UHGV virus genome: UHGV-0076264
DNA length: 29,064 nucleotides
Reading direction: 5' to 3' (one strand)
Origin: a virus
Positions within the stretch are counted from its first letter, which is position 1, and every line of letters begins with the position of its first letter. The position numbers and the translations under genes are program-made. Below the pieces are notes generated by a model. The model was not told the DNA's origin. It worked only from the letters and a program-made list of their open reading frames with translations, and did not search any database. This document shows, piece by piece, positions 1 through 29,064 of the stretch.

Positions 1-49
1 GGGGACTGGTACAGACGTGAGTCAGGGCTGCACTTTCAGGGAAACAGCA

Positions 50-868
50 TCAGCGCATGCTCTTCAGCAGCGTTTCTGCCATCACCCACAATGCGCGATT
101 GAGCTTAATGTCCGTGTCGATGCTGTGAATGGCACGGGTGTGGATACGTTTTCCTTTAGCGCTGCGACCGGAAATCCCGCCTTTCAGCATATTTTCCTGG
201 ATGGTCTGATAAGCACTCCACAGGTCCTTACCGTAATCCTCCCGGCGTCGTGGTGTCAGAATGTCAGCGGTGGTGACCGGCTGATGTTTATCACCATAAC
301 GGTAAGTCAGTGCCGCCTGTGCCAGCGCCTGACGTGCCGGTGGCGGCAGAACCAGCGACTGCATGGCATCACGCTTCTCCTCTATCCGGTCAAACACGCC
401 CACCACCTCGTAAGCCCCTTCAATAACTTTCTCCACCACATTTCCCCGGTGCGGAACACGCACTTCCCCCAGAGACTGACCACAGACACACCCGTTCTGG
501 CAGACGAACCTGAAGTAACCCGGCAGCATCTGGTAGCTGGAGGTACCGTCATGGGAGTTGAGCAGAATGATTTCAGGGACATGTTGTCCGTTTATCTCCC
601 CGTCACGGCGCAGACGCAGCATGTGTTTGGTATACCCCCGGCGGCCCGGGTCACGTACGCGGGTCTGGCAGGCGAAGAATGGCTGAAAGCCTTCCCGCTG
701 CAGGCTTTCCAGCACTGTGATGGTGGGGATGTACGAATACCGTTCACTGCGGGAGGTATGCCGGTCTTCCCCAAAAATGCTGGGAACATAGTGCATCAGT
801 TCTTCATGGGTCAGTGGGCGGTCACGGCGTATCTGATTAATCCGTCCGAAGCGACTGGCTAATCGCAT
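50..868 (-). CDS. DUF932-family protein (YfjQ/YafZ-like), 272 aa
   Basis: ORF 50..928 trimmed to the internal ATG at 868, which has AAGGAG 7 nt upstream; N-terminus MRLASRFGRINQIRRDRPLT is typical of DUF932 proteins of E. coli cryptic prophages (recalled family). Confidence 0.75.
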   Translation of the reverse strand: MRLASRFGRINQIRRDRPLTHEELMHYVPSIFGEDRHTSRSERYSYIPTITVLESLQREGFQPFFACQTRVRDPGRRGYTKHMLRLRRDGEINGQHVPEIILLNSHDGTSSYQMLPGYFRFVCQNGCVCGQSLGEVRVPHRGNVVEKVIEGAYEVVGVFDRIEEKRDAMQSLVLPPPARQALAQAALTYRYGDKHQPVTTADILTPRRREDYGKDLWSAYQTIQENMLKGGISGRSAKGKRIHTRAIHSIDTDIKLNRALWVMAETLLKSMR

Positions 869-892
869 AATTAACTCCTTATCTGATAATGA

Positions 893-932
893 AATAAAAG
901 CAAAAAGGCCATGTCCCCGGAGGAACATGGCC
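893..932 (-). terminator. Intrinsic terminator between the 312-aa secreted-protein gene and the DUF932 gene
   Basis: 8-bp stem GGCCATGT/ACATGGCC (907-914 / 925-932) followed on the minus strand by TTTTTGCTTTT. Confidence 0.55.
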
Positions 933-957
933 TGATGGAATATATTATTGCTGATGA

Positions 958-1896
958 TTAATGTTGCTGATTTTTCTCTTTAACTTTTGACCATGAGGGG
1001 CGTCGGTTGCCGGAAAATTCCTTCTGCATTGACCAGTAACCAATCGGGAACTGCTTCACCAGCACCCCGTTGATACCAATATCGACGGACAGATACTGAC
1101 CGTTGTTGATGCTGCCCTTGCGGATGTACGCATCCGCACTGCAGGTGCCGGTATCATACTGCCGCCATGTTGCGGTATCGCGGGCGGCAACATAAAAATC
1201 ACCGAAAGCACAGCCCGTTGCTGACTTACGATTCAGAACGGCAACGTAATACTTAGTGTTGGCTATAATGGCGCAACTGCTGCTCTGACCGCCGCAGACC
1301 TGCCATAACGTTTTGCCGCTGTCACCCTTAAAGGTCCAGATAGTGTCTGCCGGTGCGCCGTCTGTATGTGTTACTGGCAATGCCGGAGCCTGCTGCACTG
1401 GTGTAACGTCGGGTACGTCGCGGCGTAATAGTCGTGCTTCAGCATCCCCGACATCGCCAAACATGTTTTCCTCTCCGCTGTTGTAATAAAAACCGGCAAT
1501 AACATGTTCTGAGGGGATATACAGTATTTTCAGATAATGGTCACCGCAATTACCCCGCTCACAGACAGACCCCAGCAGCCACTTCTCGTCACCAACGATC
1601 ACCGGAATTAATCCACTGTCAGGGCCGTTCATGGAGCCCTGTTTTCCCGTTAACCCGGTGAGTCCTGCTGACTTCAGCGCATCATCAAGGTCTTTCTTGA
1701 ATACCGGGTCAGCATCGTAGATACTGCCCAGAAAGGGGCAGGAACCGTATCCGTTTTCATTATCACCAGCATCAGGATCACAGCGCATTGCATCTGCTGC
1801 CGTTTTTGCGACACCGGCAGCGTAAACTCCGGTGGAAATAAAACAAAGCGAGGATATCAGTATTACCTGTTTTAATTTACGTAATACAAGAAACAT
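958..1896 (-). CDS. Secreted Cys-containing protein of unknown function, 312 aa
   Basis: ORF with N-terminal signal peptide (hydrophobic core ending VYA-AG), GGAG upstream; internal Cys-containing repeat resembling the neighbouring 136-aa protein. Confidence 0.6.
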   Translation of the reverse strand: MFLVLRKLKQVILISSLCFISTGVYAAGVAKTAADAMRCDPDAGDNENGYGSCPFLGSIYDADPVFKKDLDDALKSAGLTGLTGKQGSMNGPDSGLIPVIVGDEKWLLGSVCERGNCGDHYLKILYIPSEHVIAGFYYNSGEENMFGDVGDAEARLLRRDVPDVTPVQQAPALPVTHTDGAPADTIWTFKGDSGKTLWQVCGGQSSSCAIIANTKYYVAVLNRKSATGCAFGDFYVAARDTATWRQYDTGTCSADAYIRKGSINNGQYLSVDIGINGVLVKQFPIGYWSMQKEFSGNRRPSWSKVKEKNQQH

Positions 1897-1961
1897 GATT
1901 ATTTTTACTCCATCCTGTTTATATAAAAGAAACGGGCTCCGTGAAGAGCCCTGTAAAAAAT

Positions 1962-2372
1962 TTAAAAGTCAATGGTATTAAGACCGACATTCTTTTTGAT
2001 GGAGGGATCGTAAATAACAACGGTAAGATGGTCTTTGTCTGAAGAACGGACAAACTTAGCGGTGGCCTCACCACTGCATGTTGCATGACGGTTATAATCC
2101 ATCATTTTACCTTTGCTGGTAGCAAGATTGACAACGATGATATAAGGATCATAACAGGCCGAACCTCCCGGACTGCTCAGCAAGGCATATTTGCCATCAT
2201 CAGAGACACCAATGAGGCTGCATATCCCGTCTTTTACATCCTCACTTCCGCACATCTGCTCACTTCCATCTTTCACATCAATCACAGTACGGGGTAATTT
2301 AACCTCTGTAGCATTAACTGATGCACTCAACAACAAACCTGAAACTATTAATGACAATATAAACGCTTTCAT
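1962..2372 (-). CDS. Secreted small protein of unknown function, 136 aa
   Basis: ORF with signal peptide MKAFILSLIVSGLLLSASVNA; shares a Cys-containing motif with the 312-aa neighbour. Confidence 0.6.
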   Translation of the reverse strand: MKAFILSLIVSGLLLSASVNATEVKLPRTVIDVKDGSEQMCGSEDVKDGICSLIGVSDDGKYALLSSPGGSACYDPYIIVVNLATSKGKMMDYNRHATCSGEATAKFVRSSDKDHLTVVIYDPSIKKNVGLNTIDF

Positions 2373-2462
2373 ATACTCATCCTGTTTATCATTACGGGGG
2401 ATATATTCCTTTTATCTGCTCATGAACCACAAGCAGGGCCTGTTGTCGGCCCTGTGGAATAA

Positions 2463-2687
2463 TTAACGTTCGTCCCGGTCCCGTAAAACCTTTCGCGCCA
2501 GACGTTTTTCCATCTCCGTTACACTGCTGAAAATACCGTTGTCGGTGATAATTCTCTTTAGCTCTTCGCTGCTCCTGGTCTCCAGTCGGTCATGAAGAGT
2601 TTTTACCTCCTGTGCACTGTTGAGGGCGTCTTTTGCAACCTCTTTAAGCAGTTTCCCGGTTACACTCCAGAATCCCATGGGAGCCAC
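2463..2687 (-). CDS. Hypothetical small protein, 74 aa
   Basis: ORF in the same orientation and packed between neighbours; no recognisable motif. Confidence 0.4.
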   Translation of the reverse strand: MAPMGFWSVTGKLLKEVAKDALNSAQEVKTLHDRLETRSSEELKRIITDNGIFSSVTEMEKRLARKVLRDRDER

Positions 2688-2689
2688 CT

Positions 2690-2839
2690 TTACAGATAAC
2701 CGTTATCTTTGCCCCACTCACACCCGCAGTCCCGGCACATCCAGCCATCGGCCCAGGGAATGGTGTCGTGGGAGCCACAGTCCGGGCAGCGTTTGCCGGA
2801 GGTCGGGTTACCGGGTGTGATACGTCTTATTTTCATCAT
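2690..2839 (-). CDS. Small zinc-ribbon protein (CxxC...CxxC), 49 aa
   Basis: Two CxxC pairs (CPDCG, CRDCGC); ORF trimmed to ATG at 2839, which directly follows the stop of the upstream WYL regulator gene (TAA-CATGATG context). Confidence 0.5.
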   Translation of the reverse strand: MMKIRRITPGNPTSGKRCPDCGSHDTIPWADGWMCRDCGCEWGKDNGYL

Positions 2840-2840
2840 G

Positions 2841-3548
2841 TTATCCTTCTGTTGCGGGTTGATGTGGTTCAGGGCATAAGCCGGACAGCACTTCACCTAT
2901 GAACCGGAAATGAGGTAATGCCTGTAAAAATTTCGGGCGAGAAAGGATGTCGCGCACCGTGGCGTCGGGTGTAAAAGTGTCCGGATGAAGCGTGACGCAC
3001 CGGATATCAGTCAGTGGCAGTGCGATGATGCGTGTCTGGTGTGCCCCTGTCAGATACCAGCTACCGGCATGCAGAACCAGGCGGTAGGGTGAGATATCCG
3101 TATGGTTGCATCCGTTGCCGTGCAGAGTCACTTTCCGGTATTCCTGGACAGCATTTACCAGCCGGATAAAGACTCCACTGTCGGTGACGGTCTGTGCAGA
3201 ATCTCCCTGCCAGATAAGGCAGGGAGATTCACCCGGCCCACCCAGAAGTGAACTGACCAGATGTCCGTCAAGTCCCGGAAACAGGGACTCAACGCCCGAC
3301 TGACGGGCAAAGGTTATCACTGCCAGTTCCCGCTGACGGCTGCCGGACAGCAGACGGCACTGGCCCTGTCGATACTCCAGGTCCAGGTACATCAGTCGTT
3401 CACGAAAATCCCGGCGCAGGGTACGAACTGACACGTCAAATTCAGCAGCCAGTTTGCGTATATCCAGCGTTTCGCCTGCCACCAGACGGCTAATAATTAT
3501 CGACAGTCTGACGGCAAGCCGGTCATGGCGATGCTCAGCCTGAGTCAT
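2841..3548 (-). CDS. WYL-domain transcriptional regulator with N-terminal HTH (YfjR-like), 235 aa
   Basis: N-terminal DeoR-like HTH (LDIRKLAAEFDVSVRTLRRDF), C-terminal WYL-like region (GSWYLTG); family recalled from CP4-57 yfjR. Confidence 0.75.
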   Translation of the reverse strand: MTQAEHRHDRLAVRLSIIISRLVAGETLDIRKLAAEFDVSVRTLRRDFRERLMYLDLEYRQGQCRLLSGSRQRELAVITFARQSGVESLFPGLDGHLVSSLLGGPGESPCLIWQGDSAQTVTDSGVFIRLVNAVQEYRKVTLHGNGCNHTDISPYRLVLHAGSWYLTGAHQTRIIALPLTDIRCVTLHPDTFTPDATVRDILSRPKFLQALPHFRFIGEVLSGLCPEPHQPATEG

Positions 3549-3761
3549 AAAACTTCGTTCTCCGGTAAGCTAATTCAATGAAAAGATGAGGGTTATATTA
3601 ACGAGGACGAGAGGCAGGGTATGGACACAGAAAGACGATTTTTAAAAATGCTCAGTTTCAGGAATGACGGGAGCTGCGGGGGATGTTGCTCTTTTTTCTT
3701 CGGGCAAAGGCCTGCAAACGGACAGGATGTGTCCGAACGTCAGCAAAATGCCTTCTCGGTA

Positions 3762-4637
3762 TCAGAAGAAAATCCAGTCCCAGACAGCCCGTGCAACCGA
3801 TACCACAGCATCACGCACGGTCCGAATCACCATTTTCAGCGGGGCGGGCAGGAGCAACGAAGACTCCGCCGTATCGAACACCCGCCCCACCGCTTCGCCA
3901 AAGCCGTCACGGGCCTGCGACCTGACCGGCTCCGTACAGAACCTCCCGTGTAACTGCGTCGCCACCGGACTGGTGGCGCGGTCAGGCAGACAGCGCATTA
4001 TGGTTGACACCATCTCTTCAATGCCCCAGCCGGTCAATGCTGACACCATGCAGACCGGATGACGGGGAGTGAATATCGTGGTAATGGCGGCCTGCTTCGC
4101 CTTCAGGTTAGCCTGCTGCTGTGGCGAGGGGGTGCCGGTACGGATATCCCATTCATGGCAGGGTTCGATTTTGTCGGCCTGATTCAGCACAAACAGCACC
4201 TGCTGCTGGTAAGGCTGCATCACACCGCGCCAGAACTGCTCGTCCACCGACAGCGCCCGGTCATCGGCCTTAATGACCCACAGCACCAGGTCCAGTTCCG
4301 GCAGCATACGCCGGTACAGGGCACGGTATTCATGGTCCCGTTGCCCGTTTTCTCCCACACCCGGTAAATCAACAATCATCAGACTGTGACGCCCGCTGCG
4401 TAGCCGGAAGCGCAGCACTTCACGGGTACAGACGTTCACATCACTGACGGGGGAGACCTCACCCCGGAAGAGTTCGTTACAGAGCGAAGACTTACCGGCA
4501 CCACTTTTGCCCATGATACCAATCACCGGCTCGTAGTGGGTGAGATTCTGAATACGTTCAAGAATAAGCTGGCGAAGCGTATCGGGAAGCGACGCCAGCG
4601 GTTGTTCAAGGGCCTGAAAGCCGTATGGTTTAGTCAT
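3762..4637 (-). CDS. GTPase with P-loop (YfjP/YkfA-like, 50S ribosome-binding GTPase family), 291 aa
   Basis: G1 motif GIMGKSGAGKSS, G3 DLPG, NQADK G4 motif; ATG at 4637. Confidence 0.8.
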   Translation of the reverse strand: MTKPYGFQALEQPLASLPDTLRQLILERIQNLTHYEPVIGIMGKSGAGKSSLCNELFRGEVSPVSDVNVCTREVLRFRLRSGRHSLMIVDLPGVGENGQRDHEYRALYRRMLPELDLVLWVIKADDRALSVDEQFWRGVMQPYQQQVLFVLNQADKIEPCHEWDIRTGTPSPQQQANLKAKQAAITTIFTPRHPVCMVSALTGWGIEEMVSTIMRCLPDRATSPVATQLHGRFCTEPVRSQARDGFGEAVGRVFDTAESSLLLPAPLKMVIRTVRDAVVSVARAVWDWIFF

Positions 4638-4650
4638 AAAGGGATCTCTG

Positions 4651-4695
4651 CATGAAAAAACAAAAATCCCCGCACTCCGGTAAGGGAGGCGGGGG
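4651..4695 (-). terminator. Intrinsic terminator-like hairpin plus U-tract 14 nt upstream of the GTPase start codon (possible leader attenuator or 3-prime end of an unannotated small RNA)
   Basis: Stem CCCCGC/GCGGGG plus CTCC/GGAG with one bulge (4668-4694), followed on the minus strand by ATTTTTGTTTTTT. Confidence 0.5.
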
Positions 4696-5704
4696 ATTCA
4701 CGGAGATAATATCTTTCTAAAATAATTTTTAATGCAATTATCCCCTGGGAGGGGGCTTCGGACCACGCGTGGGGTGTAGGTACCCTGAGAAGTTATCTTA
4801 GTCAAAATCTAACGATCATATCTTGTAATTTAAGTATTTTTTTGTGGATGTGTAACTATTTGTAAGTAAATATCATTTTTAATGAATATCGTTTTTTGTC
4901 ATATGTAAGCAATCCTGATTCCATTTCTAGTGGGGCTGTCTTGGTCTGCGACGTGATGAACAAATGGAACATTGATTAAATCAATGATGAAGGCTATCCG
5001 TGGCGGTGCTTTATCGTACTGAATACTGAAATTTTACAAGAAGTACATTACTTGGCACCGTGGTTTGAAGCAAAAAGGCATTAAGTTTTTGCAGGAACAT
5101 CTCGAAGAGCCAGAACGATTCTGGCTCCCGATAAAGATTTATTTAGCTCAGTCTTATCTGACTGAATAATAACAAACAGCCCCTTATGATGGTACGCCTC
5201 GTCTATTACCTAAAAATTAAAATGCTCATCCGCCGTCAGAGCCTGTTCATCAGCCTAAATCAGTCACAGCACTAGAACGAGGCGGGGAAGTAATTCATGG
5301 TACAGGGCTGCATACTCAACGTCGCGAGCTCTACTTTCCCTCCATGCTAGGTAGATCATCACCGCTTTTTACTTTCCTATTATGCGACCATTGGGGGCGG
5401 TAAAGCAGATTTACGTTCATGTATCAGCACACTCTGACACATGATGCAGTACATTCATTTGGCATTAATATCTTGCCACGCAGATGCTTTTAGTTTTTTA
5501 TTTGCTACATCGAAGATGCTAGCTCTGACGCAGGTACAATTTGTTTGCCAGCGGTAACGGCAGTAAGTCAGCCTCTTTGCTACTGCTTGTACGACAGGCA
5601 GCCAGCGAATAACATATTTATCAATGCGATGCAGCGATTTTAAGCGTATTATTTGCTACGCGTAGTAATCTACTGGATCTATTGGAAAGATATGGAGCCT
5701 GACG

Positions 5705-8356
5705 ATGTCTGTGAGCTGGACTAAAGCTGATTTTTTTAAGTGCGCTTTGCAGGTAAATCCTGCGGGTTACAGTAAGTATCGCGGGAAAGAATCACTTAGC
5801 GAGGATACCTACAATCAGAAGCTGTTGGAGTCCTGCCTCGAAGCTGGTATACAGATTGTCGGTGTTGCGGACCATGGTGCTGTTAATGCTGTAGACAGGA
5901 TTCGTCAGCTCTTTAAGGAACATGGTATTGTCGTTTTTCCTGGATTTGAGATCTGCTCGAGCGAAAAAATTCATTTCGTTTGTTTGTTTGATGAAAACCG
6001 GACAGTACAAGAATTGGAACGCTGCTTGAGCAATCTGGGGTATGAAAATCCCGATGATTGCATTTCCCCTTCAAGGCTCAGCGCCATACAGATTATTGAA
6101 AAAGTAGAATGTTTGGGGGGATTTATTTTCGCTGCACATAGCACGAATGATAATGGCGTGCTGAAATGCCGTATGAATCATATATGGAAAGAACGTGGGT
6201 TGTTGGCGGCGCAGATTCCAGGAACTGTCGATGACTTGAAAGGAGTTGAGGATGATTTTTATCGCAAAGCTATCCTGAACAAACTTCCTGACTATCGTCG
6301 CGAGCGTCCTATTGCCATTATCAACGCGGCAGATGTTGCCCAACCAGAGGAAATTAAAACTCCGGGCGCATCCTGCCTGATAAAAATGACTCGGCCATGC
6401 TTCAGTTCATTTAAACAGGCATTTTTAGATCCAGAGTCACGAGTGCGTCTCAACGCAGATAAGCCACATTGCTATGCTTCGGCAATTGAAAATATTCATT
6501 TTACTGGTGGATATCTGGACGAAACCAATATCACCTTTTCTGACCACCTCAATGCTGTTATAGGTGGGCGTGGGACAGGTAAATCGACTTTGCTGGAGGC
6601 CATTCGCTTTGCTCTGGGTAAACAGCCTTTTGGTGATTCAGCACAAAAGCAACATAGTGCAATTATTAAAACTAACTTAGGGAACGGTACGCTGGTTCAA
6701 CTACAGGTTCGCTCTGCTATGATGCAAGGCCGTACCTTTACCATAAGTCGCAAATTTGGCGGGAAATCCATTGTAACAGACAGTGAAGGGAAAGTTTCAT
6801 CTTATACCCCAGATGATTTACTTCCTAGGTTGGAATTGTATGGGCAGAACGAAATTTATGAAATGACCCGCGATATTCATAGTCGTAATCGTTTGGTTGA
6901 GAGATTCTTGGAAGGAGATCATAGCAAGTACGATGTGATAATCGATAAGGTCTTGTCACGCTTGGAAGAGAGTAGCATTACTATCCTAAATGCTCTTGAG
7001 CAAAAGGCAGAGATAGAACTTGAAGTAGCACGATTGCCGAAACTACTGGAGCAGGCAGAGCAATTTAAACAGCTTGGCCTGGATGAAAAACTCAAAATTG
7101 TTCCTTTACTGGAAAAAGAGAAGCAGCTTAGCTTACGTCATCAGGAAGAATTATCTAGGGTGAAGGATGTTCTTCAGAAACTAAAAGACAGCCTGCCTGA
7201 CCTCGCTTATCTTGGCGATGGCGTGATAAATGTCATGCCTCACCACTCTCTTTTTCTCCAGCAACGTGATGTACTCCAACGAGCACAGGAGCAATTGTCA
7301 ACACTAGTTCAACATATTGATGAGACCCTTCAGCGGTCATTTGCGGAACTTGCTCCTTTACAACTTGAGTTATCAGATCTAATCGGTGCAGAAGAAGCTC
7401 AGCTTGAAAAAGCCTTTAAAGATATTCCAGCCAGCCAGGGAAAAAGTGGGCGACAGATTGGCGCAGAGTATCAAATATTGTTACGTCAAATTGCTTCTAT
7501 TCGCCCTAAAGCAACGGAGCTGGAGAACTGGCAAAAGCAACTTGATGAGCTGTACCAGCAGCGTAAAAGACACCTTCTGGAACTTATTCAGGCTCGTTCT
7601 CAACGTTCTGCTGCATTGGCAAAATCCGTCAAGCGCTTAAATAGAAGACTGGATGAAAAAGTGCGACTCAATTTGCAGCCAGAAGGTAACCGTCAACCCC
7701 TGTTGCATTTTCTGGAGCAATGTAATCTGGAAGGGGTAGGCTCACGACGCCTCGCTTGGGTATTGGAGCATGATTTTTCACCGGAAAATCTGGTTGAGAG
7801 TATCCGCCTTGGTGAACAAGCATTACATAATGCCGGGTGGGGAATTACACCAACAGTCATCCAGGCATTATTGCGGTTGAGCGAAAAGCAGCTTCTAGAA
7901 CTGGAAGCATTATCATTACCGGATACGATGCAAATTGAGCTGAATGTCATGCATGACGGTGGTGGCGTACTTTGGCGCCCTATCGATGAGCTATCGACTG
8001 GGCAGCAGTGTACTGCTGTACTGCATTTATTGTTGTTAGATAATAAGGACCCACTGATCCTCGATCAACCTGAGGATAACCTTGATAATGCATTTATTGC
8101 AGAGCGTATAGTGACGGAACTGCGTAGGGCGAAGCTGTCCCGGCAGTTTTTATTTGCCACACATAACGCTAACATACCAGTTTTCGGTGATGCTGAATGG
8201 ATTGGTGTGTTGAGTGTGGAAGAGGGGAAAGGGCGTATCCTTCCTGAACAGCAAGGGGCGATTGATCTACCTGAAATCCAGTGTCTGGCGGCGAATATCC
8301 TCGAAGGTGGTCAAAGTGCCTTTAATCAGCGCCGGGAAAAATATGGATTCAAATAA
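5705..8356 (+). CDS. PHP-like phosphoesterase domain fused to Rad50/SbcC-like ABC ATPase with coiled-coil insert, 883 aa; candidate single-protein anti-phage nuclease (Ppl-like)
   Basis: N-terminal PHP-like motifs (VGVADHG, FPGFE, FAAHS); Walker A GGRGTGKST; long heptad-rich middle; ABC signature LSTGQQ; Walker B LILDQPEDNLD; H-loop FATHNAN; GGAG-like RBS before ATG 5705. Confidence 0.85.
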   Translation: MSVSWTKADFFKCALQVNPAGYSKYRGKESLSEDTYNQKLLESCLEAGIQIVGVADHGAVNAVDRIRQLFKEHGIVVFPGFEICSSEKIHFVCLFDENRTVQELERCLSNLGYENPDDCISPSRLSAIQIIEKVECLGGFIFAAHSTNDNGVLKCRMNHIWKERGLLAAQIPGTVDDLKGVEDDFYRKAILNKLPDYRRERPIAIINAADVAQPEEIKTPGASCLIKMTRPCFSSFKQAFLDPESRVRLNADKPHCYASAIENIHFTGGYLDETNITFSDHLNAVIGGRGTGKSTLLEAIRFALGKQPFGDSAQKQHSAIIKTNLGNGTLVQLQVRSAMMQGRTFTISRKFGGKSIVTDSEGKVSSYTPDDLLPRLELYGQNEIYEMTRDIHSRNRLVERFLEGDHSKYDVIIDKVLSRLEESSITILNALEQKAEIELEVARLPKLLEQAEQFKQLGLDEKLKIVPLLEKEKQLSLRHQEELSRVKDVLQKLKDSLPDLAYLGDGVINVMPHHSLFLQQRDVLQRAQEQLSTLVQHIDETLQRSFAELAPLQLELSDLIGAEEAQLEKAFKDIPASQGKSGRQIGAEYQILLRQIASIRPKATELENWQKQLDELYQQRKRHLLELIQARSQRSAALAKSVKRLNRRLDEKVRLNLQPEGNRQPLLHFLEQCNLEGVGSRRLAWVLEHDFSPENLVESIRLGEQALHNAGWGITPTVIQALLRLSEKQLLELEALSLPDTMQIELNVMHDGGGVLWRPIDELSTGQQCTAVLHLLLLDNKDPLILDQPEDNLDNAFIAERIVTELRRAKLSRQFLFATHNANIPVFGDAEWIGVLSVEEGKGRILPEQQGAIDLPEIQCLAANILEGGQSAFNQRREKYGFK

Positions 8357-8359
8357 CAA

Positions 8360-9240
8360 AGAATTAGGCTGTCTCCCTTAATTACGTAACCGTTGATAAA
8401 AGAGTCGGATGCAGCCCAGTTTCACCATCGCCAGATAATTTCTTGCCGTTTTGTCGTAACGTGTAGCGATGCGGCGGTATTCTTTCAGGTGACCAAAGCA
8501 CCGCTCAACGACGTTGCTATTGCGATACGCATCGCGATCAAGCCGTGCTCGTCCAACCGATGCCATTTTTTCATTTGATTTTCGGGGGATGACTGCCTTT
8601 AAGCCTTTATTTTTCAGCTCGTTGCGCAATGTGTGTCCGGAGTACGCTTTGTCGGCCAGCACAACATGACCACGGCGTTTTATGCAACCGTTCTGACGCT
8701 GAACGCCAATGCCGTCCAGAAGTCGTTGCGCAAACTGGCTTTCATGAGACTGCCCGGGGCTTAGCACGATATTTAACGGGAGGCCGCTTCCGTCTGTTGC
8801 CAGATGGATTTTGGTGCCAAAACCGCCTCGAGAGCGACCCAGCCCATTATCTTCGTCGATATCGGGATGTTTTTTGAGCTCCGGCGGCGCATTTTAGCGC
8901 CCGGATATTACTGCCATCCAGCGCTGTGGCAGACCAGTCAACAAAGCCGTTCGCATCAAGTCGTGAAAGCAATCTGTTAAAAATGATGTTAATCACGCCT
9001 GACTTTGACTACCTGTTAAAGCGGTTATTAACGGTTTTCCATGGCCCATATCGTTCGGGTAAATCGCGCCATGGTGCGCCGGAACACAACACCCAGAACA
9101 TGCCGTTGATGATTTTACAATGCTCTGCCCATGGGCGCCCGGCCTGTCGTGTGGCAGGTTCAGGGGGCAACAAGGGCTTGATGATGGCCCATGCTTCATC
9201 GGGGAGGTCGTAGCGAGTCATGGTTCAATATGTTGTAGAA
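8360..9240 (-). mobile_element. IS5-family insertion sequence (IS427/IS1031-like group), ends approximate
   Basis: Transposase in two frames: N-terminal part 9009..9221 with PWRDLPERYG motif and C-terminal DDE part 8378..8767, consistent with a frameshifted IS5-family transposase; inverted-repeat ends not resolved. Confidence 0.6.
8378..9221 (-). CDS. IS5-family DDE transposase, split over two frames (programmed frameshift or disruption)
   Basis: ORFs 9009..9221 and 8378..8767 on the same strand in different frames with about 240 nt between them. Confidence 0.55.
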
Positions 9241-9597
9241 ACAGACCGTTACTATAGCTCAAACTATTACGGGACACAGCCTAGGAGTCAATCATGCTTA
9301 AAAACGAATTATTGGATATCATTGCCAACGGGAGAGCTCTGTAGTGGAGAACACCAACGTATATTGCTTTCTACTATCGTGATTTTTTCCTAATATTCAC
9401 ATTTCGGTGGCTCTGATTTGTTATGAATTAACAACCAGTTATGTTCGCGAATCATTGATTTTCACCGGTAACACTCTTTCTGCCCGATGCTGCTTCGCAG
9501 GAAGTGCCTCACACGTCAATCAATTAGTGTGTGGCGTTATTTCAGCCCTAGTCGTATTTAAGCTACTATTACTTAAAATTACGATAGTCATGGTGTA

Positions 9598-9630
9598 TAT
9601 AAAAGGCCTTCCTATACCAGAGAAGGCCCT
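9598..9630 (-). terminator. Intrinsic terminator downstream of the YagK-family gene
   Basis: Stem GGCCTTC/GAAGGCC (9604-9610 / 9621-9627) followed on the minus strand by TTTTAT. Confidence 0.5.
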
Positions 9631-9637
9631 TGCAAAT

Positions 9638-10264
9638 TTACAGATCGATTTGGCTGCAGCCGAAGTTACGGCCTCCTTCACCAAATACTTTGCTCTCGAC
9701 TTTGGTGAGATAGTCCAGCCGGGTTAACAGCGCCTGGTAGTTTTGCTGGAAGTCAGGACTGTTGGTATCCAGTACGTACTTACAGTTTTCAGGAAAATGG
9801 ACCAGACTTGGGTGATCGTCTCTCTCCAGTCTCAGGGCGCTGTACCACGCTCCCGTAATCATCCCTCTCAGGTTATCGTGCTGATCGTAATCCCCGAGGT
9901 GGTAGTAAGCGTCTTTGTTGAACAACAGGCAAATGTGGTAGTGGCATTTACCCGACTCAGAATACTCTTTCGCCCATATAATAAATAAAGAGCAACGGTA
10001 GGTGCGTTTACCTTCACGCTCCTTACGGGTACGGTCAGCCTCCAGTTTAGCTCTGAGGGAATCACGCATCCGGGATATCTCCCCAGGTTCCAGATTAGGG
10101 AAGCAACAAATATTGTCACCGTTATCGACTATTTTAGGATAGTGGAGATCGACACGTACCGCCGTTAACCTAGGATAACGGTTAGTCAAATAACATAATA
10201 ATTTATTGATCTTGATCTGATATTCGAGGATATGTACACCATGAGTACCTTGATATGTTTTCAT
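9638..10264 (-). CDS. yagK: YagK/YfjJ-family protein (inovirus Gp2-like domain), 208 aa
   Basis: Length and motifs (YPRLTAVRVDLHYP) match my recollection of YagK/YfjJ family proteins of CP4 islands; not verified by search. Confidence 0.6.
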   Translation of the reverse strand: MKTYQGTHGVHILEYQIKINKLLCYLTNRYPRLTAVRVDLHYPKIVDNGDNICCFPNLEPGEISRMRDSLRAKLEADRTRKEREGKRTYRCSLFIIWAKEYSESGKCHYHICLLFNKDAYYHLGDYDQHDNLRGMITGAWYSALRLERDDHPSLVHFPENCKYVLDTNSPDFQQNYQALLTRLDYLTKVESKVFGEGGRNFGCSQIDL

Positions 10265-10542
10265 AATATATACCTGTATTTGGTCCTGCGGTTTATAGCA
10301 GACCGTATAGGGATGCCATACAGGCAGGGCTATTCCTAGTTACTGTTGTAGGTATATATTGGTGTCAGATCTTACTACGCACATACTGATCTGATTACTA
10401 CCCTTACTGGTTAATATAGGTAGTAAGGGGATATAACACTATTATATAATATATAATACCTATCCAACATCTAAATTTGAGACGAAGGTAGCCCCAGCCT
10501 GTGATGGCTGTTAAAAAGTTACTCTGCAATTAGCTTCTGGAA

Positions 10543-11163
10543 TTAACCGATGATTCCGTTATTCCAGTGCCGCTTCACAGTCGATAAACTGATACTCAAT
10601 TTCTTTGCGATCTCAGCCTGAGTAAATCCACCTTTCTTTAGTATTGTGATATCACGTCGGTATTTGCTTCCCTCCTTTCGTCCTAATTTTTTCTTAATAT
10701 GTCGATATCGGCTTTTAGTTGATTTAAGATTGTGAATGTCAATCGTATCCTGACGAGCAATCAAAAAAGACAAGCAACTTTCAGCAGAAGGCTCTATCCT
10801 TGAAGCTGGATGGTAGCTGTAGATAAAAATCTCTTTTTGAAGGCAAAAAAATAAAATATTCTGTAAGTCCTCCACAGTTCCGCCAAGACAGCTTAGATCT
10901 GGAATTACAAGCGTGTCCTGCCGGTTCATTTCATGATGAATCAATTGTCTGAGTAAACGTTGCTCTGAAACAACCTCTTTAATATCTATCTGCTCGATCA
11001 CAACATGTTCAGGTAGAATATTAAATTTTTGGCATATCTCAGTAAGTGAGTGATGATCTGTAATGCTTTCTTGCTGTTTGCTTCTGCATATGGTGTAAAA
11101 AAATGAACGCATTTGATGCACTCCGGTGTCATAAATTATTTTTTGATACCTGAATAATGTCAT
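10543..11163 (-). CDS. DNA-binding protein with C-terminal Hin/resolvase-type HTH, no catalytic serine motif, 206 aa
   Basis: C-terminal GGFTQAEIAKKLSISLSTVKRHW; N-terminus lacks the resolvase Ser motif; AT-rich coding sequence. Confidence 0.55.
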   Translation of the reverse strand: MTLFRYQKIIYDTGVHQMRSFFYTICRSKQQESITDHHSLTEICQKFNILPEHVVIEQIDIKEVVSEQRLLRQLIHHEMNRQDTLVIPDLSCLGGTVEDLQNILFFCLQKEIFIYSYHPASRIEPSAESCLSFLIARQDTIDIHNLKSTKSRYRHIKKKLGRKEGSKYRRDITILKKGGFTQAEIAKKLSISLSTVKRHWNNGIIG

Positions 11164-11268
11164 TTTGTATAAAAAACAATCAAAAATGGAGAGGTGATTG
11201 CCAGTGATACTTTGACTGGTAAAGTATTATTTTACCTCTCATAATTGTTTGTCCTTCTTTGTTACCTC

Positions 11269-12123
11269 TTAGGTTCTGCTCTCCTGCGAGTATGGGTTTA
11301 TGATGATGTCATCCGGTGCATTAACACGGTAGGAAGCATCTGTTTTGCGGAGCACTGGCAGCATAACTGTCATATCATTGACATGGTAAATATCAATCCA
11401 ACAAACAACCGGATAAGGCATAACAATCCTCTTTCTTCTAAGAACTTCATTTATCCCGAATATAATTAATTGGGATGTTGGCAAGAGTAGAGCCTGCCCG
11501 ACATCAAAGTAATAATCCTCAAAGGTTGTTCTATGAATAAGAATAATATTTGAATATCCTGAGACACTTTGATTCTTTACATTAAAATGTCGTTGATTGT
11601 AAATGTAAATGGCTTTTTCCATATCGTAATTTTCCCTCAGCGAGGATAGTCTTTCACGTATAACCGTTTTTTCATCTTTTCCCATGAATTTATCATTAGC
11701 GTTCAGTTGAAAGTAATCTGCAATGGGGATTTTTAACGGACTAATGATGTTCGTTTTCCAGATTAACGAGCAGTACTCTTCCAGAGTTACTTCTGTTTTA
11801 CCTCGACTTAGATTAATGCTTTCTCTTATAGAGAACTTTAACAGGTCATTTTTTATTTCATTTATTGACCAGTTATGACGATTGCATTTTTCTAATATAG
11901 GGGTAACAAAATCCATAACTTCCGCTATTGCGGAAGATTTAGATTGTTGTGTTAGTTCGGCATAAAGATCAATTGCTTCTAATGACGATTGATTTTTGTA
12001 CGTGAATGAGCTTTTTTTTATGGGAGTAGTCTGTACTACCTGTGACTCATTGTTTTTGTCTTGACAAGATTTCTTTCCAGGTAGAATGTTGCTCATCTCA
12101 AAATTAGTAACACAATTAGACAT
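11269..12123 (-). CDS. Hypothetical protein, 284 aa, AT-rich
   Basis: Long ORF with strongly AT-biased composition; position and length resemble yagM of CP4-6 (recalled). Confidence 0.5.
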   Translation of the reverse strand: MSNCVTNFEMSNILPGKKSCQDKNNESQVVQTTPIKKSSFTYKNQSSLEAIDLYAELTQQSKSSAIAEVMDFVTPILEKCNRHNWSINEIKNDLLKFSIRESINLSRGKTEVTLEEYCSLIWKTNIISPLKIPIADYFQLNANDKFMGKDEKTVIRERLSSLRENYDMEKAIYIYNQRHFNVKNQSVSGYSNIILIHRTTFEDYYFDVGQALLLPTSQLIIFGINEVLRRKRIVMPYPVVCWIDIYHVNDMTVMLPVLRKTDASYRVNAPDDIIINPYSQESRT

Positions 12124-12239
12124 TTTTAAGGAAACCTCTCTTATCTCAATATAAAACTATTATCTTAAATTTCTCAGTGTTGCCCCATTTTTCTCGGGGC
12201 AACATCGCTATAAATCAATAAAATTAAATCTGTAATTTA

Positions 12240-12464
12240 TTACAGACTTTCTCGTACAGAAAATGTATCTATAAAATCGAGGACCTCTTTACGTAACCAG
12301 TAATGGCGGCCATTGATTTGTTTTGGGCGAGGTAGCCCCTCAGGCAATTTGTCCTGACAAAGCCATTTACGAATAGTTTGAGATTTGTAGCTAAGGATTT
12401 TAGCTAACTCAGCTGTTGAAACGAGCTGTGATTGAGATGTATCCGGGAGTTTGAATGCGCTCAT
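12240..12464 (-). CDS. AlpA/Xis-family small DNA-binding protein, 74 aa
   Basis: HTH-like segment STAELAKILSYKSQTIRKW and conserved GRHYW motif typical of AlpA-like excisionase/regulator proteins. Confidence 0.6.
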   Translation of the reverse strand: MSAFKLPDTSQSQLVSTAELAKILSYKSQTIRKWLCQDKLPEGLPRPKQINGRHYWLRKEVLDFIDTFSVRESL

Positions 12465-12901
12465 TTTGCCACCTCAGTGATTGAGATATTGGCAAAGAAA
12501 GCTTTAAGCATTATTGAATTAGTCGGGGGAGTAATAAAGGTAGAGGGAAATGTTTCGGGCTCGGGGTCAGGGTCATTACCATCACCTGAATCTGATGATA
12601 AGGCACTTTTAGCTGATTTAGCCGTACTGTGATGCGATCTGGATGCCTGATTTTTACATGACATCAGACGCGCGAGAAAGTTAGTAGCATTTTGCATTGT
12701 TTGTTTAAAATGTAAAATTTTCAGTTTGGCGCACGCGACAGACTTGCGAAGAGCTGAATATGTTCCTTTGAGATACTCGACAACCTCTTCCATGGACGCA
12801 GAATCGTTAAAGGATTGAGTTGTTTTACTTGAATTAAAACACCAGCGAGCTCTGATAGTTGCCAGAGTGGGTTCTATGGATACAGTTGCTGGGGTTGCCA
12901 T
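12461..12901 (-). CDS. Hypothetical protein, 146 aa
   Basis: ORF whose stop overlaps the start of the AlpA-like gene by 4 nt; no recognisable motif. Confidence 0.45.
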   Translation of the reverse strand: MATPATVSIEPTLATIRARWCFNSSKTTQSFNDSASMEEVVEYLKGTYSALRKSVACAKLKILHFKQTMQNATNFLARLMSCKNQASRSHHSTAKSAKSALSSDSGDGNDPDPEPETFPSTFITPPTNSIMLKAFFANISITEVAK

Positions 12902-13017
12902 TGGCTTATCTCCTGTGTAGTTGTTGTATCATTGACTAAACTGTGTATTACGATACATGAAAATCTATCTTGATCAATAGTTGATGATTTTTTGTAATAT
13001 ATTGATTTTTAATGGAA

Positions 13018-14421
13018 TCAATGCATATCAACGTTGTTTTTTATGGTAATACCTGCTTCATTTAAGATCCATGTCTCAATTTTCTCGTGCCATTTTCGTA
13101 AAAGATCTAACGGACGACGGCGATAGTGTTTTTCGGCAAGAGCGCTGGGTTTGTGTCCCATAATTTGAGCAACAATACCTGTGGGAACTTCAACCCACTC
13201 GGCCAAAGTACCAAAACTACGACGCAAACCGTGAAGGCTGATATGTGGTAACTCAGCTCGCACTAACGCTCTGTTGTGCGCTGAACGCGGTTCAATAATT
13301 TTGCCACTTTTACTGTTACTTTTGAAAACCCACCCCTCCTTATTTACGTCAGAATTTGGGAATTGCGCTAGCGCATTTAACAGCTCAGAAACATAAGGAG
13401 TGAGAGGGATGGTACGTTCGCCTTCGATCTTGTCTTTAATTCTCATACTTGACCATTTGAAATCTACGTCAGACCACCGAAGTGACGCAATTTCTTCACG
13501 CCGTGCACCGGTGAGCAAAAGTACCTGGAGATAGGCCGATGCAATGGGATTATTGAGGCTACGCACAGCACTGAACCAACTTTTTAACTGTTCTTTTTGT
13601 AAGCAATCTCCCGCTTTACTTGCTGATACTGGAACCATTTTTCTCACGTTATGATCTTGTGCAAGGTCGCCATGGATTATTCCCTGATATTTTTTCTGGT
13701 AATTAGCCCATTTGATAAATGCACGCAACAGACGGTAGGCATGAGCAGTGACGGTAGGCCTATTTTGTCTCTCTTTACTTAGCCATGCGGTAATGTTCTC
13801 TGGTGTTAGTTCCGATAAGGGGAGGTCGAGTAAGCTAGCCAATGGTCCAGCTGAGGTTGGGCCCCGGCCTCTTTTTTTACTTTCCCCCCCACGGCTGGAC
13901 AAGTTAATGTGGTCGGCAATGTAGCGTGCAGAGTAAGGCCGTTTAGTTTTTGCGCTGATTCCGGTTCTCAATTCTTCAAGGTAATCTTCCCAAGCGCTTG
14001 TGAAGGTTATCTTTGTTTTACGAGATTCAGCCTGCTGTGATTCCGCTTCAGCAATTTTTTCTGCCTTAGCTATACGCGGATCTATCCCAGTATCGATTAA
14101 TGTTTGCAGCCGCCTAGCTTCGGCCCTGGCATCATCAATCCTCCAATCGTTAATGTTGCCAATGGTCATGCGAAGGGTTTTTCCCGCATATACGCTTTGG
14201 AACACAAAAGCTTTTGTTCCGCGAGTTGCCCGGCATGCCAGAGTTGTTACATCCGCATCCCAAAGAAATGCTTGGTTCTTCCCTTCGGTTAAAGCAAATT
14301 TTCGAATGCGCTCGAAGGTGAGTTTTTGTCTTGGAAGTGCCATTTTAGGGCTCCAGAAGAGAAATGTTACATCACCATAATGTAACGGCTGGTGTAAGTA
14401 AAATGGGGGAATAAACATCAA
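13018..14421 (-). CDS. intF: P4-type tyrosine integrase (IntF-like), 467 aa
   Basis: C-terminal catalytic region with HGLRRSF and HKPSALAEKHYRR (R..H..R..Y tyrosine recombinase signature); 5-prime end about 100 nt from the att copy. Confidence 0.8.
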   Translation of the reverse strand: MMFIPPFYLHQPLHYGDVTFLFWSPKMALPRQKLTFERIRKFALTEGKNQAFLWDADVTTLACRATRGTKAFVFQSVYAGKTLRMTIGNINDWRIDDARAEARRLQTLIDTGIDPRIAKAEKIAEAESQQAESRKTKITFTSAWEDYLEELRTGISAKTKRPYSARYIADHINLSSRGGESKKRGRGPTSAGPLASLLDLPLSELTPENITAWLSKERQNRPTVTAHAYRLLRAFIKWANYQKKYQGIIHGDLAQDHNVRKMVPVSASKAGDCLQKEQLKSWFSAVRSLNNPIASAYLQVLLLTGARREEIASLRWSDVDFKWSSMRIKDKIEGERTIPLTPYVSELLNALAQFPNSDVNKEGWVFKSNSKSGKIIEPRSAHNRALVRAELPHISLHGLRRSFGTLAEWVEVPTGIVAQIMGHKPSALAEKHYRRRPLDLLRKWHEKIETWILNEAGITIKNNVDMH

Positions 14422-14525
14422 TGCCTGTCAATTTTTATCAACAGGTGTTTTTCATAACGCAATGTTTTATAATGAATTACTTGTTTTAAGAGTAGATTTT
14501 TAAAGGGGTAAAAATATAATAACGT

Positions 14526-14574
14526 CGCATTCGTAATGCGAAGGTCGTAGGTTCGACTCCTATTATCGGCACCA
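14526..14574 (+). repeat. Attachment-site copy: 3-prime 49 nt of tRNA-Thr(CGU) (thrW), not a complete tRNA gene
   Basis: Anticodon stem-loop CGCATTCGTAATGCG (anticodon CGT), T-arm GGTTCGACTCC and acceptor 3-prime strand TATTATCGGCACCA are present; the D-arm and 5-prime acceptor strand GCCGATA are absent upstream. Confidence 0.8.
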
Positions 14575-14588
14575 TTTAAATCAATAAG

Positions 14589-15752
14589 TTACACATCATT
14601 AGTACCTTTCTTATTTTTTGACTGGGACAAATTTGGGACCGATGGGTTCAGGATCGAGTCTATTTGCCGTGCGTGTTCGGTAAGGTGATTAGGTGCAAGG
14701 TGAGCATATCGACGAACCATTTCGATAGACTCCCAGCCTCCCATTTCCTGTAACACTGACAACGGGACTCCGGCTTGAACCAGCCAACTTGCCCAGGTGT
14801 GTCTCAAGTCGTGAAATCTGAAATCATCAATACCAGCCCGTCTCAGAGCCGCTTTCCAGGCTGTGTTTGCGTCATACCGCATCTTCCTTACTGTTGGCGC
14901 TTTCGTTCCGTCTGGTTTGGTACAGCTTTCCTTGTACACAAATACCCAACGGTGATGATTACCGATTTGTTTTTTCAATACGCGACATGCAGTATCATTC
15001 AGCGCAACGCCAATTGCGCGGTTTGATTTACTCTCTTCCGGGTTTATCCATGCCACCCGGCGCTGCATATCTATTTGTTGCCATTCAAGGTTGATGATGT
15101 TCGAGCGTCTTAAGCCTGTTGCCAGTGCAAATTCAACAACAGACTTTAATGGCTCCGGACATTCATCAATCAGCCTTTGTGCTTCATGGGGCTCCAGCCA
15201 GCGGATCCGTTTATTCTTTGGTTGAGGCACTTTAATAATTGGTGCCTTATCCAGCATTTTCCATTCACGCTCTGCGGCTCTTAGCAGGGCCTTTATAAAT
15301 GAAAGATGCGTAGCCTTCGTTGCAACGGACGCTGGTTTTGGCGTGTATTCTGGAACAGGTTTCCCTTTTTTTCTGCATGCTTCTGCCCTGAGTTTCCAGT
15401 TTTCCTCATGACGCCGGTTCGTCATTTTCTGCATTGCTGAATAAATTTTTGATTCAGTAATGTCTCTTAGTTGCATTCCTGCGAAATGTTGAAGCCAGAA
15501 TCCGATCCGGCTTTTGTCATCGTCCAGTGATTTTTTATGTGCTTTCTCTTCAAGCCACCTGACACACGCTTCCTCGAACGTTATATCAGGTATTTCACCA
15601 AGTTTGCTGACCCGCCATGCTTCAGCCTTTAGCTTGTCATGGAGTTCTGTCGCCTGCCTTTTGTCCTTTGTTCCAAGAGACTGTTTAAATCTTTTACCGT
15701 TCGGCAATGTGAAACTGGCGTACCATATTTCACCTCTGCGGAAGAGTGACAT
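14589..15752 (-). CDS. int: Phage P22-type tyrosine integrase, 387 aa
   Basis: Near-identical over its length to my recollection of P22 Int ([52 protein letters not shown]...); P22 integrates at thrW, matching the adjacent att. Confidence 0.9.
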
Positions 15753-15979
15753 TTTCTTTCCTCTGTTATGCCATCACCCGCGCTCACCTTGATAGTATGC
15801 AGCGGAGACTGAAGCGCCGCAATGCAGGCTTGTCGCGTTGTGAGGTAAGGAGATTTTGGCTTGGTTGGATCTTTACGTGTTGCCTGTAGGCGGCCTGTTC
15901 GTATCCAGTTGGTAGCGGTAGGTCTGGATATCTTGAGAAACTGACAGGCCTCATCGAGTGTGAGGCTGTATGATTCCAT
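15629..15979 (-). CDS. xis: Excisionase Xis (P22-type), about 116 aa
   Basis: ORF 15629..16009 trimmed to [33 protein letters not shown] (HTH); 3-prime end overlaps the int start. Confidence 0.8.
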
Positions 15980-16229
15980 GGTTACCTCTGCTTTTTGAAC
16001 GCATGTCACGTAACTTCTTAATGTGTTCTGCCGTTTCGATCTCTTCTGCTATCCGATCTGCATCAGCTTTATTCACAGGTTCAAAGTCATGATTAAAGCG
16101 GAACATGCTGGCGATACATGTTCTGCCTTTTCGGATGTAGTGAACTTTGTTGTGGGTAGAACGCAGGATTTTGCAGGGAGTGCCGTGGTGGTCGACGTAC
16201 CAGGTGTTAGGAAAAATGATTCTGAACAT
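15951..16229 (-). CDS. Hypothetical early-left protein, 92 aa
   Basis: ORF only; no recognisable motif; start uncertain. Confidence 0.3.
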   Translation of the reverse strand: MFRIIFPNTWYVDHHGTPCKILRSTHNKVHYIRKGRTCIASMFRFNHDFEPVNKADADRIAEEIETAEHIKKLRDMRSKSRGNHGIIQPHTR

Positions 16230-16276
16230 TTTTACACCTCAGTTGGACGATGTTGAAATTTGCTGCTTTGAGGCCA

Positions 16277-16495
16277 TCACAATCCCCATTGTTTGTTCTT
16301 AAGTTCGATCTCCTCCTGGCAACTTGCACAAGTCCGACAACCCTGAACGGCCAGACGTCTTAGTTCATCTATCGGATCGCCACACTCACAACAATGAGTG
16401 GCAGATATAGCCTGGTGGTTCAGACGACGCATTTTTATTGCTGTATTGCGCTGTAATTCTTCGATTTCTGATGCTGAATCAATGATGTCTGCCAT
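16277..16495 (-). CDS. TraR/DksA-family C4 zinc-finger protein, 72 aa
   Basis: CCECGDPIDELRRLAVQGCRTCASC four-Cys motif typical of phage TraR/DksA-like proteins. Confidence 0.7.
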   Translation of the reverse strand: MADIIDSASEIEELQRNTAIKMRRLNHQAISATHCCECGDPIDELRRLAVQGCRTCASCQEEIELKNKQWGL

Positions 16496-16593
16496 CTTTC
16501 ATTAATCCCTGAATTGTTGGTTAATACGCTTGAGGGTAAATGCGAATAATAAAAAAGGAGCCTGTAGCTCCCTGATGATTTTGCTTTTCATGT

Positions 16594-16875
16594 TCACCGT
16601 TCCTTAAAGACGCCGTTCAACATGCCGATCGCCAGGCTTAAATGAGTCGGTGTGAATCCCATCAGCGTTACCGTTTCGCGGTGCTTCTTTAGTACGCTAC
16701 GGCAAATGTCATCGACGTTTTTATCCGGAAAATGCTGTCTGGCTTTTTTGATTTCAGAATTAGCCTGACGGGCAATGCTGCGAAGGGCGTTTTCGTGCTG
16801 AGGTGTCATTGAACAAGTCCCATGTCGGCAAGCATAAGCACACAGAATATGAAGCCCGCTGCCAGAAAAATGCAT
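16594..16875 (-). CDS. Hypothetical protein (start uncertain, possibly at 16809)
   Basis: ORF only; alternative ATG at 16809 would give 71 aa. Confidence 0.3.
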   Translation of the reverse strand: MHFSGSGLHILCAYACRHGTCSMTPQHENALRSIARQANSEIKKARQHFPDKNVDDICRSVLKKHRETVTLMGFTPTHLSLAIGMLNGVFKER

Positions 16876-16885
16876 TCAGTGGTTG

Positions 16886-17077
16886 TCATACCTGGTCTCT
16901 CTCATCTGCTTCTGCTTTCGCCACCATCATTTCCAGCTTTTGTGAAAGGGATGCGGCTAACGTGTGAAATTCTTCGTCTGTTTCTACTGGTATTGGCACA
17001 AACCTGACTCCAATTTGAGCGAGGCTATGTGCCATCTCGATACTCGTTCTTAACTCAACGGGAGATGCTTTGTGCAT
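16886..17077 (-). CDS. Hypothetical small phage protein, 63 aa
   Basis: ORF with GAGG 8 nt upstream of the ATG. Confidence 0.4.
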   Translation of the reverse strand: MHKASPVELRTSIEMAHSLAQIGVRFVPIPVETDEEFHTLAASLSQKLEMMVAKAEADERDQV

Positions 17078-17228
17078 ACAGCCCCTCGTTTATTATTTAT
17101 CTCCTCAGCCAGCCGCTGGGCTTTCAGTGGATTTTGGATAACAGAAAGGCTGGGAAATACCCAGCCTCGCTTTGTAACGGAGTAGACGAAAGTGATCGCG
17201 CCTACCCGGATATTATCGTGAGGATGCG

Positions 17229-17909
17229 TCATCGCCATTGCTCCCCAAATACAAAACCAATTTCAGCCAGTGCCTCGTCCATTTTTTCGATGAACTCCGG
17301 CACCATCTCGTCAAAACTCGCCATGTACTTTTCATTCCGCTCAATCACGACATAATGCAGGCCTTCACGCTTCATGCGCGGGTCATAGTTGGCAAAGTAC
17401 CAGGCATCTTTTCGCGTCACCCACATGCTGTACTGCACCTGGGCCATGTAAGCCGATTTTATTGCCTCGAAACCACCGAGCCGGAATTTCATGAAATCCC
17501 GGGAGGTAAACGGGCATTTCAGTTCAAGGCCGTTGCCGTCACTGCATAAACCATCGGGAGAGCAGGCGGTGCGCATATTTTCGTCGCGATAGATGATCGG
17601 GGATTCAGTAATATTCACGCCGGAAGTGAATTCAAACAGGGTTCTGGCGTCGTTCTCGTACTGTTTTCCCCAGGCCAGCGCCTTAGCATTAACTTCCGGA
17701 GCCACACCGGTGCAAACCTCAGCCAGCAGGGTGTGGAAGTAGGACATTTTCATGTCAGGCCACTTCTTTCCTGAGCGGGGCTTTGCTATCACGTTGTGAA
17801 CTTCTGAAGCGGTGATGACGCCGAGCCGTAATTTGTGCCATGCATCATCCCCCTGTTCGACAGCTCTCACGTCGATCCCGGTACGCTGCAGGATAATGTC
17901 CGGTGTCAT
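17229..17909 (-). CDS. exo: Lambda exonuclease (Red alpha), 226 aa
   Basis: Near-identical to lambda Exo as recalled ([54 protein letters not shown]...). Confidence 0.95.
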
Positions 17910-18691
17910 GCTGCCACCTTCTGCTCAGTGGCTTTCTGTTTCAGGAATCCAAGAGCTTTCACTGCTTCGGCCTGTGTCAGTTCTGACGATGCGCGAATGT
18001 CGCGGCGAAATATCTGGGAACAGAGCGGCAATAAGTCGTCATCCCATGTTTTATCCAGGGCGATCAGCAGAGTGTTAATCTCCTGCATGGTTTCATCGTT
18101 AACCGGAGTGATGTCGCGTTCCGGCTGACGTTCTGCAGTGTATGCGGTATTTTCGACAATGCGCTCGGCTTCATCCTTGTCATAGATACCAGCAAATCCG
18201 AAGGCGAGACGGGCACACTGAATCATGGCTTTATGCCGTAACATCCGTTTGGGATGCGACTGCCACGGCCCCGTGATTTCTCTGCCTTCGCGGGTTTTGA
18301 ATGGTTCGCGGCGGCATTCATCCATCCACTCGGTAACGCAGATCGGATGATTACGGTCCTTGCGGTAAATCCGGCATGTACATGATTCATTGTCCTGCTC
18401 AAAGTCCATGCCATCAAACTGCTGGTTTTCATTGATGATACGGGACCAGCCATCAACGCCCACCACCGGAACGATGCCGTTCTGCTTGTCAGGGAAGGCG
18501 TAAATTTCTTTCGTCCACGGATTAAGGCCGTACTGGTTGGCGACGATCAACAATGCGATGAACTGCGCATCGCTGGCATCACCTTTAAATGCCGTCTGGC
18601 GAAGAGTGGTGATCAGTTCCTGTGGGTCGACAGAATCCATGCCGACACGTTCAGCCAGCTTCCCAGCCAGCGTTGCGAGTGCTGTACTCAT
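17906..18691 (-). CDS. bet: Lambda Bet (Red beta) single-strand annealing protein, 261 aa
   Basis: Near-identical to lambda Bet as recalled; start overlaps the exo stop in the usual ATGA arrangement. Confidence 0.95.
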
Positions 18692-18696
18692 CCGTT

Positions 18697-18993
18697 TTAT
18701 ACCTCTGAATCAATATCAACCTGGTGGTGAGCAATGGTTTCAACCATGTACCGGATGTGTTCTGCCATGCGCTCCTGAAACTCAACATCGTCATCAAACG
18801 CACGGGTAATGGCTTTTTTGCTGGCCCCGTGGCGTTGCAAATGATCGATGCATAGCGATTCAAACAGGTGCTGGGGCAGGCTTTTTTCCATGTCGTCTGC
18901 CAGTTCTGCCTCTTTCTCTTCACGGGCGAGCTGCTGGTAGTGACGCGCCCAGCTCTGAGCCTCAAGACGATCCTGAATGTAATAAGCGTTCAT
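18697..18993 (-). CDS. gam: Lambda Gam (short form GamS), RecBCD inhibitor, 98 aa
   Basis: [37 protein letters not shown]... matches lambda Gam; an in-frame stop lies 19 codons upstream of the ATG. Confidence 0.9.
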
Positions 18994-19069
18994 GGCTGAA
19001 CTCCTGAAAATGGCTGTGAAAATATCGCCCGCGAAATGCCAGGCTGATTAGGAAAACAGGAAAGGGGGG

Positions 19070-19276
19070 TTAGTGATTCAGGCCGTTACCGCGTCCGTCG
19101 AGAAAAACTTCCACGAGCAAATCACTGGTATAAGTGCGCTCGATGCCGCGATGCAGATAAAGCCGTCCGCGTAAATTAGCTGATGCAGTCCAGGTACCAT
19201 CTTTGTGTTTGACCAGCATTCCTGGCATGACCGCGCCGCGATTAACGGTCTGTGTTCCGTAATGTTGATGAACCAT
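19070..19276 (-). CDS. Possible Kil-like small protein, 68 aa (start chosen at ATG 19276 with AGGAG upstream; the ORF track extends it to 19480 from a TTG)
   Basis: Position immediately upstream of gam, with its stop inside the gam-L-homologous leader, corresponds to kil in lambda; sequence identity to Kil not confirmed. Confidence 0.3.
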   Translation of the reverse strand: MVHQHYGTQTVNRGAVMPGMLVKHKDGTWTASANLRGRLYLHRGIERTYTSDLLVEVFLDGRGNGLNH

Positions 19277-19498
19277 AAAAACTCCTGCCCGTAAGCTGGG
19301 CTGCTGAACATATAGAGACTTCTGCGCATATTCAGGCGGTGGATGGCCGCCGGTTGTCATAACTAAGCCGCCTCGTTGAAGCGACTGAGGTATGAAATGT
19401 TGAGTTAATTTCAGCTGGTCACACCGACGTTCACGCGTCCGTTTCACCCCTCGCACTCCCCGAAGCCTGCTGAAATTCAAACTGCGGATCTAAGCGGT

Positions 19499-19612
19499 CA
19501 TCGCAACGGTGAATCAGGTAGTTGCCGTATCGTTGTGTTGTTGCGATGAACTTATTTAAAACTATAGTTGTTTTATCGTCAACAACAAAAGTTGTTTTAT
19601 TGGTTGTTTTAG
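19499..19612. promoter_or_regulatory. Leftward early promoter/operator region (OL/pL-like) with cI-type half-sites and a 9-bp inverted repeat
   Basis: Palindromes built on AACAAC/GTTGTT half-sites (AACAACAAAAGTTGTT at about 19581-19596) that recur in the cI-cro intergenic region; inverted repeat CATCGCAAC/GTTGCGATG at 19499-19507 / 19540-19548. Confidence 0.5.
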
Positions 19613-19720
19613 ATATAACTGGTTGTATTTAGGATGGATTTATTTTGTGACTTGAATCGCATAGCGATAACTGAAGCGAGGTTATGGTGGTTTTTTTAAC
19701 GGTGTGTGTGATGAGGGGAG

Positions 19721-19750
19721 GGCAAAAGAAAACCCGGCACGGTGACCGGG
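19721..19750 (-). terminator. Intrinsic terminator downstream of cI
   Basis: Stem CCCGG/CCGGG (19733-19737 / 19746-19750) followed on the minus strand by TTTTCTTTTG. Confidence 0.5.
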
Positions 19751-19871
19751 ATTCTTACGCCGTTAGGTAAAGATATTATTGCGGTGGCTTAATATTACTA
19801 CCTAGAGCAAAGATAGGAATTAGTTCTTTACTGAATGAGCACAATGCCCAGTTGATAATTTTTAATTGGTA

Positions 19872-20561
19872 CTACCCATGCTTCCTATATGTCTGCGGCA
19901 TGCTCCCAATAACCTTACCGAAGATGAACACCCGGTTCATCTCGTCTTTCTCGATCGGGTCCCACGGTGAGTAGCTTTTGTTATCAGAGATGACCAGCAG
20001 CTTATCCTTCATCATTTGCAGGCGCTTTACATGGGCTGTGTCGTCGTACAGAAACGCATAGATACCATCACCGTCGAAAGATTTAACTGTGATATCAACG
20101 AACAGCAGATCACCTGGTTCGATCGTTCCTGACATGCTGTCACCACGCACGTTAATGATGCGGATATTTTCCGCCTTCCTACCATCGAACATGTGACGAG
20201 CATCGTCAAACGAGTACTCAACCGAGCGTAGAACTTCTACAAACTCACGGTTGATGACTCCCGGCCCAGCACTGACTTCTATATCAAGAACGTCAATCTT
20301 GAAGTATTTGGAATGGCTGACAGTTGATTGTATTGGTTGCACTGTACTGTCTGACATATTTCCAACGCCAGAAGATAACCATTCTGCGCGCACACCCAAA
20401 GCGTTCGCGATCTCCACGATTTTAGTTGTTTGATTAGCTTTCCCTGTTTCGATTTTCTGAATAGCAGCCTGGCTAACCCCGACCAAATCCCCAAGCGCCT
20501 TTTGTGTAAGGCCTCGCGCTAATCTGGCTTCTTTAAGTCTTTCTGAGAGTGTTGTTTTCAT
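19872..20561 (-). CDS. cI: CI-type prophage repressor (N-terminal HTH, C-terminal S24/LexA-like peptidase), 229 aa
   Basis: HTH (LTQKALGDLVGVSQAAIQKIETGK) and S24 region (RGDSMSGTIEPGDLLFVD ... VKRL); ORF trimmed to ATG at 20561. Confidence 0.85.
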   Translation of the reverse strand: MKTTLSERLKEARLARGLTQKALGDLVGVSQAAIQKIETGKANQTTKIVEIANALGVRAEWLSSGVGNMSDSTVQPIQSTVSHSKYFKIDVLDIEVSAGPGVINREFVEVLRSVEYSFDDARHMFDGRKAENIRIINVRGDSMSGTIEPGDLLFVDITVKSFDGDGIYAFLYDDTAHVKRLQMMKDKLLVISDNKSYSPWDPIEKDEMNRVFIFGKVIGSMPQTYRKHG

Positions 20562-20665
20562 AGTCCAAATGTACAACCAAGGTTTTATTTCATCAAACGA
20601 AAATGGTTGTTGACTAAAAACAACCATAGTTTTAATCTTGATTCAAATTAACCACGGAGGTTGTT
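20562..20665. promoter_or_regulatory. OR/pR/pRM-like operator-promoter region between cI and cro
   Basis: Inverted repeat TGGTTGTT-n7-AACAACCA and related half-sites in the 104-bp divergent intergenic region; RBS GGAGG before cro. Confidence 0.6.
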
Positions 20666-20896
20666 ATGAACCCAGCTATCAAAACAGCGATCAATATCGT
20701 TGGTTCACAAAAGAAACTGGGCGCTGCTTGCGAAGTTTCACAGCAGGCCGTCTATAAGTGGCTTCACAACAAAGCAAAGGTATCCCCTGAACATGTCGGC
20801 AGCATTGTTACGGCTACTGGTGGAGTAGTGAAGGCATACCAGATTCGCCCGGATCTTCCGAAGTTGTTTCCACACACCGAAAAGAACGCAGCTTAA
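20666..20896 (+). CDS. cro: Cro-like HTH repressor, 76 aa
   Basis: Small HTH protein (QKKLGAACEVSQQAVYKWL) transcribed divergently from cI. Confidence 0.8.
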   Translation: MNPAIKTAINIVGSQKKLGAACEVSQQAVYKWLHNKAKVSPEHVGSIVTATGGVVKAYQIRPDLPKLFPHTEKNAA

Positions 20897-20908
20897 ATTT
20901 CCATTTCA

Positions 20909-20922
20909 CGCTCTTTAACAAT
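20909..20922 (+). promoter_or_regulatory. boxA-like element (CGCTCTTTAACAAT) at the nutR-equivalent position, with no obvious boxB hairpin
   Basis: Match to the boxA consensus GCTCTTTAACAA 13 nt after the cro stop; no GC-rich boxB stem-loop found downstream. Confidence 0.4.
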
Positions 20923-20965
20923 AAGCAATCAACTTAACAGTCAATTCAAACTAAAGGAGTCAATT

Positions 20966-21505
20966 ATGCAACCACTTCCATACCAACAGACTAGCGGATT
21001 TAGCCCGACTGCGGTGATAAATCGTTCTCAAACAAAACAGGTGCCAGGCCACGAAAAAATCCGTGATGCCGTCCGCGCCTGGTCGGCTGTAGATAATCAG
21101 GATGTCGTTGCCACACTCATTGTGAATGAGTATCGGGAGCAGGGCGGCGGCACCATCGATTTCCCTGATGATGTCAGCCGTGCACGCCAGAAGCTGTTCC
21201 GCTTCCTCGATAACAAATTCGATTCTGAAAAATACCGAAATAACGTGCGTGAACTGACCCCGGCAATTCTGGCGGTACTACCGCTGGAATATCGCGGTTA
21301 CCTGGTTGAGCAGGATAGCTTCATGGCCAGGTTGGCTGAAATGGAAAAGGAACTCAGTGAGGCAAAACAGGCTGTCATTCTCAACGCACCACGCCACCAG
21401 AAACTGAAGGAAATTAGTGAAGGTATTGTATCGATGTTTCGTGTGGACCCAGATCTGGCTGGTCCATTGATGGCGATGGTTACTACCATGCTGGGGGCGA
21501 TATGA
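20966..21505 (+). CDS. CII-like lysogeny regulatory protein (phage CP76-type family, tentative), 179 aa
   Basis: Position directly after cro; size and composition fit the larger CII-like family; family assignment from memory. Confidence 0.5.
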   Translation: MQPLPYQQTSGFSPTAVINRSQTKQVPGHEKIRDAVRAWSAVDNQDVVATLIVNEYREQGGGTIDFPDDVSRARQKLFRFLDNKFDSEKYRNNVRELTPAILAVLPLEYRGYLVEQDSFMARLAEMEKELSEAKQAVILNAPRHQKLKEISEGIVSMFRVDPDLAGPLMAMVTTMLGAI

Positions 21506-21591
21506 CAGGTTCAGAAATGGCGAAAGCCGGTCTGCTGGAACAGAACCGACTTTCAGGTGCAAATCGTAACACACTCATTGCGGGAGGAATT

Positions 21592-22521
21592 ATGGCAAAC
21601 ACTGCTGAGATATTCAATTTTCCAGTGCCGGATGCGGCACAAAAGGAGCCGCGCGTGGCAGATCTCGATGATGGTTATACGCGCATTGCAAATGAGTTGC
21701 TGGAAGCTGTGATGCTGGCCGGATTAACACAGCACCAGCTTCTGGTCTTCCTGGCTGTCATGCGCAAAACATATGGCTTTAATAAAAAACTGGATTGGGT
21801 GAGCAACGAGCAACTGTCCGGATTGACCGGGATATTACCGCACAAGTGTTCTGCTGCAAAAAGTGTTCTGGTAAAGCGTGGGATTTTGATTCAGAGCGGG
21901 CGGAATATCGGTATTAATAATGTGGTCAGTGAATGGTCAACATTACCCGAATCAGGTAAGAAAAATAAAGTTTACCTGAAAGAGGTAAATTTACCTGAAT
22001 CAGGTAAGAAAAGTTTACCCAAATCAGGTAAAGGCGTTTACCCGAATCAGGTAAACACAAAAGACAAACTAACAAAAGACAATATAAAACCTTTTTCGTC
22101 CGAGAATTCTGGCGAATCCTCTGACCAACCAGAAAACGATCTTCCTGTGGTGAAACCAGATGCTGCAATTCAGAGCGGCAGCAAGTGGGGGACAGCAGAA
22201 GACCTGACCGCCGCAGAGTGGATGTTTGACATGGTGAAGACCATCGCACCATCAGCCAGAAAACCGAATTTTGCAGGGTGGGCTAACGATATCCGCCTGA
22301 TGCGTGAACGTGACGGACGTAACCACCGCGACATGTGCGTGCTTTTCCGCTGGGCATGCCAGGACAACTTCTGGTCCGGTAACGTGCTAAGTCCGGCCAA
22401 ACTCCGCGACAAGTGGACCCAACTCGAAATCAACCGTAACAAGCAACAGGCAGGCATGATAGCCAGCAAACCAAAACTCGACCTGACAAACACTGACTGG
22501 ATTTACGGGGTGGATTTATGA
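21592..22521 (+). CDS. O: Replication initiator O (lambda O-like), about 309 aa
   Basis: Homology to the lambda O N-terminus (VADLDDGY, RKTYG); contains internal origin iterons; start set at ATG 21592 with GGGAGG RBS rather than the ORF-track start. Confidence 0.85.
   Translation: MANTAEIFNFPVPDAAQKEPRVADLDDGYTRIANELLEAVMLAGLTQHQLLVFLAVMRKTYGFNKKLDWVSNEQLSGLTGILPHKCSAAKSVLVKRGILIQSGRNIGINNVVSEWSTLPESGKKNKVYLKEVNLPESGKKSLPKSGKGVYPNQVNTKDKLTKDNIKPFSSENSGESSDQPENDLPVVKPDAAIQSGSKWGTAEDLTAAEWMFDMVKTIAPSARKPNFAGWANDIRLMRERDGRNHRDMCVLFRWACQDNFWSGNVLSPAKLRDKWTQLEINRNKQQAGMIASKPKLDLTNTDWIYGVDL
21943..22054. repeat. Origin iterons: about five copies of the palindromic unit TTACCYGAATCAGGTAA inside the O gene
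   Basis: Direct repeats each with internal dyad symmetry, followed by an AT-rich stretch, as at lambda ori. Confidence 0.7.
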
Positions 22522-23219
22522 AAAACATCGCCGCACAGATGGTTAACTTTGACCGTGAGCAGATGCGTCGGATCGCCAACAACATGCCGGAACAGTACGA
22601 CGAAAAGCCGCAGGTACAGCAGGTAGCGCAGATCATCAACGGTGTGTTCAGCCAGTTACTGGCAACTTTCCCGGCGAGCCTGGCTAACCGTGACCAGAAT
22701 GAACTGAACGAAATCCGCCGCCAGTGGGTGCTGGCTTTTCGGGAAAACGGGATCACCACAATGGAACAGGTTAACGCTGGAATGCGCGTAGCCCGTCGGC
22801 AGAATCGACCATTCCTGCCATCACCCGGGCAGTTTGTCGCCTGGTGCCGGGAAGAAGCATCCGTTACCGCCGGGCTGCCAAACGCCAGCGAGCTGGTTGA
22901 TATGGTTTACGAGTATTGCCGGAAGCGCGGGCTGTATCCGGATGCAGAGTCTTATCCGTGGAAATCAAACGCGCACTACTGGCTGGTTACCAACCTGTAT
23001 CAGAACATGCGGGCCAATGCGTTGACTGACGCGGAATTACGGCGCAAGGCTGCCGATGAACTGTCCTGTATGACCGCACGAATTAACCGTGGTGAGGCTA
23101 TACCTGAACCAGTAAAACAACTTCCTGTCATGGGCGGTAGACCTCTAAATCGTGCACAGGCTCTGGCGAAGATCGCAGAAATCAAAGCTAAGTTTGGGCT
23201 GAAAGGAGCAAGGGTATGA
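22518..23219 (+). CDS. P: Replication protein P (DnaB helicase loader), 233 aa
   Basis: Matches lambda P in length and sequence as recalled; start overlaps the O stop. Confidence 0.9.
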   Translation: MKNIAAQMVNFDREQMRRIANNMPEQYDEKPQVQQVAQIINGVFSQLLATFPASLANRDQNELNEIRRQWVLAFRENGITTMEQVNAGMRVARRQNRPFLPSPGQFVAWCREEASVTAGLPNASELVDMVYEYCRKRGLYPDAESYPWKSNAHYWLVTNLYQNMRANALTDAELRRKAADELSCMTARINRGEAIPEPVKQLPVMGGRPLNRAQALAKIAEIKAKFGLKGARV

Positions 23220-23518
23220 CGGGCAAAGAGGCAATTATTCATTACCTGGGGACTCATAAGAAATTCTGTGCGCAGGACGTTGCCGCGGTAACAGGCGCAA
23301 CGGTAACCAGCATAAATCAGGCTGCGGCTAAAATGGCACGGGCAGGTCTTCTGGCTATCGAAGGTAAGGTCTGGCGAACGGTGTATTACCGGTTTGCTAC
23401 CAGAGAAGAACGGGAAGGAAAGGTGAGCACGAATCTGATTTTTAAGGAGTGTCGCCAGAGTGCCGCGATGAAACGGGTATTGAGGGTATATAAAAGAACA
23501 TCAATGGGTACACAATGA
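23216..23518 (+). CDS. ren: Ren protein, 100 aa
   Basis: MTGKEAIIHYLGTHKKFCAQDVAA... matches lambda Ren; overlaps the P stop. Confidence 0.8.
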   Translation: MTGKEAIIHYLGTHKKFCAQDVAAVTGATVTSINQAAAKMARAGLLAIEGKVWRTVYYRFATREEREGKVSTNLIFKECRQSAAMKRVLRVYKRTSMGTQ

Positions 23519-23585
23519 TGAAACAGGTGAGTTGAGTTCAAACTGTAGTACAATTCTCTCCAGTTTGAACAGGAAAGAATATTCT

Positions 23586-23918
23586 ATGAACCCTTATATT
23601 TATCTTGGTGGTGCAATACTTGCAGAGGTCATTGGTACAACCTTAATGAAGTTTTCAGAAGGTTTTACACGGTTATGGCCATCTGTTGGTACAATTATTT
23701 GTTATTGTGCATCATTCTGGTTATTAGCTCAGACGCTGGCTTATATTCCTACAGGGATTGCTTATGCTATCTGGTCAGGAGTCGGTATTGTCCTGATTAG
23801 CTTACTGTCATGGGGACTTTTCGGCCAACGGCTGGACCTGCCAGCCATTATAGGCATGATGTTGATTTGTGCCGGTGTGTTGGTTATTAATTTATTGTCA
23901 CGAAGCACACCACATTAA
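23586..23918 (+). CDS. emrE: Small multidrug resistance efflux protein EmrE, 110 aa
   Basis: MNPYIYLGGAILAEVIGTTLMKFSEGFTRLW... is essentially E. coli EmrE; the ORF-track start at 23532 is a spurious TTG extension. Confidence 0.9.
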   Translation: MNPYIYLGGAILAEVIGTTLMKFSEGFTRLWPSVGTIICYCASFWLLAQTLAYIPTGIAYAIWSGVGIVLISLLSWGLFGQRLDLPAIIGMMLICAGVLVINLLSRSTPH

Positions 23919-23948
23919 AAATAATTTGTTTCTAAACGACTAAAATAT

Positions 23949-23989
23949 GGAGGCTCTTATATTTATATGAGCCTCGTTTTATGCTTTTT
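23949..23989 (+). terminator. Intrinsic terminator after emrE
   Basis: Stem GAGGCTC/GAGCCTC (23950-23956 / 23969-23975) followed by GTTTTATGCTTTTTG. Confidence 0.6.
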
Positions 23990-24173
23990 GTTAATGTCTT
24001 TATTTTTTTATGTATTCTTTTGTGCTTTCAAGATTATGGCGTAAGAAAATTGCAATACGATTATTGTTGTATATTCAAGATAATGTGACCTTAATTGTCT
24101 TTTTAAATAAAAATTAAACAAAATTATATCCCACCACTAAGGTTTATAAAAGCATACGTTAGCAGGTGTCACC

Positions 24174-25700
24174 ATGAAAAAAGCCATAGCATATATGCGA
24201 TTTTCATCACCAGGTCAGATGTCTGGCGACTCATTAAACCGACAGAGAAGACTTATTGCTGAATGGTTAAAGGTAAATAGTGATTATTATCTTGATACCA
24301 TAACATATGAAGATTTAGGATTAAGTGCATTCAAAGGAAAGCATGCACAATCAGGAGCTTTTTCGGAATTTTTAGATGCTATAGAGCATGGTTATATATT
24401 GCCAGGAACTACATTGTTAGTTGAAAGTCTGGACAGACTTTCAAGAGAAAAAGTCGGTGAAGCGATTGAACGTCTGAAATTGATTTTGAATCACGGTATT
24501 GATGTTATAACTCTTTGCGACAATACAGTCTATAATATTGACTCTTTGAATGAGCCATATTCATTAATAAAAGCCATACTTATAGCACAAAGGGCAAATG
24601 AAGAAAGCGAGATAAAGTCAAGTCGGGTTAAATTATCATGGAAGAAAAAACGGCAGGATGCACTGGAATCAGGTACGATTATGACGGCGTCTTGTCCGAG
24701 ATGGCTCTCCTTAGATGACAAAAGAACGGCTTTTGTTCCAGACCCCGACAGGGTGAAAACTATTGAGCTAATTTTTAAACTCAGGATGGAAAGGCGCTCA
24801 TTGAATGCAATAGCCAAGTATTTAAATGATCATGCTGTAAAGAATTTCTCAGGAAAAGAAAGTGCATGGGGACCTTCTGTAATTGAAAAATTATTAGCGA
24901 ATAAAGCTCTGATAGGTATATGCGTACCTTCATATCGTGCAAGAGGTAAAGGAATAAGTGAAATCGCTGGCTATTATCCCAGAGTCATATCAGATGATTT
25001 GTTTTACGCTGTACAGGAAATTCGGTTGGCACCTTTTGGTATTAGCAATAGTAGCAAAAATCCTATGTTGATAAATCTACTTCGAACAGTTATGAAGTGC
25101 GAGGCTTGTGGTAATACCATGATTGTTCATGCGGTATCTAGAAGTTTGCATGGCTATTATGTTTGTCCGATGAGAAGACTGCATCGATGTGACAGGCCAT
25201 CAATAAAGAGAGATTTGGTTGATTATAATATCATTAATGAGTTGCTTTTTAATTGTAGTAAAATCCAACCAGTTGAAAACAAGAAAGATGCTAATGAAAC
25301 TTTAGAGTTGAAAATTATTGAGCTCCAGATGAAAATTAATAATTTAATTGCTGCATTATCTGTTGCGCCTGAAGTTACCGCTATAGCAGAAAAAATCAGA
25401 GTATTAGATAAGGAATTACGAAGGGCTTCTGTATCATTAAAAACTTTGAAGAGTAAAGCGGTGAGTTCACTTGGTGATTTTCATGCTATTGACTTAACCA
25501 GTAAAAATGGGCGAGAGCTATGTCGTACACTTGCCTATAAAACATTCGAAAAAATCATAATCAATACAGATAATAAAACCTGTGATATCTATTTTATGAA
25601 TGGCATTGTTTTTAAACACTATCCTTTAATGAAAACAATATCCGCCCAGCAGGCGATAAGTACTCTCAAATATATGGTTGATGGTGAGGTTTATTTTTGA
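24174..25700 (+). CDS. Large serine recombinase (YbcK-like), 508 aa
   Basis: N-terminal resolvase catalytic motif AIAYMRFSSPGQ, Cys-rich zinc-ribbon-like region and C-terminal coiled coil. Confidence 0.8.
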   Translation: MKKAIAYMRFSSPGQMSGDSLNRQRRLIAEWLKVNSDYYLDTITYEDLGLSAFKGKHAQSGAFSEFLDAIEHGYILPGTTLLVESLDRLSREKVGEAIERLKLILNHGIDVITLCDNTVYNIDSLNEPYSLIKAILIAQRANEESEIKSSRVKLSWKKKRQDALESGTIMTASCPRWLSLDDKRTAFVPDPDRVKTIELIFKLRMERRSLNAIAKYLNDHAVKNFSGKESAWGPSVIEKLLANKALIGICVPSYRARGKGISEIAGYYPRVISDDLFYAVQEIRLAPFGISNSSKNPMLINLLRTVMKCEACGNTMIVHAVSRSLHGYYVCPMRRLHRCDRPSIKRDLVDYNIINELLFNCSKIQPVENKKDANETLELKIIELQMKINNLIAALSVAPEVTAIAEKIRVLDKELRRASVSLKTLKSKAVSSLGDFHAIDLTSKNGRELCRTLAYKTFEKIIINTDNKTCDIYFMNGIVFKHYPLMKTISAQQAISTLKYMVDGEVYF

Positions 25701-25811
25701 GTAATAATCACTTTTTCAACCGTGCTATAGTAAGAAAGTTAGGTAAGTACATTAAAATTATCTATCCTGAACGAAGCGTCCTGAGCTATGGTTTTACTAT
25801 AGAGACTGCCA

Positions 25812-26135
25812 ATGGATGCTGGCGTTCTCGTTCTAGCAGTTCAACAATACCCAATCACAAAACAATTCACTGATAACGAACTTTGCACACTCGCCTGGTT
25901 ATGGCGAGCAGGGAATGTGATGTTAATTACCTACCAGAACGTTACTCCTCTTCTTCAGGTTGCGGAGCATCGTGAAGCTGGTCGCTTCACTTCTATCGAG
26001 CAAGAATATCCCCAGATACTCAATAAGGCACAGGCAATCCTTGCCAGAGAAACGGCACATGTAAAATTCCGGCCGTGGCAGGATGATAAGTGGAGTCGAG
26101 TTTTGCCGCATTTACGTTCGGATCGATTACAGTAG
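25812..26135 (+). CDS. Hypothetical protein, 107 aa
   Basis: ORF only; no recognisable motif. Confidence 0.3.
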   Translation: MDAGVLVLAVQQYPITKQFTDNELCTLAWLWRAGNVMLITYQNVTPLLQVAEHREAGRFTSIEQEYPQILNKAQAILARETAHVKFRPWQDDKWSRVLPHLRSDRLQ

Positions 26136-26596
26136 ATTCCAATTAACAATGAGAAACACATAGCCACCCCGTGGTATTGAAACCATATAATGTTGGATTT
26201 GAAAACAGATCTTTTTCCATGTATTAATAACTACATCCCCGCGAGTGATTCAAAAAGGAGGGCCCAATTTTGTCCGAGTTTTTGTATTCCCCCGCATGCC
26301 GCTGCGGAGCACTACATCTGAGTGTCTGACTAGGGGATAAAATTAGACTGGATAGTGAGAAGAAAGTGGCGTGCTAGGCTGTGCCGAGTGCTACCAGTAC
26401 ACCCTGGGGGTGTGCAGCTTTCGCCGAGACTGTAGTGGGTATCGGTTAATGCACGAAAAACCGAGAGGTCAGACAACCAATTTGCCGTAGGATTGTTTCC
26501 GGTGCGATACCGGTGTACTAACTGAAAGCAATGCGAAAAAGCATAAACTCGGTCCTTCAGTCGCCCTACACACTATTTACTAAGAAGGGCTAAAGC

Positions 26597-26953
26597 ATGG
26601 ATACAATTATCACATGGATGGGAGATCGTCTGTTGGGGTGGATAACAAACAAATCCGATCTGCGGCAGAGGGCAATCACTGGATTAACTCCTGCGATTTA
26701 TTCAACAATTTTATATACTGAAAAATTAAAACGTGGTGAGCCTAATAACCCAAACGAAGAAGAAAAACTTTATAGGCTTTGGTATGAAGCGTCTTCCCAA
26801 GTCGTAGACTTTGATCGAGAGCTGGCTAAAAGATGTTTAGATAAATCAGAATATTGGCTTCATTCTGAATTATATAGCCCTGAGAAAGTTGGAGAGCTAA
26901 ACATTTCTTTGGTTGGTATGAAGGCAACGCTTGAAGGAATAAAGCACAATTAA
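26597..26953 (+). CDS. Hypothetical protein, 118 aa, AT-rich
   Basis: ORF with AAGAAGGG RBS-like sequence upstream; no recognisable motif. Confidence 0.4.
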   Translation: MDTIITWMGDRLLGWITNKSDLRQRAITGLTPAIYSTILYTEKLKRGEPNNPNEEEKLYRLWYEASSQVVDFDRELAKRCLDKSEYWLHSELYSPEKVGELNISLVGMKATLEGIKHN

Positions 26954-27140
26954 AACCTTTGATTTGCGATAATCAACTCGCCATAATCATGTCATCGGAG
27001 CCTGAACAACTCCGGTGACTTCTGCGCTAAACGGGGACGTTTATGCGCACACACAATCCAAACTCTCTTCTCCCTCCACAGATGCAGAAATGCACCTGCG
27101 ATATATTGTATCCAGCGTTTGACCTCTGCGGAGGTGAAGC

Positions 27141-27596
27141 GTGAATCTCCCACAAGATGGCATCAAATTACATCGCGGTAACTTCACCGCTATCGGTCGG
27201 CAGATCCAGCCTTATCTGGAGGAGGGCAAATGCTTTCGCATGGTGCTTAAACCGTGGCGTGAGAAACGCAGTCTTTCCCAGAATGCACTCAGCCACATGT
27301 GGTACAGCGAAATCAGTGAATACCTCATCAGCAGGGGTAAAACGTTCGCTACTCCAGCTTGGGTAAAAGATGCTCTCAAACACACATATCTCGGTTATGA
27401 AACCAAAGACCTGGTTGATGTTGTAACCGGTGATATCACCACTATCCAGTCGTTACGCCATACCTCCGATCTTGATACCGGAGAGATGTATGTCTTCCTG
27501 TGTAAGGTTGAAGCCTGGGCGGTGAATATTGGCTGCCACCTGACTATTCCGCAGAGCTGCGAGTTCCAGCTGCTCCGCGACAAGCAGGAGGCGTAA
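27141..27596 (+). CDS. NinB/Orf-family recombination protein (YbcN-like), 151 aa, GTG start
   Basis: NinB-like motif [12 protein letters not shown]; gene order before ninE as in lambdoid nin regions. Confidence 0.75.
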
Positions 27597-27766
27597 TGGC
27601 TACACCGCTTATTCGTGTCATGAACGGACACATCTACAGAGTACCAGATCGTCGTAAGCGTAAACCGGAGCTGAAGCCTTCCGAAATACCAACACTGCTC
27701 GGATATACCGCCAGCCTGGTTGATAAAAAATGGTTGCGACTGGCAGCAAGGAGGAATCATGGCTGA
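27596..27766 (+). CDS. ninE: NinE-like small protein, 56 aa
   Basis: ORF read manually ([56 protein letters not shown]); start overlaps the upstream stop (TAATG) and its end overlaps the next gene (ATGGCTGA). Confidence 0.65.
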   Translation: MATPLIRVMNGHIYRVPDRRKRKPELKPSEIPTLLGYTASLVDKKWLRLAARRNHG

Positions 27767-28049
27767 TTTGAGAAAAGCAGCGCGTAGTCGGGAATGCCAG
27801 GTAAGAATCCCTGGCGTATGTAATGGCAACCCTGAAACGTCTGTACTGGCACATATCCGGCTGACTGGATTGTGCGGCACCGGTACCAAACCGCCAGACC
27901 TGATTGCCACCATTGCATGTTCTGCCTGCCACGACGAAATCGACCGCCGCACACATTTTGTCGATGCTGCATATGCAAAAGAATGCGCGCTGGAAGGTAT
28001 GGCGAGAACACAGGTTATCTGGCTGAAAGAGGGGGTTATTAAGGCGTGA
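27759..28049 (+). CDS. YbcO-like protein (DUF1364), 96 aa
   Basis: ORF 27720..28049 trimmed to ATG 27759 with AGGAGG RBS; Cys/His-rich ([22 protein letters not shown] ... CSACH). Confidence 0.7.
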
Positions 28050-28408
28050 ATACCTACAGCATCACATTACCCTGGCCTCCGAGCAATAATCGCTATTACC
28101 GCCATAATCGCGGGCGCACGCACGTCAGCGCAGAGGGGCAGGCATACCGCGATAACGTCGCCCGAATCATTAAAAACGCAATGCTGGATATCGGCCTGGC
28201 TATGCCTGTGAAAATCCGCATTGAGTGCCACATGCCGGATCGCCGTCGCCGTGACCTGGATAATCTGCAAAAAGCCGCTTTTGACGCACTCACTAAAGCA
28301 GGTTTCTGGCTGGATGATGCTCAGGTCGTTGATTACCGCGTTGTGAAGATGCCTGTTACCAAAGGTGGGAGGCTGGAACTGACCATCACCGAAATGGGGA
28401 ATGAATGA
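28046..28408 (+). CDS. rusA: Holliday junction resolvase RusA, 120 aa
   Basis: [38 protein letters not shown]... matches RusA as recalled. Confidence 0.9.
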
Positions 28409-28545
28409 TGTTTGAGTTTTATATGGCAGAACGTCTTCGCCACCGCTGGGGGCGTCTGCGCTTATATCGTTTCCCCGGTTCTGTTTTGACCGATTACCGA
28501 ATACTGAAGAATTACGCCAAAACCCTGACAGGAGCAGGAGTATGA
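28405..28545 (+). CDS. Small protein YlcG-like, 46 aa
   Basis: Manually read [49 protein letters not shown] overlapping the rusA stop; DLP12-like position. Confidence 0.5.
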
Positions 28546-28630
28546 AGTCAGAGATAACAATCAACTAATACTGTTTCGTTGATTTTTGCTTGTAATTGGC
28601 GTTCTGGTCTGATTTTTGTGGAGTAAGTTG

Positions 28631-29014
28631 ATGCGTGATATTCAGATGGTTCTTGAGCGTTGGGGAGCGTGGGCGGCTAATAATCATGAAGATGTGACCT
28701 GGTCGTCCATTGCCGCCGGTTTTAAGGGATTAATTACTTCAAAAGTAAAATCTCGCCCGCAATGTTGTGACGATGACGCGATGATCATTTGCGGGTGCAT
28801 GGCCCGTCTGAAAAAGAACAACAGCGATTTGCACGATTTATTAGTAGATTATTATGTAGTCGGTATGACATTCATGTCACTGGCAGGTAAGCATTGCTGC
28901 TCTGATGGTTATATCGGGAAAAGGTTACAGAAGGCTGAGGGCATAATTGAAGGGATGTTAATGGCATTAGATATCCGGTTAGAGATGGATATCGTTGTTA
29001 ATAACTCTAATTAA
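28631..29014 (+). CDS. quuD: Late-gene antiterminator Q (QuuD-like), 127 aa
   Basis: [26 protein letters not shown]... with Cys-rich zinc-binding region; ORF trimmed to ATG 28631. Confidence 0.8.
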
Positions 29015-29064
29015 TACGCCAATTATTTACTAAAAGTTATTAAAAATGGGGCGTTGAAACGCCC

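Follow-up and report, generated by a model that had tools for sequence, protein, structure and literature searches.

The window analysed here (29,064 nucleotides, virus genome UHGV-0076264) carries close to its start seven co-oriented minus-strand ORFs, which, the start codons of two genes apart, stand at the coordinates that the first-pass annotation had given them (Table 1). Its domain calls (GTPase, HTH-WYL regulator, zinc ribbon, DUF932) were likewise correct as judged by Pfam, PADLOC and motifs. Over its first 5.7 kb (1-5704) the window matches an E. coli chromosome at 100% identity. RefSeq annotates the same seven ORFs in that chromosome, where they are located between thrW and intF and where, past the window edge that cuts the module, antirestriction, RadC/JAB, DUF987, a YeeU-type antitoxin and the CbtA toxin follow. 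The module had been described as tight and, although the co-orientation stands, the tightness was overstated: from the GTPase to the DUF932 gene the gaps are 213, 1, 11, 90, 65 and 89 nt, the largest of these contains a conserved candidate operator, and a scan places terminator-like hairpins 3′ of both the 136-aa and the 312-aa gene.

Table 1. Genes and other features of the region (positions are those of the window).
Feature	Position	Strand	Basis or remark
DUF932 protein, 272 aa, ortholog of K-12 YafZ/YfjQ	50..868	-	PF06067 3.3e-52; RefSeq CDS with same coordinates; backbone gene
12-bp GC hairpin + T-run	896..933	-	Just 5′ of DUF932 Shine-Dalgarno site and ATG
312-aa two-domain protein, predicted Sec-exported	958..1896	-	N-terminal Ivy fold; C-terminal rare four-Cys beta domain
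136-aa protein, predicted Sec-exported, four conserved Cys	1962..2372	-	PHROG 8968 at 3e-38
71-aa small helical cytoplasmic protein (74 aa from GTG 2687)	2463..2678	-	RefSeq, Pectobacterium homolog
49-aa zinc-ribbon protein (CPDC...CRDC)	2690..2839	-	CxxC...CxxC; translationally coupled to regulator gene
YfjR-type HTH-WYL transcription regulator, 235 aa	2841..3548	-	Pfam WYL, HTH_DeoR, PADLOC WYL
Proximal conserved box TGTCCATACCCTG	3615..3627	-	Second candidate regulator site
Perfect palindrome CGGACA-N5-TGTCCG	3719..3735	.	Candidate operator of YfjR-type regulator
P-loop GTPase, 291 aa, YkfA/YfjP/YeeP family	3762..4637	-	MMR_HSR1 1.4e-15; first backbone gene of arm
Conserved GTPase leader	4655..4742	-	Promoter-like box 4705-4734, GC hairpin 4665-4698, T-run, Shine-Dalgarno, ATG
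Decayed ykfA-like GTPase pseudogene fragment	5153..5364	-	aa ~96-160, three in-frame stops
PHP-like/ABC-type ATPase, 883 aa, TrlF family, related to anti-phage Ppl	5705..8356	+	Outside module; variable island cargo

The association of GTPase, DUF932 and WYL genes had been said to recur in E. coli island relics, and it does: of 5426 complete E. coli genomes, 4536 contain a match to part of the module (median number of places per genome, 3), K-12 has counterparts of the trio in both CP4-57 (yfjP-yfjQ-yfjR) and CP4-6 (ykfA-yafZ-ykfK), and the pairing of GTPase and regulator recurs in the species loci described below. The region belongs to an integrative island of CP4-6/CP4-57 type at tRNA-Thr (thrW), of whose conserved arm it forms the promoter-proximal part; for the most part this is an ordinary, common E. 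coli genomic island of which a few details are new. The backbone of this arm consists of the YkfA/YfjP-family GTPase and DUF932 and, left of the window, of KlcA/ArdB-type antirestriction, RadC/JAB, DUF987 and CbeA/CbtA. The claim that GTPase, DUF932 and WYL proteins alike lack an experimentally assigned function is upheld.

The GTPase is 53-59% identical in amino acid sequence to K-12 YkfA, YfjP and YeeP, with intact G1 (GKSGAGKS), G3 (DLPG) and G4 (NQAD) motifs, and DUF932 is 74-75% identical to YfjQ and YafZ. The originally proposed DUF932 start at 928 is replaced by ATG 868, because ATG 928 lies inside the GC hairpin with its T-run and homologs align from residue 2. This hairpin (-25.5 kcal/mol, z -4.4) resembles an intrinsic terminator or an attenuator in the leader; a comparable structure of other sequence precedes yfjQ, yafZ and the DUF932 genes of Serratia and Pectobacterium. 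The GTPase leader likewise contains a strong terminator-like hairpin (-25.3 kcal/mol, z -4.7), and the K-12 yfjP and ykfA leaders have a similar fold with a different sequence. In front of both backbone genes, structure is kept while sequence varies between islands. The stretch 4653-4742 matches upstream of GTPase genes in most of the rows sampled from ~4600 spacer-matching genomes.

The regulator (Pfam WYL, 23.9 bits, cut-off 21.8; HTH_DeoR, 4.7e-5; PADLOC WYL, 9e-18) shares 49% amino acid identity with K-12 YfjR, and its first 62 residues match the CP4-6 remnant ykfK at 89% identity. The palindrome 5′ of its own gene is present as a single copy in the window. We surveyed 80 regulator loci from Enterobacterales species genomes, with operator counts on 78; 72 of the latter have GGACA-N5-TGTCC at -184 to -191, with invariant arms and 16 different spacers, against a single further occurrence in the 1.03 Mb of flanking sequence. 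Of the 78 loci, 54 have the proximal box, at -74 to -80 relative to the ATG of the regulator gene. In gSELEX, the sole listed target of K-12 YfjR is the yfjR operon (PMC8249747). Since ChIP-exo found no K-12 YfjR binding sites under the conditions tested (PMC8464067), we infer operator binding from conservation.

The zinc-ribbon gene is coupled to the WYL stop codon as proposed (junction TAA-C-ATG), with its Shine-Dalgarno sequence, AGAAGGA, inside the regulator gene. Serratia has a 94% identical ORF, and in Proteus a diverged, uncalled zinc-ribbon ORF (CPHC...WMCRDC) follows a 40%-identical regulator; the zinc ribbon adjoins the regulator in only 4 of the 80 species loci. The next gene was correctly called but not at its length of 74 aa, the start being most likely ATG 2678, as in RefSeq and in the Pectobacterium homolog, which gives 71 aa. 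Its product gave no family match in searches including Pfam, NCBIfam and PADLOC; it is 60% identical to a 71-aa Pectobacterium ORF that there precedes the homolog of the 312-aa protein. The RefSeq name 'transposase' for it is probably a misnomer.

Across the 80 loci the regulator occurs in the same arm, which runs on to CbeA/CbtA. The GTPase lies upstream of it in 69 of the 70 loci with room, a near-perfect adjacency that could reflect a functional link between the two genes, and DUF932 lies either between GTPase and regulator (46 loci) or downstream of the cassette (20 loci). Downstream of the regulator the cargo takes about 11 combinations, as judged in a tblastn comparison with 9 reference cassette proteins: the 136-aa gene as the only one recognised (22), ypjK-yfjS-yfjT (16), yfjS-IrmA (10), yfjT (7), the type seen in the window (3-4) and others, with the same variation in Serratia, Pectobacterium and Proteus. 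We reject a single dedicated seven-gene system in favour of a backbone with an inserted cassette. Between GTPase and DUF932 lies a self-contained, exchangeable cassette of regulator and exported proteins, comprising a 213-bp control region, the YfjR-type HTH-WYL regulator, the coupled zinc ribbon, the 71-aa protein and two Sec-exported cysteine-bearing proteins.

Both of the latter have, as first described, a classical leader with basic, hydrophobic and AxA segments, and both have even numbers of conserved cysteines. The proposal that they are paralogs with a shared Cys repeat did not survive comparison (BLASTP E 0.31; hhalign probability 6%, with only the leader and a short two-Cys stretch aligned). 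No member of the 136-aa family was among the 150 of 166 matches listed for a profile of the 312-aa family, as judged on seven sequences read, and the two genes assort independently across species. The 136-aa protein matched nothing in Pfam, NCBIfam or PADLOC and has no recognisable fold or family; the same holds for the C-terminal domain of the 312-aa protein (residues ~180-312) with regard to fold and family. The N-terminal domain of the 312-aa protein has the Ivy fold with the loop C112-E-R-G-N-C117; the window protein itself scores 14.2 bits against Pfam Ivy, below the cut-off of 21 bits. The loop differs from the Ivy motif CKPHDC in lacking its His, so that inhibitor activity is uncertain.

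The variant Ivy fold is consistent with an envelope-level device against phages or competitors, in which the exported proteins would block phage lysozymes/endolysins or T6SS muramidases, or mask receptors, with the WYL regulator as a switch turned on at infection or DNA damage. In a preprint (10.1101/2024.04.20.590424), T7 plating efficiency is reported to rise on knock-down of a hypothetical protein of E. coli O121 that has an Ivy-like domain and the loop CKANTC, Ivy also controls bacterial lytic transglycosylases (PMC3660660), and an exported or lipoprotein gene, recognised by a crude signal-peptide signature, follows the regulator in 73 of the 80 loci. However, homology to the O121 protein beyond the Ivy domain is unproven because the C-terminal halves differ, a PADLOC match is absent, and alternative cassettes encode IrmA, described (by family name only) as a host-interaction protein; we consider such a device unlikely, if worth keeping in mind. 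The IrmA-family genes, which hold the slot in 14 of the 80 loci, instead suggest colonisation or virulence cargo against animal hosts, in which a secreted Ivy-like lysozyme inhibitor, and elsewhere IrmA or YfjS/YfjT, would protect against or manipulate the host, the backbone being inert relics of a decayed element. Ivy family members do inhibit vertebrate lysozyme (PDB 1gpq, an Ivy-HEWL complex), and decay of the island is evident (IS5 remnant, pseudogene fragment, cbtA/yeeU frameshifted in the source genome). This possibility appears improbable given the missing His and the presence of the arm in genera associated with plants, insects or soil, Pectobacterium, Photorhabdus, Erwinia and Rahnella among them; moreover, the backbone genes, still intact, keep 50-90% amino acid identity across genera, which argues for selection on them.

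WYL regulators are frequent neighbours of defence systems, and the seven genes had been linked to the divergent PHP-ATPase through a shared intergenic region, as might befit a WYL-controlled anti-phage operon working or co-regulated with it. The ATPase is indeed a Ppl relative (NCBIfam TrlF, 542 bits, cut-off 350; Ppl, 174 bits, cut-off 1000; PADLOC Ppl, 2e-40), the PADLOC WYL models are CRISPR-associated, and several species have defence genes in the slot facing the GTPase. The neighbourhood check set beforehand, however, showed the ATPase and the module to be independently distributed. Among 5426 genomes, 27 carry the ATPase gene; ten of these copies are 84-89% identical, and the two of them that were examined lie in other islands, beside type III R-M or BREX, with no adjacent GTPase/WYL gene. 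Of the 83 genomes that carry the cassette, only 17 have an adjoining ATPase, and these represent one island lineage since all are >=99% identical. A 94% identical module at the aspV tRNA lacks the ATPase, and a true TrlF adjoins the GTPase in none of the 80 species loci; exported-protein cargo, and not the ATPase, is what accompanies the regulator.

The spacer (4638-5704) is not a compact divergent promoter region but a recombination scar with a GTPase pseudogene (blastn 74-76% to ykfA; tblastn 1e-16 to YkfA, 5e-16 to YfjP), and the predicted operator is absent from it. PADLOC gave only a weak LeoBC match (1e-8) for the GTPase, a marginal Cas12f match (E 0.0025) for the zinc ribbon, the sole and not meaningful match among the products of the four cassette genes that follow the regulator, and none for DUF932. 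On distribution and operator alike, the functional tie to the ATPase is unsupported computationally, and the defence operon, largely refuted in silico already, is highly improbable. Across 66 loci the slot 5′ of the GTPase holds 33 clusters; its occupants in other species include QatA, R-M genes of types IIG and III, WYL proteins resembling BrxR and an SMC-like ATPase. K-12 has rnlAB and abpAB there. The PHP-ATPase is one of many alternative defence cargoes in a variable slot, with no functional tie to the module.

An island-arm backbone with an exchangeable regulator/exported-protein cassette, and the ATPase as separate cargo, is the reading that we favour as fairly probable, together with the following mechanism. 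A regulator dimer would bind the palindrome and the TGTCC-containing box at its own promoter and set cassette transcription in response to a WYL ligand, and the cassette proteins would be delivered to the periplasm or envelope, where the 312-aa protein, with its altered inhibitory loop, would most likely inhibit an enzyme that cleaves peptidoglycan but is not a c-type lysozyme. The GTPase and DUF932, each situated behind a hairpin-plus-T-run leader, would together with antirestriction and RadC most likely help the island to establish itself, or to counter defences, on arrival in a new host, by analogy with the leading regions of conjugative plasmids, which carry DUF932, DUF905 and antirestriction genes. 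The analogy covers DUF932 and antirestriction and not the GTPase, because the latter is rare on plasmids (78 records). At least 5000 plasmids, of which 87% are conjugative, have DUF932 homologs of 60-64% identity, and in pEK499 the order around the DUF932 gene is ssb, DUF905, ParB, psiB, hok, DUF932, SLT, traM.

The seven co-oriented minus-strand ORFs at 50-4637 carry the same annotation on identical DNA in complete E. coli genomes; the grouping reported in the first-pass annotation is thus real, and what it describes is the backbone of a well-known, functionally uncharacterised type of genomic island. Its domain calls (GTPase, HTH-WYL regulator, zinc ribbon, Sec-type leaders and DUF932) are borne out by domain searches, and what is new here is incremental, i.e. 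a variant of the regulator cassette, a predicted operator, a fusion protein with an Ivy fold, and leader hairpins. Two gene calls change. The DUF932 start had been put at 928, an ATG inside a 12-bp hairpin that is followed, in order, by a T-run, a Shine-Dalgarno site and the ATG from which we now begin the gene; DUF932 homologs align starting at residue 2. The small ORF, earlier given as 74 aa, is probably of 71 aa, like a 60%-identical homolog in Pectobacterium, which adjoins an Ivy-like gene. RefSeq labels the 71-aa protein (2463-2678) 'transposase', although no transposase family matches it, and the label is probably a propagated misannotation.

Positions of the module genes, associated elements and neighbouring island features
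Feature	Position	Strand	Remarks
DUF932 gene	start ATG 868	-	PF06067, 3e-52
DUF932 leader	896-933	-	GC hairpin and T-run, just ahead of Shine-Dalgarno and ATG
312-aa protein gene	958-1896	-	Sec-type leader
C-terminal domain of 312-aa protein	958-1359	-	residues ~180-312
136-aa protein gene	1962-2372	-	Sec-type leader
Small ORF	2463-2687	-	probable start ATG 2678 (71 aa)
Zinc ribbon gene, 49 aa	2690-2839	-	CxxC...CxxC; ATG after regulator stop as TAA-C-ATG
HTH-WYL regulator gene, 235 aa	2841-3548	-	Pfam WYL, HTH_DeoR, PADLOC WYL
Second box	3615-3627		TGTCCATACCCTG
Palindrome	3719-3735		CGGACA-N5-TGTCCG
GTPase gene	3762-4637	-	MMR_HSR1 1.4e-15; G1 GKSGAGKS, G3 DLPG, G4 NQAD, all intact
Conserved part of spacer	4653-4742
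GTPase leader	4655-4742	-	promoter-like box, GC hairpin and T-run, just ahead of Shine-Dalgarno and ATG
Decayed ykfA-like GTPase fragment	5153-5364	-	aa ~96-160; three in-frame stops; tblastn 1e-16
ATPase gene, 883 aa	5705-8356	+
IS5-family transposase remnant	8378-9221		frameshifted in RefSeq
intF	13018-14421		Phage_integrase, Arm-DNA-bind_3
Partial tRNA copy	14507-14563		Rfam

The intergenic gaps are 213, 1, 11, 90, 65 and 89 nt, so that the description of a tight module applies to the regulator, zinc-ribbon and 71-aa genes only, the remaining gaps being up to 213 nt. Co-orientation is consistent with a single seven-gene operon; against this stand the 213-nt gap, with its conserved operator/promoter region, and internal hairpins, that with a T-run before DUF932 being strong and those after the 71-aa and 136-aa genes weaker. 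A simple promoter/terminator scan returned counts no higher than in shuffled sequence; hairpins 933-906 and 1951-1934 proved meaningful on comparison.

Nucleotides 1-5704 of the window are 100% identical to several E. coli chromosomes. The module genes in NZ_CP098201 lie in an island at tRNA-Thr (thrW), between thrW and the P4-type tyrosine integrase gene intF. To the left of the window that island continues with antirestriction, JAB/RadC, DUF987, YeeU-type antitoxin and CbtA toxin genes, the last two frameshifted, and rightward with the ATPase, the IS5 remnant, yagK, yagL, yagM, ykgV, yagN and intF. The module is therewith one arm of such an island, as judged by the tRNA site and integrase, by the co-oriented pair of a YkfA/YfjP/YeeP-family GTPase and a YafZ/YfjQ-family DUF932 protein, and by the continuation from antirestriction to CbtA, which lies outside the window in the identical genome and is present in most of the 80 related loci described below. 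Of 5426 complete E. coli genomes, 4536 have matches to part of the backbone; the GTPase-DUF932 segment matches over 80% of the complete genomes, mostly in multiple copies, and the full arm is met with repeatedly across Enterobacterales.

The closest known relatives are the K-12 elements CP4-6 (ykfA-yafZ-ykfK/ykfL-yafY-ykfB-ykfF-yafX-ykfG-ykfH-yafW-ykfI) and CP4-57 (yfjP-yfjQ-yfjR-ypjK-yfjS-yfjT ... yfjX-yfjY-ypjJ-yfjZ-ypjF). They share the kind of integration site, thrW being the one used by CP4-6, as well as the backbone genes with their order and orientation. At the protein level the GTPase is 53-59% identical to K-12 YkfA, YfjP and YeeP (53-54% for the CP4-6 and CP4-57 proteins), DUF932 shares 74-75% identity with YafZ and YfjQ, and the regulator 49% with YfjR; over its first 62 residues the regulator and the CP4-6 ykfK pseudogene are 89% identical. 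An identical operator palindrome precedes yfjR and the ykfK remnant. The elements differ in three respects: the regulator cassette lies between the GTPase and DUF932 genes here, but after DUF932 in both CP4 elements; it carries the zinc ribbon and the 71-aa, 136-aa and Ivy-like 312-aa proteins as cargo, rather than YpjK, YfjS and YfjT as in CP4-57; and a TrlF ATPase occupies the slot upstream of the GTPase, in place of rnlAB/abpAB or perR. YpjK, YfjS and YfjT occupy the same post-regulator slot as the cassette proteins of the window, yet none of the latter four has a BLAST relative among YpjK, YfjS, YfjT, YafY and YkfB. Neither do these four small proteins have a significant PADLOC, NCBIfam or Pfam family, their matches being to generic zinc ribbons and, below threshold, to Ivy.

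That the slot behind the regulator is exchangeable is evident from a search with an alignment of YfjR-like proteins as query, in which each species was represented by a single genome; it yielded 80 loci from Enterobacterales genera, on which reference proteins were placed by tblastn. The GTPase gene is upstream of the regulator on the same strand in 69 of the 70 loci with room for it. In 46 loci DUF932 lies between the two, and in 20 it follows the cassette; the arm then runs on through YkfF (DUF905), antirestriction, RadC, DUF987, CbeA and CbtA. What follows the regulator varies: the 136-aa gene alone (22 of 80 loci), ypjK-yfjS-yfjT (16), yfjS-IrmA (10), yfjT (7), yfjT-ypjK (6), IrmA (4), the window type with zinc ribbon, 71-aa, 136-aa and 312-aa genes (3, plus one partial), the 312-aa gene alone (3), the 71-aa and 312-aa genes (2), ypjK (2), or no detected cargo (4). 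By a crude signal-peptide test, at least one ORF of this slot is positive in 73 of the 80 loci. Loci inspected one by one agree with this, the order being GTPase, regulator, zinc ribbon, a 315-aa protein and DUF932 in Serratia; GTPase, DUF932, regulator, the 71-aa protein and a 316-aa protein in Pectobacterium; and DUF932, regulator, a zinc-ribbon ORF missed by gene calling, a C-domain protein standing alone and IrmA in Proteus. The module is therefore best described as a backbone (GTPase, DUF932 and onward) carrying a mobile cassette of regulator and exported cargo, two parts that can now be told apart. The unannotated Proteus mirabilis ORF (L012 7690-7900; CPHC...WMCRDC) sits behind a 40%-identical YfjR-like regulator. 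Regulator and zinc ribbon are adjacent in only four of the 80 species loci; given the Proteus arrangement, the pair is old and was lost in most lineages.

The first-pass annotation had further proposed that the module is tied to the PHP-ATPase gene which it faces, naming independent distribution and the lack of a regulator site in the intergenic region as findings that would refute this; both were obtained in silico. Among the 5426 complete E. coli genomes, 27 carry the ATPase gene. Of its copies, 17 are at least 99% identical and all lie beside this module; ten others are 84-89% identical, and the two of these that were examined lie elsewhere: one, in an ssrA island, has a type III R-M system as its neighbour and the other has BREX, and neither has an adjacent GTPase or WYL gene. 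Conversely, the cassette from the regulator to the 312-aa gene occurs in 83 genomes, and a 94%-identical module at the aspV tRNA is without the ATPase. The 1067-bp ORF-free spacer contains no copy of the predicted operator described below, and the match to the second box within it is at chance level, with three mismatches. A defence operon coupled to the PHP-ATPase is thus largely refuted; the link is coincidental. This removes a tempting wrong inference, namely that a WYL regulator beside a defence gene is its controller. Nor is the spacer a compact divergent promoter, as it holds a GTPase pseudogene, oriented as the module is, and conservation ahead of GTPase genes at large is limited to 4653-4742; the pseudogene points to replacement of an older arm through recombination.

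The ATPase itself scores 542.3 bits with the NCBIfam TrlF model (TrlF_fam_ATP; cut-off 350), compared with 174 bits for the Ppl_antiphage model (cut-off 1000; NCBIfam Ppl 3.8e-51, PADLOC Ppl 2e-40). It resembles Ppl, a single-gene anti-phage PHP-ATPase, in its length and in being an ABC/SMC-type ATPase, and no PHP domain is detected by Pfam at E<0.01. Judged by these profile scores, it is a relative of Ppl rather than a member, belonging to the sister family TrlF, on which we found nothing published. Its position is explained by the slot facing the GTPase being a general landing pad for defence cargo, with no functional link needed: the nearest upstream ORFs fall into 33 clusters among 66 loci, the slot elsewhere holds QatA, type IIG and type III R-M genes (the latter a methyltransferase), BrxR-like WYL proteins and an SMC-like ATPase (L016, L021, L047, L049, L055), and in K-12 it holds rnlAB and abpAB (L002 12919-14356). 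The IS5 remnant directly after the ATPase stop is consistent with arrival of the ATPase as mobile cargo. An apparent second TrlF beside a GTPase, in locus L055, is instead a 25%-identical SMC-like ATPase. In 28 of the 66 related loci (e.g. L018, L020 and L012 3540-4478) a co-oriented ORF of ~290-350 aa, which has no PADLOC match and is absent from the window, lies 85-134 bp upstream of the GTPase.

The regulator exceeds the thresholds for both HTH and WYL membership (HTH_DeoR 23.5 bits versus 21, 4.7e-5; Pfam WYL 23.9 versus 21.8; PADLOC WYL 9.1e-18 over residues 10-199). With the BrxR/CapW-type regulators of defence islands it shares an N-terminal HTH followed by a WYL domain with the W-Y-L motif (SWYLTG), as well as a palindrome within its own promoter, suggestive of autoregulation. 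However, the BrxR-like WYL proteins that other loci carry upstream of the GTPase are, at 301 aa, ~60 residues longer, and behind the regulator lie small exported proteins rather than a recognised defence system; the genes there have no meaningful PADLOC match, the sole hit being of the zinc ribbon to Cas12f (E 0.0025). Control of an adjacent defence system in the BrxR/CapW manner is not supported, given the lack of meaningful PADLOC matches, the independence of the ATPase and the lack of the predicted operator in the ATPase-facing spacer.

Alignment of the regions upstream of six YfjR-like genes revealed the perfect palindrome and the second box listed in the table. Relative to the regulator ATG, 72 of 78 species loci have GGACA-N5-TGTCC at -184 to -191, with 16 different spacers, and one further copy was found in 1.03 Mb of flanks; the box TGTCCATAnCCTG lies at -74 to -80 from YfjR-like start codons in 54 of 78. 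The exact palindrome is unique within the 29-kb window. That the arms are invariant and the spacer free marks the element as a protein-binding site and not an RNA stem, and the palindrome and box together form a strong candidate operator of YfjR-type regulators, as predicted by this conservation. The literature that we found on YfjR comprises one in-vitro target listing, in which gSELEX gave the yfjR operon as sole target (PMC8249747), and one negative ChIP-exo study, with no peaks (PMC8464067); an operator was not found reported. With the target listing set against negative ChIP-exo, operator binding is putative, and the regulator may autoregulate through the CGGACA-N5-TGTCCG palindrome. A precise, testable operator prediction is thus now available for YfjR-type regulators.

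With respect to the exported cargo, the 312-aa protein has the Ivy fold. The window protein itself scores below the Pfam cut-off (PF08816, 14.2 bits versus 21; E 0.052), but 22 of 24 aligned family members match Pfam Ivy at E<=1 (best 4.2e-10), many of them pass the Pfam model, and NCBI gives some orthologs Ivy-family names. Like Ivy (E. coli YkfE, P. aeruginosa PA3902), the protein is exported and has a disulfide-bounded six-residue loop at the equivalent position. The loop sequence differs: the inhibitory motif of Ivy is given in the literature as CKPHDC, whereas here the loop is C112-E-R-G-N-C117, and CE[RQKT][GNS][ND]C across the family, so that the key His that plugs the active site is missing. 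Among hits of the profile search, the five small Ivy-like proteins that were inspected retain C[KE]xH[DN]C. The protein also departs from Ivy in its location on a mobile island under a WYL regulator, and in its fusion to a ~130-residue C-terminal domain, which is beta-rich with four invariant Cys residues and has no PDB fold match; searches of the whole protein against PDB sequences gave chance-level matches only. One cargo protein is thereby recognised as having an Ivy fold with an altered inhibitory loop.

The 312-aa family comprises 70 clusters at 90% identity and, among matches with a source name, is confined to Enterobacterales. A profile search of a 1.84-billion-protein library gave 166 hits with E <= 0.001; counted by hand, about 17 of the best 150 contain the C-terminal domain, three of them as full-length two-domain representatives, and among the matches listed the domain otherwise occurs alone (Proteus, 188 aa) or N-terminally in ~270-aa proteins. 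The 136-aa family is narrow, every homolog among the matches listed being at least 72% identical, and has four conserved Cys residues. The earlier view of the 136-aa and 312-aa proteins as paralogs was not sustained (BLASTP E 0.31; hhalign probability 6.3%), the genes also occurring independently; no 136-aa-family member was recognised among the best 150 of the 166 profile matches, of which seven sequences were read.

These features suggest that the cargo may act at the envelope, where the 312-aa protein would inhibit some peptidoglycan-cleaving enzyme. One competing reading is that the cassette provides envelope-level protection against phage or T6SS attack, for which a preprint (10.1101/2024.04.20.590424) provides a lead: in a CRISPRi screen in E. 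coli O121, knock-down of a hypothetical protein with an Ivy-like N-domain and a variant loop, CKANTC, is reported to have raised T7 plating. Another is that the exported proteins are host-interaction cargo.

For the backbone genes, the nearest parallel is with the leading regions of conjugative plasmids. At least 5000 plasmids have a DUF932 homolog (60-64% aa identity); of the 5000 that were counted, 4369 are predicted conjugative, and in F-like plasmids the homologs are near-universal. In the F-like plasmid pEK499 the leading region reads ssb, DUF905, ParB, psiB, hok, DUF932, SLT, traM. The island arm similarly combines DUF932, DUF905 (YkfF), antirestriction and RadC genes. On the other hand, a homolog near oriT/traM was found for DUF932 only, the GTPase is rare on plasmids (78 records), and the present element sits in the chromosome and is integrase-borne, the window being free of tra genes. 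By analogy, the backbone genes may serve establishment or anti-defence. Published work on DUF932 offers circumstantial hints only, and its profile gave chance-level matches against PDB sequences.

The GTPase and DUF932 genes are each preceded by a stable hairpin leader of the same design, that of the GTPase lying downstream of a conserved promoter-like box. The hairpin structure is kept between islands and the stem sequences differ (also in loci L002, L006, L008 and L011). These short hairpins are not of the kind of Frpo-like single-strand promoters. In P. aeruginosa, AlpA acts as a processive antiterminator (PMC7969949, PMC9371919), and islands of this type encode AlpA/HTH_17 proteins, YkgV in the window; one idea, by analogy, is that the leaders could be terminators read through by a factor of this type. 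In the fullest reading, YfjR-type WYL regulators would control swappable exported cassettes via CGGACA-N5-TGTCCG, the cassettes would protect the envelope with the Ivy-fold protein directed at phage or T6SS peptidoglycan hydrolases, and the GTPase and DUF932 genes would be gated by leader terminators that an AlpA-like antiterminator of the island reads through during induction or transfer. We consider that combination improbable as a whole.

Beyond the island, the partial tRNA copy directly after intF is a duplicated thrW end; Rfam found nothing besides it in the whole window, with no match in 1-5800. From ~14500 to 29064 there follows the early region of a lambdoid prophage (integrase, exo/bet/gam, S24 repressor, O/P, ybcK, rusA and quuD), and the window therefore holds two tandem elements at one tRNA gene. 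In strain MB56 the same lambdoid prophage lies directly at thrW.

Follow-up and report, generated by a model that had tools for sequence, protein, structure and literature searches.

What does an intrinsic terminator do when it stands directly before a start codon? This question is raised by the 29,064-nt stretch of DNA analysed here (the window), in which the start of a minus-strand GTPase gene is closely preceded by a hairpin and a U-tract. The initial annotation of the site had left two answers standing. Either the GTPase is expressed only by read-through of the terminator, or the terminator forms the 3' end of a separate minus-strand RNA.

The genomic setting

The window represents a CP4-6-type, tRNA-associated island of E. 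coli. The RefSeq annotation of an identical strain gives the gene order as intF, yagN, an HTH gene, yagL, yagK, an IS5 remnant and a plus-strand gene for a TrlF-type ATPase, followed on the minus strand by the GTPase (3762-4637), a WYL regulator (2841-3548), small ORFs, a 312-aa ORF and DUF932 (50-868). Past DUF932, outside the window, lie the genes for antirestriction, RadC, DUF987 and CbeA/CbtA. Such a GTPase-led module (YeeP/YkfA/YfjP, DUF932, antirestriction, RadC, DUF987, CbeA/CbtA) is among the commonest accessory gene blocks in Enterobacteriaceae. The GTPase of the window (291 aa, MMR_HSR1-type) shares 53-54% identity with K-12 YkfA and YfjP, and its ATG at 4637-4635 is the same start as in RefSeq. 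The element under study is located in the 1.07-kb gap that separates the divergent TrlF and GTPase genes. A partial tRNA match adjoining intF (14507-14563, plus strand; model positions 9-63, 29.7 bits) is probably a tRNA-derived attachment site marking the island end.

The same gap also holds traces of older events. On the 5' side of the element there is a relic of a second GTPase gene (5072-5338, minus strand, as for the intact gene), which covers residues ~96-182 and has 55-61% amino acid identity to K-12 YkfA/YfjP, and an IS2-like fragment of ~74 nt is found at 5396-5469. Together, they suggest module replacement or tandem accretion.

A terminator directly before the GTPase gene

The minus-strand hairpin at 4694-4668 reads CCCCGCCTCC-CTTACC-GGAG-T-GCGGGG and forms a 10-bp GC-rich stem with a bulged T (4674) and a 6-nt loop (4684-4679; dG -18.7 kcal/mol). 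Directly 3' of it lies a 13-nt U-tract, A-UUUUU-G-UUUUUU (4667-4655). Thus, the stretch 4694-4655 has the two hallmarks of an intrinsic terminator, a GC-rich stem-loop and a U-rich tract following it on the transcribed strand, and by its sequence it probably does terminate transcription. A scan intolerant of bulges misses this hairpin, owing to the bulged T. When bulges were allowed, about 10 sites consisting of a hairpin and a T-tract were found at dG <= -12 on both strands of the 29-kb window, with 4694-4668 among the cleanest.

The terminator before the ATG at 4637, as originally described, is therefore present with all its parts: the bulged 10-bp stem, the U-tract and the nearby start codon. 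Its closeness to the ATG also stands, whereas the distance of 14 nt, which had been counted from 4651, becomes 17 nt when measured from the last U of the tract. The SD (GAG, 4648-4646) lies between the U-tract and the ATG. Likewise, the view that this interval is too short for a promoter holds. The base breaking the T-run differs among copies (G, C, A or AA), and this lack of conservation leaves the sequence 3' of the stem without a -10. We tried a promoter composed of the hairpin loop and the U-tract (TTTACC-16-TATTTT, seen in some copies) and rejected it, as the A needed within the T-run is not conserved. As no promoter fits downstream of the U-tract, expression of the GTPase needs read-through, in agreement with the initial annotation.

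The terminator is part of a widespread head element

How common is this arrangement? We compared a 201-nt query with 5426 complete E. coli genomes and found matches at 8883 places in 4172 of them, with a median of 2 copies and up to 7. Most of the matches listed cover only ~4653-4742, stopping at the end of the U-tract. Whatever DNA lies upstream, in every inspected place this element of ~100 nt abuts a YeeP/YkfA/YfjP-type GTPase gene or its remnant. To avoid circularity, another 47 loci from other Enterobacterales were collected by the GTPase protein alone, and some 45 of these 47 carry the ~100-nt head. In the protein-anchored loci the unit is laid out as ...TTCCAAATAATTTCAGAYAGATATTATCTCCGTGAATC, hairpin, T5-N-T5, CACGCTGAGA, N5-7 and ATG. 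Of 54 sources searched with a covariance model, 50 gave a single copy per locus, and this copy ended at the ATG. A hairpin with a T-rich tract is present in 43 of 46 protein-anchored loci, and in 40 of these the hairpin ends 25-32 nt before the ATG. Even ykfA and yfjP of K-12 have the same architecture, with wholly different stems set ~13 nt further downstream. The head pinpoints the boundary at which recombination joins variable cargo to the conserved module.

No match to the element was found in phage genomes, and only 28 plasmids were matched; of these, IncHI1A pNDM-CIT was inspected and proved to have the same module. On this conjugative plasmid (L055, 5001-5101) the head is kept although the GTPase is reduced to a 147-nt ORF, directly followed by antirestriction, RadC, DUF987 and YeeU/CbtA genes. 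Hence the head seems to travel with the module as a whole and not just with the GTPase. Two loci labelled as Bacillota and Clostridiales MAGs (L005 and L041) have an intact head and an enterobacterial GTPase (98% and 68% identity, respectively); they are probably mis-binned enterobacterial DNA.

Conservation in related islands had been proposed as a check on the terminator, and indeed the GTPase hairpin is retained there with compensatory changes. In a structure-blind MAFFT alignment, 7 of the 10 hairpin pairs have double-sided changes. In a model-fitted alignment of the whole structure, changes on both sides are seen in 14 of 19 pairs, and pairing is kept in 85.5% of cells compared to at most 59.8% with slid partners. 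In the shuffle control of covariation, the observed values were reached by none of 500 shuffles. At the same time, sequence identity of the hairpin is only 0.585 versus 0.71-0.76 for the CDS, and loop sequences vary between classes. This comparison of sequences indicates that the stem drifts while its pairing stays, that is, that the structure is under selection; such a pattern fits a generic terminator better than a site bound for its sequence. A different picture is seen in the ~38-nt block upstream of the hairpin, where pairwise identity is 0.76, dropping to <0.24 upstream of the block.

A conserved dyad box resembles a promoter and an operator

The most prominent part of this block is a 25-bp dyad box, TTTAGAAAGATA-T-TATCTCCGTGAA (4721-4697, minus strand), with the consensus TTCA-N3-AGATA-T-TATCT-N3-TGAA. 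Across 31 distinct variants, mirror agreement is 65-100% at half-site positions 1-4 and 8-12 and only 0-19% at positions 5-7. A score of 9/12 is reached by only 0.1% of 25-mers of the window and a score of 8/12, that of the window's own copy, by 0.44%. In each of the 39 loci with a match to the exact dyad pattern there is one site, and in the protein-anchored loci it is the site directly 5' of the GTPase gene.

The box also contains a -10-like hexamer, TATTAT (4711-4706). A -35-like hexamer, TTAAAA (4732-4727; family consensus TTnAAA), is located 15 bp 5' of it, at the 5' limit of conservation. Should the box be a sigma70 promoter, transcription would be predicted to start at an invariant G (4699, minus strand), the seventh nucleotide after TATTAT. 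A sigma70 promoter has -35 and -10 hexamers, the latter with A-11 and T-7, set 16-18 bp apart; a 15-bp spacer is suboptimal. The family motif TATYAT is near-invariant, with G at -11 in 2 of 50 copies, and TATYAT-N5-TGAA keeps its spacing even in the K-12 variants, divergent as they are. Within TGAA, the G and the A are invariant (alignment A1). The -35-like TTnAAA scores 4/6. The pair TTAAAA-15-TATTAT aligns with TTGAAA-15-TATCAT, predicted in silico upstream of both ykfA and yfjP in K-12. In genomic SELEX with K-12, RpoD and RpoS holoenzymes bound the perR-ykfA and rnlB-yfjP spacers in vitro, at a resolution of whole spacers. With the O157 start-site data described below also weighed, it is about an even bet that the dyad box serves as a promoter/operator.

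Two other candidates did not hold up. A plus-strand promoter (TTCACG-18-AATAAT) turned out to be no more than the dyad's mirror half, and the K-12 variants lack this promoter sequence. The WYL regulator YfjR was rejected as the protein binding the box, as published ChIP-exo experiments found no sites for it.

A mapped start site lies upstream of the box in O157

Cappable-seq data for O157 EDL933 list one TSS for each of its two copies (1,128,956 and 1,529,100). The TSS of the first copy is 230 nt upstream of the GTPase ATG and 7 nt after a perfect TATAAT; in our locus collection (L056, 345-357), this TATAAT region heads a leader of ~230 nt into the O157 GTPase gene. The TSS of the first copy appeared under 6 of 8 growth conditions, that of the duplicate island copy under 4 of 8. 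The start site of the first copy sits in variable DNA not common to other islands. Since transcription starts upstream of the element, the O157 box becomes part of the leader RNA, and the terminator resides in a genuine 5' leader. No TSS among those listed coincides with the predicted +1 of the box, and this pattern weakens the idea that the box is a promoter. In O157, the -35 of the box is degenerate (TCCTAA). The O157 box promoter may be silent, repressed or degenerate, or else its product of ~42 nt may have been lost in the Cappable-seq protocol. The initial annotation had found no convincing promoter at the locus. This needs amending insofar as the conserved TTAAAA-15-TATTAT arrangement adjoins the hairpin, yet it stands insofar as the start site mapped in vivo in O157 lies further upstream.

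In the available part of the K-12 Cappable-seq data (U00096.2), plus-strand TSSs at 268110, 268186, 268258 and 268350 are antisense to the 5' region and leader of ykfA, and the one at 268258 is within a few nucleotides of the dyad box.

The upstream start in O157 also bears on a small-RNA explanation, in which the terminator would end a stable transcript that is processed from the upstream region or initiated there. In such an RNA the AU-rich box would be the seed or a protein-binding part, and the SD of GTPase mRNAs from several island copies per cell a possible target. The O157 start would yield an RNA of ~205-210 nt ending at the terminator. The box has a CUCC and shows complementarity to the SD region, and 2-7 copies are present per genome. 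A hairpin with a long U-tail is, moreover, the usual Hfq-binding module. Nevertheless, we consider a small RNA very unlikely. Conservation starts ~38 nt upstream of the hairpin, which suits either a promoter or a seed but not both, whereas the region where transcription would start is island-specific, and the O157 TSS itself lies in non-conserved DNA. The symmetry of the box, whose half-sites keep their mismatches at positions 5-7, resembles a DNA operator more than a helix. Rfam searches at both gathering and permissive thresholds returned no match at the site or elsewhere in the window. The small RNA is also not Esr41, which we had considered as the identity of the element; Esr41 maps to a different locus in OI-43, and its Rfam family has no match in the window at either threshold.

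The particular RNA proposed earlier, a minus-strand transcript of ~120 nt with two further hairpins, had to be given up. The two extra hairpins, at 4740-4790, amount to just weak pairings in MFE and centroid folds and are not conserved; similarity to other islands ends at ~4742, and 4729-4865 corresponds to a decayed ORF end. This stretch (minus strand) has homologues in just two loci, L021 (Salmonella diarizonae) and L050 (Dryocola). Its counterpart in L021 is the 3' end of an ORF (...GPKIPPMKK*) that runs right up to the -35-like hexamer; the window no longer has this frame intact.

How might the terminator be overcome?

We looked for the features of a classical attenuator or riboswitch. There is no mutually exclusive antiterminator helix: the conserved RNA upstream of the hairpin is AU-rich, at most ~38 nt long and without complementarity to either terminator arm. 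Neither a leader ORF/uORF nor, by Rfam search, an aptamer was found in the leader. Given that an antiterminator fold, a uORF and an aptamer are all missing, termination would have to be relieved by leak or by a trans-acting factor.

The leader does have the potential to form an outer helix, P1, in which TTCATG-CA-GAG (4656-4646, minus strand) would serve as the 3' arm and pair with CTC-CGTGAA (4705-4697) of the box, so that the SD (GAG) becomes part of the helix. P1 is present in most single-sequence MFE folds, is paired in 85.9% of cases and has 5 pairs with double changes. It is maintained through indels (CUCUGUGAA/UUCACGGAG) as well as through class switches (CUGAA/UUCAG in K-12 versus GUGAA/UUCAC in the main class). 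In about half of the main-class variants its duplex energy beats random 11-mers at <=0.05; in the Yersinia/Serratia class it does not. Overall, the evidence for a real P1 helix is suggestive only. If real, P1 would silence translation solely of transcripts entering from upstream, because its 5' arm falls within what would be the promoter's discriminator.

P1 is central to an explanation at the level of mRNA and translation, according to which the hairpin is a 5' stabiliser or a spacer, while P1 (CUC-CGUGAA/UUCACG-nn-GAG) sequesters the SD in competition with a weak box hairpin (UUCA/UGAA plus AGAU/AUCU). With the 5' arm of P1 in the discriminator, only external transcripts would be silenced, following the fold-back logic of IS10. 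The persistence of P1 in MFE folds and through indels and class switches agrees with this proposal, and RNAalifold, too, proposes a hairpin within the box. Even so, we regard it as highly improbable. The pairs of the box hairpin never covary, and P1, besides failing in the Yersinia/Serratia class, has just a marginal edge over random 11-mers in many variants. A stabiliser, moreover, has no need of a conserved U-tract, and a GC-rich stem followed by 11-13 U-rich nucleotides terminates transcription whatever its other role.

Further terminators follow within the module

The GTPase terminator is not the only one of its kind. The initial annotation had reported a second terminator before DUF932, and it is real: a 12-bp stem at 933-906 (minus strand; dG -17.6 to -23) with a T-tract extending to ~890, flanked by the stop of the 312-aa ORF (958), 24 nt upstream, and by the DUF932 ATG (868), ~35 nt downstream. 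We found another terminator-like hairpin, absent from that annotation, between these two. It comprises 7 bp (1951-1934, minus strand) and a T-tract; a 136-aa ORF stops 10 nt before it, and the 312-aa ORF starts 38 nt after it (ATG at 1896). Three co-directional terminators (4694-4668, 1951-1934 and 933-906) are thus arranged in series, each 31-41 nt before a start codon, which bears out the earlier remark that the pattern repeats within the module. Other loci extend this pattern. In this locus and 8 others, all nine DUF932 starts have their own hairpin and T-tract 25-30 nt before the ATG, making the repetition of terminators a property of the module. The stem sequences before DUF932 are unrelated among loci; that of 933-906 occurs in only 169 E. 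coli genomes. We also considered a terminator straight after the GTPase stop in other loci and discarded it, as most scan matches there are artefacts of C-terminal codons; clean hairpins follow the GTPase where DUF932 comes directly next.

Both downstream terminators come directly after stop codons, and this brings up a pure boundary terminator, that is, a 3' end signal of the upstream gene or cargo that shields the module without any regulated read-through. The conserved box would then be a protein-binding site or a 3' UTR unrelated to GTPase expression. The upstream neighbours are in part compatible with this: in 28 of 44 loci the ORF closest to the element on its upstream side points the same way, and in ~16 of these 28 it belongs to a very divergent family of ~300 aa and ends 2-38 nt before the box. 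We find this explanation unlikely all the same. The element is intact even where its upstream neighbour is divergent or degraded, as in 16 of the 44 loci and in this window, and its distance to the GTPase start is fixed regardless of the upstream DNA. It is also kept where the GTPase is truncated and the rest of the module remains. Finally, a mere boundary leaves the CDS-level conservation of the box unexplained.

Members of the ~300-aa family include L007:985-1899, L023:1030-1902, L034:1032-1916, L027:836-1867 and L003:2095-3012, among others. The family has no Pfam or NCBIfam match. Its C-terminus has a ribbon-helix-helix-like look, and the family is absent from the window; no homology was found between it and the 312-aa ORF upstream of DUF932. 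We regard it as a candidate binder of the dyad.

A proposed default-off head for the GTPase module

We are inclined, by a modest measure, to view the intrinsic terminator within the conserved ~100-nt head as a default-off leader attenuator that doubles as an insulator for the GTPase module. The parts follow one another in a set order: the dyad box (TATYAT, with TTnAAA 15 bp upstream), a spacer of 0-15 nt, the hairpin, a U-tract of 11-13 nt, the SD and the ATG. Consequently, any RNA polymerase reaching the GTPase would have passed the terminator, whether it started at the box, as we infer, or at an upstream island-specific promoter, as is the case in O157. The head would act as an attenuator and insulator, off by default, at the point where variable cargo meets the conserved module, and the same device appears to be reused before the 312-aa ORF and before DUF932. 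Expression would then need either leak or a trans-acting factor. Such a head would explain the silence of the module genes in laboratory transcriptomes, and the dyad box together with the terminator provides a defined cis-target for studying module expression. The literature search produced no literal match to the sequence of the element. Apparently, the head is a widespread and not previously described cis-regulatory element built around an ordinary intrinsic terminator.

A bolder version would make the head the control point of island-wide processive antitermination, with a dyad-bound factor carrying the polymerase through at least three serial terminators. The whole GTPase/DUF932/antirestriction/RadC/CbeA-CbtA module could then be turned on at once, for example when the island is transferred or excised or when a phage attacks. 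Candidates for this factor would be the ~300-aa protein with its RHH-like C-terminus, the WYL regulator or a protein of a helper phage or plasmid. If this were true, one factor could co-ordinate several islands, since 2-7 copies are present in most E. coli. Among the window proteins tested, Pfam recognised no antiterminator domain, Q-type or other. The small HTH protein of the island (HTH_17) has no sequence similarity to any solved PDB structure, AlpA complexes included, and was therefore dropped as a possible relative of AlpA. We judge island-wide antitermination to be distinctly unlikely.

Comparison with known systems

Default-off attenuation by the head can be set against several known systems. 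Esr41 (RF02676), an Hfq-dependent sRNA of O157 OI-43/48, comes from the same island class and is likewise short, with a GC-rich terminator and a long U-tail; it differs from the head in both locus (between z1181 and z1182) and sequence. IS10/Tn10 offers a parallel in function. Davis, Simons and Kleckner reportedly found in 1985 that this element is protected from external promoters by fold-back inhibition. In both cases a mobile element would shield its first gene from read-in transcription, and in both, complementarity between the sequence just upstream of the start and the RBS would hit foreign transcripts only. Unlike IS10/Tn10, the head has a full terminator, which would act on its own transcripts too, and its P1 helix is only moderately supported.

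Premature termination within 5' UTRs of E. coli has been catalogued by Term-seq (Adams et al. 2021, PMC7815308). As in those leaders, a hairpin and a U-tract lie between the TSS and the start codon, making read-through necessary. The differences are that the GTPase leader, with no visible alternative fold, uORF or sRNA site, is without an entry in the available K-12 supplementary tables of that study, where neither ykfA nor yfjP is listed, and that the head is present in multiple copies on mobile islands rather than in a core-genome regulon. The available supplements of SMRT-Cappable-seq likewise have no ykfA or yfjP entries.

There is also a formal resemblance to AlpA of P. aeruginosa. At PalpB-tB, a promoter-proximal terminator is overcome by this DNA-loaded processive antiterminator, which has been compared with phage lambda Q at PR'-tR' (PMC7969949). 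The head differs from these systems in several respects. It is unrelated in sequence to the ABE motif of AlpA (GGGACG-N5-GGTA); its 25-bp dyad spans the -10 and the putative start site; its terminator begins only ~5 nt after the predicted +1; and no cognate antiterminator was recognised among the window proteins tested. On the other hand, it shares with them an intrinsic terminator just before the first ORF, further terminators inside the operon and a location in horizontally acquired DNA. Their conserved DNA element between -35 and -10 may have a counterpart in the dyad box, which overlaps the -10-like hexamer and is statistically unusual. If read-through of the head proves to depend on a factor, a chromosomal-island example would join the small set of Q/AlpA-type systems.

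Follow-up and report, generated by a model that had tools for sequence, protein, structure and literature searches.

An intact trlF gene in an E. coli CP4-6-type island is the orphaned half of a trlF-trlG cassette

Does a large gene that appears to join a phosphoesterase to a coiled-coil ATPase make up a single-gene anti-phage system, and is that system Ppl? The question arises from one reading frame in the window (the whole stretch of DNA that was analysed, 29,064 nucleotides of virus genome UHGV-0076264), for which a sequence-only reading had proposed both. The reading frame is real, and it belongs to a family with a name:

5705..8356, + strand: trlF, an intact gene for an 883-aa TrlF-family protein (open reading frame, NCBIfam NF045780, PGAP annotation in 27 E. 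coli genomes)

In an NCBIfam profile search, the protein scored 542.3 bits against the TrlF model NF045780, for which the cut-off is 350, with residues 8-881 aligned to model positions 3-944. All 10 TrlF representatives, down to 28% identity, exceeded this cut-off, and the PGAP label is TrlF in the 27 E. coli genomes. We conclude that the gene is trlF, that it belongs to the TrlF superfamily, in which the anti-phage protein Ppl is also placed, and that TrlF is a family already named and catalogued. The name comes from trlR-trlF-trlG, the temperature restriction locus of Photorhabdus laumondii (Hapeshi et al. 2020, PMC7554251). The domain logic first read from the sequence also held up: a PHP-fold domain is joined to an ABC ATPase of the Rad50/SMC class into which a coiled coil is inserted. 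When TrlF, a profile of its N-terminus and Ppl were used as sequence queries against the PDB, no solved close relative was returned.

The N-terminal part of the protein is the candidate phosphoesterase:

5705..6457, + strand: PHP-fold domain with a His-poor variant site, residues 1-~250

Detection of this domain at the sequence level is marginal, since the Pfam PHP model (PF02811) gave 15.8 bits against a gathering score of 26.4. The Pfam search suggested as a check succeeded for the ATPase, which matched AAA_23, AAA_21 and SMC_N, and fell short for PHP. Structure prediction recovered the fold. The full-length AF2 model has a pLDDT of 69.5, with ATPase heads and a PHP domain too uncertain for a fold search, and the search was run on a separate N-terminal model only; in that model, the predicted N-terminal domain is a PHP (distorted TIM-barrel) fold. 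The suspicion of a divergent active site was correct as well, with Q16 and N18 in place of HxH and A212 in place of the histidine of DxH. The ligands H57, E82, H90, H145 and D210 are kept, and C13, C93 and N207 are invariant. This His-poor site suggests reduced or altered metal chemistry, and such a residue pattern would possibly suit a role in sensing and not degradation. In two Photorhabdus species the central PHP glutamate is replaced (E82K), an argument that PHP catalysis can be dispensed with at least in those two.

The remainder of the protein is an ABC ATPase interrupted by a coiled coil:

6476..6919, + strand: N-terminal half of the ABC ATPase head, residues ~258-405 (Pfam AAA_23/SMC_N, invariant columns, PDB sequence matches to SMC/Rad50 heads)
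nt 6563-6589, + strand: Walker A GGRGTGKST, N-terminal head half
residues 380-386, + strand: Q-loop GQNEIYE, N-terminal head half
6920..7651, + strand: antiparallel coiled-coil insert, residues 406-649, apex ~496-513 (full-length AF2 model)
7652..8353, + strand: C-terminal half of the ABC ATPase head (Pfam AAA_21/SMC_N; motifs invariant in all loci)
nt 7991-8008, + strand: signature LSTGQQ, C-terminal head half
8054-8086, + strand: Walker B/D-loop LILDQPEDNLD, C-terminal head half
8156-8173, + strand: H-loop ATHNAN, C-terminal head half

The catalytic motifs of the ATPase are complete in TrlF and invariant across all compared loci. The full-length AF2 model places helices at residues 406-441, 444-495, 514-572 and 582-649 (pLDDT mostly 80-94), giving a coiled coil of ~245 residues, not the ~400 originally estimated, which lies between Walker A and the signature motif as in Rad50/SbcC. 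An ABC head split by a coiled coil, with a nuclease-type module within one system, is a feature that TrlF shares with Rad50/SbcC-Mre11/SbcD, Lamassu LmuB, Gabija GajA and PrrC/RloC, and its scores on the Rad50, LmuB, GajA and PrrC/RloC-type families are marginal. Compared with Rad50/SbcC, the coiled coil is much shorter and has no zinc hook: CxxC is absent from residues 406-649, where the apex at 496-513 reads LAYLGDGVINVMPHHSLF. Moreover, the nuclease-like domain of TrlF is fused and has a PHP fold, whereas Mre11/SbcD has a calcineurin fold, and we found no calcineurin-type nuclease gene adjoining trlF that could serve as an Mre11/SbcD partner. The scores on curated Rad50 models, whose cut-offs are 700-1000, were 30.7, 24.3 and 18.2 bits. 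The description of the protein as Mre11/Rad50 collapsed into one polypeptide is thus an analogy only.

Ppl, a single-gene anti-phage protein (Gao et al. 2020), is a much closer comparison. It has the same PHP domain and ABC ATPase with a helical insert (891 aa, against 883 in TrlF), and both proteins are found on mobile elements. The best PADLOC match of TrlF is Ppl (PDLC02208, E=2e-40, covering residues 73-571 only), and homology is detectable over both ends (E 1e-25 and 5e-19), with 32% identity over residues 696-879. In an exhaustive representative search the best 150 sequences were all TrlF-type, and Ppl sequences were taken from annotated plasmids instead. Against the Ppl model NF042955, TrlF reaches 174 bits where the cut-off is 1000 and a genuine plasmid Ppl, WP_015059139.1, used as a positive control, reaches 1330; identity to Ppl is 25-32%. 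Membership in Ppl, as proposed in the sequence-only reading, does not survive this comparison. Because the genuine Ppl also passes the TrlF model, at 477 bits, we regard TrlF and Ppl as nested families. They differ at the catalytic center, where Ppl has the full canonical PHP ligands (FHNHT...GSDAH) and TrlF has QVN...NAADVA, with three of the Ppl histidines replaced, and in their surroundings, as Ppl is without a conserved or co-directional neighbor and the TrlF clade is paired with trlG. Ppl is reported to degrade ssDNA as a 3'-5' exonuclease that NTPs inhibit, and to sense 3'-OH overhangs (mechanism of Xu et al. 2026 Mol Cell 86:180, as cited by others). With that mechanism since published, and a growth-arrest phenotype published for the trl operon (PMC7554251), the label "mechanistically unexplored" no longer applies. 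Since the catalytic center differs, however, the published Ppl mechanism is not simply transferable to the TrlF clade.

The partner trlG lies 9-60 nt downstream of trlF in 21 of 23 non-enterobacterial species. It is directly 3' of trlF in Methylomonas, Aeromonas and Nitrosomonas, stands beside TrlF members only 31% identical, and completes the pair in E. coli strain ET896 (NZ_CP100883; intact trlF-trlG at 9081-12985 of locus L003); in related genomes the two genes are presumably co-transcribed. TrlG combines Schlafen/AlbA_2 (PF04326) and GHKL-ATPase/HATPase_c_4 (PF13749) domains, keeps the E(x)4ExK nuclease motif (E13-x4-E18-x-K20) and an AMAN box, and matches the pAgo Schlafen module in PADLOC. 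We also compared PHP-site type with trlG presence over 10 loci, too few for a correlation claim. Type I R-M operons often host the trlF-trlG pair, which then lies between hsdS and hsdR. The gene prrC sits between hsdS and hsdR, and the cassette is like it in this respect. Some loci have an RptR-type repressor (trlR) upstream of trlF, and the trlR loci carry a TAGCTA-containing direct-repeat operator. RptR was also considered as the downstream partner and rejected, as it is a 79-aa repressor that corresponds to trlR.

The same pair has appeared in the literature under another description. Within type I R-M operons, Zhang et al. 2025 (NAR, PMC12255303) report a pair under RptR control, "RNA-binding protein + AAA-like ATPase", and two organisms named there, Pseudidiomarina aquimaris and Rheinheimera baltica, correspond to our loci L037 and L024, which identifies their pair as trlF-trlG. 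They left its function unassigned and connected it with neither TRL nor Ppl; the trlF-trlG pair is absent from the "embedded defences" preprint. A Schlafen-GHKL module called "Schlatpase" is described as the ATP-gated tRNase effector of SLFN-pAgo (bioRxiv 10.64898/2026.05.29.728809). Both Pfam domains of that module, PF04326 and PF13749, are present in TrlG, which also keeps the E(x)4(D/E)xK motif, but TrlG stands alone and is paired with an ABC ATPase, whereas the SLFN-pAgo module is fused to Argonaute; tRNase activity of TrlG is putative. This likeness bears on the lost partner and not on the gene in the window.

Downstream of trlF, the window retains the traces of that partner:

8357..8367, + strand: first 11 of the original 20 nt of the trlF-trlG spacer, ending in the TAG target-site copy at 8365-8367 (alignment to IS-free alleles)
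8368..9281, - strand: 914-bp IS5-family insertion sequence (inverted repeat, sequence, annotation)
9285..9349, + strand: spacer remainder with the RBS GAGTCAATC, then the trlG 5' remnant (tblastn, sequence, allele alignment)

The IS5-family element lies inside the 20-nt spacer and separates trlF from the trlG remnant. It has ~18-nt terminal inverted repeats and a TAG duplication (8365-8367 and 9282-9284), and its transposase is annotated as a pseudogene ([quoted passage not shown]). Beyond it, the remnant starts at an ATG at 9294, begins MLKNELLDIIANG, and loses homology at 9349, leaving 56 nt (9294-9349); a 1-nt deletion brings a stop at 9342-9344. Four TrlG proteins used as tblastn queries match 9294-9338, and the remnant aligns with intact and truncated alleles. 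trlF and trlG were therefore linked ancestrally in this island, and the trlG remnant is non-functional. With a trlG stub in the window and trlG nearly always next to trlF in the clade, the proposal of a single-gene system is not supported. What survives in the window is trlF alone, the orphaned half of a trlF-trlG cassette.

The upstream side also records the former context:

5616..5704, + strand: conserved ~95-bp block, upstream of trlF in all enterobacterial alleles (blastn, sequence comparison)
stop at 5641-5643, + strand: end of an hsdR-type ORF, its last ~10 codons inside the block
5656-5665, + strand: 10-bp palindrome CTACGCGTAG, inside the block
inside the block, + strand: RBS GGAG upstream of trlF

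This block matches the upstream regions of three other loci (L002, L003 and L004; blastn E 1e-13 to 1e-19), and hsdR ends 56 bp before trlF in L004, L014 and L031. The assignment of the ~10 hsdR codons rests on the conserved nucleotide block, as their protein-level match alone is not significant (E=1.7). By comparison with the RptR-regulated pair, the window is without repressor, operator and R-M genes other than this hsdR end: tblastn found no trlR in the window or any enterobacterial allele, and no TAGCTA operator occurs in 4640-5710. A simple promoter scan directly upstream of trlF found no convincing sigma-70-like promoter.

In Photorhabdus, the trl operon is induced at 36 C and growth is arrested (PMC7554251). 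The TrlF of that locus is ~63% identical to the window protein and shares its length, variant PHP residues and ABC motifs; its trlF has the same downstream partner, of which the window keeps the 56-nt remnant, with no trlR. The Photorhabdus locus lies between polA and dsbA, in contrast to the E. coli CP4-6-type island of the window. All stable suppressors of the heat-induced arrest map to trlG, and among >20 temperature-tolerant suppressors none was in trlF, which is twice the size of trlG (PMC7554251). Given this difference in size, TrlF does not seem to be needed for TrlG toxicity under heat, and the result is at odds with a simple order in which TrlF activates TrlG. Because the phenotype depends on trlG, growth arrest is not expected from the window.

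We also asked how trlF is distributed and maintained. Of 5,426 complete E. coli genomes, 27 carry it, in each case in a mobile/defence island or on a plasmid, and it occurs in four unrelated E. coli defence contexts (CP4-6 island, type III R-M, BREX-1, and type I R-M with McrBC). The inferred defence-island setting of the window gene, in a CP4-6-type island, was thus upheld. The 17 near-identical E. coli copies (differences <=0.2%) all share the IS and the loss of the partner, and one O157:H7 strain has an IS3 inside trlF. Strain VE-V10-F and O157:H7 strain 4276 are examples of E. coli with the island. Across the enterobacteria, trlG was truncated independently at least 4 times, with trlF spared each time, and trlF is an orphan or has a pseudo-partner in at least 5 separate lineages (dS 0.1-0.9 apart). 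All seven enterobacterial alleles that we compared are intact at 883 codons, with dN/dS of 0.045-0.13 (0.06 in the PHP domain; highest of four regions in the coiled coil, 0.10-0.19), values that mostly reflect the time before trlG loss and from which the later period is not separable. The only pair sharing one truncation (L004 and L014) has a dS of 0.018, too little divergence for a post-loss test. Stand-alone TrlF-family genes are common and intact on plasmids, including a QxN-type gene on an S. aureus plasmid.

With moderate confidence, we read the window gene as an orphaned Ppl-like DNA-sensing ATPase/phosphoesterase from a trlF-trlG cassette that may still act alone. A defence role for TrlF and the TRL operon is putative. 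By homology with Ppl and its reported activity, TrlF would dimerize via its ATPase heads, and heads and coiled coil would engage DNA ends or ssDNA from phage replication. In complete cassettes, a TrlF-DNA event could then license TrlG, as an ATP-gated Schlafen RNase, to halt growth in abortive infection, and the TrlG-dependent arrest of Photorhabdus at 36 C would be heat-induced overexpression or auto-activation. Only the TrlF step could occur in the window, where the orphan is still likely to bind DNA ends unaided, and may process them too, as stand-alone family members do. A fuller model is possible, and we offer it tentatively: trlF-trlG would be a two-component abortive-infection system, RptR/TrlR-repressed and often inside type I R-M operons, with TrlF sensing DNA ends or NTP levels and TrlG acting as RNase effector. 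Photorhabdus "temperature restriction" would be its auto-immunity; the His-poor PHP site (QxN, no terminal His, invariant Cys13 and Cys93) would have given up nuclease action for the sensing of a ligand or of DNA ends, and the E. coli orphan would keep a selectable stand-alone role.

The strongest competing account is that TrlF acts only through TrlG and is a functionless leftover, inert since the trlG deletion, with decay pending and perhaps untranscribed. Both trlG and trlR are gone, no promoter-like site was seen directly upstream, and all Photorhabdus phenotypes map to trlG (PMC7554251). The IS and partner loss shared by all 17 copies and the IS3 inside the O157:H7 trlF agree with it, and there has been little time for decay because those copies differ by so little. 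We nevertheless judge it rather unlikely, as trlF has kept its full 883 codons in every one of the orphan or pseudo-partner lineages, at dN/dS ~0.05-0.13, and stand-alone relatives, QxN-type included, are common and intact. Another account makes TrlF mainly an antitoxin-like restraint on TrlG, a toxic Schlafen nuclease, so that orphan trlF is what rests after the toxic half was purged. The asymmetric loss, in which trlG is repeatedly deleted or frameshifted and trlF kept, would follow, and IS insertions in Photorhabdus also strike trlG (PMC7554251). The missing trlF suppressors read as if loss of trlF were lethal with trlG or irrelevant to toxicity (PMC7554251). An 883-aa ATPase with all catalytic motifs strongly constrained is far beyond the needs of an inhibitor, however; the constraint continues where trlG is absent, and relatives such as Ppl are active defence proteins alone. 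This account is quite improbable by itself, and it overlaps with the sensor model without excluding it.

That the gene is a bona fide Ppl, a PHP exonuclease and ATPase acting alone exactly like E. coli Ppl, is very unlikely, even with the best PADLOC match, the same length and domain order, the homology at both ends, a genuine Ppl that passes the TrlF model, and a stand-alone trlF in the window. The failure at the curated Ppl threshold largely refutes membership, Ppl keeps the HxH and DxH where the TrlF clade has QxN and no final His, the clade has a conserved partner whose stub is in the window, and the PADLOC match leaves out both ends. The notion of a housekeeping DNA-repair enzyme analogous to SbcCD/Mre11-Rad50 draws on the ABC/SMC-class head, coiled coil and nuclease-type domain, on the older annotation "DNA repair protein" and on a PGAP GO term for double-strand break repair. 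It has next to no credibility for a gene so rare in E. coli and confined there to mobile/defence islands and plasmids, with no zinc hook and Rad50 scores of <=31 bits.

These results bear on how such genes are handled. At the curated threshold, automated or memory-based "Ppl" calls for the TrlF clade are wrong. An apparent single-gene system is here a broken two-gene cassette, and cloning it with its "native flanks" tests half a system. The analysis also joins four strands of literature, on Ppl defence, the Photorhabdus TRL, the RptR-regulated pair in type I R-M operons, and Schlafen-GHKL RNase effectors, into one testable model. Finally, enterobacteria have lost trlG repeatedly and kept trlF, a natural experiment to tell which half of the cassette carries a cost.

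The predicted gene at 5705..8356 (plus strand) stands as the sequence-only reading described it: it opens with ATG, encodes 883 aa and contains every motif quoted for it. E. coli VE-V10-F carries a 100%-identical trlF, which locates the window within a CP4-6-type island at tRNA-Thr (thrW), and comparison with that strain confirmed that trlF, flanked by a YkfA-type GTPase gene and yagK, runs opposite to the island backbone genes. Its DNA is AT-richer (GC ~0.43-0.47) than its left neighbors. Two marked GC dips (0.35-0.38) lie elsewhere in the window, at ~10500-12500, spanning yagL/yagM-like island genes, and at ~23500-25500. At the same island's left end in locus L001 (4309-6017, beyond the window), a DNA cytosine methyltransferase gene adjoining thrW is overlapped on the opposite strand by a gene for an HNH endonuclease, and frameshifted CbtA/YeeU-type toxin-antitoxin genes come next. 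The island therefore has further defense or addiction cargo, part of it decayed.

Pfam bore out the proposed ABC-type ATPase, with AAA_23, SMC_N and AAA_21 (ABC/SMC-type) all above threshold, and gave the PHP domain marginal support only (15.8 versus 26.4 bits). The protein had been tentatively matched to the anti-phage family Ppl, which is its top PADLOC match (E=2e-40, residues 73-571 only). However, the NCBIfam Ppl_antiphage model gives 174 bits against a cut-off of 1000, whereas TrlF_fam_ATP gives 542 (cut-off 350) over the full length. A genuine plasmid Ppl, our positive control, reached 1330 with the Ppl model; its score with the TrlF model, 477, is also a pass, so the TrlF model spans a superfamily containing Ppl as a narrow subfamily. 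BLASTP aligned the window protein to Ppl with 25% identity at residues 34-390 and 32% at 696-879. An exhaustive search found 7,557 homologue clusters (50% identity) at E<=1e-3, and all 10 representatives classified, down to 28% identity, were assigned as TrlF and none as Ppl. Judged by these curated models, the family is settled as TrlF, near Ppl but outside it. A true Ppl, despite the PADLOC match, is improbable given the low score, the 25-32% identity and the replaced PHP histidines. NCBIfam Rad50 models were tried and rejected (at most 31 bits, cut-offs at least 700); with these scores and carriage in only 27 of 5,426 complete E. coli genomes, a housekeeping repair enzyme is the remotest of the alternatives.

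The gene had also been read as a single-gene system, which its surroundings contradict.

Features flanking trlF in the window
5616-5704: ~95-bp upstream block, conserved in all enterobacterial trlF alleles
8368-9281: IS5-family element, 914 bp, with 18-nt terminal inverted repeats and a TAG target duplication; annotated as a transposase pseudogene (frameshift and internal stop)
9294-9349: trlG stub from ATG at 9294 (MLKNELLDIIANG) to where homology stops at 9349; 1-nt deletion; preceded by an RBS beyond the IS

Three E. coli contexts without the IS show homology running past the trlF stop, across a 20-nt spacer (AGGAG RBS), into ATG CTT AAA AGC GAG.... The IS5-family element interrupts this RBS-bearing trlF-trlG spacer, as it does in 17 of 17 near-identical E. 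coli copies. The gene after trlF in Methylomonas, Aeromonas and Nitrosomonas encodes a 406-410-aa SLFN_AlbA_2 + HATPase_c_4 protein. Among 26 species-level loci surveyed, a full-length partner lies 9-60 nt downstream of trlF in 21 of the 23 outside the enterobacterial clade (TrlF 88-92% identical to the window protein). Partner proteins are more conserved (62-93% identity) than TrlF (57-65%), and the pairing extends to TrlF members of only 31% identity. With an IS in the spacer and a trlG stub carrying a deletion beyond it, the window system is therefore a broken cassette. The identity, family and orphan status of trlF are nearly certain.

Within the enterobacterial clade, trlG is intact only in L003 (E. 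coli ET896), where it adjoins BREX-1. It is frameshifted in L002, behind a type III R-M system, and truncated at approximately codon 6 (L013), 13 (L004 and L014, one shared event), 19 (window) and 26 (L031). All seven enterobacterial trlF alleles have 883 codons, with dN/dS of 0.045-0.13. In O157:H7 strain 1130 (NZ_CP017434.1 4348354-4352667, hit H7), an IS3-family element splits an otherwise identical trlF, so the orphan gene is disrupted in at least one lineage. That trlF is an inert leftover is conceivable, if doubtful. Lone TrlF-family genes occur frequently on Staphylococcus, Listeria, Klebsiella and Sulfitobacter plasmids, and the Ppl gene likewise stands alone. A TrlF- or Ppl-like gene occurs in 786 plasmid records (574 conjugative, mostly Escherichia or Klebsiella). 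On the IncC plasmid L046, a TrlF-TrlG pair sits within a type I R-M operon that a Tn7-like element carries; in L047, TrlF adjoins a DarTG-like pair (DUF4433 + macro-domain).

The downstream partner is trlG of the Photorhabdus laumondii temperature restriction locus (Trl; trlR-trlF-trlG), in which a shift to 36 °C induces the operon and leads to growth arrest, deleting the operon lifts the restriction, and stable tolerant suppressors were all trlG mutants (missense, stop or IS insertion), with none in trlF (PMC7554251). trlR (79 aa) is present in 10-11 loci examined, and 9-bp direct repeats with TAGCTA (TAGATAATT / TAGCTAAAT / TATCTAAAT) lie 35-39 bp upstream of every one (in the 35-47 bp stretch before trlR of L019, L021, L022, L024, L026, L029, L030, L035, L036, L037). 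Gene and repeats match the RptR repressor and its operator, a TAGCTA palindrome (PMC12255303), and on this likeness Photorhabdus TrlR seems to belong to the RptR family of repressors, a connection drawn in neither paper. Downstream of RptR homologues, an "RNA-binding protein + AAA-like ATPase" pair is listed with function unknown (PMC12255303). The window lacks trlR and a TAGCTA operator, and a simple scan found no sigma-70-like promoter just upstream of trlF. The 5616-5704 block opens with the final ~10 codons of an hsdR-type ORF (...FINAMQRF, ending in a stop at 5641-5643); farther along, at 5656-5665, lies CTACGCGTAG, a perfect palindrome of 10 bp. In L004, L014 and L031, trlF starts 56 bp past hsdR, and the pair is embedded in a type I R-M operon in L011, L018, L024 (Rheinheimera baltica), L027, L028, L037 (Pseudidiomarina aquimaris) and L043, with a variant in L046.

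Alignment with a genuine Ppl upheld the reported absence of the HxH motif: FDFHNHT / SDH / PGVE / VHIL / LAH / GSDAH in Ppl correspond to CALQVNP / ADH / PGFE / IHFV / AAH / NAADVA in the window clade. Both motif I histidines and the last-motif histidine are replaced; H57, E82, H90, H145 and D210 are retained. The replacements Q16 and N18, along with C13, C93 and N207, are identical in all loci examined, position 212 varies freely, and PHP-domain dN/dS (~0.06) is as low as that of the ATPase head. Such conservation indicates a domain under constraint rather than decaying, yet one whose metal site, on this alignment, must differ from that of Ppl. The equivalent of E82 is the central, metal-bridging glutamate of canonical PHP enzymes. 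An E82K substitution in TrlF of P. akhurstii (L026) and P. luminescens (L036), both with intact trlG and trlR, hints that the paired system can do without PHP catalysis. The superfamily has three active-site types among the L039-L047 plasmid loci, Ppl and the window clade, a sample too small for correlating type with partner presence.

Active-site types in the TrlF superfamily
HxH...DxH (canonical): Ppl, L042, L044; all stand-alone
HLH...NH...DxK: L040, L045, L046, L047; TrlG-like partner in 2 of 4
QxN...no terminal His: window clade

Paired Schlafen and GHKL ATPase domains have been named "Schlatpase," with the signature E(x)4(D/E)xK and a SAFAN box (bioRxiv 10.64898/2026.05.29.728809). TrlG matches the Schlafen-GHKL module in PADLOC and shares its domains and nuclease signature (E13-x4-E18-x-K20), with an AMAN box instead of SAFAN; a nuclease of this type would explain TrlG-dependent growth arrest. 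Ppl, according to papers citing Xu et al. 2026, is an ssDNA 3'-5' exonuclease inhibited by NTPs on its PHP and NTPase domains, and triggered by 3'-OH overhangs plus NTP depletion. Ppl confers protection against T7. By homology, TrlF would most likely dimerize via its ABC heads and engage ssDNA or DNA ends, an event that complete cassettes would couple to a TrlG RNase, causing abortive infection. The TrlF half left in the window may still act by itself, its PHP chemistry altered. We consider this mechanism roughly an even bet. The main argument against it comes from the Photorhabdus suppressor screen, in which no mutation fell in trlF; heat-triggered TrlG toxicity therefore does not require TrlF, which may restrain TrlG instead of activating toxicity. 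That TrlF serves mainly as a guard of TrlG, which the same screen favors, is unlikely.

Overall, the window contains an orphaned trlF from a broken trlF-trlG cassette, a Ppl relative outside Ppl; the reading as a whole, with its mechanism, we think probable. The sequence-only reading was right about the ORF, its motifs and its divergent PHP site, and wrong about Ppl membership and a single-gene system. Although trlF itself was already catalogued, the broken cassette alters how the gene should be tested. The model proposed here would join Ppl, TRL, RptR-regulated cargo and Schlafen effectors in one concrete scheme.

Follow-up and report, generated by a model that had tools for sequence, protein, structure and literature searches.

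Introduction

As a target of integrating mobile elements, thrW is among the most used tDNA hot spots (PMC7545054). Occupation of this gene by two elements at once has been described on more than one occasion. In the laboratory, SfX followed by SfI gave a tandem lysogen of Shigella flexneri at thrW, in which SfI had integrated into the SfX attL (Sun et al. 2011, PMC3306764), and tandem prophages at thrW have been reported for E. coli O157:H7 (PMC9997748). The 46-nt attP core of these phages was defined experimentally for SfI and stated to be identical in SfII, SfV, SfX and P22 (PMC3636060). Beyond thrW, the Islander/TIGER work describes tandem arrays whose members each bring their own integrase together with their own tDNA fragment, oriented like the tDNA itself, with 125 such arrays among 3919 islands (PMC4383910).

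Here, we analyzed a 29,064-nt stretch of DNA catalogued as the virus genome UHGV-0076264, called the window below, in which a 49-nt piece of thrW separates two tyrosine integrase genes. We are highly confident that this piece is the internal att of a two-member tandem array at E. coli thrW (tRNA-Thr(CGU)), in the order thrW, a ~19-kb CP4-6-family island, att, a lambdoid prophage and an outer 46-nt att. The locus resembles the SfI+SfX tandem in its thrW target, its 46-nt core, the family of its right-hand integrase and the presence of an internal att between members; unlike that pair, in which both members are phages with P22-type integrases, the window holds a non-phage island, the integrase IntF and a 49-nt identity block. 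With the O157:H7 case it shares two elements at thrW, an internal 46-nt att and one member with a P22-type integrase, whereas in O157:H7 the remnant carrying the P22-type int adjoins thrW, so that the order is reversed, and the partner is a genuine P4-type satellite (38% identity to P4 Int) rather than an IntF element. Compared with the Islander/TIGER arrays, the array in the window shows no difference in kind: each member has its own integrase, and the tDNA fragment between members lies in the orientation of the intact tDNA.

Results and discussion

A thrW fragment without its 5' half

The sequence at window 14526-14574 on the plus strand (CGCATTCGTAATGCGAAGGTCGTAGGTTCGACTCCTATTATCGGCACCA) is identical to nucleotides 28-76 of thrW, the reference being the annotated 76-nt tRNA-Thr beside proA in several E. 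coli genomes; its first bases belong to the 5' strand of the anticodon stem and its last to the CCA end. It is the single exact match in the window (49/49, 0 mismatches), and 100 dinucleotide shuffles gave 0 matches to the 49-mer. Nested within it, at 14529-14574 on the same strand and adjoining the 3' end of the phage integrase gene, is the 46-nt core ATTCGTAATGCGAAGGTCGTAGGTTCGACTCCTATTATCGGCACCA, identical to the published core of P22 and the Sf phages, ATTCGTAATGCG...CACCA (PMC3636060). The exact and unique copy, together with the junction alignment described below, identifies 14526-14574 as an internal hybrid attachment site.

The initial annotation had described an exact copy of the tRNA-Thr(CGU) 3' end at this place that lacks the 5' half of the tRNA, and both statements were borne out. 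ARAGORN detected no tRNA gene in the window, only 7/27 bases of the 27 nt upstream of the fragment match the thrW 5' half, and a complete tRNA with a D-arm and 5' acceptor strand was sought at the site and not found. A different reading would make the site a degenerate but complete tRNA-Thr gene or a pseudogene duplicate, not an att, and the Rfam tRNA model (RF00005) does score 29.7 bits here, just over its gathering score of 29. The Rfam match is, however, local, spanning model positions 9-63 by way of an A/T-rich pseudo-D-arm, and is without an acceptor stem; since ARAGORN returned nothing, the thrW match upstream amounts to 7/27 and the upstream sequence is itself a conserved island arm, we assign this reading a negligible probability. 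The Rfam match corresponds to window 14507-14563, that is, the tRNA fragment plus the pseudo-D-arm, and because its score lies just over the Rfam threshold, automated annotation could mis-call this interval as a tRNA or pseudo-tRNA.

The two sequences that flank the fragment belong to different elements. On the left, 14419-14525 is the island-side arm of the hybrid att, i.e., the intF-proximal arm of the island attP/attR: the same 107 nt, which differ from the thrW 5' half, precede the fragment in island-only genomes (loci L003 and L004). On the right, 14575-14588 is a 14-nt spacer and the start of the int-proximal (P') arm of the phage, a sequence that phage-only lysogens have after intact thrW (loci L002, L006 and L008-L017).

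The left half belongs to a CP4-6-family island

Window positions 1-14525 are ~100% identical over 14,525 nt to islands in strains VE-V10-F, Z0117EC0056, 1070/13 and RM9387, and constitute the right-hand ~14.5 kb of a ~19.2-kb CP4-6-family genomic island. In these closed E. coli genomes the matching islands start with an intact thrW beside proA and end with the same 49-nt fragment; the intact gene lies 4.6 kb to the left of the equivalent of the window start, in the same orientation as the fragment.

Island gene coordinates were mapped from the RefSeq annotation of the matching DNA, with Pfam and PADLOC matches added. From left to right, the mapped genes are a DUF932 gene (50-868, minus strand), a GTPase gene (3762-4637, minus), a Ppl-like/TrlF ATPase gene (5705-8356, plus), an IS5 pseudogene (8378-9221, minus), yagK (9638-10264, minus), a yagL pseudogene (10543-11242, minus), a yagM-like gene (11269-12123, minus), ykgV (12240-12464, minus), yagN, which lies between ykgV and intF in the mapped gene order, and intF (13018-14418, minus). 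The ATPase gene next to the IS5 pseudogene encodes an 883-aa AAA/SMC-like protein annotated in RefSeq as "TrlF family" and matched by the PADLOC Ppl model (E = 2e-40), and is probably an anti-phage cargo gene. The ykgV product is a 74-aa HTH_17 (AlpA-like) protein (Pfam HTH_17, E = 3.2e-07) that RefSeq calls "AlpA family transcriptional regulator" in identical DNA, making it a candidate excisionase or directionality factor of the island.

The succession yagK, yagL, yagM, ykgV, yagN, intF and then a 49-nt thrW fragment is that of CP4-6 in K-12, and the window IntF is 90.6% identical to that of K-12. In the K-12 record, CP4-6 is annotated from coordinate 262898, which corresponds to thrW nt 28 if K-12 thrW starts at 262871, as we take it to do. 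Unlike K-12 CP4-6, the window island is shorter (~19 kb) and carries different cargo, namely the Ppl-like ATPase and a Dcm/HNH pair at its left end, and it is followed by a prophage where K-12 has the yagP flank.

The island integrase gene is an intact ORF of 466 aa, called intF by RefSeq in identical DNA, with Pfam Arm-DNA-bind_3 (PF13356) and Phage_integrase (PF00589) domains; it is transcribed away from the 49-nt fragment, from which its start codon is separated by 107 nt. The initial annotation had called it a P4-type integrase transcribed away from the att. That it is an integrase and is so oriented is confirmed, and it shares with the P4 type the Arm-DNA-bind_3 (DUF4102) plus Phage_integrase architecture and an att upstream of the int 5' end (at 107 nt, vs ~150 nt between core and int in P4). 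At the sequence level, however, the P4 label was not borne out, the similarity being marginal: a BLASTP alignment with P4 Int covered 129 aa at 26% identity (E = 9e-05), with a further 28-aa patch at the N terminus, and tblastn of IntF against 50,697 phage records found no P4 match at E ≤ 1e-5. The core of P4 is located at the T-loop/3' end of its target tRNA. The island repeat measures 49 nt from the anticodon stem, vs 20 nt for the annotated P4 core, which does not agree with the short core of the P4 type.

The right half is a lambdoid prophage with a P22/SfIV-type integrase

To the right of the att lies the gene of a P22/SfIV-type tyrosine integrase of 387 aa (14589-15752, minus strand), its 3' end facing the att (Pfam Phage_integrase, E = 3e-48). 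By tblastn over all 387 aa, the protein is 99.7% identical to Int of Shigella phage SfIV and 89.7% identical to P22 Int; the identity to the partial SfII Int is 99.5%. A single residue, K382E, distinguishes it from the corresponding proteins of strains MB56 and Res13. The identification of the neighbor as P22-type thus holds, while the distance needs a small correction: with the stop codon at 14589-14591, the gap to the CCA end is 14 nt (14575-14588), the previously noted 15 being the difference of coordinates. Overlapping the int 5' end is xis (15629-15979, minus), which encodes an excisionase-like HTH_17 protein (Pfam E = 1.4e-08); the SfIV record carries the annotation "integrase | excisionase" under the match.

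Both integrase genes are intact ORFs with the Pfam Phage_integrase domain, the catalytic domain of tyrosine recombinases. The earlier description of them as two unrelated tyrosine integrases agrees with the absence of significant pairwise similarity between IntF and the P22-type Int (BLASTP E = 0.99), but the shared domain makes "unrelated" too strong a word. The two enzymes are predicted to use the same core site, as judged from the nested identity blocks of 49 and 46 nt.

Window positions 14575-29064 are ~100% identical to a 47.8-kb lambdoid prophage of strain MB56, which directly abuts intact thrW. At the far end of that prophage, 47.8 kb off and after lambda-like structural genes and Avs2 cargo, stands ATAATTCGTAATGCG...CACCA, 46 nt identical to thrW. 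On the strength of the identity to MB56, its annotation and Pfam matches, 15951-29064 represents the early and regulatory region of a lambdoid (DLP12/lambda-like) prophage. Coordinates mapped from the MB56 RefSeq annotation place exo (17229-17909), bet (17906-18691), gam (18697-18993) and a cI-like repressor gene (19872-20561) on the minus strand, and O (21502-22521), P (22518-23219), emrE (23586-23918), the ybcK serine recombinase gene (24174-25700), rusA (28046-28408) and the Q antiterminator gene (28631-29014) on the plus strand. A low-GC patch at 24001-26000 (36% vs 45-49% around it) covers the large serine recombinase gene ybcK; the gene for the emrE-like SMR pump lies just upstream of the patch, in a block that is not itself low in GC, and the emrE/ybcK layout resembles that of DLP12 in K-12.

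The int-att module agrees with those of P22, SfII, SfIV, SfV and SfX in its Int (89.7-99.7%), its identical 46-nt attP core, the abutment of the int 3' end on the core and the position of xis upstream. Unlike in the P22 and Sf phages, the module is joined here to a lambda/DLP12-like backbone, and the closest phages (PhiR34_1 and 4A7) match only from ~15484, inside int. From about that position onward, the prophage region is 96-98% identical to phage records such as these two. Specifically, for PhiR34_1, PhiR68_2 and many E. coli prophages the match (96.7-99%) starts only at query base 910, i.e., window ~15484 within int, and for phages 4A7 and Lambda_4C10 only at ~16000 (95.8%). The first ~89 int codons and everything upstream are common to the window and these matches, which differ in the C-terminal part of int and in the att, a pattern that suggests a swap of the int/att module with a break-point inside int (~15484).

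At the other end of such prophages, beyond the window, the cargo beside the phage P arm (attR side) varies by host. Among the loci compared, it comprises Avs2 plus an ABC-three-component system, retron Ec48 or a DUF262 protein (L006, positions 1-6268, from MB56; L021, 17363-19349; L031, ~10600-12489). In P22 and the Sf phages, this is where the gtr genes are located.

Junction types and break-points

Megablast of window 12500-16500 against 5426 complete E. coli genomes separated the two elements at sharp break-points. In phage-only genomes similarity begins exactly at window 14526, and in island-only genomes it stops at 14575 (14592 in cases of resemblance between native flank and phage arm), so that the 49-nt core is the whole of their overlap. 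Three junction types can be told apart. Phage-only lysogens have the thrW 5' half, the core and the phage arm (tttaaatcaataagttacacatc...); island-only strains have the island arm (...aaaatataataacgt), the core and bacterial flank; and the window has the island arm, the core and the phage arm. The last combination is supported as the product expected when one element recombines with the att copy of the other.

The ~18 nt directly 3' of the thrW core are alike in every att context, apart from a 3-4-nt variable patch, and can be written as the motif TTWAAATCAA-NNN-GTTAC. They read tttaaatcaataagttac in the phage P' arm (window 14575-14592), tttatatcaagcaattac in the left arm of the island (Z0117EC0056, locus L005, 2881-2898), and tttaaatcaagtagttac or ttaaaatcaaagagttac in the native flank (NZ_CP062811.1 after the outer att near 3816069, and K-12, locus L029, ~7256-7273). 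This stretch may be a conserved thrW trailer or a site for an integrase or host factor. We also considered that the 18 nt after the core in island-only strains (VE-V10-F, K-12) might be a deletion scar of a P22-type prophage, and rejected the idea: TTTAAATCAAnnnGTTAC and then CCCATATT also follow the outermost attR of the intact array in NZ_CP062811.1, so this is native flank, not a scar. A search for arm-type integrase-binding repeats in the reconstructed island and phage attP sites (11-mers, ≤1 mismatch, direct and inverted) returned only A/T-rich or hairpin-like matches, none of them convincing.

A variant of the internal att was seen in Z0117EC0056 (L005, 22027-22075) and in JGI contig Ga0233370_1000072 (L028, 10675-10758), where it lies beside the same island arm and has two core differences, CGGAGG...CCTCTT vs CGTAGG...CCTATT in thrW, which we read as a compensatory T-stem pair. 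After the att come a truncated P22-type int, the gene for a large reverse transcriptase and an AbiE pair. A variant T-stem on the side derived from the phage is compatible with a crossover left of the T-arm.

Complete arrays in other genomes

When a junction was counted at ≥80% coverage of a 451-nt junction probe, the intF-att-P22-type-int arrangement occurred in 8/5426 complete E. coli genomes. The full array can be followed in NZ_CP062811.1 (strain Res13-Sevr-PER07-33), which has three att copies, all in direct orientation, in the order thrW, island, 49-nt att, prophage and 46-nt att. Intact thrW occupies 3883647-3883722 and is followed by a 27-kb CP4-6-type island of the K-12 type, the internal 49-nt att near 3856601, a ~40-kb stretch comprising an SfV-like prophage and other genes, and the outer 46-nt copy near 3816069, after which the native flank resumes. 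The Int of this prophage differs from that of the window in one residue. The interpretation in the initial annotation of the 49-nt sequence as an internal att between an island and a prophage is therefore supported by the break-points, by the occurrence of each half alone at thrW elsewhere and by the full array in this genome.

Other genomes show the members in the opposite order or with different partners, and arrays with all three att copies are present among closed genomes in both orders. Loci L021 and L026 have the phage P arm and 46-nt core followed by the left arm of the island. In O157:H7 strain TR01 (L030, 19974-33300), thrW is followed by a frameshifted P22-type int with a decayed lambdoid remnant, a 46-nt att at 31908 and a satellite. 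The integrase of this satellite is 38% identical to P4 Int over 404 aa, and the satellite represents a third integrase lineage at the same thrW segment.

That the elements vary in this manner bears on the suggestion that the window is one composite element with two integrases, in which the 49-nt sequence would be a leftover inside the element that marks no boundary. Accretion is known to produce composite islands, and the island and prophage parts are contiguous here. Each part, however, is found alone at thrW elsewhere at ~100% identity and with its own att pair; the partners change, from a K-12-type island with an SfV-like prophage in NZ_CP062811.1 to an island with a truncated int/RT/AbiE remnant in Z0117EC0056; and the order of the elements is reversible, as in L021 and L026. 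We therefore regard a single composite element as extremely unlikely.

A more technical concern is that the junction was created during assembly, with sequences from two gut E. coli strains, whose thrW genes harbored the island and the prophage, respectively, being joined through the shared 49-nt repeat. The only exact source that we found is a human-gut metagenome contig, ENA ERZ918665 k127_2313 (63,383 bp), to which the window is 100% identical over 21,164 nt. The two halves of the window find their ~100% matches in different isolates, and none of the 5426 genomes in the collection is a closed genome with both window elements at ~100% identity. A scan for the exact window junction in one genome per species gave no match, and the same scan of JGI metagenomes gave one contig, which has the Z0117EC0056-type junction with a truncated integrase and variant core, and thus another prophage. 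In de Bruijn assembly, a k-mer that spans a junction must derive from real reads. The k of 127 indicated by the contig name is longer than the repeat of 49 nt even when up to ~18 nt of partly similar flank are added, the same junction type is present in 8 closed genomes, including the full array of NZ_CP062811.1, and a sequence look-up reports one further similar place besides k127_2313. Taken together, these observations make an assembly chimera very unlikely, and we retain the tandem array as the explanation of the window.

In the source genome, intact thrW should lie ~4.6 kb beyond the left end of the window and the outer 46-nt att beyond its right end, as extrapolated from the identical elements elsewhere. 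The window corresponds to positions 1982-31045 of k127_2313 in reverse complement, leaving ~32 kb more of contig to the left and ~2 kb to the right, and thrW is expected at roughly 35.7 kb of the contig.

A model for the formation of the array

Tyrosine integrases with tDNA targets provide the basis for a proposed exchange between attP and thrW. Each element would carry, besides its own tyrosine integrase, an attP copy of the 3' part of thrW, amounting to nt 28-76 (49 nt) in the island and nt 31-76 (46 nt) in the phage. Integration would proceed by a reciprocal exchange, catalyzed by the integrase, that joins attP to a copy of the thrW 3' segment in the chromosome. The first arrival would regenerate thrW on one side and leave a displaced 3' fragment on the other, and the second element would then recombine with one of the two copies, giving rise to a hybrid site whose left arm is the intF-proximal arm of the island and whose right arm is the int-proximal P' arm of the phage. 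Since island first and then phage into the island attR gives the same product as phage first and then island into the phage attL, the order of arrival is not deducible from the product.

Both crossovers probably took place in the region of the anticodon loop, given that each identity block has its start at or within the anticodon stem and extends as far as the CCA end, which also matches the anticodon-centered attP class of Islander. With the island arm to the left of the internal site and the phage P' arm to its right, neither element would have lost an arm of its own, and each should be capable of excising independently, which would restore single occupancy.

One may also ask whether the two elements are more than neighbors. 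The ~18-nt stretch and the hybrid att could couple them functionally, e.g., through phage Int/Xis co-excising the island and packaging it, or the two integrase lineages could have exchanged or co-opted one extended att module. Only the shared sequence speaks for such coupling, each element keeps its own arms and occurs alone, and we judge these readings very improbable. Either would be new if true; in the first, phage Int/Xis acting on thrW and the outer attR might let the island hitch-hike.

Conclusions

Tandem occupancy of thrW is already known from SfI+SfX and from O157:H7, and the window adds a further case, whose two component elements can both be found in public genomes at ~100% identity. 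Although real, the arrangement is ordinary and, in our analysis, opens no new question. Its value lies mainly in annotation, as it supplies an exact element boundary (14526-14574) and the predicted places of thrW and the outer att. For the biology of the site, the thrW hot spot is used by at least three integrase lineages (P22-type, IntF-type and, in O157:H7, genuine P4-type), and their arrays occur in either order.

Follow-up and report, generated by a model that had tools for sequence, protein, structure and literature searches.

Organization of the Early Control Region

The window analyzed here, a stretch of 29,064 nucleotides from the virus genome UHGV-0076264, carries between gam and a cII-equivalent gene the immunity and early-control module of a very common lambda-like Escherichia coli prophage lineage, which is DLP12-like or Bievrevirus-like and lacks an N system. 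The region is 99.4–99.7% identical to phages PhiR34_1 and Turner, and inducible, plaque-forming phages are found among the lineage. The leader of the leftward early (pL) transcript was present in 2238 of 5426 complete E. coli genomes (41%), and the junction that contains the boxA described below was present in 1515 of the 5426.

On the minus strand, the host nuclease inhibitor gene gam (18697..18993; Pfam Gam, E = 4e-64) is preceded by kil (19070..19276; phrog_294, E = 3e-38), which encodes a 68-aa Kil of a non-lambda type and has AGGAG 6 nt 5′ of its ATG. Among relatives, 16 of the 17 variable columns in kil are third codon positions. Upstream of kil on the same strand are a conserved linker of lambdoid left operons (19335..19395), homologues of which were identified in phi80, HK225, HK639, CobraSix, and S9-5; a middle portion of the pL leader that is confined to the N-less lineage (19400..19497; delineated by inverted repeat I2 and its fold); and an inverted repeat, identified by repeat scan and folding, with a 10-bp stem and a 32-nt C-rich loop (19498..19549). 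The pL leader and the conserved linker carry no RefSeq annotation. The oL operators and pL (19554..19615, minus strand) were recognized from direct repeats D1 and from a layout that mirrors that of pR. The operators are 17-mers of the AAAACAACTATAGTTTT type, and the predicted promoter comprises a −35 element TTGACG (19582–19577) and a −10 element TTAAAT (19559–19554), a layout that would place the transcription start at ~19547.

Transcription of the cI repressor gene (19872..20564, minus strand; Pfam HTH_3, a helix-turn-helix domain, and Peptidase_S24) ends at an intrinsic terminator (19733..19750, minus strand) that consists of CCCGGTCACCGTGCCGGG followed by TTTTCTTTTG. This terminator is also the left edge of a site that holds inserted accessory genes in relatives, and homology among 80 loci breaks at 19750. 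On the plus strand, the oR operators and pR (20570..20646) were identified from repeats D2 and I6 and by direct reading of the sequence. The predicted pR has a −35 element TTGACT (20610–20615), 17 nt with the same operator as pL, and a −10 element TAATCT (20633–20638). It is followed by a cro of the YdaS family (20666..20896; Pfam YdaS_toxin, E = 4e-17; phrog_35), the boxA CGCUCUUUAACAAU (20909..20922; an exact 12/12 match to the consensus), and a cII-equivalent gene of the YdaT family (20966..21505; Pfam YdaT_toxin, E = 8.5e-30; phrog_163, CII-like). YdaT has been described as the equivalent of CII (PMC9986795).

An earlier, sequence-only reading of this DNA placed gam and cI about 880 bp apart. 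The computed interval is 879 bp (from the last base of the gam start codon, 18993, to the first base of the cI stop codon, 19872), and the same interval in lambda is ~4.0 kb (gam start at 33232, cI end at 37227). The interval is thus as short as had been thought, but it is occupied by kil, a 270-nt untranslated pL leader, oL/pL, the cI terminator, and a second inverted repeat.

Absence of an N Gene

None of the open reading frames (ORFs) of 20 aa or longer in the gam–cI interval (18994–19871) matched any N family in PHROGs or Pfam, in agreement with the initial impression that no N-like ORF is present, and no N-like gene was found among the early genes of a complete sister phage. The search for a hidden N comprised screening of all small ORFs against PHROGs and Pfam, a search of 5.8 billion proteins, and tblastn of an arginine-rich peptide against a phage collection. 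These family, protein, and tblastn searches returned only matches to ORF calls on the same leader.

A small N-like protein could in principle be encoded in the pL leader by a TTG-initiated ORF that starts MNFSRLRGVRGVKRTRERR and lies within 19400..19497, the arginine-rich N-terminus of which superficially resembles the RNA-binding motif of N proteins. However, its TTG start is not accompanied by a Shine-Dalgarno sequence, indels of 1, 1, and 5 nt disrupt its frame in relatives, its sole family match is a weak one to a PHROG of unknown function (E = 0.024), the only homologues in databases are ORFs called sporadically on this leader, none of them an N homologue, and no boxB partner is present. 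With its reading frame disrupted in relatives, this ORF was judged to be spurious as a gene, and that it encodes an N-like protein is exceedingly improbable.

The Leftward Transcript and a Missing Terminator

In phi80, HK639, HK225, CobraSix, and S9-5, a terminator of the tL1 type (a GC hairpin and T-run) precedes the linker that is homologous to 19397–19335. Such a terminator is absent before the kil-proximal linker in the window, where homology begins only at TTTCATACCT. The proximal leftward genes therefore need no antiterminator. This missing terminator, which the sequence-only reading overlooked, is the simplest reason that the left operon manages without N. With the N gene, nutL, and the tL1-type terminator all absent from the leftward side, transcription from pL would pass through a ~270-nt untranslated leader and run straight into kil-gam-bet-exo.

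The linker itself is predicted to fold alike in all six homologues, though the sequences of the inner helix differ. Its first hairpin (19395–19357) has an outer helix that pairs CAUA with UAUG around an AUG at 19360 and an inner helix that covaries; its second hairpin, GGCGG-CCAUCCA-CCGCC (19351–19335), is invariant. The middle leader contains a second inverted repeat, I2 (19407–19418/19466–19477), which had previously been missed, and folding predicts a long-range helix of 19477–19466 with 19418–19407 that closes two small hairpins (ΔG −26.4, z −2.1).

Instead of an antiterminator, so long a leader could be a regulatory attenuator that adjusts how strongly the toxic kil gene is expressed, whether through Rho or as a target of translational control or of an RNase. 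Its 270 untranslated nt, the C-rich and G-poor composition of its first ~40 nt, and the conserved proximal hairpin that hides a GAGG and an AUG just 5′ of kil in six phages are consistent with this interpretation. However, the middle of the leader is G-rich (G 0.33–0.38, C 0.19–0.21), which disfavors Rho loading there, and we consider attenuation to be very unlikely.

In the leftward leader, a 9-bp inverted repeat had been noted as a potential stem-loop. The repeat exists but is longer than described, with perfect 10-bp arms at 19498–19507 and 19540–19549 that are separated by 32 nt. Alone, it is weak evidence and only marginally beyond chance: dinucleotide shuffling of the 1972-bp region yielded, in 8.7% of cases, a perfect inverted repeat with arms of 10 bp or more and a loop no longer than 60 nt. 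The hairpin has a predicted ΔG of −13.3 kcal/mol (z −2.3), and its stem (19549–19540/19507–19498) coincides with the pL start that the promoter layout predicts (~19547). Among the three immunity classes that carry this leader, homology between classes 1 and 2 resumes exactly at TCGCAAC; in both, the leader starts where pL is predicted to initiate, and the 5′ arm of the repeat opens the block that they share. Folding predicts a comparable stem at the 5′ end in class 2 but not in class 3, the one of the three promoter classes in which the 5′ arm is missing and homology resumes only at 19513. Comparison with related prophages, which had been proposed as a check for covariation in the stem-loop, revealed none, and one singleton carries a stem-breaking change. 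We infer that the inverted repeat would form the 5′-terminal stem-loop of the pL mRNA, where it most probably either shields the transcript from decay at its 5′ end or has no function.

The suggestion of put-like antitermination was evaluated, for RNAs of the HK022 kind, with a covariance model whose training set comprised eight HK022-type put RNAs and whose structure was supported by covariation. The model scored 65–101 bits on seven putL and 54–56 bits on three copies of putR, two of which were not used in training (UPF_BP1 and phiEt88) and one of which was (HK022). In the window, it scored at most 9 bits (E = 0.79), at unrelated sites, and it was also negative in the sister loci L003, L050, and L084. 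These results exclude an RNA of the HK022 kind, and the inverted repeat is not a put RNA.

The 5′ portion of the leader (19549 to ~19400) might nonetheless be a new cis-acting antiterminator RNA, putL-like in function, that allows transcription to read through to xis/int. The leader starts at the predicted transcription start, like putL, which sits at the start of the pL transcript (PMC9378689). It also always lies directly 3′ of pL in the three immunity classes, and it belongs to a lineage that lacks both N and a known put, that has two terminator-like sites between exo and int (one lambda-like, at 148/151 identities, and one strong), and that has produced inducible, plaque-forming phages. 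The fold of the leader argues against such an element: local z-scores reach only −2.1 to −2.3, that of the whole distal leader is +0.6, and the 5′ arm is missing from class 3. Compensatory changes were absent, and the 61 distinct copies, which are too similar, yielded no usable covariation. The helix 19477/19407 contains one wobble-compatible change (A to G). A co-varying pair (U/A to C/G) at 19463/19442 was rejected as a base pair; it cannot form a helix and so reflects linkage rather than pairing. Nucleotide diversity in the leader (π 0.019–0.047) is no lower than in neighboring genes and so does not indicate constraint on the leader. The middle leader (19400..19497) has no homologue outside of the N-less lineage, and of ten loci from other genera that a Kil-based search identified, none has more in common with the window than the kil-proximal linker, and some have not even that. 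Rfam returned nothing relevant, either at gathering thresholds on the whole window or in E-value mode on 18950–21050, and no counterpart in the right operon, or other left/right pair of related elements, was found. Overall, a new antiterminator RNA in the leader is unlikely.

A Lone boxA Downstream of cro

The sequence-only reading placed a boxA 13 nt past the cro stop, and this was confirmed: the cro stop codon TAA occupies 20894–20896 and CGCTCTTTAACAAT occupies 20909–20922. Its core, GCTCTTTAACAA (20910–20921), is an exact 12/12 match to the E. coli consensus GCUCUUUAACAA. The core is the sole exact match in the 29-kb window, where ~0.004 would be expected from 4^-12, and the sole match at one or fewer mismatches in the 44.6-kb genome of the near-identical PhiR34_1. 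The whole element, which lies in untranslated RNA, starts 12 nt past the cro stop (13 nt for its core) and ends 43 nt ahead of the next start codon. As had also been reported, no boxB hairpin accompanies it; the RNA from 20870 to 20968 is essentially unstructured (minimum free energy −3.7 kcal/mol, z +0.9). The boxA is genuine and at the nutR position, without boxB. The pL leader contains no boxA at two or fewer mismatches, and a nutL/nutR pair is thus missing.

The boxA module is near-clonal, with almost all of 1514 full-length E. coli copies at least 97.6% identical and thus too alike to reveal selection on boxA; one variant, GTTCTTTAACAA, was identified among homologues with this cro. The sister phages 4A7, 1W, 3W, and D2 of immunity class 2 are functional and share cII-O-P but have no boxA. 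In its place, they have a GCCGCC-UAAUCU-GCGGC hairpin over the cro stop. Because such sister phages lack boxA, the element in the window can be read in one of two ways: as a site at which Nus factors act without N, or as a vestige.

Action through Nus factors is the most likely function. By analogy with rrn and Salmonella CRISPR leaders, the boxA most likely loads NusB-S10 and other Nus factors without N, which would render transcription from pR resistant to Rho en route to Q, with late genes then expressed through Q. In Salmonella CRISPR arrays, boxA alone confers Nus-dependent protection from Rho (PMC7665894).

Alternatively, boxA could be an inert vestige of a nutR from an N-using ancestor, in a phage that tolerates partial termination and relies on Q. 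The class 2 sisters, which have the same downstream genes and no boxA, and the lack of boxA in the left leader are both compatible with such an origin. So are two rare variants, L047 and L058, with 12 extra nt between TAACAG direct repeats that create, 22 nt past boxA, a pentaloop hairpin with a 5-bp stem (GACUG-AUKAA-CAGUC); this extra hairpin implies that the site in the window could be a deletion derivative of a boxA-plus-hairpin site. However, the loop of that hairpin (AUGAA or AUUAA) is unlike the GNRA-type loop of boxB, the 22-nt gap is long, and the searches turned up no phage that combines this cro/boxA module with an N gene. A 12/12 match to the boxA core of the host rrn operons would also not be expected to survive neutral decay, although the lineage is too young for this to be judged. 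On balance, a vestigial boxA is the less probable of the two but remains a substantial minority possibility, and we favor a boxA that acts through Nus factors.

Downstream Terminators and Overall Account

In PhiR34_1, the interval from pR to Q contains a single credible intrinsic terminator, which follows emrE (~23950–23990). A consensus scan had indicated none in this interval, a result that was dropped when a second scan and direct reading revealed the terminator after emrE, whose 12-nt loop exceeds the limit of the first scan. In the left operon, a hairpin at 17168–17146 lies in a stretch that is identical to lambda at 148 of 151 positions (~98%), and a strong terminator (16573–16555) lies ahead of the int region. 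Antitermination of the rrn type works poorly on intrinsic terminators and so would not explain read-through of any of these three sites. It is conceivable, if rather doubtful, that the lineage crosses terminators without N or an HK022-type put by an undescribed route, be it the lone boxA via Nus factors or a new RNA in the 5′ 150 nt of the leader. Reliance on Q alone, another option that had been raised, is possible, although transcription from pR would meet the terminator after emrE before it reached Q.

Taken as a whole, our account is of an N-less lineage in which terminator loss operates leftward and a lone boxA with Nus factors operates rightward, and in which the 5′ stem-loop is not a put. 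We hold this combined account with about even confidence, and the present data demonstrate no new mechanism.

N/nut of lambda is the textbook model of processive antitermination; among lambdoid phages, the only alternative studied in depth is, to our knowledge, the put RNA of HK022. Neither N/nut nor an HK022-type put is present in the lineage described here, which resembles lambda in its structural and recombination genes, occurs in ~40% of complete E. coli genomes, and includes inducible phages. A functional lone boxA would add a phage early operon to the rrn and CRISPR leaders as a setting for N-independent antitermination by Nus factors. A nonfunctional one would mean that a phage of the lambda type can do without antitermination of its early transcripts, in part by losing a terminator, and this would affect the prediction and annotation of prophage expression (kil, accessory genes, and int/xis).

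Comparison With Known Systems

As in the N-nut systems of lambda, P22, and phage 21, the boxA in the window lies right after cro, at the nutR position, and its sequence is the consensus form that is also present in P22 and phage 21. In contrast, those systems have an N gene, boxB, and nutL, all three of which are lacking in the window. N-independence of the lambda nin5 type results from loss of a terminator rather than gain of an antiterminator, and the window likewise lacks a terminator that relatives carry at the equivalent junction. However, the affected operon is the left one, and a widespread lineage carries the loss naturally and retains at least one intrinsic terminator farther downstream on each side.

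The early left region of phi80 (X13065) contains a linker homologous to 19397–19335, with 85% identity and the same fold, but it differs from the window in having an annotated N gene and a GCCGCCUAACCAGCGGC-UUUUU terminator before the linker. The HK022 and HK639 put systems (PMC9378689; NC_016158) are, like the window, lambdoid and without N, with a structured RNA (here predicted) at the start of the pL transcript. They differ in score (54–101 bits against 9 bits in the window), in their conserved two-stem architecture, and in their covariation. Put elements lie just 3′ of pL and, in HK022, after cro as well, and they act in cis, with read-through requiring the zinc-binding domain of β′.

The boxA of rrn and CRISPR leaders assembles a complex of NusB/E/A/G/SuhB that provides N-independent protection from Rho (PMC7665894). 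The boxA in the window, the function of which is putative, shares with those leaders an exact GCUCUUUAACAA that lies in untranslated RNA at the start of a long transcription unit and has no dedicated phage protein. It differs in belonging to a phage early operon, in having no boxC or boxB beside it, and in that sister phages do without it.

Gene Content and Absence of N

The lambda-like prophage occupies the window from ~15.5 kb onward, and its early control region (18994-20965) is 99.4-99.7% identical to those of the sequenced phages Turner and PhiR34_1, the latter being a near-identical sister phage of 44.6 kb. Its nin/Q region is similar to that of DLP12-type phages. The leftward genes comprise exo (17229-17909), bet (between exo and gam), and gam (18697-18993), with kil (19070-19276) encoding a 68-aa non-lambda Kil (phrog_294, E 3e-38). 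Next come cI (19872-20564), a YdaS-family cro (20666-20896), a YdaT-family equivalent of cII (20966-21505), and O and P. YdaT has previously been read as CII (PMC9986795, PMC8630535). The lineage is very common: of 5426 complete E. coli genomes, 2238 carry its leader (the untranslated RNA from pL to kil), without annotation.

Several features were observed elsewhere in the window. A weak tRNA match (14507-14563; 29.7 bits) just before the integrase end of the prophage is probably an attachment-site tRNA fragment. Outside the prophage, the window contains a long perfect palindrome at 3199-3230 (nested 10-mers 3199-3202 / 3218-3221). An exact copy of TTGATT-N6-AATCAA, the inverted-repeat motif to which CP-933P YdaT binds (PMC9986795), is found at 26959-26976, far rightward of the immunity region; six matches with at most two mismatches were observed in total, a number reached in 4 of 100 shuffles.

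The gam-cI distance is 879 bp, compared to ~4 kb in lambda, which bears out the compression described in the sequence-only reading. On the minus strand, this interval comprises the cI terminator (19750-19733), three operator-like repeats (~19555-19615), the predicted pL promoter (TTGACG, 17 nt including operator AAAACAACTATAGTTTT, and TTAAAT, a layout exactly like that of pR), a 270-nt leader, and kil. Based on this layout, pL transcription would start near 19547. Positions 19750-19830, between cI and the pL-side terminator, form an insertion hot spot where relatives carry accessory genes (GevT/GevA in PhiR47_2 and 4A7; HipA-like toxin-antitoxin genes in PhiR5_1); this site corresponds to the position of rexAB in lambda and is empty in the window.

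The phage is N-less, as had been claimed: screening against PHROGs and Pfam revealed no N family member among the ORFs of 20 aa or more in the gam-cI interval, or among the early genes of the complete sister phage, where only a Q-type antiterminator is present. A TTG-initiated ORF (19400-19480, minus strand) begins MNFSRLRGVRGVKRTRERR and resembles an arginine-rich RNA-binding motif; its peptide, RLRGVRGVKRTRERR, mimics the N-type motif, and some annotation pipelines call the ORF a long ‘Kil’. It was rejected as an N-like gene: it has no ribosome-binding site, continues in frame into kil, is broken in relatives by indels of 1, 1, and 5 nt, and is matched in databases solely by ORFs called now and then on the same DNA. 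We interpret it as incidental to the G-rich composition of the RNA.

Candidate Antitermination Elements

A put-like RNA had been proposed as one N-independent alternative. We built a covariance model (R1) from putL of HK022, HK639, phiEt88, CobraSix, S9-5, UPF_BP1, and PdC23 together with HK022 putR, with HK022 putL numbered according to the cryo-EM structure (PMC9378689). The nested put stems covary strongly (93% of positions paired, six pairs with double changes). R1 scored 65-101 bits on putL copies and 54-56 bits on the putR of UPF_BP1 and phiEt88, which were outside the training set. In the window, searched with filters off, it reached no more than 9 bits (E 0.79), and this at unrelated sites. 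An HK022-type put is absent from the window, which excludes the known family.

The inverted repeat in the leader, described as 9 bp, is present and is 10 bp long (19498-19507 / 19540-19549). Since pL is predicted to start near 19547, it would be the 5'-most structure of the pL transcript. By itself it is only marginally unusual: 8.7% of shuffles of the region give an equal or better repeat, and the hairpin z-score is -2.3. Among 80 viral contigs with this Kil, the block from 19750 to 19000 is 89-100% identical, and the contigs sort into three promoter/operator classes, with the window belonging to class 1. Class 2 (e.g., phage 4A7) has different operators and becomes homologous again at TCGCAAC, which forms the core of the 5' arm; class 3 (L050, L053, and L080) joins only at 19513, within the loop, and carries no counterpart of the 5' arm. 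Covariation among related prophages, to which the sequence-only reading had looked for support of the stem-loop, was not found: the 61 distinct copies include no compensatory change and one singleton with a stem-breaking change. The leader has a nucleotide diversity of 0.019-0.047, versus 0.025 in gam and 0.017 in kil, where third codon positions account for 16 of the 17 variable sites, and therefore selective constraint on the leader cannot be demonstrated. A role for the repeat as an antiterminator is thus unsupported.

On the rightward side, the claimed boxA without boxB was confirmed. The boxA (CGCTCTTTAACAAT; 20909-20922) starts 13 nt past the cro stop, and its 12-nt core is matched exactly nowhere else in the window; in the sister genome, it is the sole match with at most one mismatch. 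No boxB was identified in the surrounding RNA, which is unstructured (MFE -3.7 kcal/mol, z +0.9). An exact E. coli consensus in exposed untranslated RNA at the classical nutR position argues for a working element, and boxA alone recruits Nus factors and shields CRISPR arrays against Rho (PMC7665894). Several observations count against it. Across 1514 genomes the module is almost clonal, making its conservation uninformative; one variant reads GTTCTTTAACAA, and rare variants (loci L047 and L058) have a small hairpin formed by 12 additional nt. No left-hand boxA exists, and boxA is absent in class 2 sister phages and in a Klebsiella phage whose cro is homologous, where a GCCGCC-UAAyCw-GCGGC hairpin covers the cro stop in its place. 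We consider boxA a plausible, unproven N-independent Nus site.

The 12-nt indel (20935-20945 relative to L047 and L058) lies between TAACAG direct repeats, and the resulting hairpin, a pentaloop on a 5-bp stem, lies 22 nt downstream of boxA. Exact copies of an 18-mer comprising boxA and its flanks (TCACGCTCTTTAACAATA) are also present in noncoding DNA from several T7-like coliphages (K1E / SP6-like Vectrevirus), which likewise have no N.

Terminators in the Early Transcription Units

A hairpin just past exo (17168-17146), in a stretch identical to lambda at 148 of 151 positions (~98%), occupies what we take to be the position of lambda tL3, and a strong terminator (16573-16555) precedes a DksA/TraR-like gene and int. 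Rightward, a consensus scan revealed nothing convincing before tR'. Direct reading and our own scan identified a hairpin after emrE (~23950-23990), in the path from pR to Q, with a GC-rich 7-bp stem (GAGGCTC, 12-nt loop, GAGCCTC) and a U-rich tail; it is likely an intrinsic terminator, missed by the consensus scanner because its loop exceeds the scanner's limit. Terminators thus remain on both sides, and some passage or tolerance of them is still required.

Several lambdoid phages share a near-identical hairpin, GCCGCC-UAA(C/U)C(A/U)-GCGGC, at the ends of genes (L003 ~6270-6300; L106 1163-1185; L086 2982-3003; and upstream of the linker in L091 and L092), often with the TAA stop codon in its loop. 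Downstream of phi80 N, it has a T-run and serves as the terminator; the copies overlying the cro stop of 4A7-type and Klebsiella phages have no such run.

Upstream of kil, a linker (19397-19335) recurs in phi80, HK225, HK639, CobraSix, and S9-5. Its first hairpin has the same fold in all six versions, with an inner helix that differs in sequence and co-varies, and is followed by an invariant second hairpin, GGCGG-CCAUCCA-CCGCC. The outer helix of the first pairs CAUA with UAUG, and the HK639 annotation calls the second a terminator. The reading frame past the linker AUG is not conserved in CobraSix. This RNA-like linker (19335-19395, minus strand, in the window; copies at L086 3001-3059, L089 4165-4216, L085 2501-2563, L091 3868-3929, and L092 2500-2558) is conserved upstream of kil-type modules across N-type, put-type, and N-less lambdoid phages.

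Collectively, the observations of the sequence-only reading were correct and its interpretation partly right. The searchable literature yielded no account of early antitermination in this lineage. Directly before the linker, all five relatives carry a GC hairpin with a T-run; this terminator is missing before the window linker, where homology starts at TTTCATACCT. In phi80, the terminator before the linker directly follows the annotated N gene. The lineage thus has neither N nor the terminator read through by N or put in relatives, which suffices to account for kil-gam-bet-exo expression independent of N. Loss of N together with the proximal terminator is the single statement on this lineage with the best support.

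Follow-up and report, generated by a model that had tools for sequence, protein, structure and literature searches.

A lambda-like phage genome in which gam encodes only the short form of Gam, GamS

The gam gene of the virus genome UHGV-0076264 encodes only the 98-residue short form of Gam, GamS. We refer to the whole 29,064-nucleotide stretch of DNA that was analysed as the window; all features of the region from exo to kil lie on its minus strand. Because a 98-residue-only gene is the commonest state of gam in lambda-like phages, we regard this configuration as ordinary and the gene as undamaged. The configuration is annotated in phage 933W (AF125520) and occurs in thousands of genomes. The stretch at 18994-19120 is very probably the end of a Rac/phi80-type kil gene followed by an ordinary spacer of a lambdoid prophage, with GamS made from 18993, no longer form of the protein, and the GamS-only state ancestral. 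The initial annotation had instead described a disrupted long form, GamL, a description contradicted by the predominance of the GamS-only allele, its presence in viable phages, the divergent gam loci that have no extension and the different kil gene.

The gam gene (18697..18993, from the ORF call) lies directly upstream of bet (17906-18691) and exo (17229-17909), forming a Red-type operon whose gene order recurs in the annotations of related phages and of E. coli. The predicted protein is identical to residues 41-138 of lambda Gam at 96 of 98 positions, the two differences being G38S and S61A in GamS numbering, and nucleotide identity to lambda is ~98% across gam. It covers positions 1-98 of 98 in both the Pfam Gam profile PF06064 (213.4 bits against a cutoff of 25) and PHROG 259 (E=3e-59). 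GamS is the form whose structure has been solved both alone and bound to RecBCD. Full-length matches were also obtained to the chains 5MBV_A and 2UUZ_A (E=1e-60), which are 98-99-residue GamS proteins ~97% identical to the window Gam; the latter differs at three positions from the 5MBV chain and at two from lambda. A Shine-Dalgarno motif, AGGAG at 19001..19005, can be read directly from the sequence 7 nt before the ATG, and translation would start from this motif at 18993. The product would then be the 98-residue GamS form, that is, the whole conserved Gam domain, and its near-identity to lambda GamS suggests a fully competent RecBCD inhibitor.

In the literature GamL and GamS are treated as two real isoforms, presumably arising from two start sites (PMC5218532, PMC11610958). 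Expression of either form from a plasmid in E. coli reduced the ciprofloxacin MIC about four-fold, and in some strains of K. pneumoniae the effect of GamL was somewhat larger than that of GamS (PMC5218532); the biochemistry of RecBCD inhibition by lambda Gam is described in the same paper. A literature search for ribosome profiling data returned nothing on the gam start site.

The 76 nt upstream of the gam start codon (18994..19069) are a non-coding kil-gam spacer that carries the gam Shine-Dalgarno motif and aligns with codons 16-40 of lambda GamL. Pairwise alignment with lambda (J02459, L001) showed that homology starts at TCACTAA, whose TAA ends both lambda kil and the window's upstream ORF. 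Across the spacer we found two substitutions, C to T at 19041 and T to C at 19012, and two 1-nt gaps, with all other aligned positions identical, a similarity well beyond what chance would give. Both gaps reflect an additional base in the window: a run of six C (19064-19069) where lambda has five, and a run of four T (19007-19010) where lambda has three. The longer T run is linked to the substitution at 19012, such that the window carries CATTTT (19007..19012) in place of the lambda TATTT, a frameshift relative to GamL. This alignment supports the initial annotation in placing DNA homologous to the GamL extension, in a shifted frame, upstream of the gam ATG: the +1 frame of the spacer encodes a GamL-like peptide that lambda has in the gam frame, and the peptide is out of frame here because of the extra T. 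As had also been noted, the gam frame is closed by a stop codon (TAA, 19050..19048) 19 codons before the ATG. No ATG, GTG or TTG is found in this frame between the two, leaving the 98-residue short form as the only one possible. An intact in-frame extension with an upstream start codon was looked for and is absent from the window.

Upstream of the kil TAA the window is unrelated to lambda, and phages with a lambda-type kil align only from 19076 downwards. The ORF here runs from an ATG at 19276, preceded at 5 nt by AGGAG, to a TAA at 19072..19070 (19070..19276, 68 aa; the longest ORF extends to 19480), and so it ends within the 18994-19120 region as initially stated. It matches positions 4-80 of the 83-position profile PHROG 294 (E=3.3e-38), named 'Kil protein for bacterial septation inhibition', and profile searches gave no match to the lambda Kil families PHROG 3924, 2461 and 2055 and no Pfam hit. 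The corresponding ORF is annotated in phage Perceval as a phi80 Kil homolog, and at an identical E. coli locus PGAP calls a 98-aa Gam together with a 68-aa "phage encoded cell division inhibitor protein". From these matches we infer a Rac/phi80-type Kil, a putative inhibitor of cell division (FtsZ).

The identity of kil matters for GamL since the GamL ATG sits within the 3' end of lambda-type kil, in another frame; this start codon, ~40 codons upstream of the GamS methionine, is absent from the window. A longer Gam is precluded for three independent reasons, namely the CATTTT allele of the T run, which shifts the upstream sequence out of frame, a C run one base longer than that of lambda, and the replacement of the ATG-bearing lambda-type kil by an unrelated kil family. 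The last would suffice even if both runs had the lambda length, because the kil family differs (PHROG 294), as demonstrated by two IMG/VR loci (L005 and L062) that combine a phi80-type kil with TATTT and have no start.

To establish how common the GamS-only allele is, IMG/VR was scanned for the region while allowing the length of the T run to vary, which returned at least 120 loci. Only two haplotypes occur among the matches listed, CATTTT (89) and TATTT (36), with the substitution and the indel never separated. A census was made of the 115 loci with enough upstream sequence, comprising 114 IMG/VR loci among the matches listed and the window itself. Among these matches the T4 allele is found in 81 of 115 loci, compared with 31 of 115 able to encode GamL. 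All 31 combine a lambda-type kil with TATTT and have an intact 40-codon extension with an ATG; one further locus of this type (L031) has no start and is broken by a C4 run. A lambda-type kil followed by CATTTT was found at 30 of the loci listed and a phi80-type kil followed by CATTTT at 50, in each case with no in-frame upstream start. The remaining matches listed are L005 and L062 and a single phi80-type, CATTTT locus (L059) with a Kil-Gam fusion. The C6 variant is also present in L039, L080, L092, L094 and L099 among the IMG/VR matches listed, and the exact spacer recurs in several IMG/VR contigs.

Searching 5,426 complete E. coli genomes with queries spanning the hairpin to the ATG, we obtained a best match of at least 99% identity for the window-type 60-mer in 1373 records, compared with 636 for the lambda-type 59-mer; these counts are approximate, being BLAST identity bands. 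The 80-nt spacer including C6 is matched exactly and over its full length by complete E. coli genomes, with 745 records in the ≥99% band as an upper bound. GenBank phage records are more evenly divided (68 of the window type versus 78 of the lambda type). The Stx phage 933W and the isolated phages Turner, Perceval and PhiR34_1 share the CATTTT allele with the window, and in each gam is annotated as 98 aa and follows kil after a gap of 75-83 nt. Of these, PhiR34_1 is a plaque-forming isolate that plates on K-12. PhiR34_1, Turner and Perceval resemble the window in having a phi80/Rac-type kil, whereas 933W has a lambda-type kil and has kept cIII and N. The C run also differs among them, reading CCCCA in 933W, TCCCC in Turner, Perceval and PhiR34_1, and CCCCCC in the window.

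Several variants of the kil-gam junction were seen in the course of this survey. In L059 (IMGVR_UViG_2713896771_000008; ~130 codons upstream of gamS) the stop codon of the phi80-type kil is TAC rather than TAA and the spacer TAA is GAA, creating a single in-frame Kil-Gam fusion ORF; this is one contig, and the fusion may be real or an error. A change of the kil stop from TAA to TAC (CACTACCCC) was also found in IMG/VR loci with a lambda-type kil (L013, L045, L011, L019, L022, L046, L061 and L097). This variant, CACTACCCC, recurs in several contigs, and kil would run on into the spacer. In 933W (L003, 2480-2620) and 30 IMG/VR loci among the matches listed, the T4 run is combined with a retained lambda-type kil 3' end. 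Extrapolating from the frame of the window, the extra T at such loci would, if the ATG is kept, give an out-of-frame ORF of ~51 codons ending ~30 nt inside gamS.

Further support for GamS as the basic form of the protein is provided by the wider Gam family. Both family profiles, PF06064 and PHROG 259, have 98 positions and match lambda GamL over residues 41-138 only. We identified six divergent gam loci, in two Citrobacter genomes, an Enterobacteriaceae genome, Enterobacter phage CobraSix, Salmonella phage SEN34 and Shigella phage 75/02 Stx. All six begin at the GamS-equivalent methionine (MNAY/MAAY...) behind an AGGAG-type Shine-Dalgarno motif, as does the window, and none has an in-frame upstream start, save for a single TTG in CobraSix at a distance of 38 codons, which leaves them with no credible longer form. 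The Shine-Dalgarno motif is retained as CAGGAG, TAGGAG or CAGGAA, and several of the spacers keep a hairpin. These homologues differ from the window in their identity (71-87% or lower) and in spacers that are largely different and have no T tract after the hairpin. The A/T tract just before the Shine-Dalgarno motif varies in length among them (TT, TTT or TTTT), as expected of non-coding DNA, and because outgroup lengths vary the length of the T run alone does not show which allele is older. The GamS search of genome contigs yielded mostly lambda-identical contigs, which were left out of the census, and five usable outgroup loci, of which two from E. coli/Shigella (L141 and L142) had an unclear start and were dropped. 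The lambda-identical sequences (L125-L140, L143-L144 and L148-L153) occur in assemblies of Pseudoxanthomonas, Enterococcus, Shewanella, Kitasatospora, Neobacillus and others, on contigs that are either ~48.5 kb long or tiny with ~1x coverage. Their presence in unrelated taxa most likely reflects contamination of public assemblies with lambda control DNA.

Taken with the census, the divergent loci suggest that GamS-only would be the ancestral and most common state, and that the 138-aa GamL ORF would be special to the lambda allele, in which a lambda-type kil is combined with a T3 run. In lambda (UniProt P03702; PDB 2UUZ, 5MBV) gam occupies the same position as in the window, flanked by kil on one side and bet-exo on the other within the leftward early operon, with the same Shine-Dalgarno motif and GamS start codon and the same TAA closing the upstream kil. 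The two differ in their runs and in kil: with T3, C5 and the ATG provided by a lambda-type kil, lambda has a GamL ORF of 138 codons, while T4, C6 and an unrelated kil restrict the window to GamS. Parsimony favours an ancestral 98-aa protein, with GamL arising only where the T3 allele sits behind a lambda-type kil; the direction of change would then be from GamS-only to GamL. The intact 138-codon ORF held by lambda runs counter to this reading, as would a specific role of the GamL extension, which is possible.

The similarity of the spacer to the GamL extension does not itself call for coding constraint. When the bases fixed by the search pattern are left aside, nucleotide diversity in the spacer is ~0.040, compared with 0.016, 0.011 and 0.037 at the first, second and third codon positions of gam. 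The clear homology is therefore accounted for by recent common ancestry at unconstrained sites, where diversity is about that of third codon positions. The extension in GamL-capable alleles has five nonsynonymous and four synonymous polymorphisms, small numbers in which purifying selection is not evident.

These data also bear on whether the window descends from an ancestor that made GamL, with the frameshift and kil replacement destroying it at a functional cost. Such a loss would explain a spacer nearly identical to lambda GamL coding DNA, and alleles with an intact extension are indeed common (the 31 of 115 loci among the matches listed, and the 636 E. coli records in the ≥99% band for the lambda-type 59-mer). 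We nevertheless consider a true loss improbable: the six outgroup loci have no credible extension, the GamS-only allele is the more frequent among the matches listed and occurs on two kil backgrounds, plaque-forming phages carry it, spacer diversity equals that of synonymous sites, and the polymorphism counts in the extension, small as they are, do not favour constraint. Far less probable still is that both homopolymer insertions arose as errors of sequencing or assembly in a phage that really encodes GamL. Each change is a +1 in a homopolymer run (C5 to C6 and T3 to T4), and changes of this kind are a typical error of some platforms. The T4 run, however, always comes with the adjacent T to C substitution among the IMG/VR matches listed, and hundreds of independent complete genomes, as well as phage records, contain the identical 60-mer and 80-mer. 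On the strength of this linkage and of so many independent genomes with the identical sequence, we exclude error as the explanation; moreover, a phi80-type kil gives no start even at lambda-length runs (L005 and L062). A longer Gam produced by recoding, through readthrough of the kil stop codon, programmed frameshifting at the T run or both, has a similarly negligible probability. The upstream frame does continue the kil frame past its TAA, and one IMG/VR contig (L059) has a true in-frame Kil-Gam fusion, but readthrough and frameshifting would both be needed, inspection revealed no canonical slippery heptamer or suitably placed stimulatory structure, the gam frame itself contains a second in-frame TAA, and relatives give no hint of selection on that frame.

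A different view of the spacer is that it has been kept as a functional RNA that tunes gam-bet-exo through a terminator or attenuator and a hairpin occluding the start codon, with the lambda GamL ORF merely overlying it. We think this doubtful, although it is compatible with the ordinary-spacer explanation. A consensus scan identified a terminator-like hairpin, GCCUG-GCAUUUCG-CGGGC followed by GAUAUUUUCA (19017..19047), whose core stem at 19044-19027 can be extended to 19047-19025. The scan scored the stem at 19044-19027 plus GATATTTTCA, and it yielded three such sites where 1.5 are expected by chance. In a comparison of 28 distinct spacer variants, this hairpin has 92% of its cells paired and three pairs changed on both sides, as expected of compensatory change, but one pair of the stem is mismatched in several variants and the T tract is absent from the Citrobacter and CobraSix spacers. 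A second, small hairpin, GUUCA-GCCA-UGAAC (18988..19001), includes part of the start codon and the first gam codons, is present in minimum free energy (MFE) folds and might limit Gam translation. Three covarying pairs in Citrobacter-type loci (AGCC...GGCU) argue for it; these come from few related sequences in RNAalifold. The RNAalifold consensus of seven diverse spacers keeps both hairpins, and the segment with the hairpin and Shine-Dalgarno motif in CobraSix is still matched by blastn at 84.8% identity despite a Gam coding sequence that has diverged beyond blastn detection. Against an RNA element are fold z-scores that are ordinary (-0.66 for the window and -1.59 for lambda), an overall spacer diversity equal to that of synonymous sites, and an Rfam search of 18600-20000 that gave no match at E<=1. 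A lambda tL2 sub-terminator may map to the spacer hairpin, a link that we do not claim; a literature search returned only tL2a, located between ea10 and ral. In the MFE fold the pyrimidine tract UCCUG (19057-19061) pairs with the gam Shine-Dalgarno sequence CAGGA (19002-19006) in an anti-Shine-Dalgarno-like arrangement; the z-score is weak and the pairing may be due to chance.

A more specific version of these ideas, which we put forward only tentatively and think somewhat unlikely, is that the 40-residue GamL extension is young and allele-specific, created by the T3 spacer and the ATG of a lambda-type kil, and overprints an older regulatory spacer controlling Gam and Red. If so, the overprinted spacer, with its hairpin or attenuator and its start-codon hairpin, would be the older feature, present across enterobacterial lambdoid phages.

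The region beyond kil is Rac-like in its layout. The window has no N-like antiterminator gene at 19277-19871, between the kil-like ORF and a cI-like repressor gene (19872-20627, minus strand) with HTH and S24 peptidase domains. A YdaS-type cro (20666-20896) and a YdaT-type gene (20966-21505) make up the rest of a Rac-like immunity region. The isolated phage PhiR34_1 has the same Rac-like, N-less layout, and Turner likewise has an immunity region without N. A strong terminator-like hairpin, CCCGGTCACCGTGCCGGG followed by TTTTCTTTTG, lies at 19733-19750 on the minus strand, ~120 nt downstream of the repressor gene, and is probably the terminator of the repressor transcript, like tM in 933W. We also observed a 17-nt direct repeat, AACWAWAGTTGTTTTAT, at 19560 and 19584 (spacing 24 nt), and two inverted repeats, TCATCGCAAC/GTTGCGATGA (19498/19540) and TTGTGTTGTTG/CAACAACAAAA (19533/19580). 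The repeats in 19498-19600 are candidate leftward operator or promoter elements. A plus-strand ORF of 36 aa (19522-19632) overlaps them and is annotated as hypothetical in phage Turner.

For the window itself the GamS-only state has little consequence: the Red/Gam module is intact and ordinary, and its Gam is expected to inhibit RecBCD in the manner of GamS, which is in wide use as a reagent. For the family, the 138-aa GamL ORF of the lambda reference record occurs in about a quarter to a half of close alleles, depending on the collection. The Gam family as a whole has not conserved the GamL ORF, and there is therefore no ground for calling a 98-aa gam with lambda-like upstream DNA truncated or a pseudogene.

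Follow-up and report, generated by a model that had tools for sequence, protein, structure and literature searches.

Gene content around the ORF-free segment

The window (the whole stretch of DNA that was analysed, 29,064 nucleotides) is a DLP12-like lambdoid prophage of E. coli. Beyond its O, P and ren genes lie two ORFs separated by a segment (26136-26596) that contains only mechanical ORFs of 31-48 amino acids, a layout that had been noticed in an initial annotation made from the sequence alone and that our ORF map bears out. The features of this region, all on the + strand, are:

25812-26135, + strand, 107-aa ORF (ORF map and match to Pfam P22_AR_C)
26199-26228, + strand, candidate sigma-70-like promoter (-35 TTGAAA at 26199-26204, 18-nt spacer, -10 ATTAAT at 26223-26228)
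26235-26562, + strand, conserved RNA core of about 328 nt, inside the ORF-free segment
26563-26596, + strand, 34-nt junction with the ribosome-binding site of the 118-aa ORF, at the usual terminator site (3'-tail alignments and folds)
26597-26953, + strand, 118-aa ORF (ORF map; PHROG 12412)
26959-27144, + strand, resumed conserved backbone, with a promoter-like TTGATT-N17-CATAAT (26959-26987) and a 33-aa ORF (27043-27144)

The segment had been described as richer in GC than its surroundings, which is true relative to the 118-aa ORF and the recombinase gene (0.35-0.40 and 0.30-0.39, respectively, versus 0.47-0.52 across 26200-26599) but not relative to the 107-aa ORF (0.44-0.49) or the nin backbone (about 0.5), which are as GC-rich as the segment itself. 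On the right, the 33-aa ORF immediately precedes ybcN, the ninB-like gene, and in Klebsiella phage L002 the promoter-like TTGATT-N17-CATAAT site likewise follows the cargo gene; 2950 E. coli records match part of the region only, mostly because of this backbone stretch. Elsewhere in the window, a partial tRNA at 14507-14563 is the sole Rfam match at the gathering threshold.

Only one of the two ORFs that were originally listed as unknown remains so. The 107-aa ORF matches Pfam P22_AR_C (E = 1e-15) as well as PHROG Ant families, and a homologue at the same position in another lineage (L027) is a full-length, 202-aa version with both Bro-N and P22_AR_C domains. Since the window copy has P22_AR_C alone, without Bro-N, it is by its domain content the 3' remnant of a 5'-truncated Bro-N/P22AR antirepressor-like gene, and lies outside the RNA module described below. 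The 118-aa ORF has no named family: PADLOC, Pfam and NCBIfam give none for it or for five other cargo proteins, and its PHROG matches are only to families of unknown function. Its AlphaFold2 model is a four-helix bundle, for which Foldseek finds nothing significant in PDB or BFVD.

Occurrence and conservation of the RNA element

The RNA core (about 330 nt) recurs at about 100 loci with 77-100% identity. Of 5426 complete E. coli genomes, 159 (about 3%) carry it, in one copy each and annotated in none, and the other 97% are without it. It is also carried by isolated Escherichia and Klebsiella phages (Turner, IdasGreatGrand and Klebsiella phage Kp4856-1), and by contigs of Enterobacter bugandensis, Obesumbacterium proteus and Citrobacter braakii. 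The family is narrow, as every copy is at least 77% identical and all are from the Enterobacterales. Pattern scans of viral, genome and metagenome sequences for more distant homologues recovered only the same narrow family and chance matches (loci L054, L071-L074, L076, L078, L085 and L112-L119 are among the sequences returned by these scans).

The initial annotation could not assign the segment to a family, and the same is true of a direct check against Rfam 15, in which no family reaches the gathering threshold; relaxing the cut-off to E <= 10 for the window copy and for two diverged ones, L010 and L002, adds nothing but noise and terminator-like matches. Literature searches (full text, supplement and the Pas-sRNA preprint) turned up no description of the element; the Pas sRNAs of that preprint are located near lysis genes, unlike the RNA element. 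It is a previously unclassified structured RNA that matches no catalogued family.

Consensus fold

We modelled the fold by comparing 34 distinct copies (RNAalifold consensus and pair counts). The comparison supports a two-domain fold of 93 base pairs in 17 helices, in which 96.4% of cells are paired (33-46% when the partners are slid) and 23 pairs show two-sided changes (2-9 in the slid controls), although the copies are mosaic recombinants and the independent compensatory events are therefore far fewer than such cell counts suggest. None of 500 shuffles matches the observed percentage paired or the covariation score. Taken alone, the window sequence is no more stably folded than its shuffled versions (z of -0.66 for the + strand, -0.74 for the - strand), so the case for structure rests on the comparison of homologues. 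The main elements of the model are:

26235-26338, + strand, RNA domain 1; P1 (26235-26240/26333-26338) encloses the P2-P3-P4 arm and the P5 hairpin
26346-26562, + strand, RNA domain 2; P6 (26346-26351/26557-26562) encloses P7-P10, P11 and P12-P17
26397-26415, + strand, P10 hairpin, containing ACACCC-TGG-GGGTGT (26399-26413)
26324-26330, + strand, pseudoknot 5' strand GUCUGAC, partner 26468-26474
26468-26474, + strand, pseudoknot 3' strand GUCAGAC, partner 26324-26330

Domain 1 is a three-way junction that carries an invariant GGAGG (26257-26261) and a UUG (at 26270), and variation in its helices P3 and P5 consists mainly of G-U changes. Domain 2 is a multi-helix structure with double-sided changes in P7, P8, P10, P11, P12 and P16. 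Its P10 contains the hairpin that the initial annotation had given as an example, at exactly 26399-26413: five of its eight pairs are altered on both sides somewhere in the family, the most divergent copy has three to four compensatory changes, and at this position the Citrobacter copy L120 has AAAGCAC-UGG-GUGCUUU. P17 is a hairpin with a short stem and a six-nucleotide loop (AUGC-GAAAAA-GCAU). The junctions and some loops are nearly invariant, and helices are swapped as whole compensating alleles.

The two domains are linked by a 7-bp pseudoknot whose pairing holds in all 34 sequences. Its covariation comes from one sequence only, L120, in which a C-to-U change on the 5' strand (at C26330) is matched by a G-to-A change on the partner (at G26468), turning C-G into U-A; the same change breaks a local hairpin, P13, which was dropped from the model in favour of the pseudoknot. 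Other candidate pairings fared less well. An 11-nt complementarity between the invariant blocks 26274-84 and 26542-52 is broken by a G-to-C change in three lineages, and P3/P4 and P12 are preferred there; for a pairing of the P5 loop with J6/7 (CACUA with UAGUG), the partner column changes without compensation. The complementary 8-mers pointed out at the start do exist (AGTACACC at 26396-26403, one base from where they had been placed, and GGTGTACT at 26512-26519), but they are specific to the lineage and not conserved.

The strand of the RNA can be read from the alignment, which has 305 G-U cells and only 3 A-C cells; this excess, together with intrinsic terminators that lie downstream on the + strand (with stem sequences that differ between lineages), assigns the RNA to the + strand. 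The alifold energy is -75.0 kcal/mol for the + strand and -52.6 kcal/mol for the - strand. The original suggestion of a structured RNA is thus upheld by covariation, strand asymmetry, the lack of a coding signal and the terminators found downstream in other lineages.

Flanking genes, promoter-like sequences and terminators

Across lineages, the genes before the RNA are of at least four unrelated kinds and those after it of at least six different ones; with neighbours that differ on both sides, the RNA is by this comparison an autonomous module. Its setting is constant in other respects: its direction is invariably that of the early-right operon, and the order is always replication genes, RNA, nin/Q genes. 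In the window it adjoins the serine recombinase gene at a mosaic junction and forms one boundary of a variable slot. The cargo genes that follow it are small, unannotated and often encode membrane proteins; in one lineage (L010) there is no cargo gene and a backbone DUF1367 (nin) gene alone lies downstream. The idea of a combined RNA-protein element is right insofar as the RNA lies directly upstream of every examined 118-aa homologue of at least 69% identity, with no terminator between them, but elsewhere the RNA is followed by at least five other genes or by no cargo at all. The possibility of a defence function finds no echo in PADLOC, which detects nothing among the cargo proteins. The Klebsiella-phage cargo protein has an invariant R-x4-H and a predicted model with a pLDDT of 87; a HEPN identity was considered for it but is not supported, as there is no significant match to HEPN or any other fold and no PDB sequence match.

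The putative promoter ends 6 nt upstream of P1, the first helix, and would start transcription at A26235. Its TTG and TTwAAT motifs are conserved among 25-29 distinct upstream sequences and always lie 17 nt apart (18 nt in the window lineage), although the spacer sequences vary. A strict consensus scan does not call the site, because its -10 hexamer has no A at position 2. At the other end, most lineages have an intrinsic terminator 12-15 nt past the last helix, and a gene that starts 25-45 nt past the terminator, too close to have a promoter of its own. The window lineage has no terminator; the 118-aa ORF follows the RNA directly and likewise has no room for its own promoter. This order of promoter, RNA, terminator and gene fits a cis-acting leader as well as it does a stand-alone RNA. 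Short Logan contigs that include the 118-aa gene were considered as possible transcripts and set aside; they begin 140-240 nt upstream of the predicted start and so are uninformative about the 5' end.

Interpretation

We think it probable, taking the evidence as a whole, that the element is an autonomous + strand structured-RNA unit that acts as a folded RNA. It would be a "moron"-type cassette of lambdoid phages, transcribed from its own weak sigma-70-like promoter with a start at the first base of P1, and in most lineages ending at the intrinsic terminator to give an RNA of about 375 nt. Such an RNA could be made in the lysogen and could also be read through from pR during lytic growth. The pseudoknot (26324-30/26468-74) would lock the two domains together, and the folded RNA most likely binds a host or phage factor rather than serving as an antisense regulator. 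A search for antisense targets inside the window gave only chance-level 12-mers. In the window, where the terminator appears to have been replaced, the RNA would form a 362-nt leader on the mRNA of the 118-aa four-helix protein, which would therefore be obligatorily co-transcribed with it.

A different reading, possible but doubtful in our view, is that the RNA is a cis-acting leader, riboswitch- or attenuator-like, that gates read-through of the terminator into the following gene; in the window it would instead control translation or stability of the 118-aa mRNA, and in general the RNA would be the sensor and the downstream genes its outputs. The recurrent promoter-RNA-terminator-gene order with its short distance from terminator to start codon argues for this, as do the constant direct joining of the 118-aa gene to the RNA without a terminator and the small, unannotated, often membrane-bound nature of the downstream products, as accessory or toxic cargo often is. 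In addition, GGAGG-N8-UUG heads a 19-codon frame whose stop codon falls inside a pseudoknot strand, so that its translation could remodel the fold, but this frame has no codon-position bias and contains a premature stop in one lineage. Against a leader, too, no common family or function unites the downstream genes (at least six unrelated families), in L010 their place is taken by a lone backbone nin gene, manual inspection found no antiterminator pairing that changes along with the different terminator stems, and known attenuators make do with far less than about 330 nt and 17 helices. An extension of this idea that we hold to be unlikely makes the RNA a sensor and gate of a new functional class, or a new ribozyme or RNA decoy in phage-host conflict. 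A pseudoknotted RNA expressed by the prophage would then answer infection, ribosome engagement at GGAGG/UUG or a small molecule by controlling read-through into swappable small effectors (membrane proteins, the 118-aa bundle and others), and such a conserved sensor with interchangeable effectors would resemble the modular logic of protein defence systems.

It is quite unlikely that the element acts only within the long early-right (pR) transcript, either as a put- or nut-like site that modifies RNA polymerase or Rho at a tR2-equivalent terminator before the nin/Q genes or as a processed 3'-UTR-like product. The constant early-right orientation and position and the terminator that usually comes right after the RNA would suit such a role, and the short stem and GAAAAA loop of P17 resemble boxB. 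However, inspection finds no boxA-like sequence beside P17, the conserved promoter-like hexamers end just ahead of P1, and the element is missing from nearly all E. coli genomes; since most lambdoid phages are without it, it is not a core regulatory site.

We find it very improbable that the segment is the decayed remnant of a protein gene, or that it encodes a small protein, whether from the 19-codon frame or from the 31-48-aa ORFs. Such ORFs are present (two were called by the annotators of phage Turner), a GGAGG-N8-UUG stands before the 19-codon frame, and in some copies a single minus-strand frame runs for 115 codons without a stop, but the variable columns are spread evenly over codon positions (52/51/45; p = 0.75) and show no three-base periodicity. 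Every reading frame has stops in most sequences and none is stop-free across the family; the single frame that a few copies keep open is interrupted by up to five stops in others. Moreover, long blocks do not vary even where a change would be synonymous, and variation is concentrated in compensating helix arms. The element is therefore non-coding on comparative grounds, and the initial worry that it might be a decayed fragment of a protein gene or lack conservation has not materialized. We give hardly any credence to the idea of a site in the DNA itself, whether for recombination, replication or protein binding, which the mosaic junction beside the recombinase gene and the boundary of the variable slot might suggest, as other lineages have no adjacent recombinase, the strand-specific G-U excess is expected of RNA and not of duplex or cruciform DNA, and Tandem Repeats Finder (minimum score 30) and a repeat search on the RNA returned no rows and no repeat array.

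Comparison with known systems

The autonomous unit that we favour resembles the phage "morons" in being a cassette that carries promoter-like and terminator signals of its own, has a patchy distribution and is located in the known variable region between replication and nin genes. It differs from them in that its product would be no protein but a large folded RNA, and in that the window copy has no terminator and has a protein gene fused to the RNA. The ROOL and GOLLD RNAs are likewise phage-borne, several hundred nucleotides long, rich in helices, highly conserved at their junctions and without an obligatory protein partner nearby. Their Rfam models do not pick up the present element, however, not even at E <= 10. 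At about 330 nt it is also the smaller RNA, its range is restricted to Enterobacterales lambdoid phages, and it lies in the early-right operon and not beside tRNA genes.

Type III toxin-antitoxin systems (ToxIN-like) share with it the order of promoter, structured RNA, read-through-limiting terminator and small protein gene, and the location in mobile elements. Their antitoxin RNAs (ToxIN/CptIN/TenpIN) are tandem direct repeats, and we rejected this identity because the RNA has no tandem repeats; in addition, none of the proteins encoded downstream (at least six unrelated families, no PADLOC model) matches a ToxN/AbiQ-type endoribonuclease toxin, and the RNA is also found without a cargo gene. 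As for the terminator that separates RNA and toxin gene in such systems, most lineages have one at the corresponding place, but the window lineage and all others with the 118-aa gene do not.

The HK022 put RNAs are about 70 nt long and lie just downstream of the early promoters. Like lambda nut they are on lambdoid early transcripts near terminators, but put and nut are about 70 and 15 nt, respectively, as against 330 nt, and sit just after pL/pR, whereas the element lies after O/P/ren. Lambda nut is composed of boxA followed by a boxB hairpin, and put of two stem-loops; inspection against the consensus sequences reveals no boxA near P17 of the element, which is found in about 3% of E. coli genomes. 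Finally, retron msr-msd and DRT-associated ncRNAs need an adjacent reverse transcriptase, and RefSeq annotation and neighbourhood ORF maps reveal none near the RNA in any lineage.

Significance

E. coli and its lambdoid phages are the genomes most thoroughly mined for non-coding RNA, yet this element is unannotated and not in Rfam. Nearly invariant junctions combined with freely exchanged helices are what is seen in RNAs whose function makes high demands on tertiary structure, among them ribozymes, riboswitches and RNAs that bind proteins or ribosomes. If it were only a stable by-product RNA, the gain would be no more than one new family for Rfam and improved annotation. The RNA is directly testable, because lysogens (for example strains MB56, EC93 and NCTC9699) and the plaque-forming phage Turner carry it. 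As it heads a variable slot for accessory genes, it may reveal how lambdoid prophages express or control their cargo, or point to a new RNA participant in conflicts of phages with their hosts or with one another.

Gene neighbourhood

The window is an E. coli lambdoid prophage that resembles DLP12, and the region of interest (25701-27140; a 107-aa ORF, an ORF-free segment and a 118-aa ORF, all lying where the initial annotation had placed them) is matched at 100% identity by chromosomal segments of several strains. The RefSeq gene order is as follows:

Start: replication genes O/P, a small hypothetical gene, emrE, ylcJ, ybcK (serine recombinase)
After ybcK: a 'P22AR C-terminal domain' protein, an unannotated gap, a hypothetical protein, a 33-aa protein
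End: ybcN, ninE, ybcO, rusA, ylcG, quuD

The isolated Escherichia phage Turner has the gene arrangement of the window, and there the small gene after O/P carries a Ren-like label. A partial tRNA match at 14507-14563 (Rfam, 29.7 bits, model positions 9-63; not called by ARAGORN) adjoins an integrase-sized ORF (14589-15752, - strand) and probably represents the 3' end of a tRNA gene, duplicated at the site of prophage attachment.

A conserved structured RNA

Comparison of homologues shows that the unannotated gap holds a conserved, non-coding, + strand RNA (core 26235-26562, about 330 nt) with a two-domain pseudoknotted fold, which behaves as a mobile module. Long invariant blocks alternate with blocks that have been exchanged wholesale between lineages. 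RNAalifold, given 32 distinct sequences, returned 81 pairs in 17 helices (P1 to P17); 98.7% of the alignment cells at these positions pair, versus 35–47% when the 3' partners are slid along the alignment, and both sides have changed in 13 pairs versus 0–5 in the slid controls. The final model (34 sequences; P16 and P10 extended, one local hairpin swapped for a pseudoknot) has 93 pairs, with 96.4% of cells paired (33–46% when slid) and both-side changes in 23 pairs (2–9 when slid); as the aligned copies are related and mosaic, these cell counts greatly overstate the number of independent events. In 500 shuffles the observed values of percentage paired, double-sided changes and covariation score were never reached. 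At least six distinct sequences fill P11 among the copies, all of which pair, and G-U cells outnumber A-C cells by 305 to 3. On the + strand the consensus fold has an energy of -75.0 kcal/mol, versus -52.6 on the - strand, and variable columns are spread evenly by position modulo three (52/51/45, p = 0.75).

The pairing, covariation, strand asymmetry and non-coding pattern thus bear out the initial annotation's suspicion of a structured RNA, but the local complementarity that it noticed is not in itself beyond chance, since the window sequence alone shows no folding advantage over shuffled sequence (z = -0.66 and -0.74). At GC 0.47–0.52 the gap exceeds the AT-rich genes for the recombinase and the 118-aa protein, as had been said of its surroundings in general, but the nin backbone and the 107-aa ORF are at least as GC-rich.

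Anatomy of the RNA

Predicted features of the RNA and its upstream region

26199-26204 and 26223-26228, + strand: candidate promoter, TTGAAA and ATTAAT (conserved hexamers at fixed spacing)
26235-26338, + strand: domain 1, P1 (AUCCCC with GGGGAU) around a long P2-P3-P4 arm and the P5 hairpin
26324-26330, + strand: pseudoknot 5' strand, GUCUGAC, between P5 and P1
26346-26562, + strand: domain 2, P6 around P7 to P10, P11, and P12 to P17
26468-26474, + strand: pseudoknot 3' strand, GUCAGAC, in domain 2, complementary to 26324-26330

Both pseudoknot strands are invariant in 33 of the 34 sequences. In the most divergent copy (L120, from Citrobacter) a C-to-U change is matched by G-to-A opposite and a further C-to-U gives a G-U pair, so that all seven pairs are kept; the alternative local hairpin has an A-C mismatch there. 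This covariation, which comes from one sequence, supports a pseudoknot that would tie domains 1 and 2 together. The hairpin previously picked out at 26399-26413 is exact and corresponds to P10, which in L120 reads AAAGCAC-UGG-GUGCUUU, with three to four compensating changes; the complementary 8-mers reported with it are present at slightly different coordinates (26396-26403 and 26512-26519).

An invariant GGAGG (26257-26261) is followed 8 nt further 3' by a UUG (26270) that begins a frame of 19 codons, MSEFLYSPACRCGALHLSV, with its UGA stop (26327-26329) within the pseudoknot 5' strand. This frame is preserved in most lineages, with substitutions by codon position of 5/5/4, and has a premature UGA in one E. 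coli lineage (L096, L016, L015 and others); it may be a switch that engages ribosomes, or it may have arisen by chance.

Flanking genes and cargo proteins

The position of the RNA is constant: replication genes on one side, nin/Q genes on the other. The genes upstream of it vary (a P22AR_C remnant, a VasI/TagO-like protein, a dATP/dGTP pyrophosphohydrolase (PF04447) or an uncharacterised family), as do those downstream (118-aa, 178-aa membrane, 176-aa all-helical, 177-aa or 95-aa proteins), and in one lineage the backbone DUF1367 gene follows directly. Since both sides differ, the RNA is not tied to a single protein partner but is an autonomous module. A promoter-like TTGATT-N17-CATAAT stands after the cargo gene, where the backbone resumes (window 26959-26987; 4964-4992 in L002, a Klebsiella phage copy); in both it is 5' of ylcH/ybcN-type genes, at the right-hand boundary of the variable slot.

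The 107-aa ORF, one of two first listed as unknown, is identifiable by matches to Pfam P22_AR_C (E = 1e-15) and PHROG Ant families. A homologous locus (L027) has in its place an intact 202-aa protein with Bro-N and P22_AR_C domains, so the 107-aa ORF is a 5'-truncated remnant of an antirepressor-like gene. Within 23532-26135 the emrE-ylcJ-ybcK block occupies the expected place of the 5' half of that gene (the Bro-N domain), and the remnant was created by insertion of this block or by a replacement.

The 118-aa ORF belongs to PHROG 12412, a family of only 21 sequence clusters, all from Enterobacterales, with no assigned function. AlphaFold2 models its product as a four-helix bundle (pLDDT 80), for which neither PDB nor BFVD gave a significant match, and the protein hit no family in Pfam, NCBIfam or PADLOC. 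The RNA is directly upstream in every examined homologue of at least 69% identity; a 51% homologue (L108) in a different context does not have it upstream. The 118-aa gene thus depends on the RNA in one sense, that of a fixed upstream association. In GB089-type E. coli (L004, L026, L096 and relatives) the gene is cut to 60–66 aa beside a structurally intact, 98% identical RNA, which therefore appears to be kept while the protein gene decays. Klebsiella and Citrobacter phages have behind the RNA a 176–183-aa cargo protein (L002 4416-4967; homologues P0022-P0036) with an invariant R-H-N-L-L-H-A-N-K-Y motif (R-x4-H, HEPN-like) and a confident all-helical model (pLDDT 87) with no significant PDB fold match.

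Transcription signals

In 25 distinct upstream sequences a TTG stands at a constant 17 nt (18 nt in the window lineage) from TTwAAT, and the -10 hexamer stops 6 nt short of P1, whose first base is a purine in all copies. Identity averages 0.84 across the -35 hexamer and 0.91 across the -10, against 0.65 for the spacer. A strict promoter scan of the window did not call the site, and the -10 is without the usual A at position 2, so we grade it a candidate promoter only. Two viral contigs (L090 and L058) have unrelated DNA upstream of the -10 and have lost the -35 (TGGCCA for TTGAAA), with the RNA unchanged.

In most lineages a terminator made of a GC-rich hairpin and T run, with at least three different stem sequences, lies 12–15 nt past P6; the sole weak Rfam matches of the Klebsiella copy coincide with it. 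The terminator is absent from the window lineage and from every lineage with the 118-aa gene, whose start is 29–34 nt past P6. The RNA probably forms its own moron-like transcription unit, with a predicted transcript of about 375 nt whose 5' end is at P1; in the window it would instead be a 362-nt leader of the 118-aa mRNA.

Distribution

The RNA is present in 159 of 5426 complete E. coli genomes, as a single copy with no annotated feature there; only 95 of these have the whole 1440-bp arrangement. Diverged copies (77–83% identity) occur in Klebsiella phage Kp4856-1 and E. coli 3426, pattern scans gave true copies on about 65 viral and 23 metagenome contigs, and more were found on contigs of Enterobacter bugandensis, Obesumbacterium proteus, Citrobacter braakii and others, which encode relatives of the downstream proteins. 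When one genome per species was scanned with a gapped pattern, only a chance match resulted, and two further viral scans added no copies; the family is thus sporadic and narrow, limited to lambdoid phages of Enterobacterales.

Relationship to known RNAs and possible function

The Rfam scan suggested by the initial annotation found no family match for the RNA, and full-text literature searches found no description of it. It is not a type III antitoxin, as it has neither repeats nor a ToxN-like partner; nor a retron or DRT RNA, as there is no reverse transcriptase gene nearby; nor a nut or put site, from which it differs in position, size and the absence of boxA. The prophage Pas sRNAs are sited elsewhere in the phage genome. 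Nearest in kind are ROOL and GOLLD, large prophage-borne RNAs with no assigned function, to neither of which it belongs; nearest in layout is the moron cassette. It appears to be an undescribed RNA class.

We consider it somewhat probable that the RNA is autonomous and trans-acting. Its near-invariant junctions and freely exchanged helices suggest a tertiary-structure-dependent, factor-binding function and not antisense pairing, and a search for complementary targets within the window gave only chance-level matches. The invariant GACUGGAUAGUG (26346-26357) has a perfect 12-nt complement within ybcN (27440-27451); chance alone predicts about 1.6 such 12-mers, and Klebsiella phage ybcN does not conserve the target. 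A leader acting in cis to control read-through into the gene behind it would fit the order promoter, RNA, terminator, gene, the short distances from terminator to start and the obligatory fusion of the 118-aa gene to the RNA, but the downstream genes are an incoherent set and inspection found no covarying antiterminator, and we regard this as unlikely. The RNA is oriented as the early-right operon, and a role only within the pR transcript is more doubtful still. A decayed protein gene, envisaged earlier, is highly improbable, as there is no codon periodicity and each reading frame is interrupted by stops in most copies; a DNA site is equally so.

The lineage that has lost the -35 hexamer offers a natural experiment on whether the RNA depends on the candidate promoter. 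A role in defence is a possibility, to which only the location of the RNA points.
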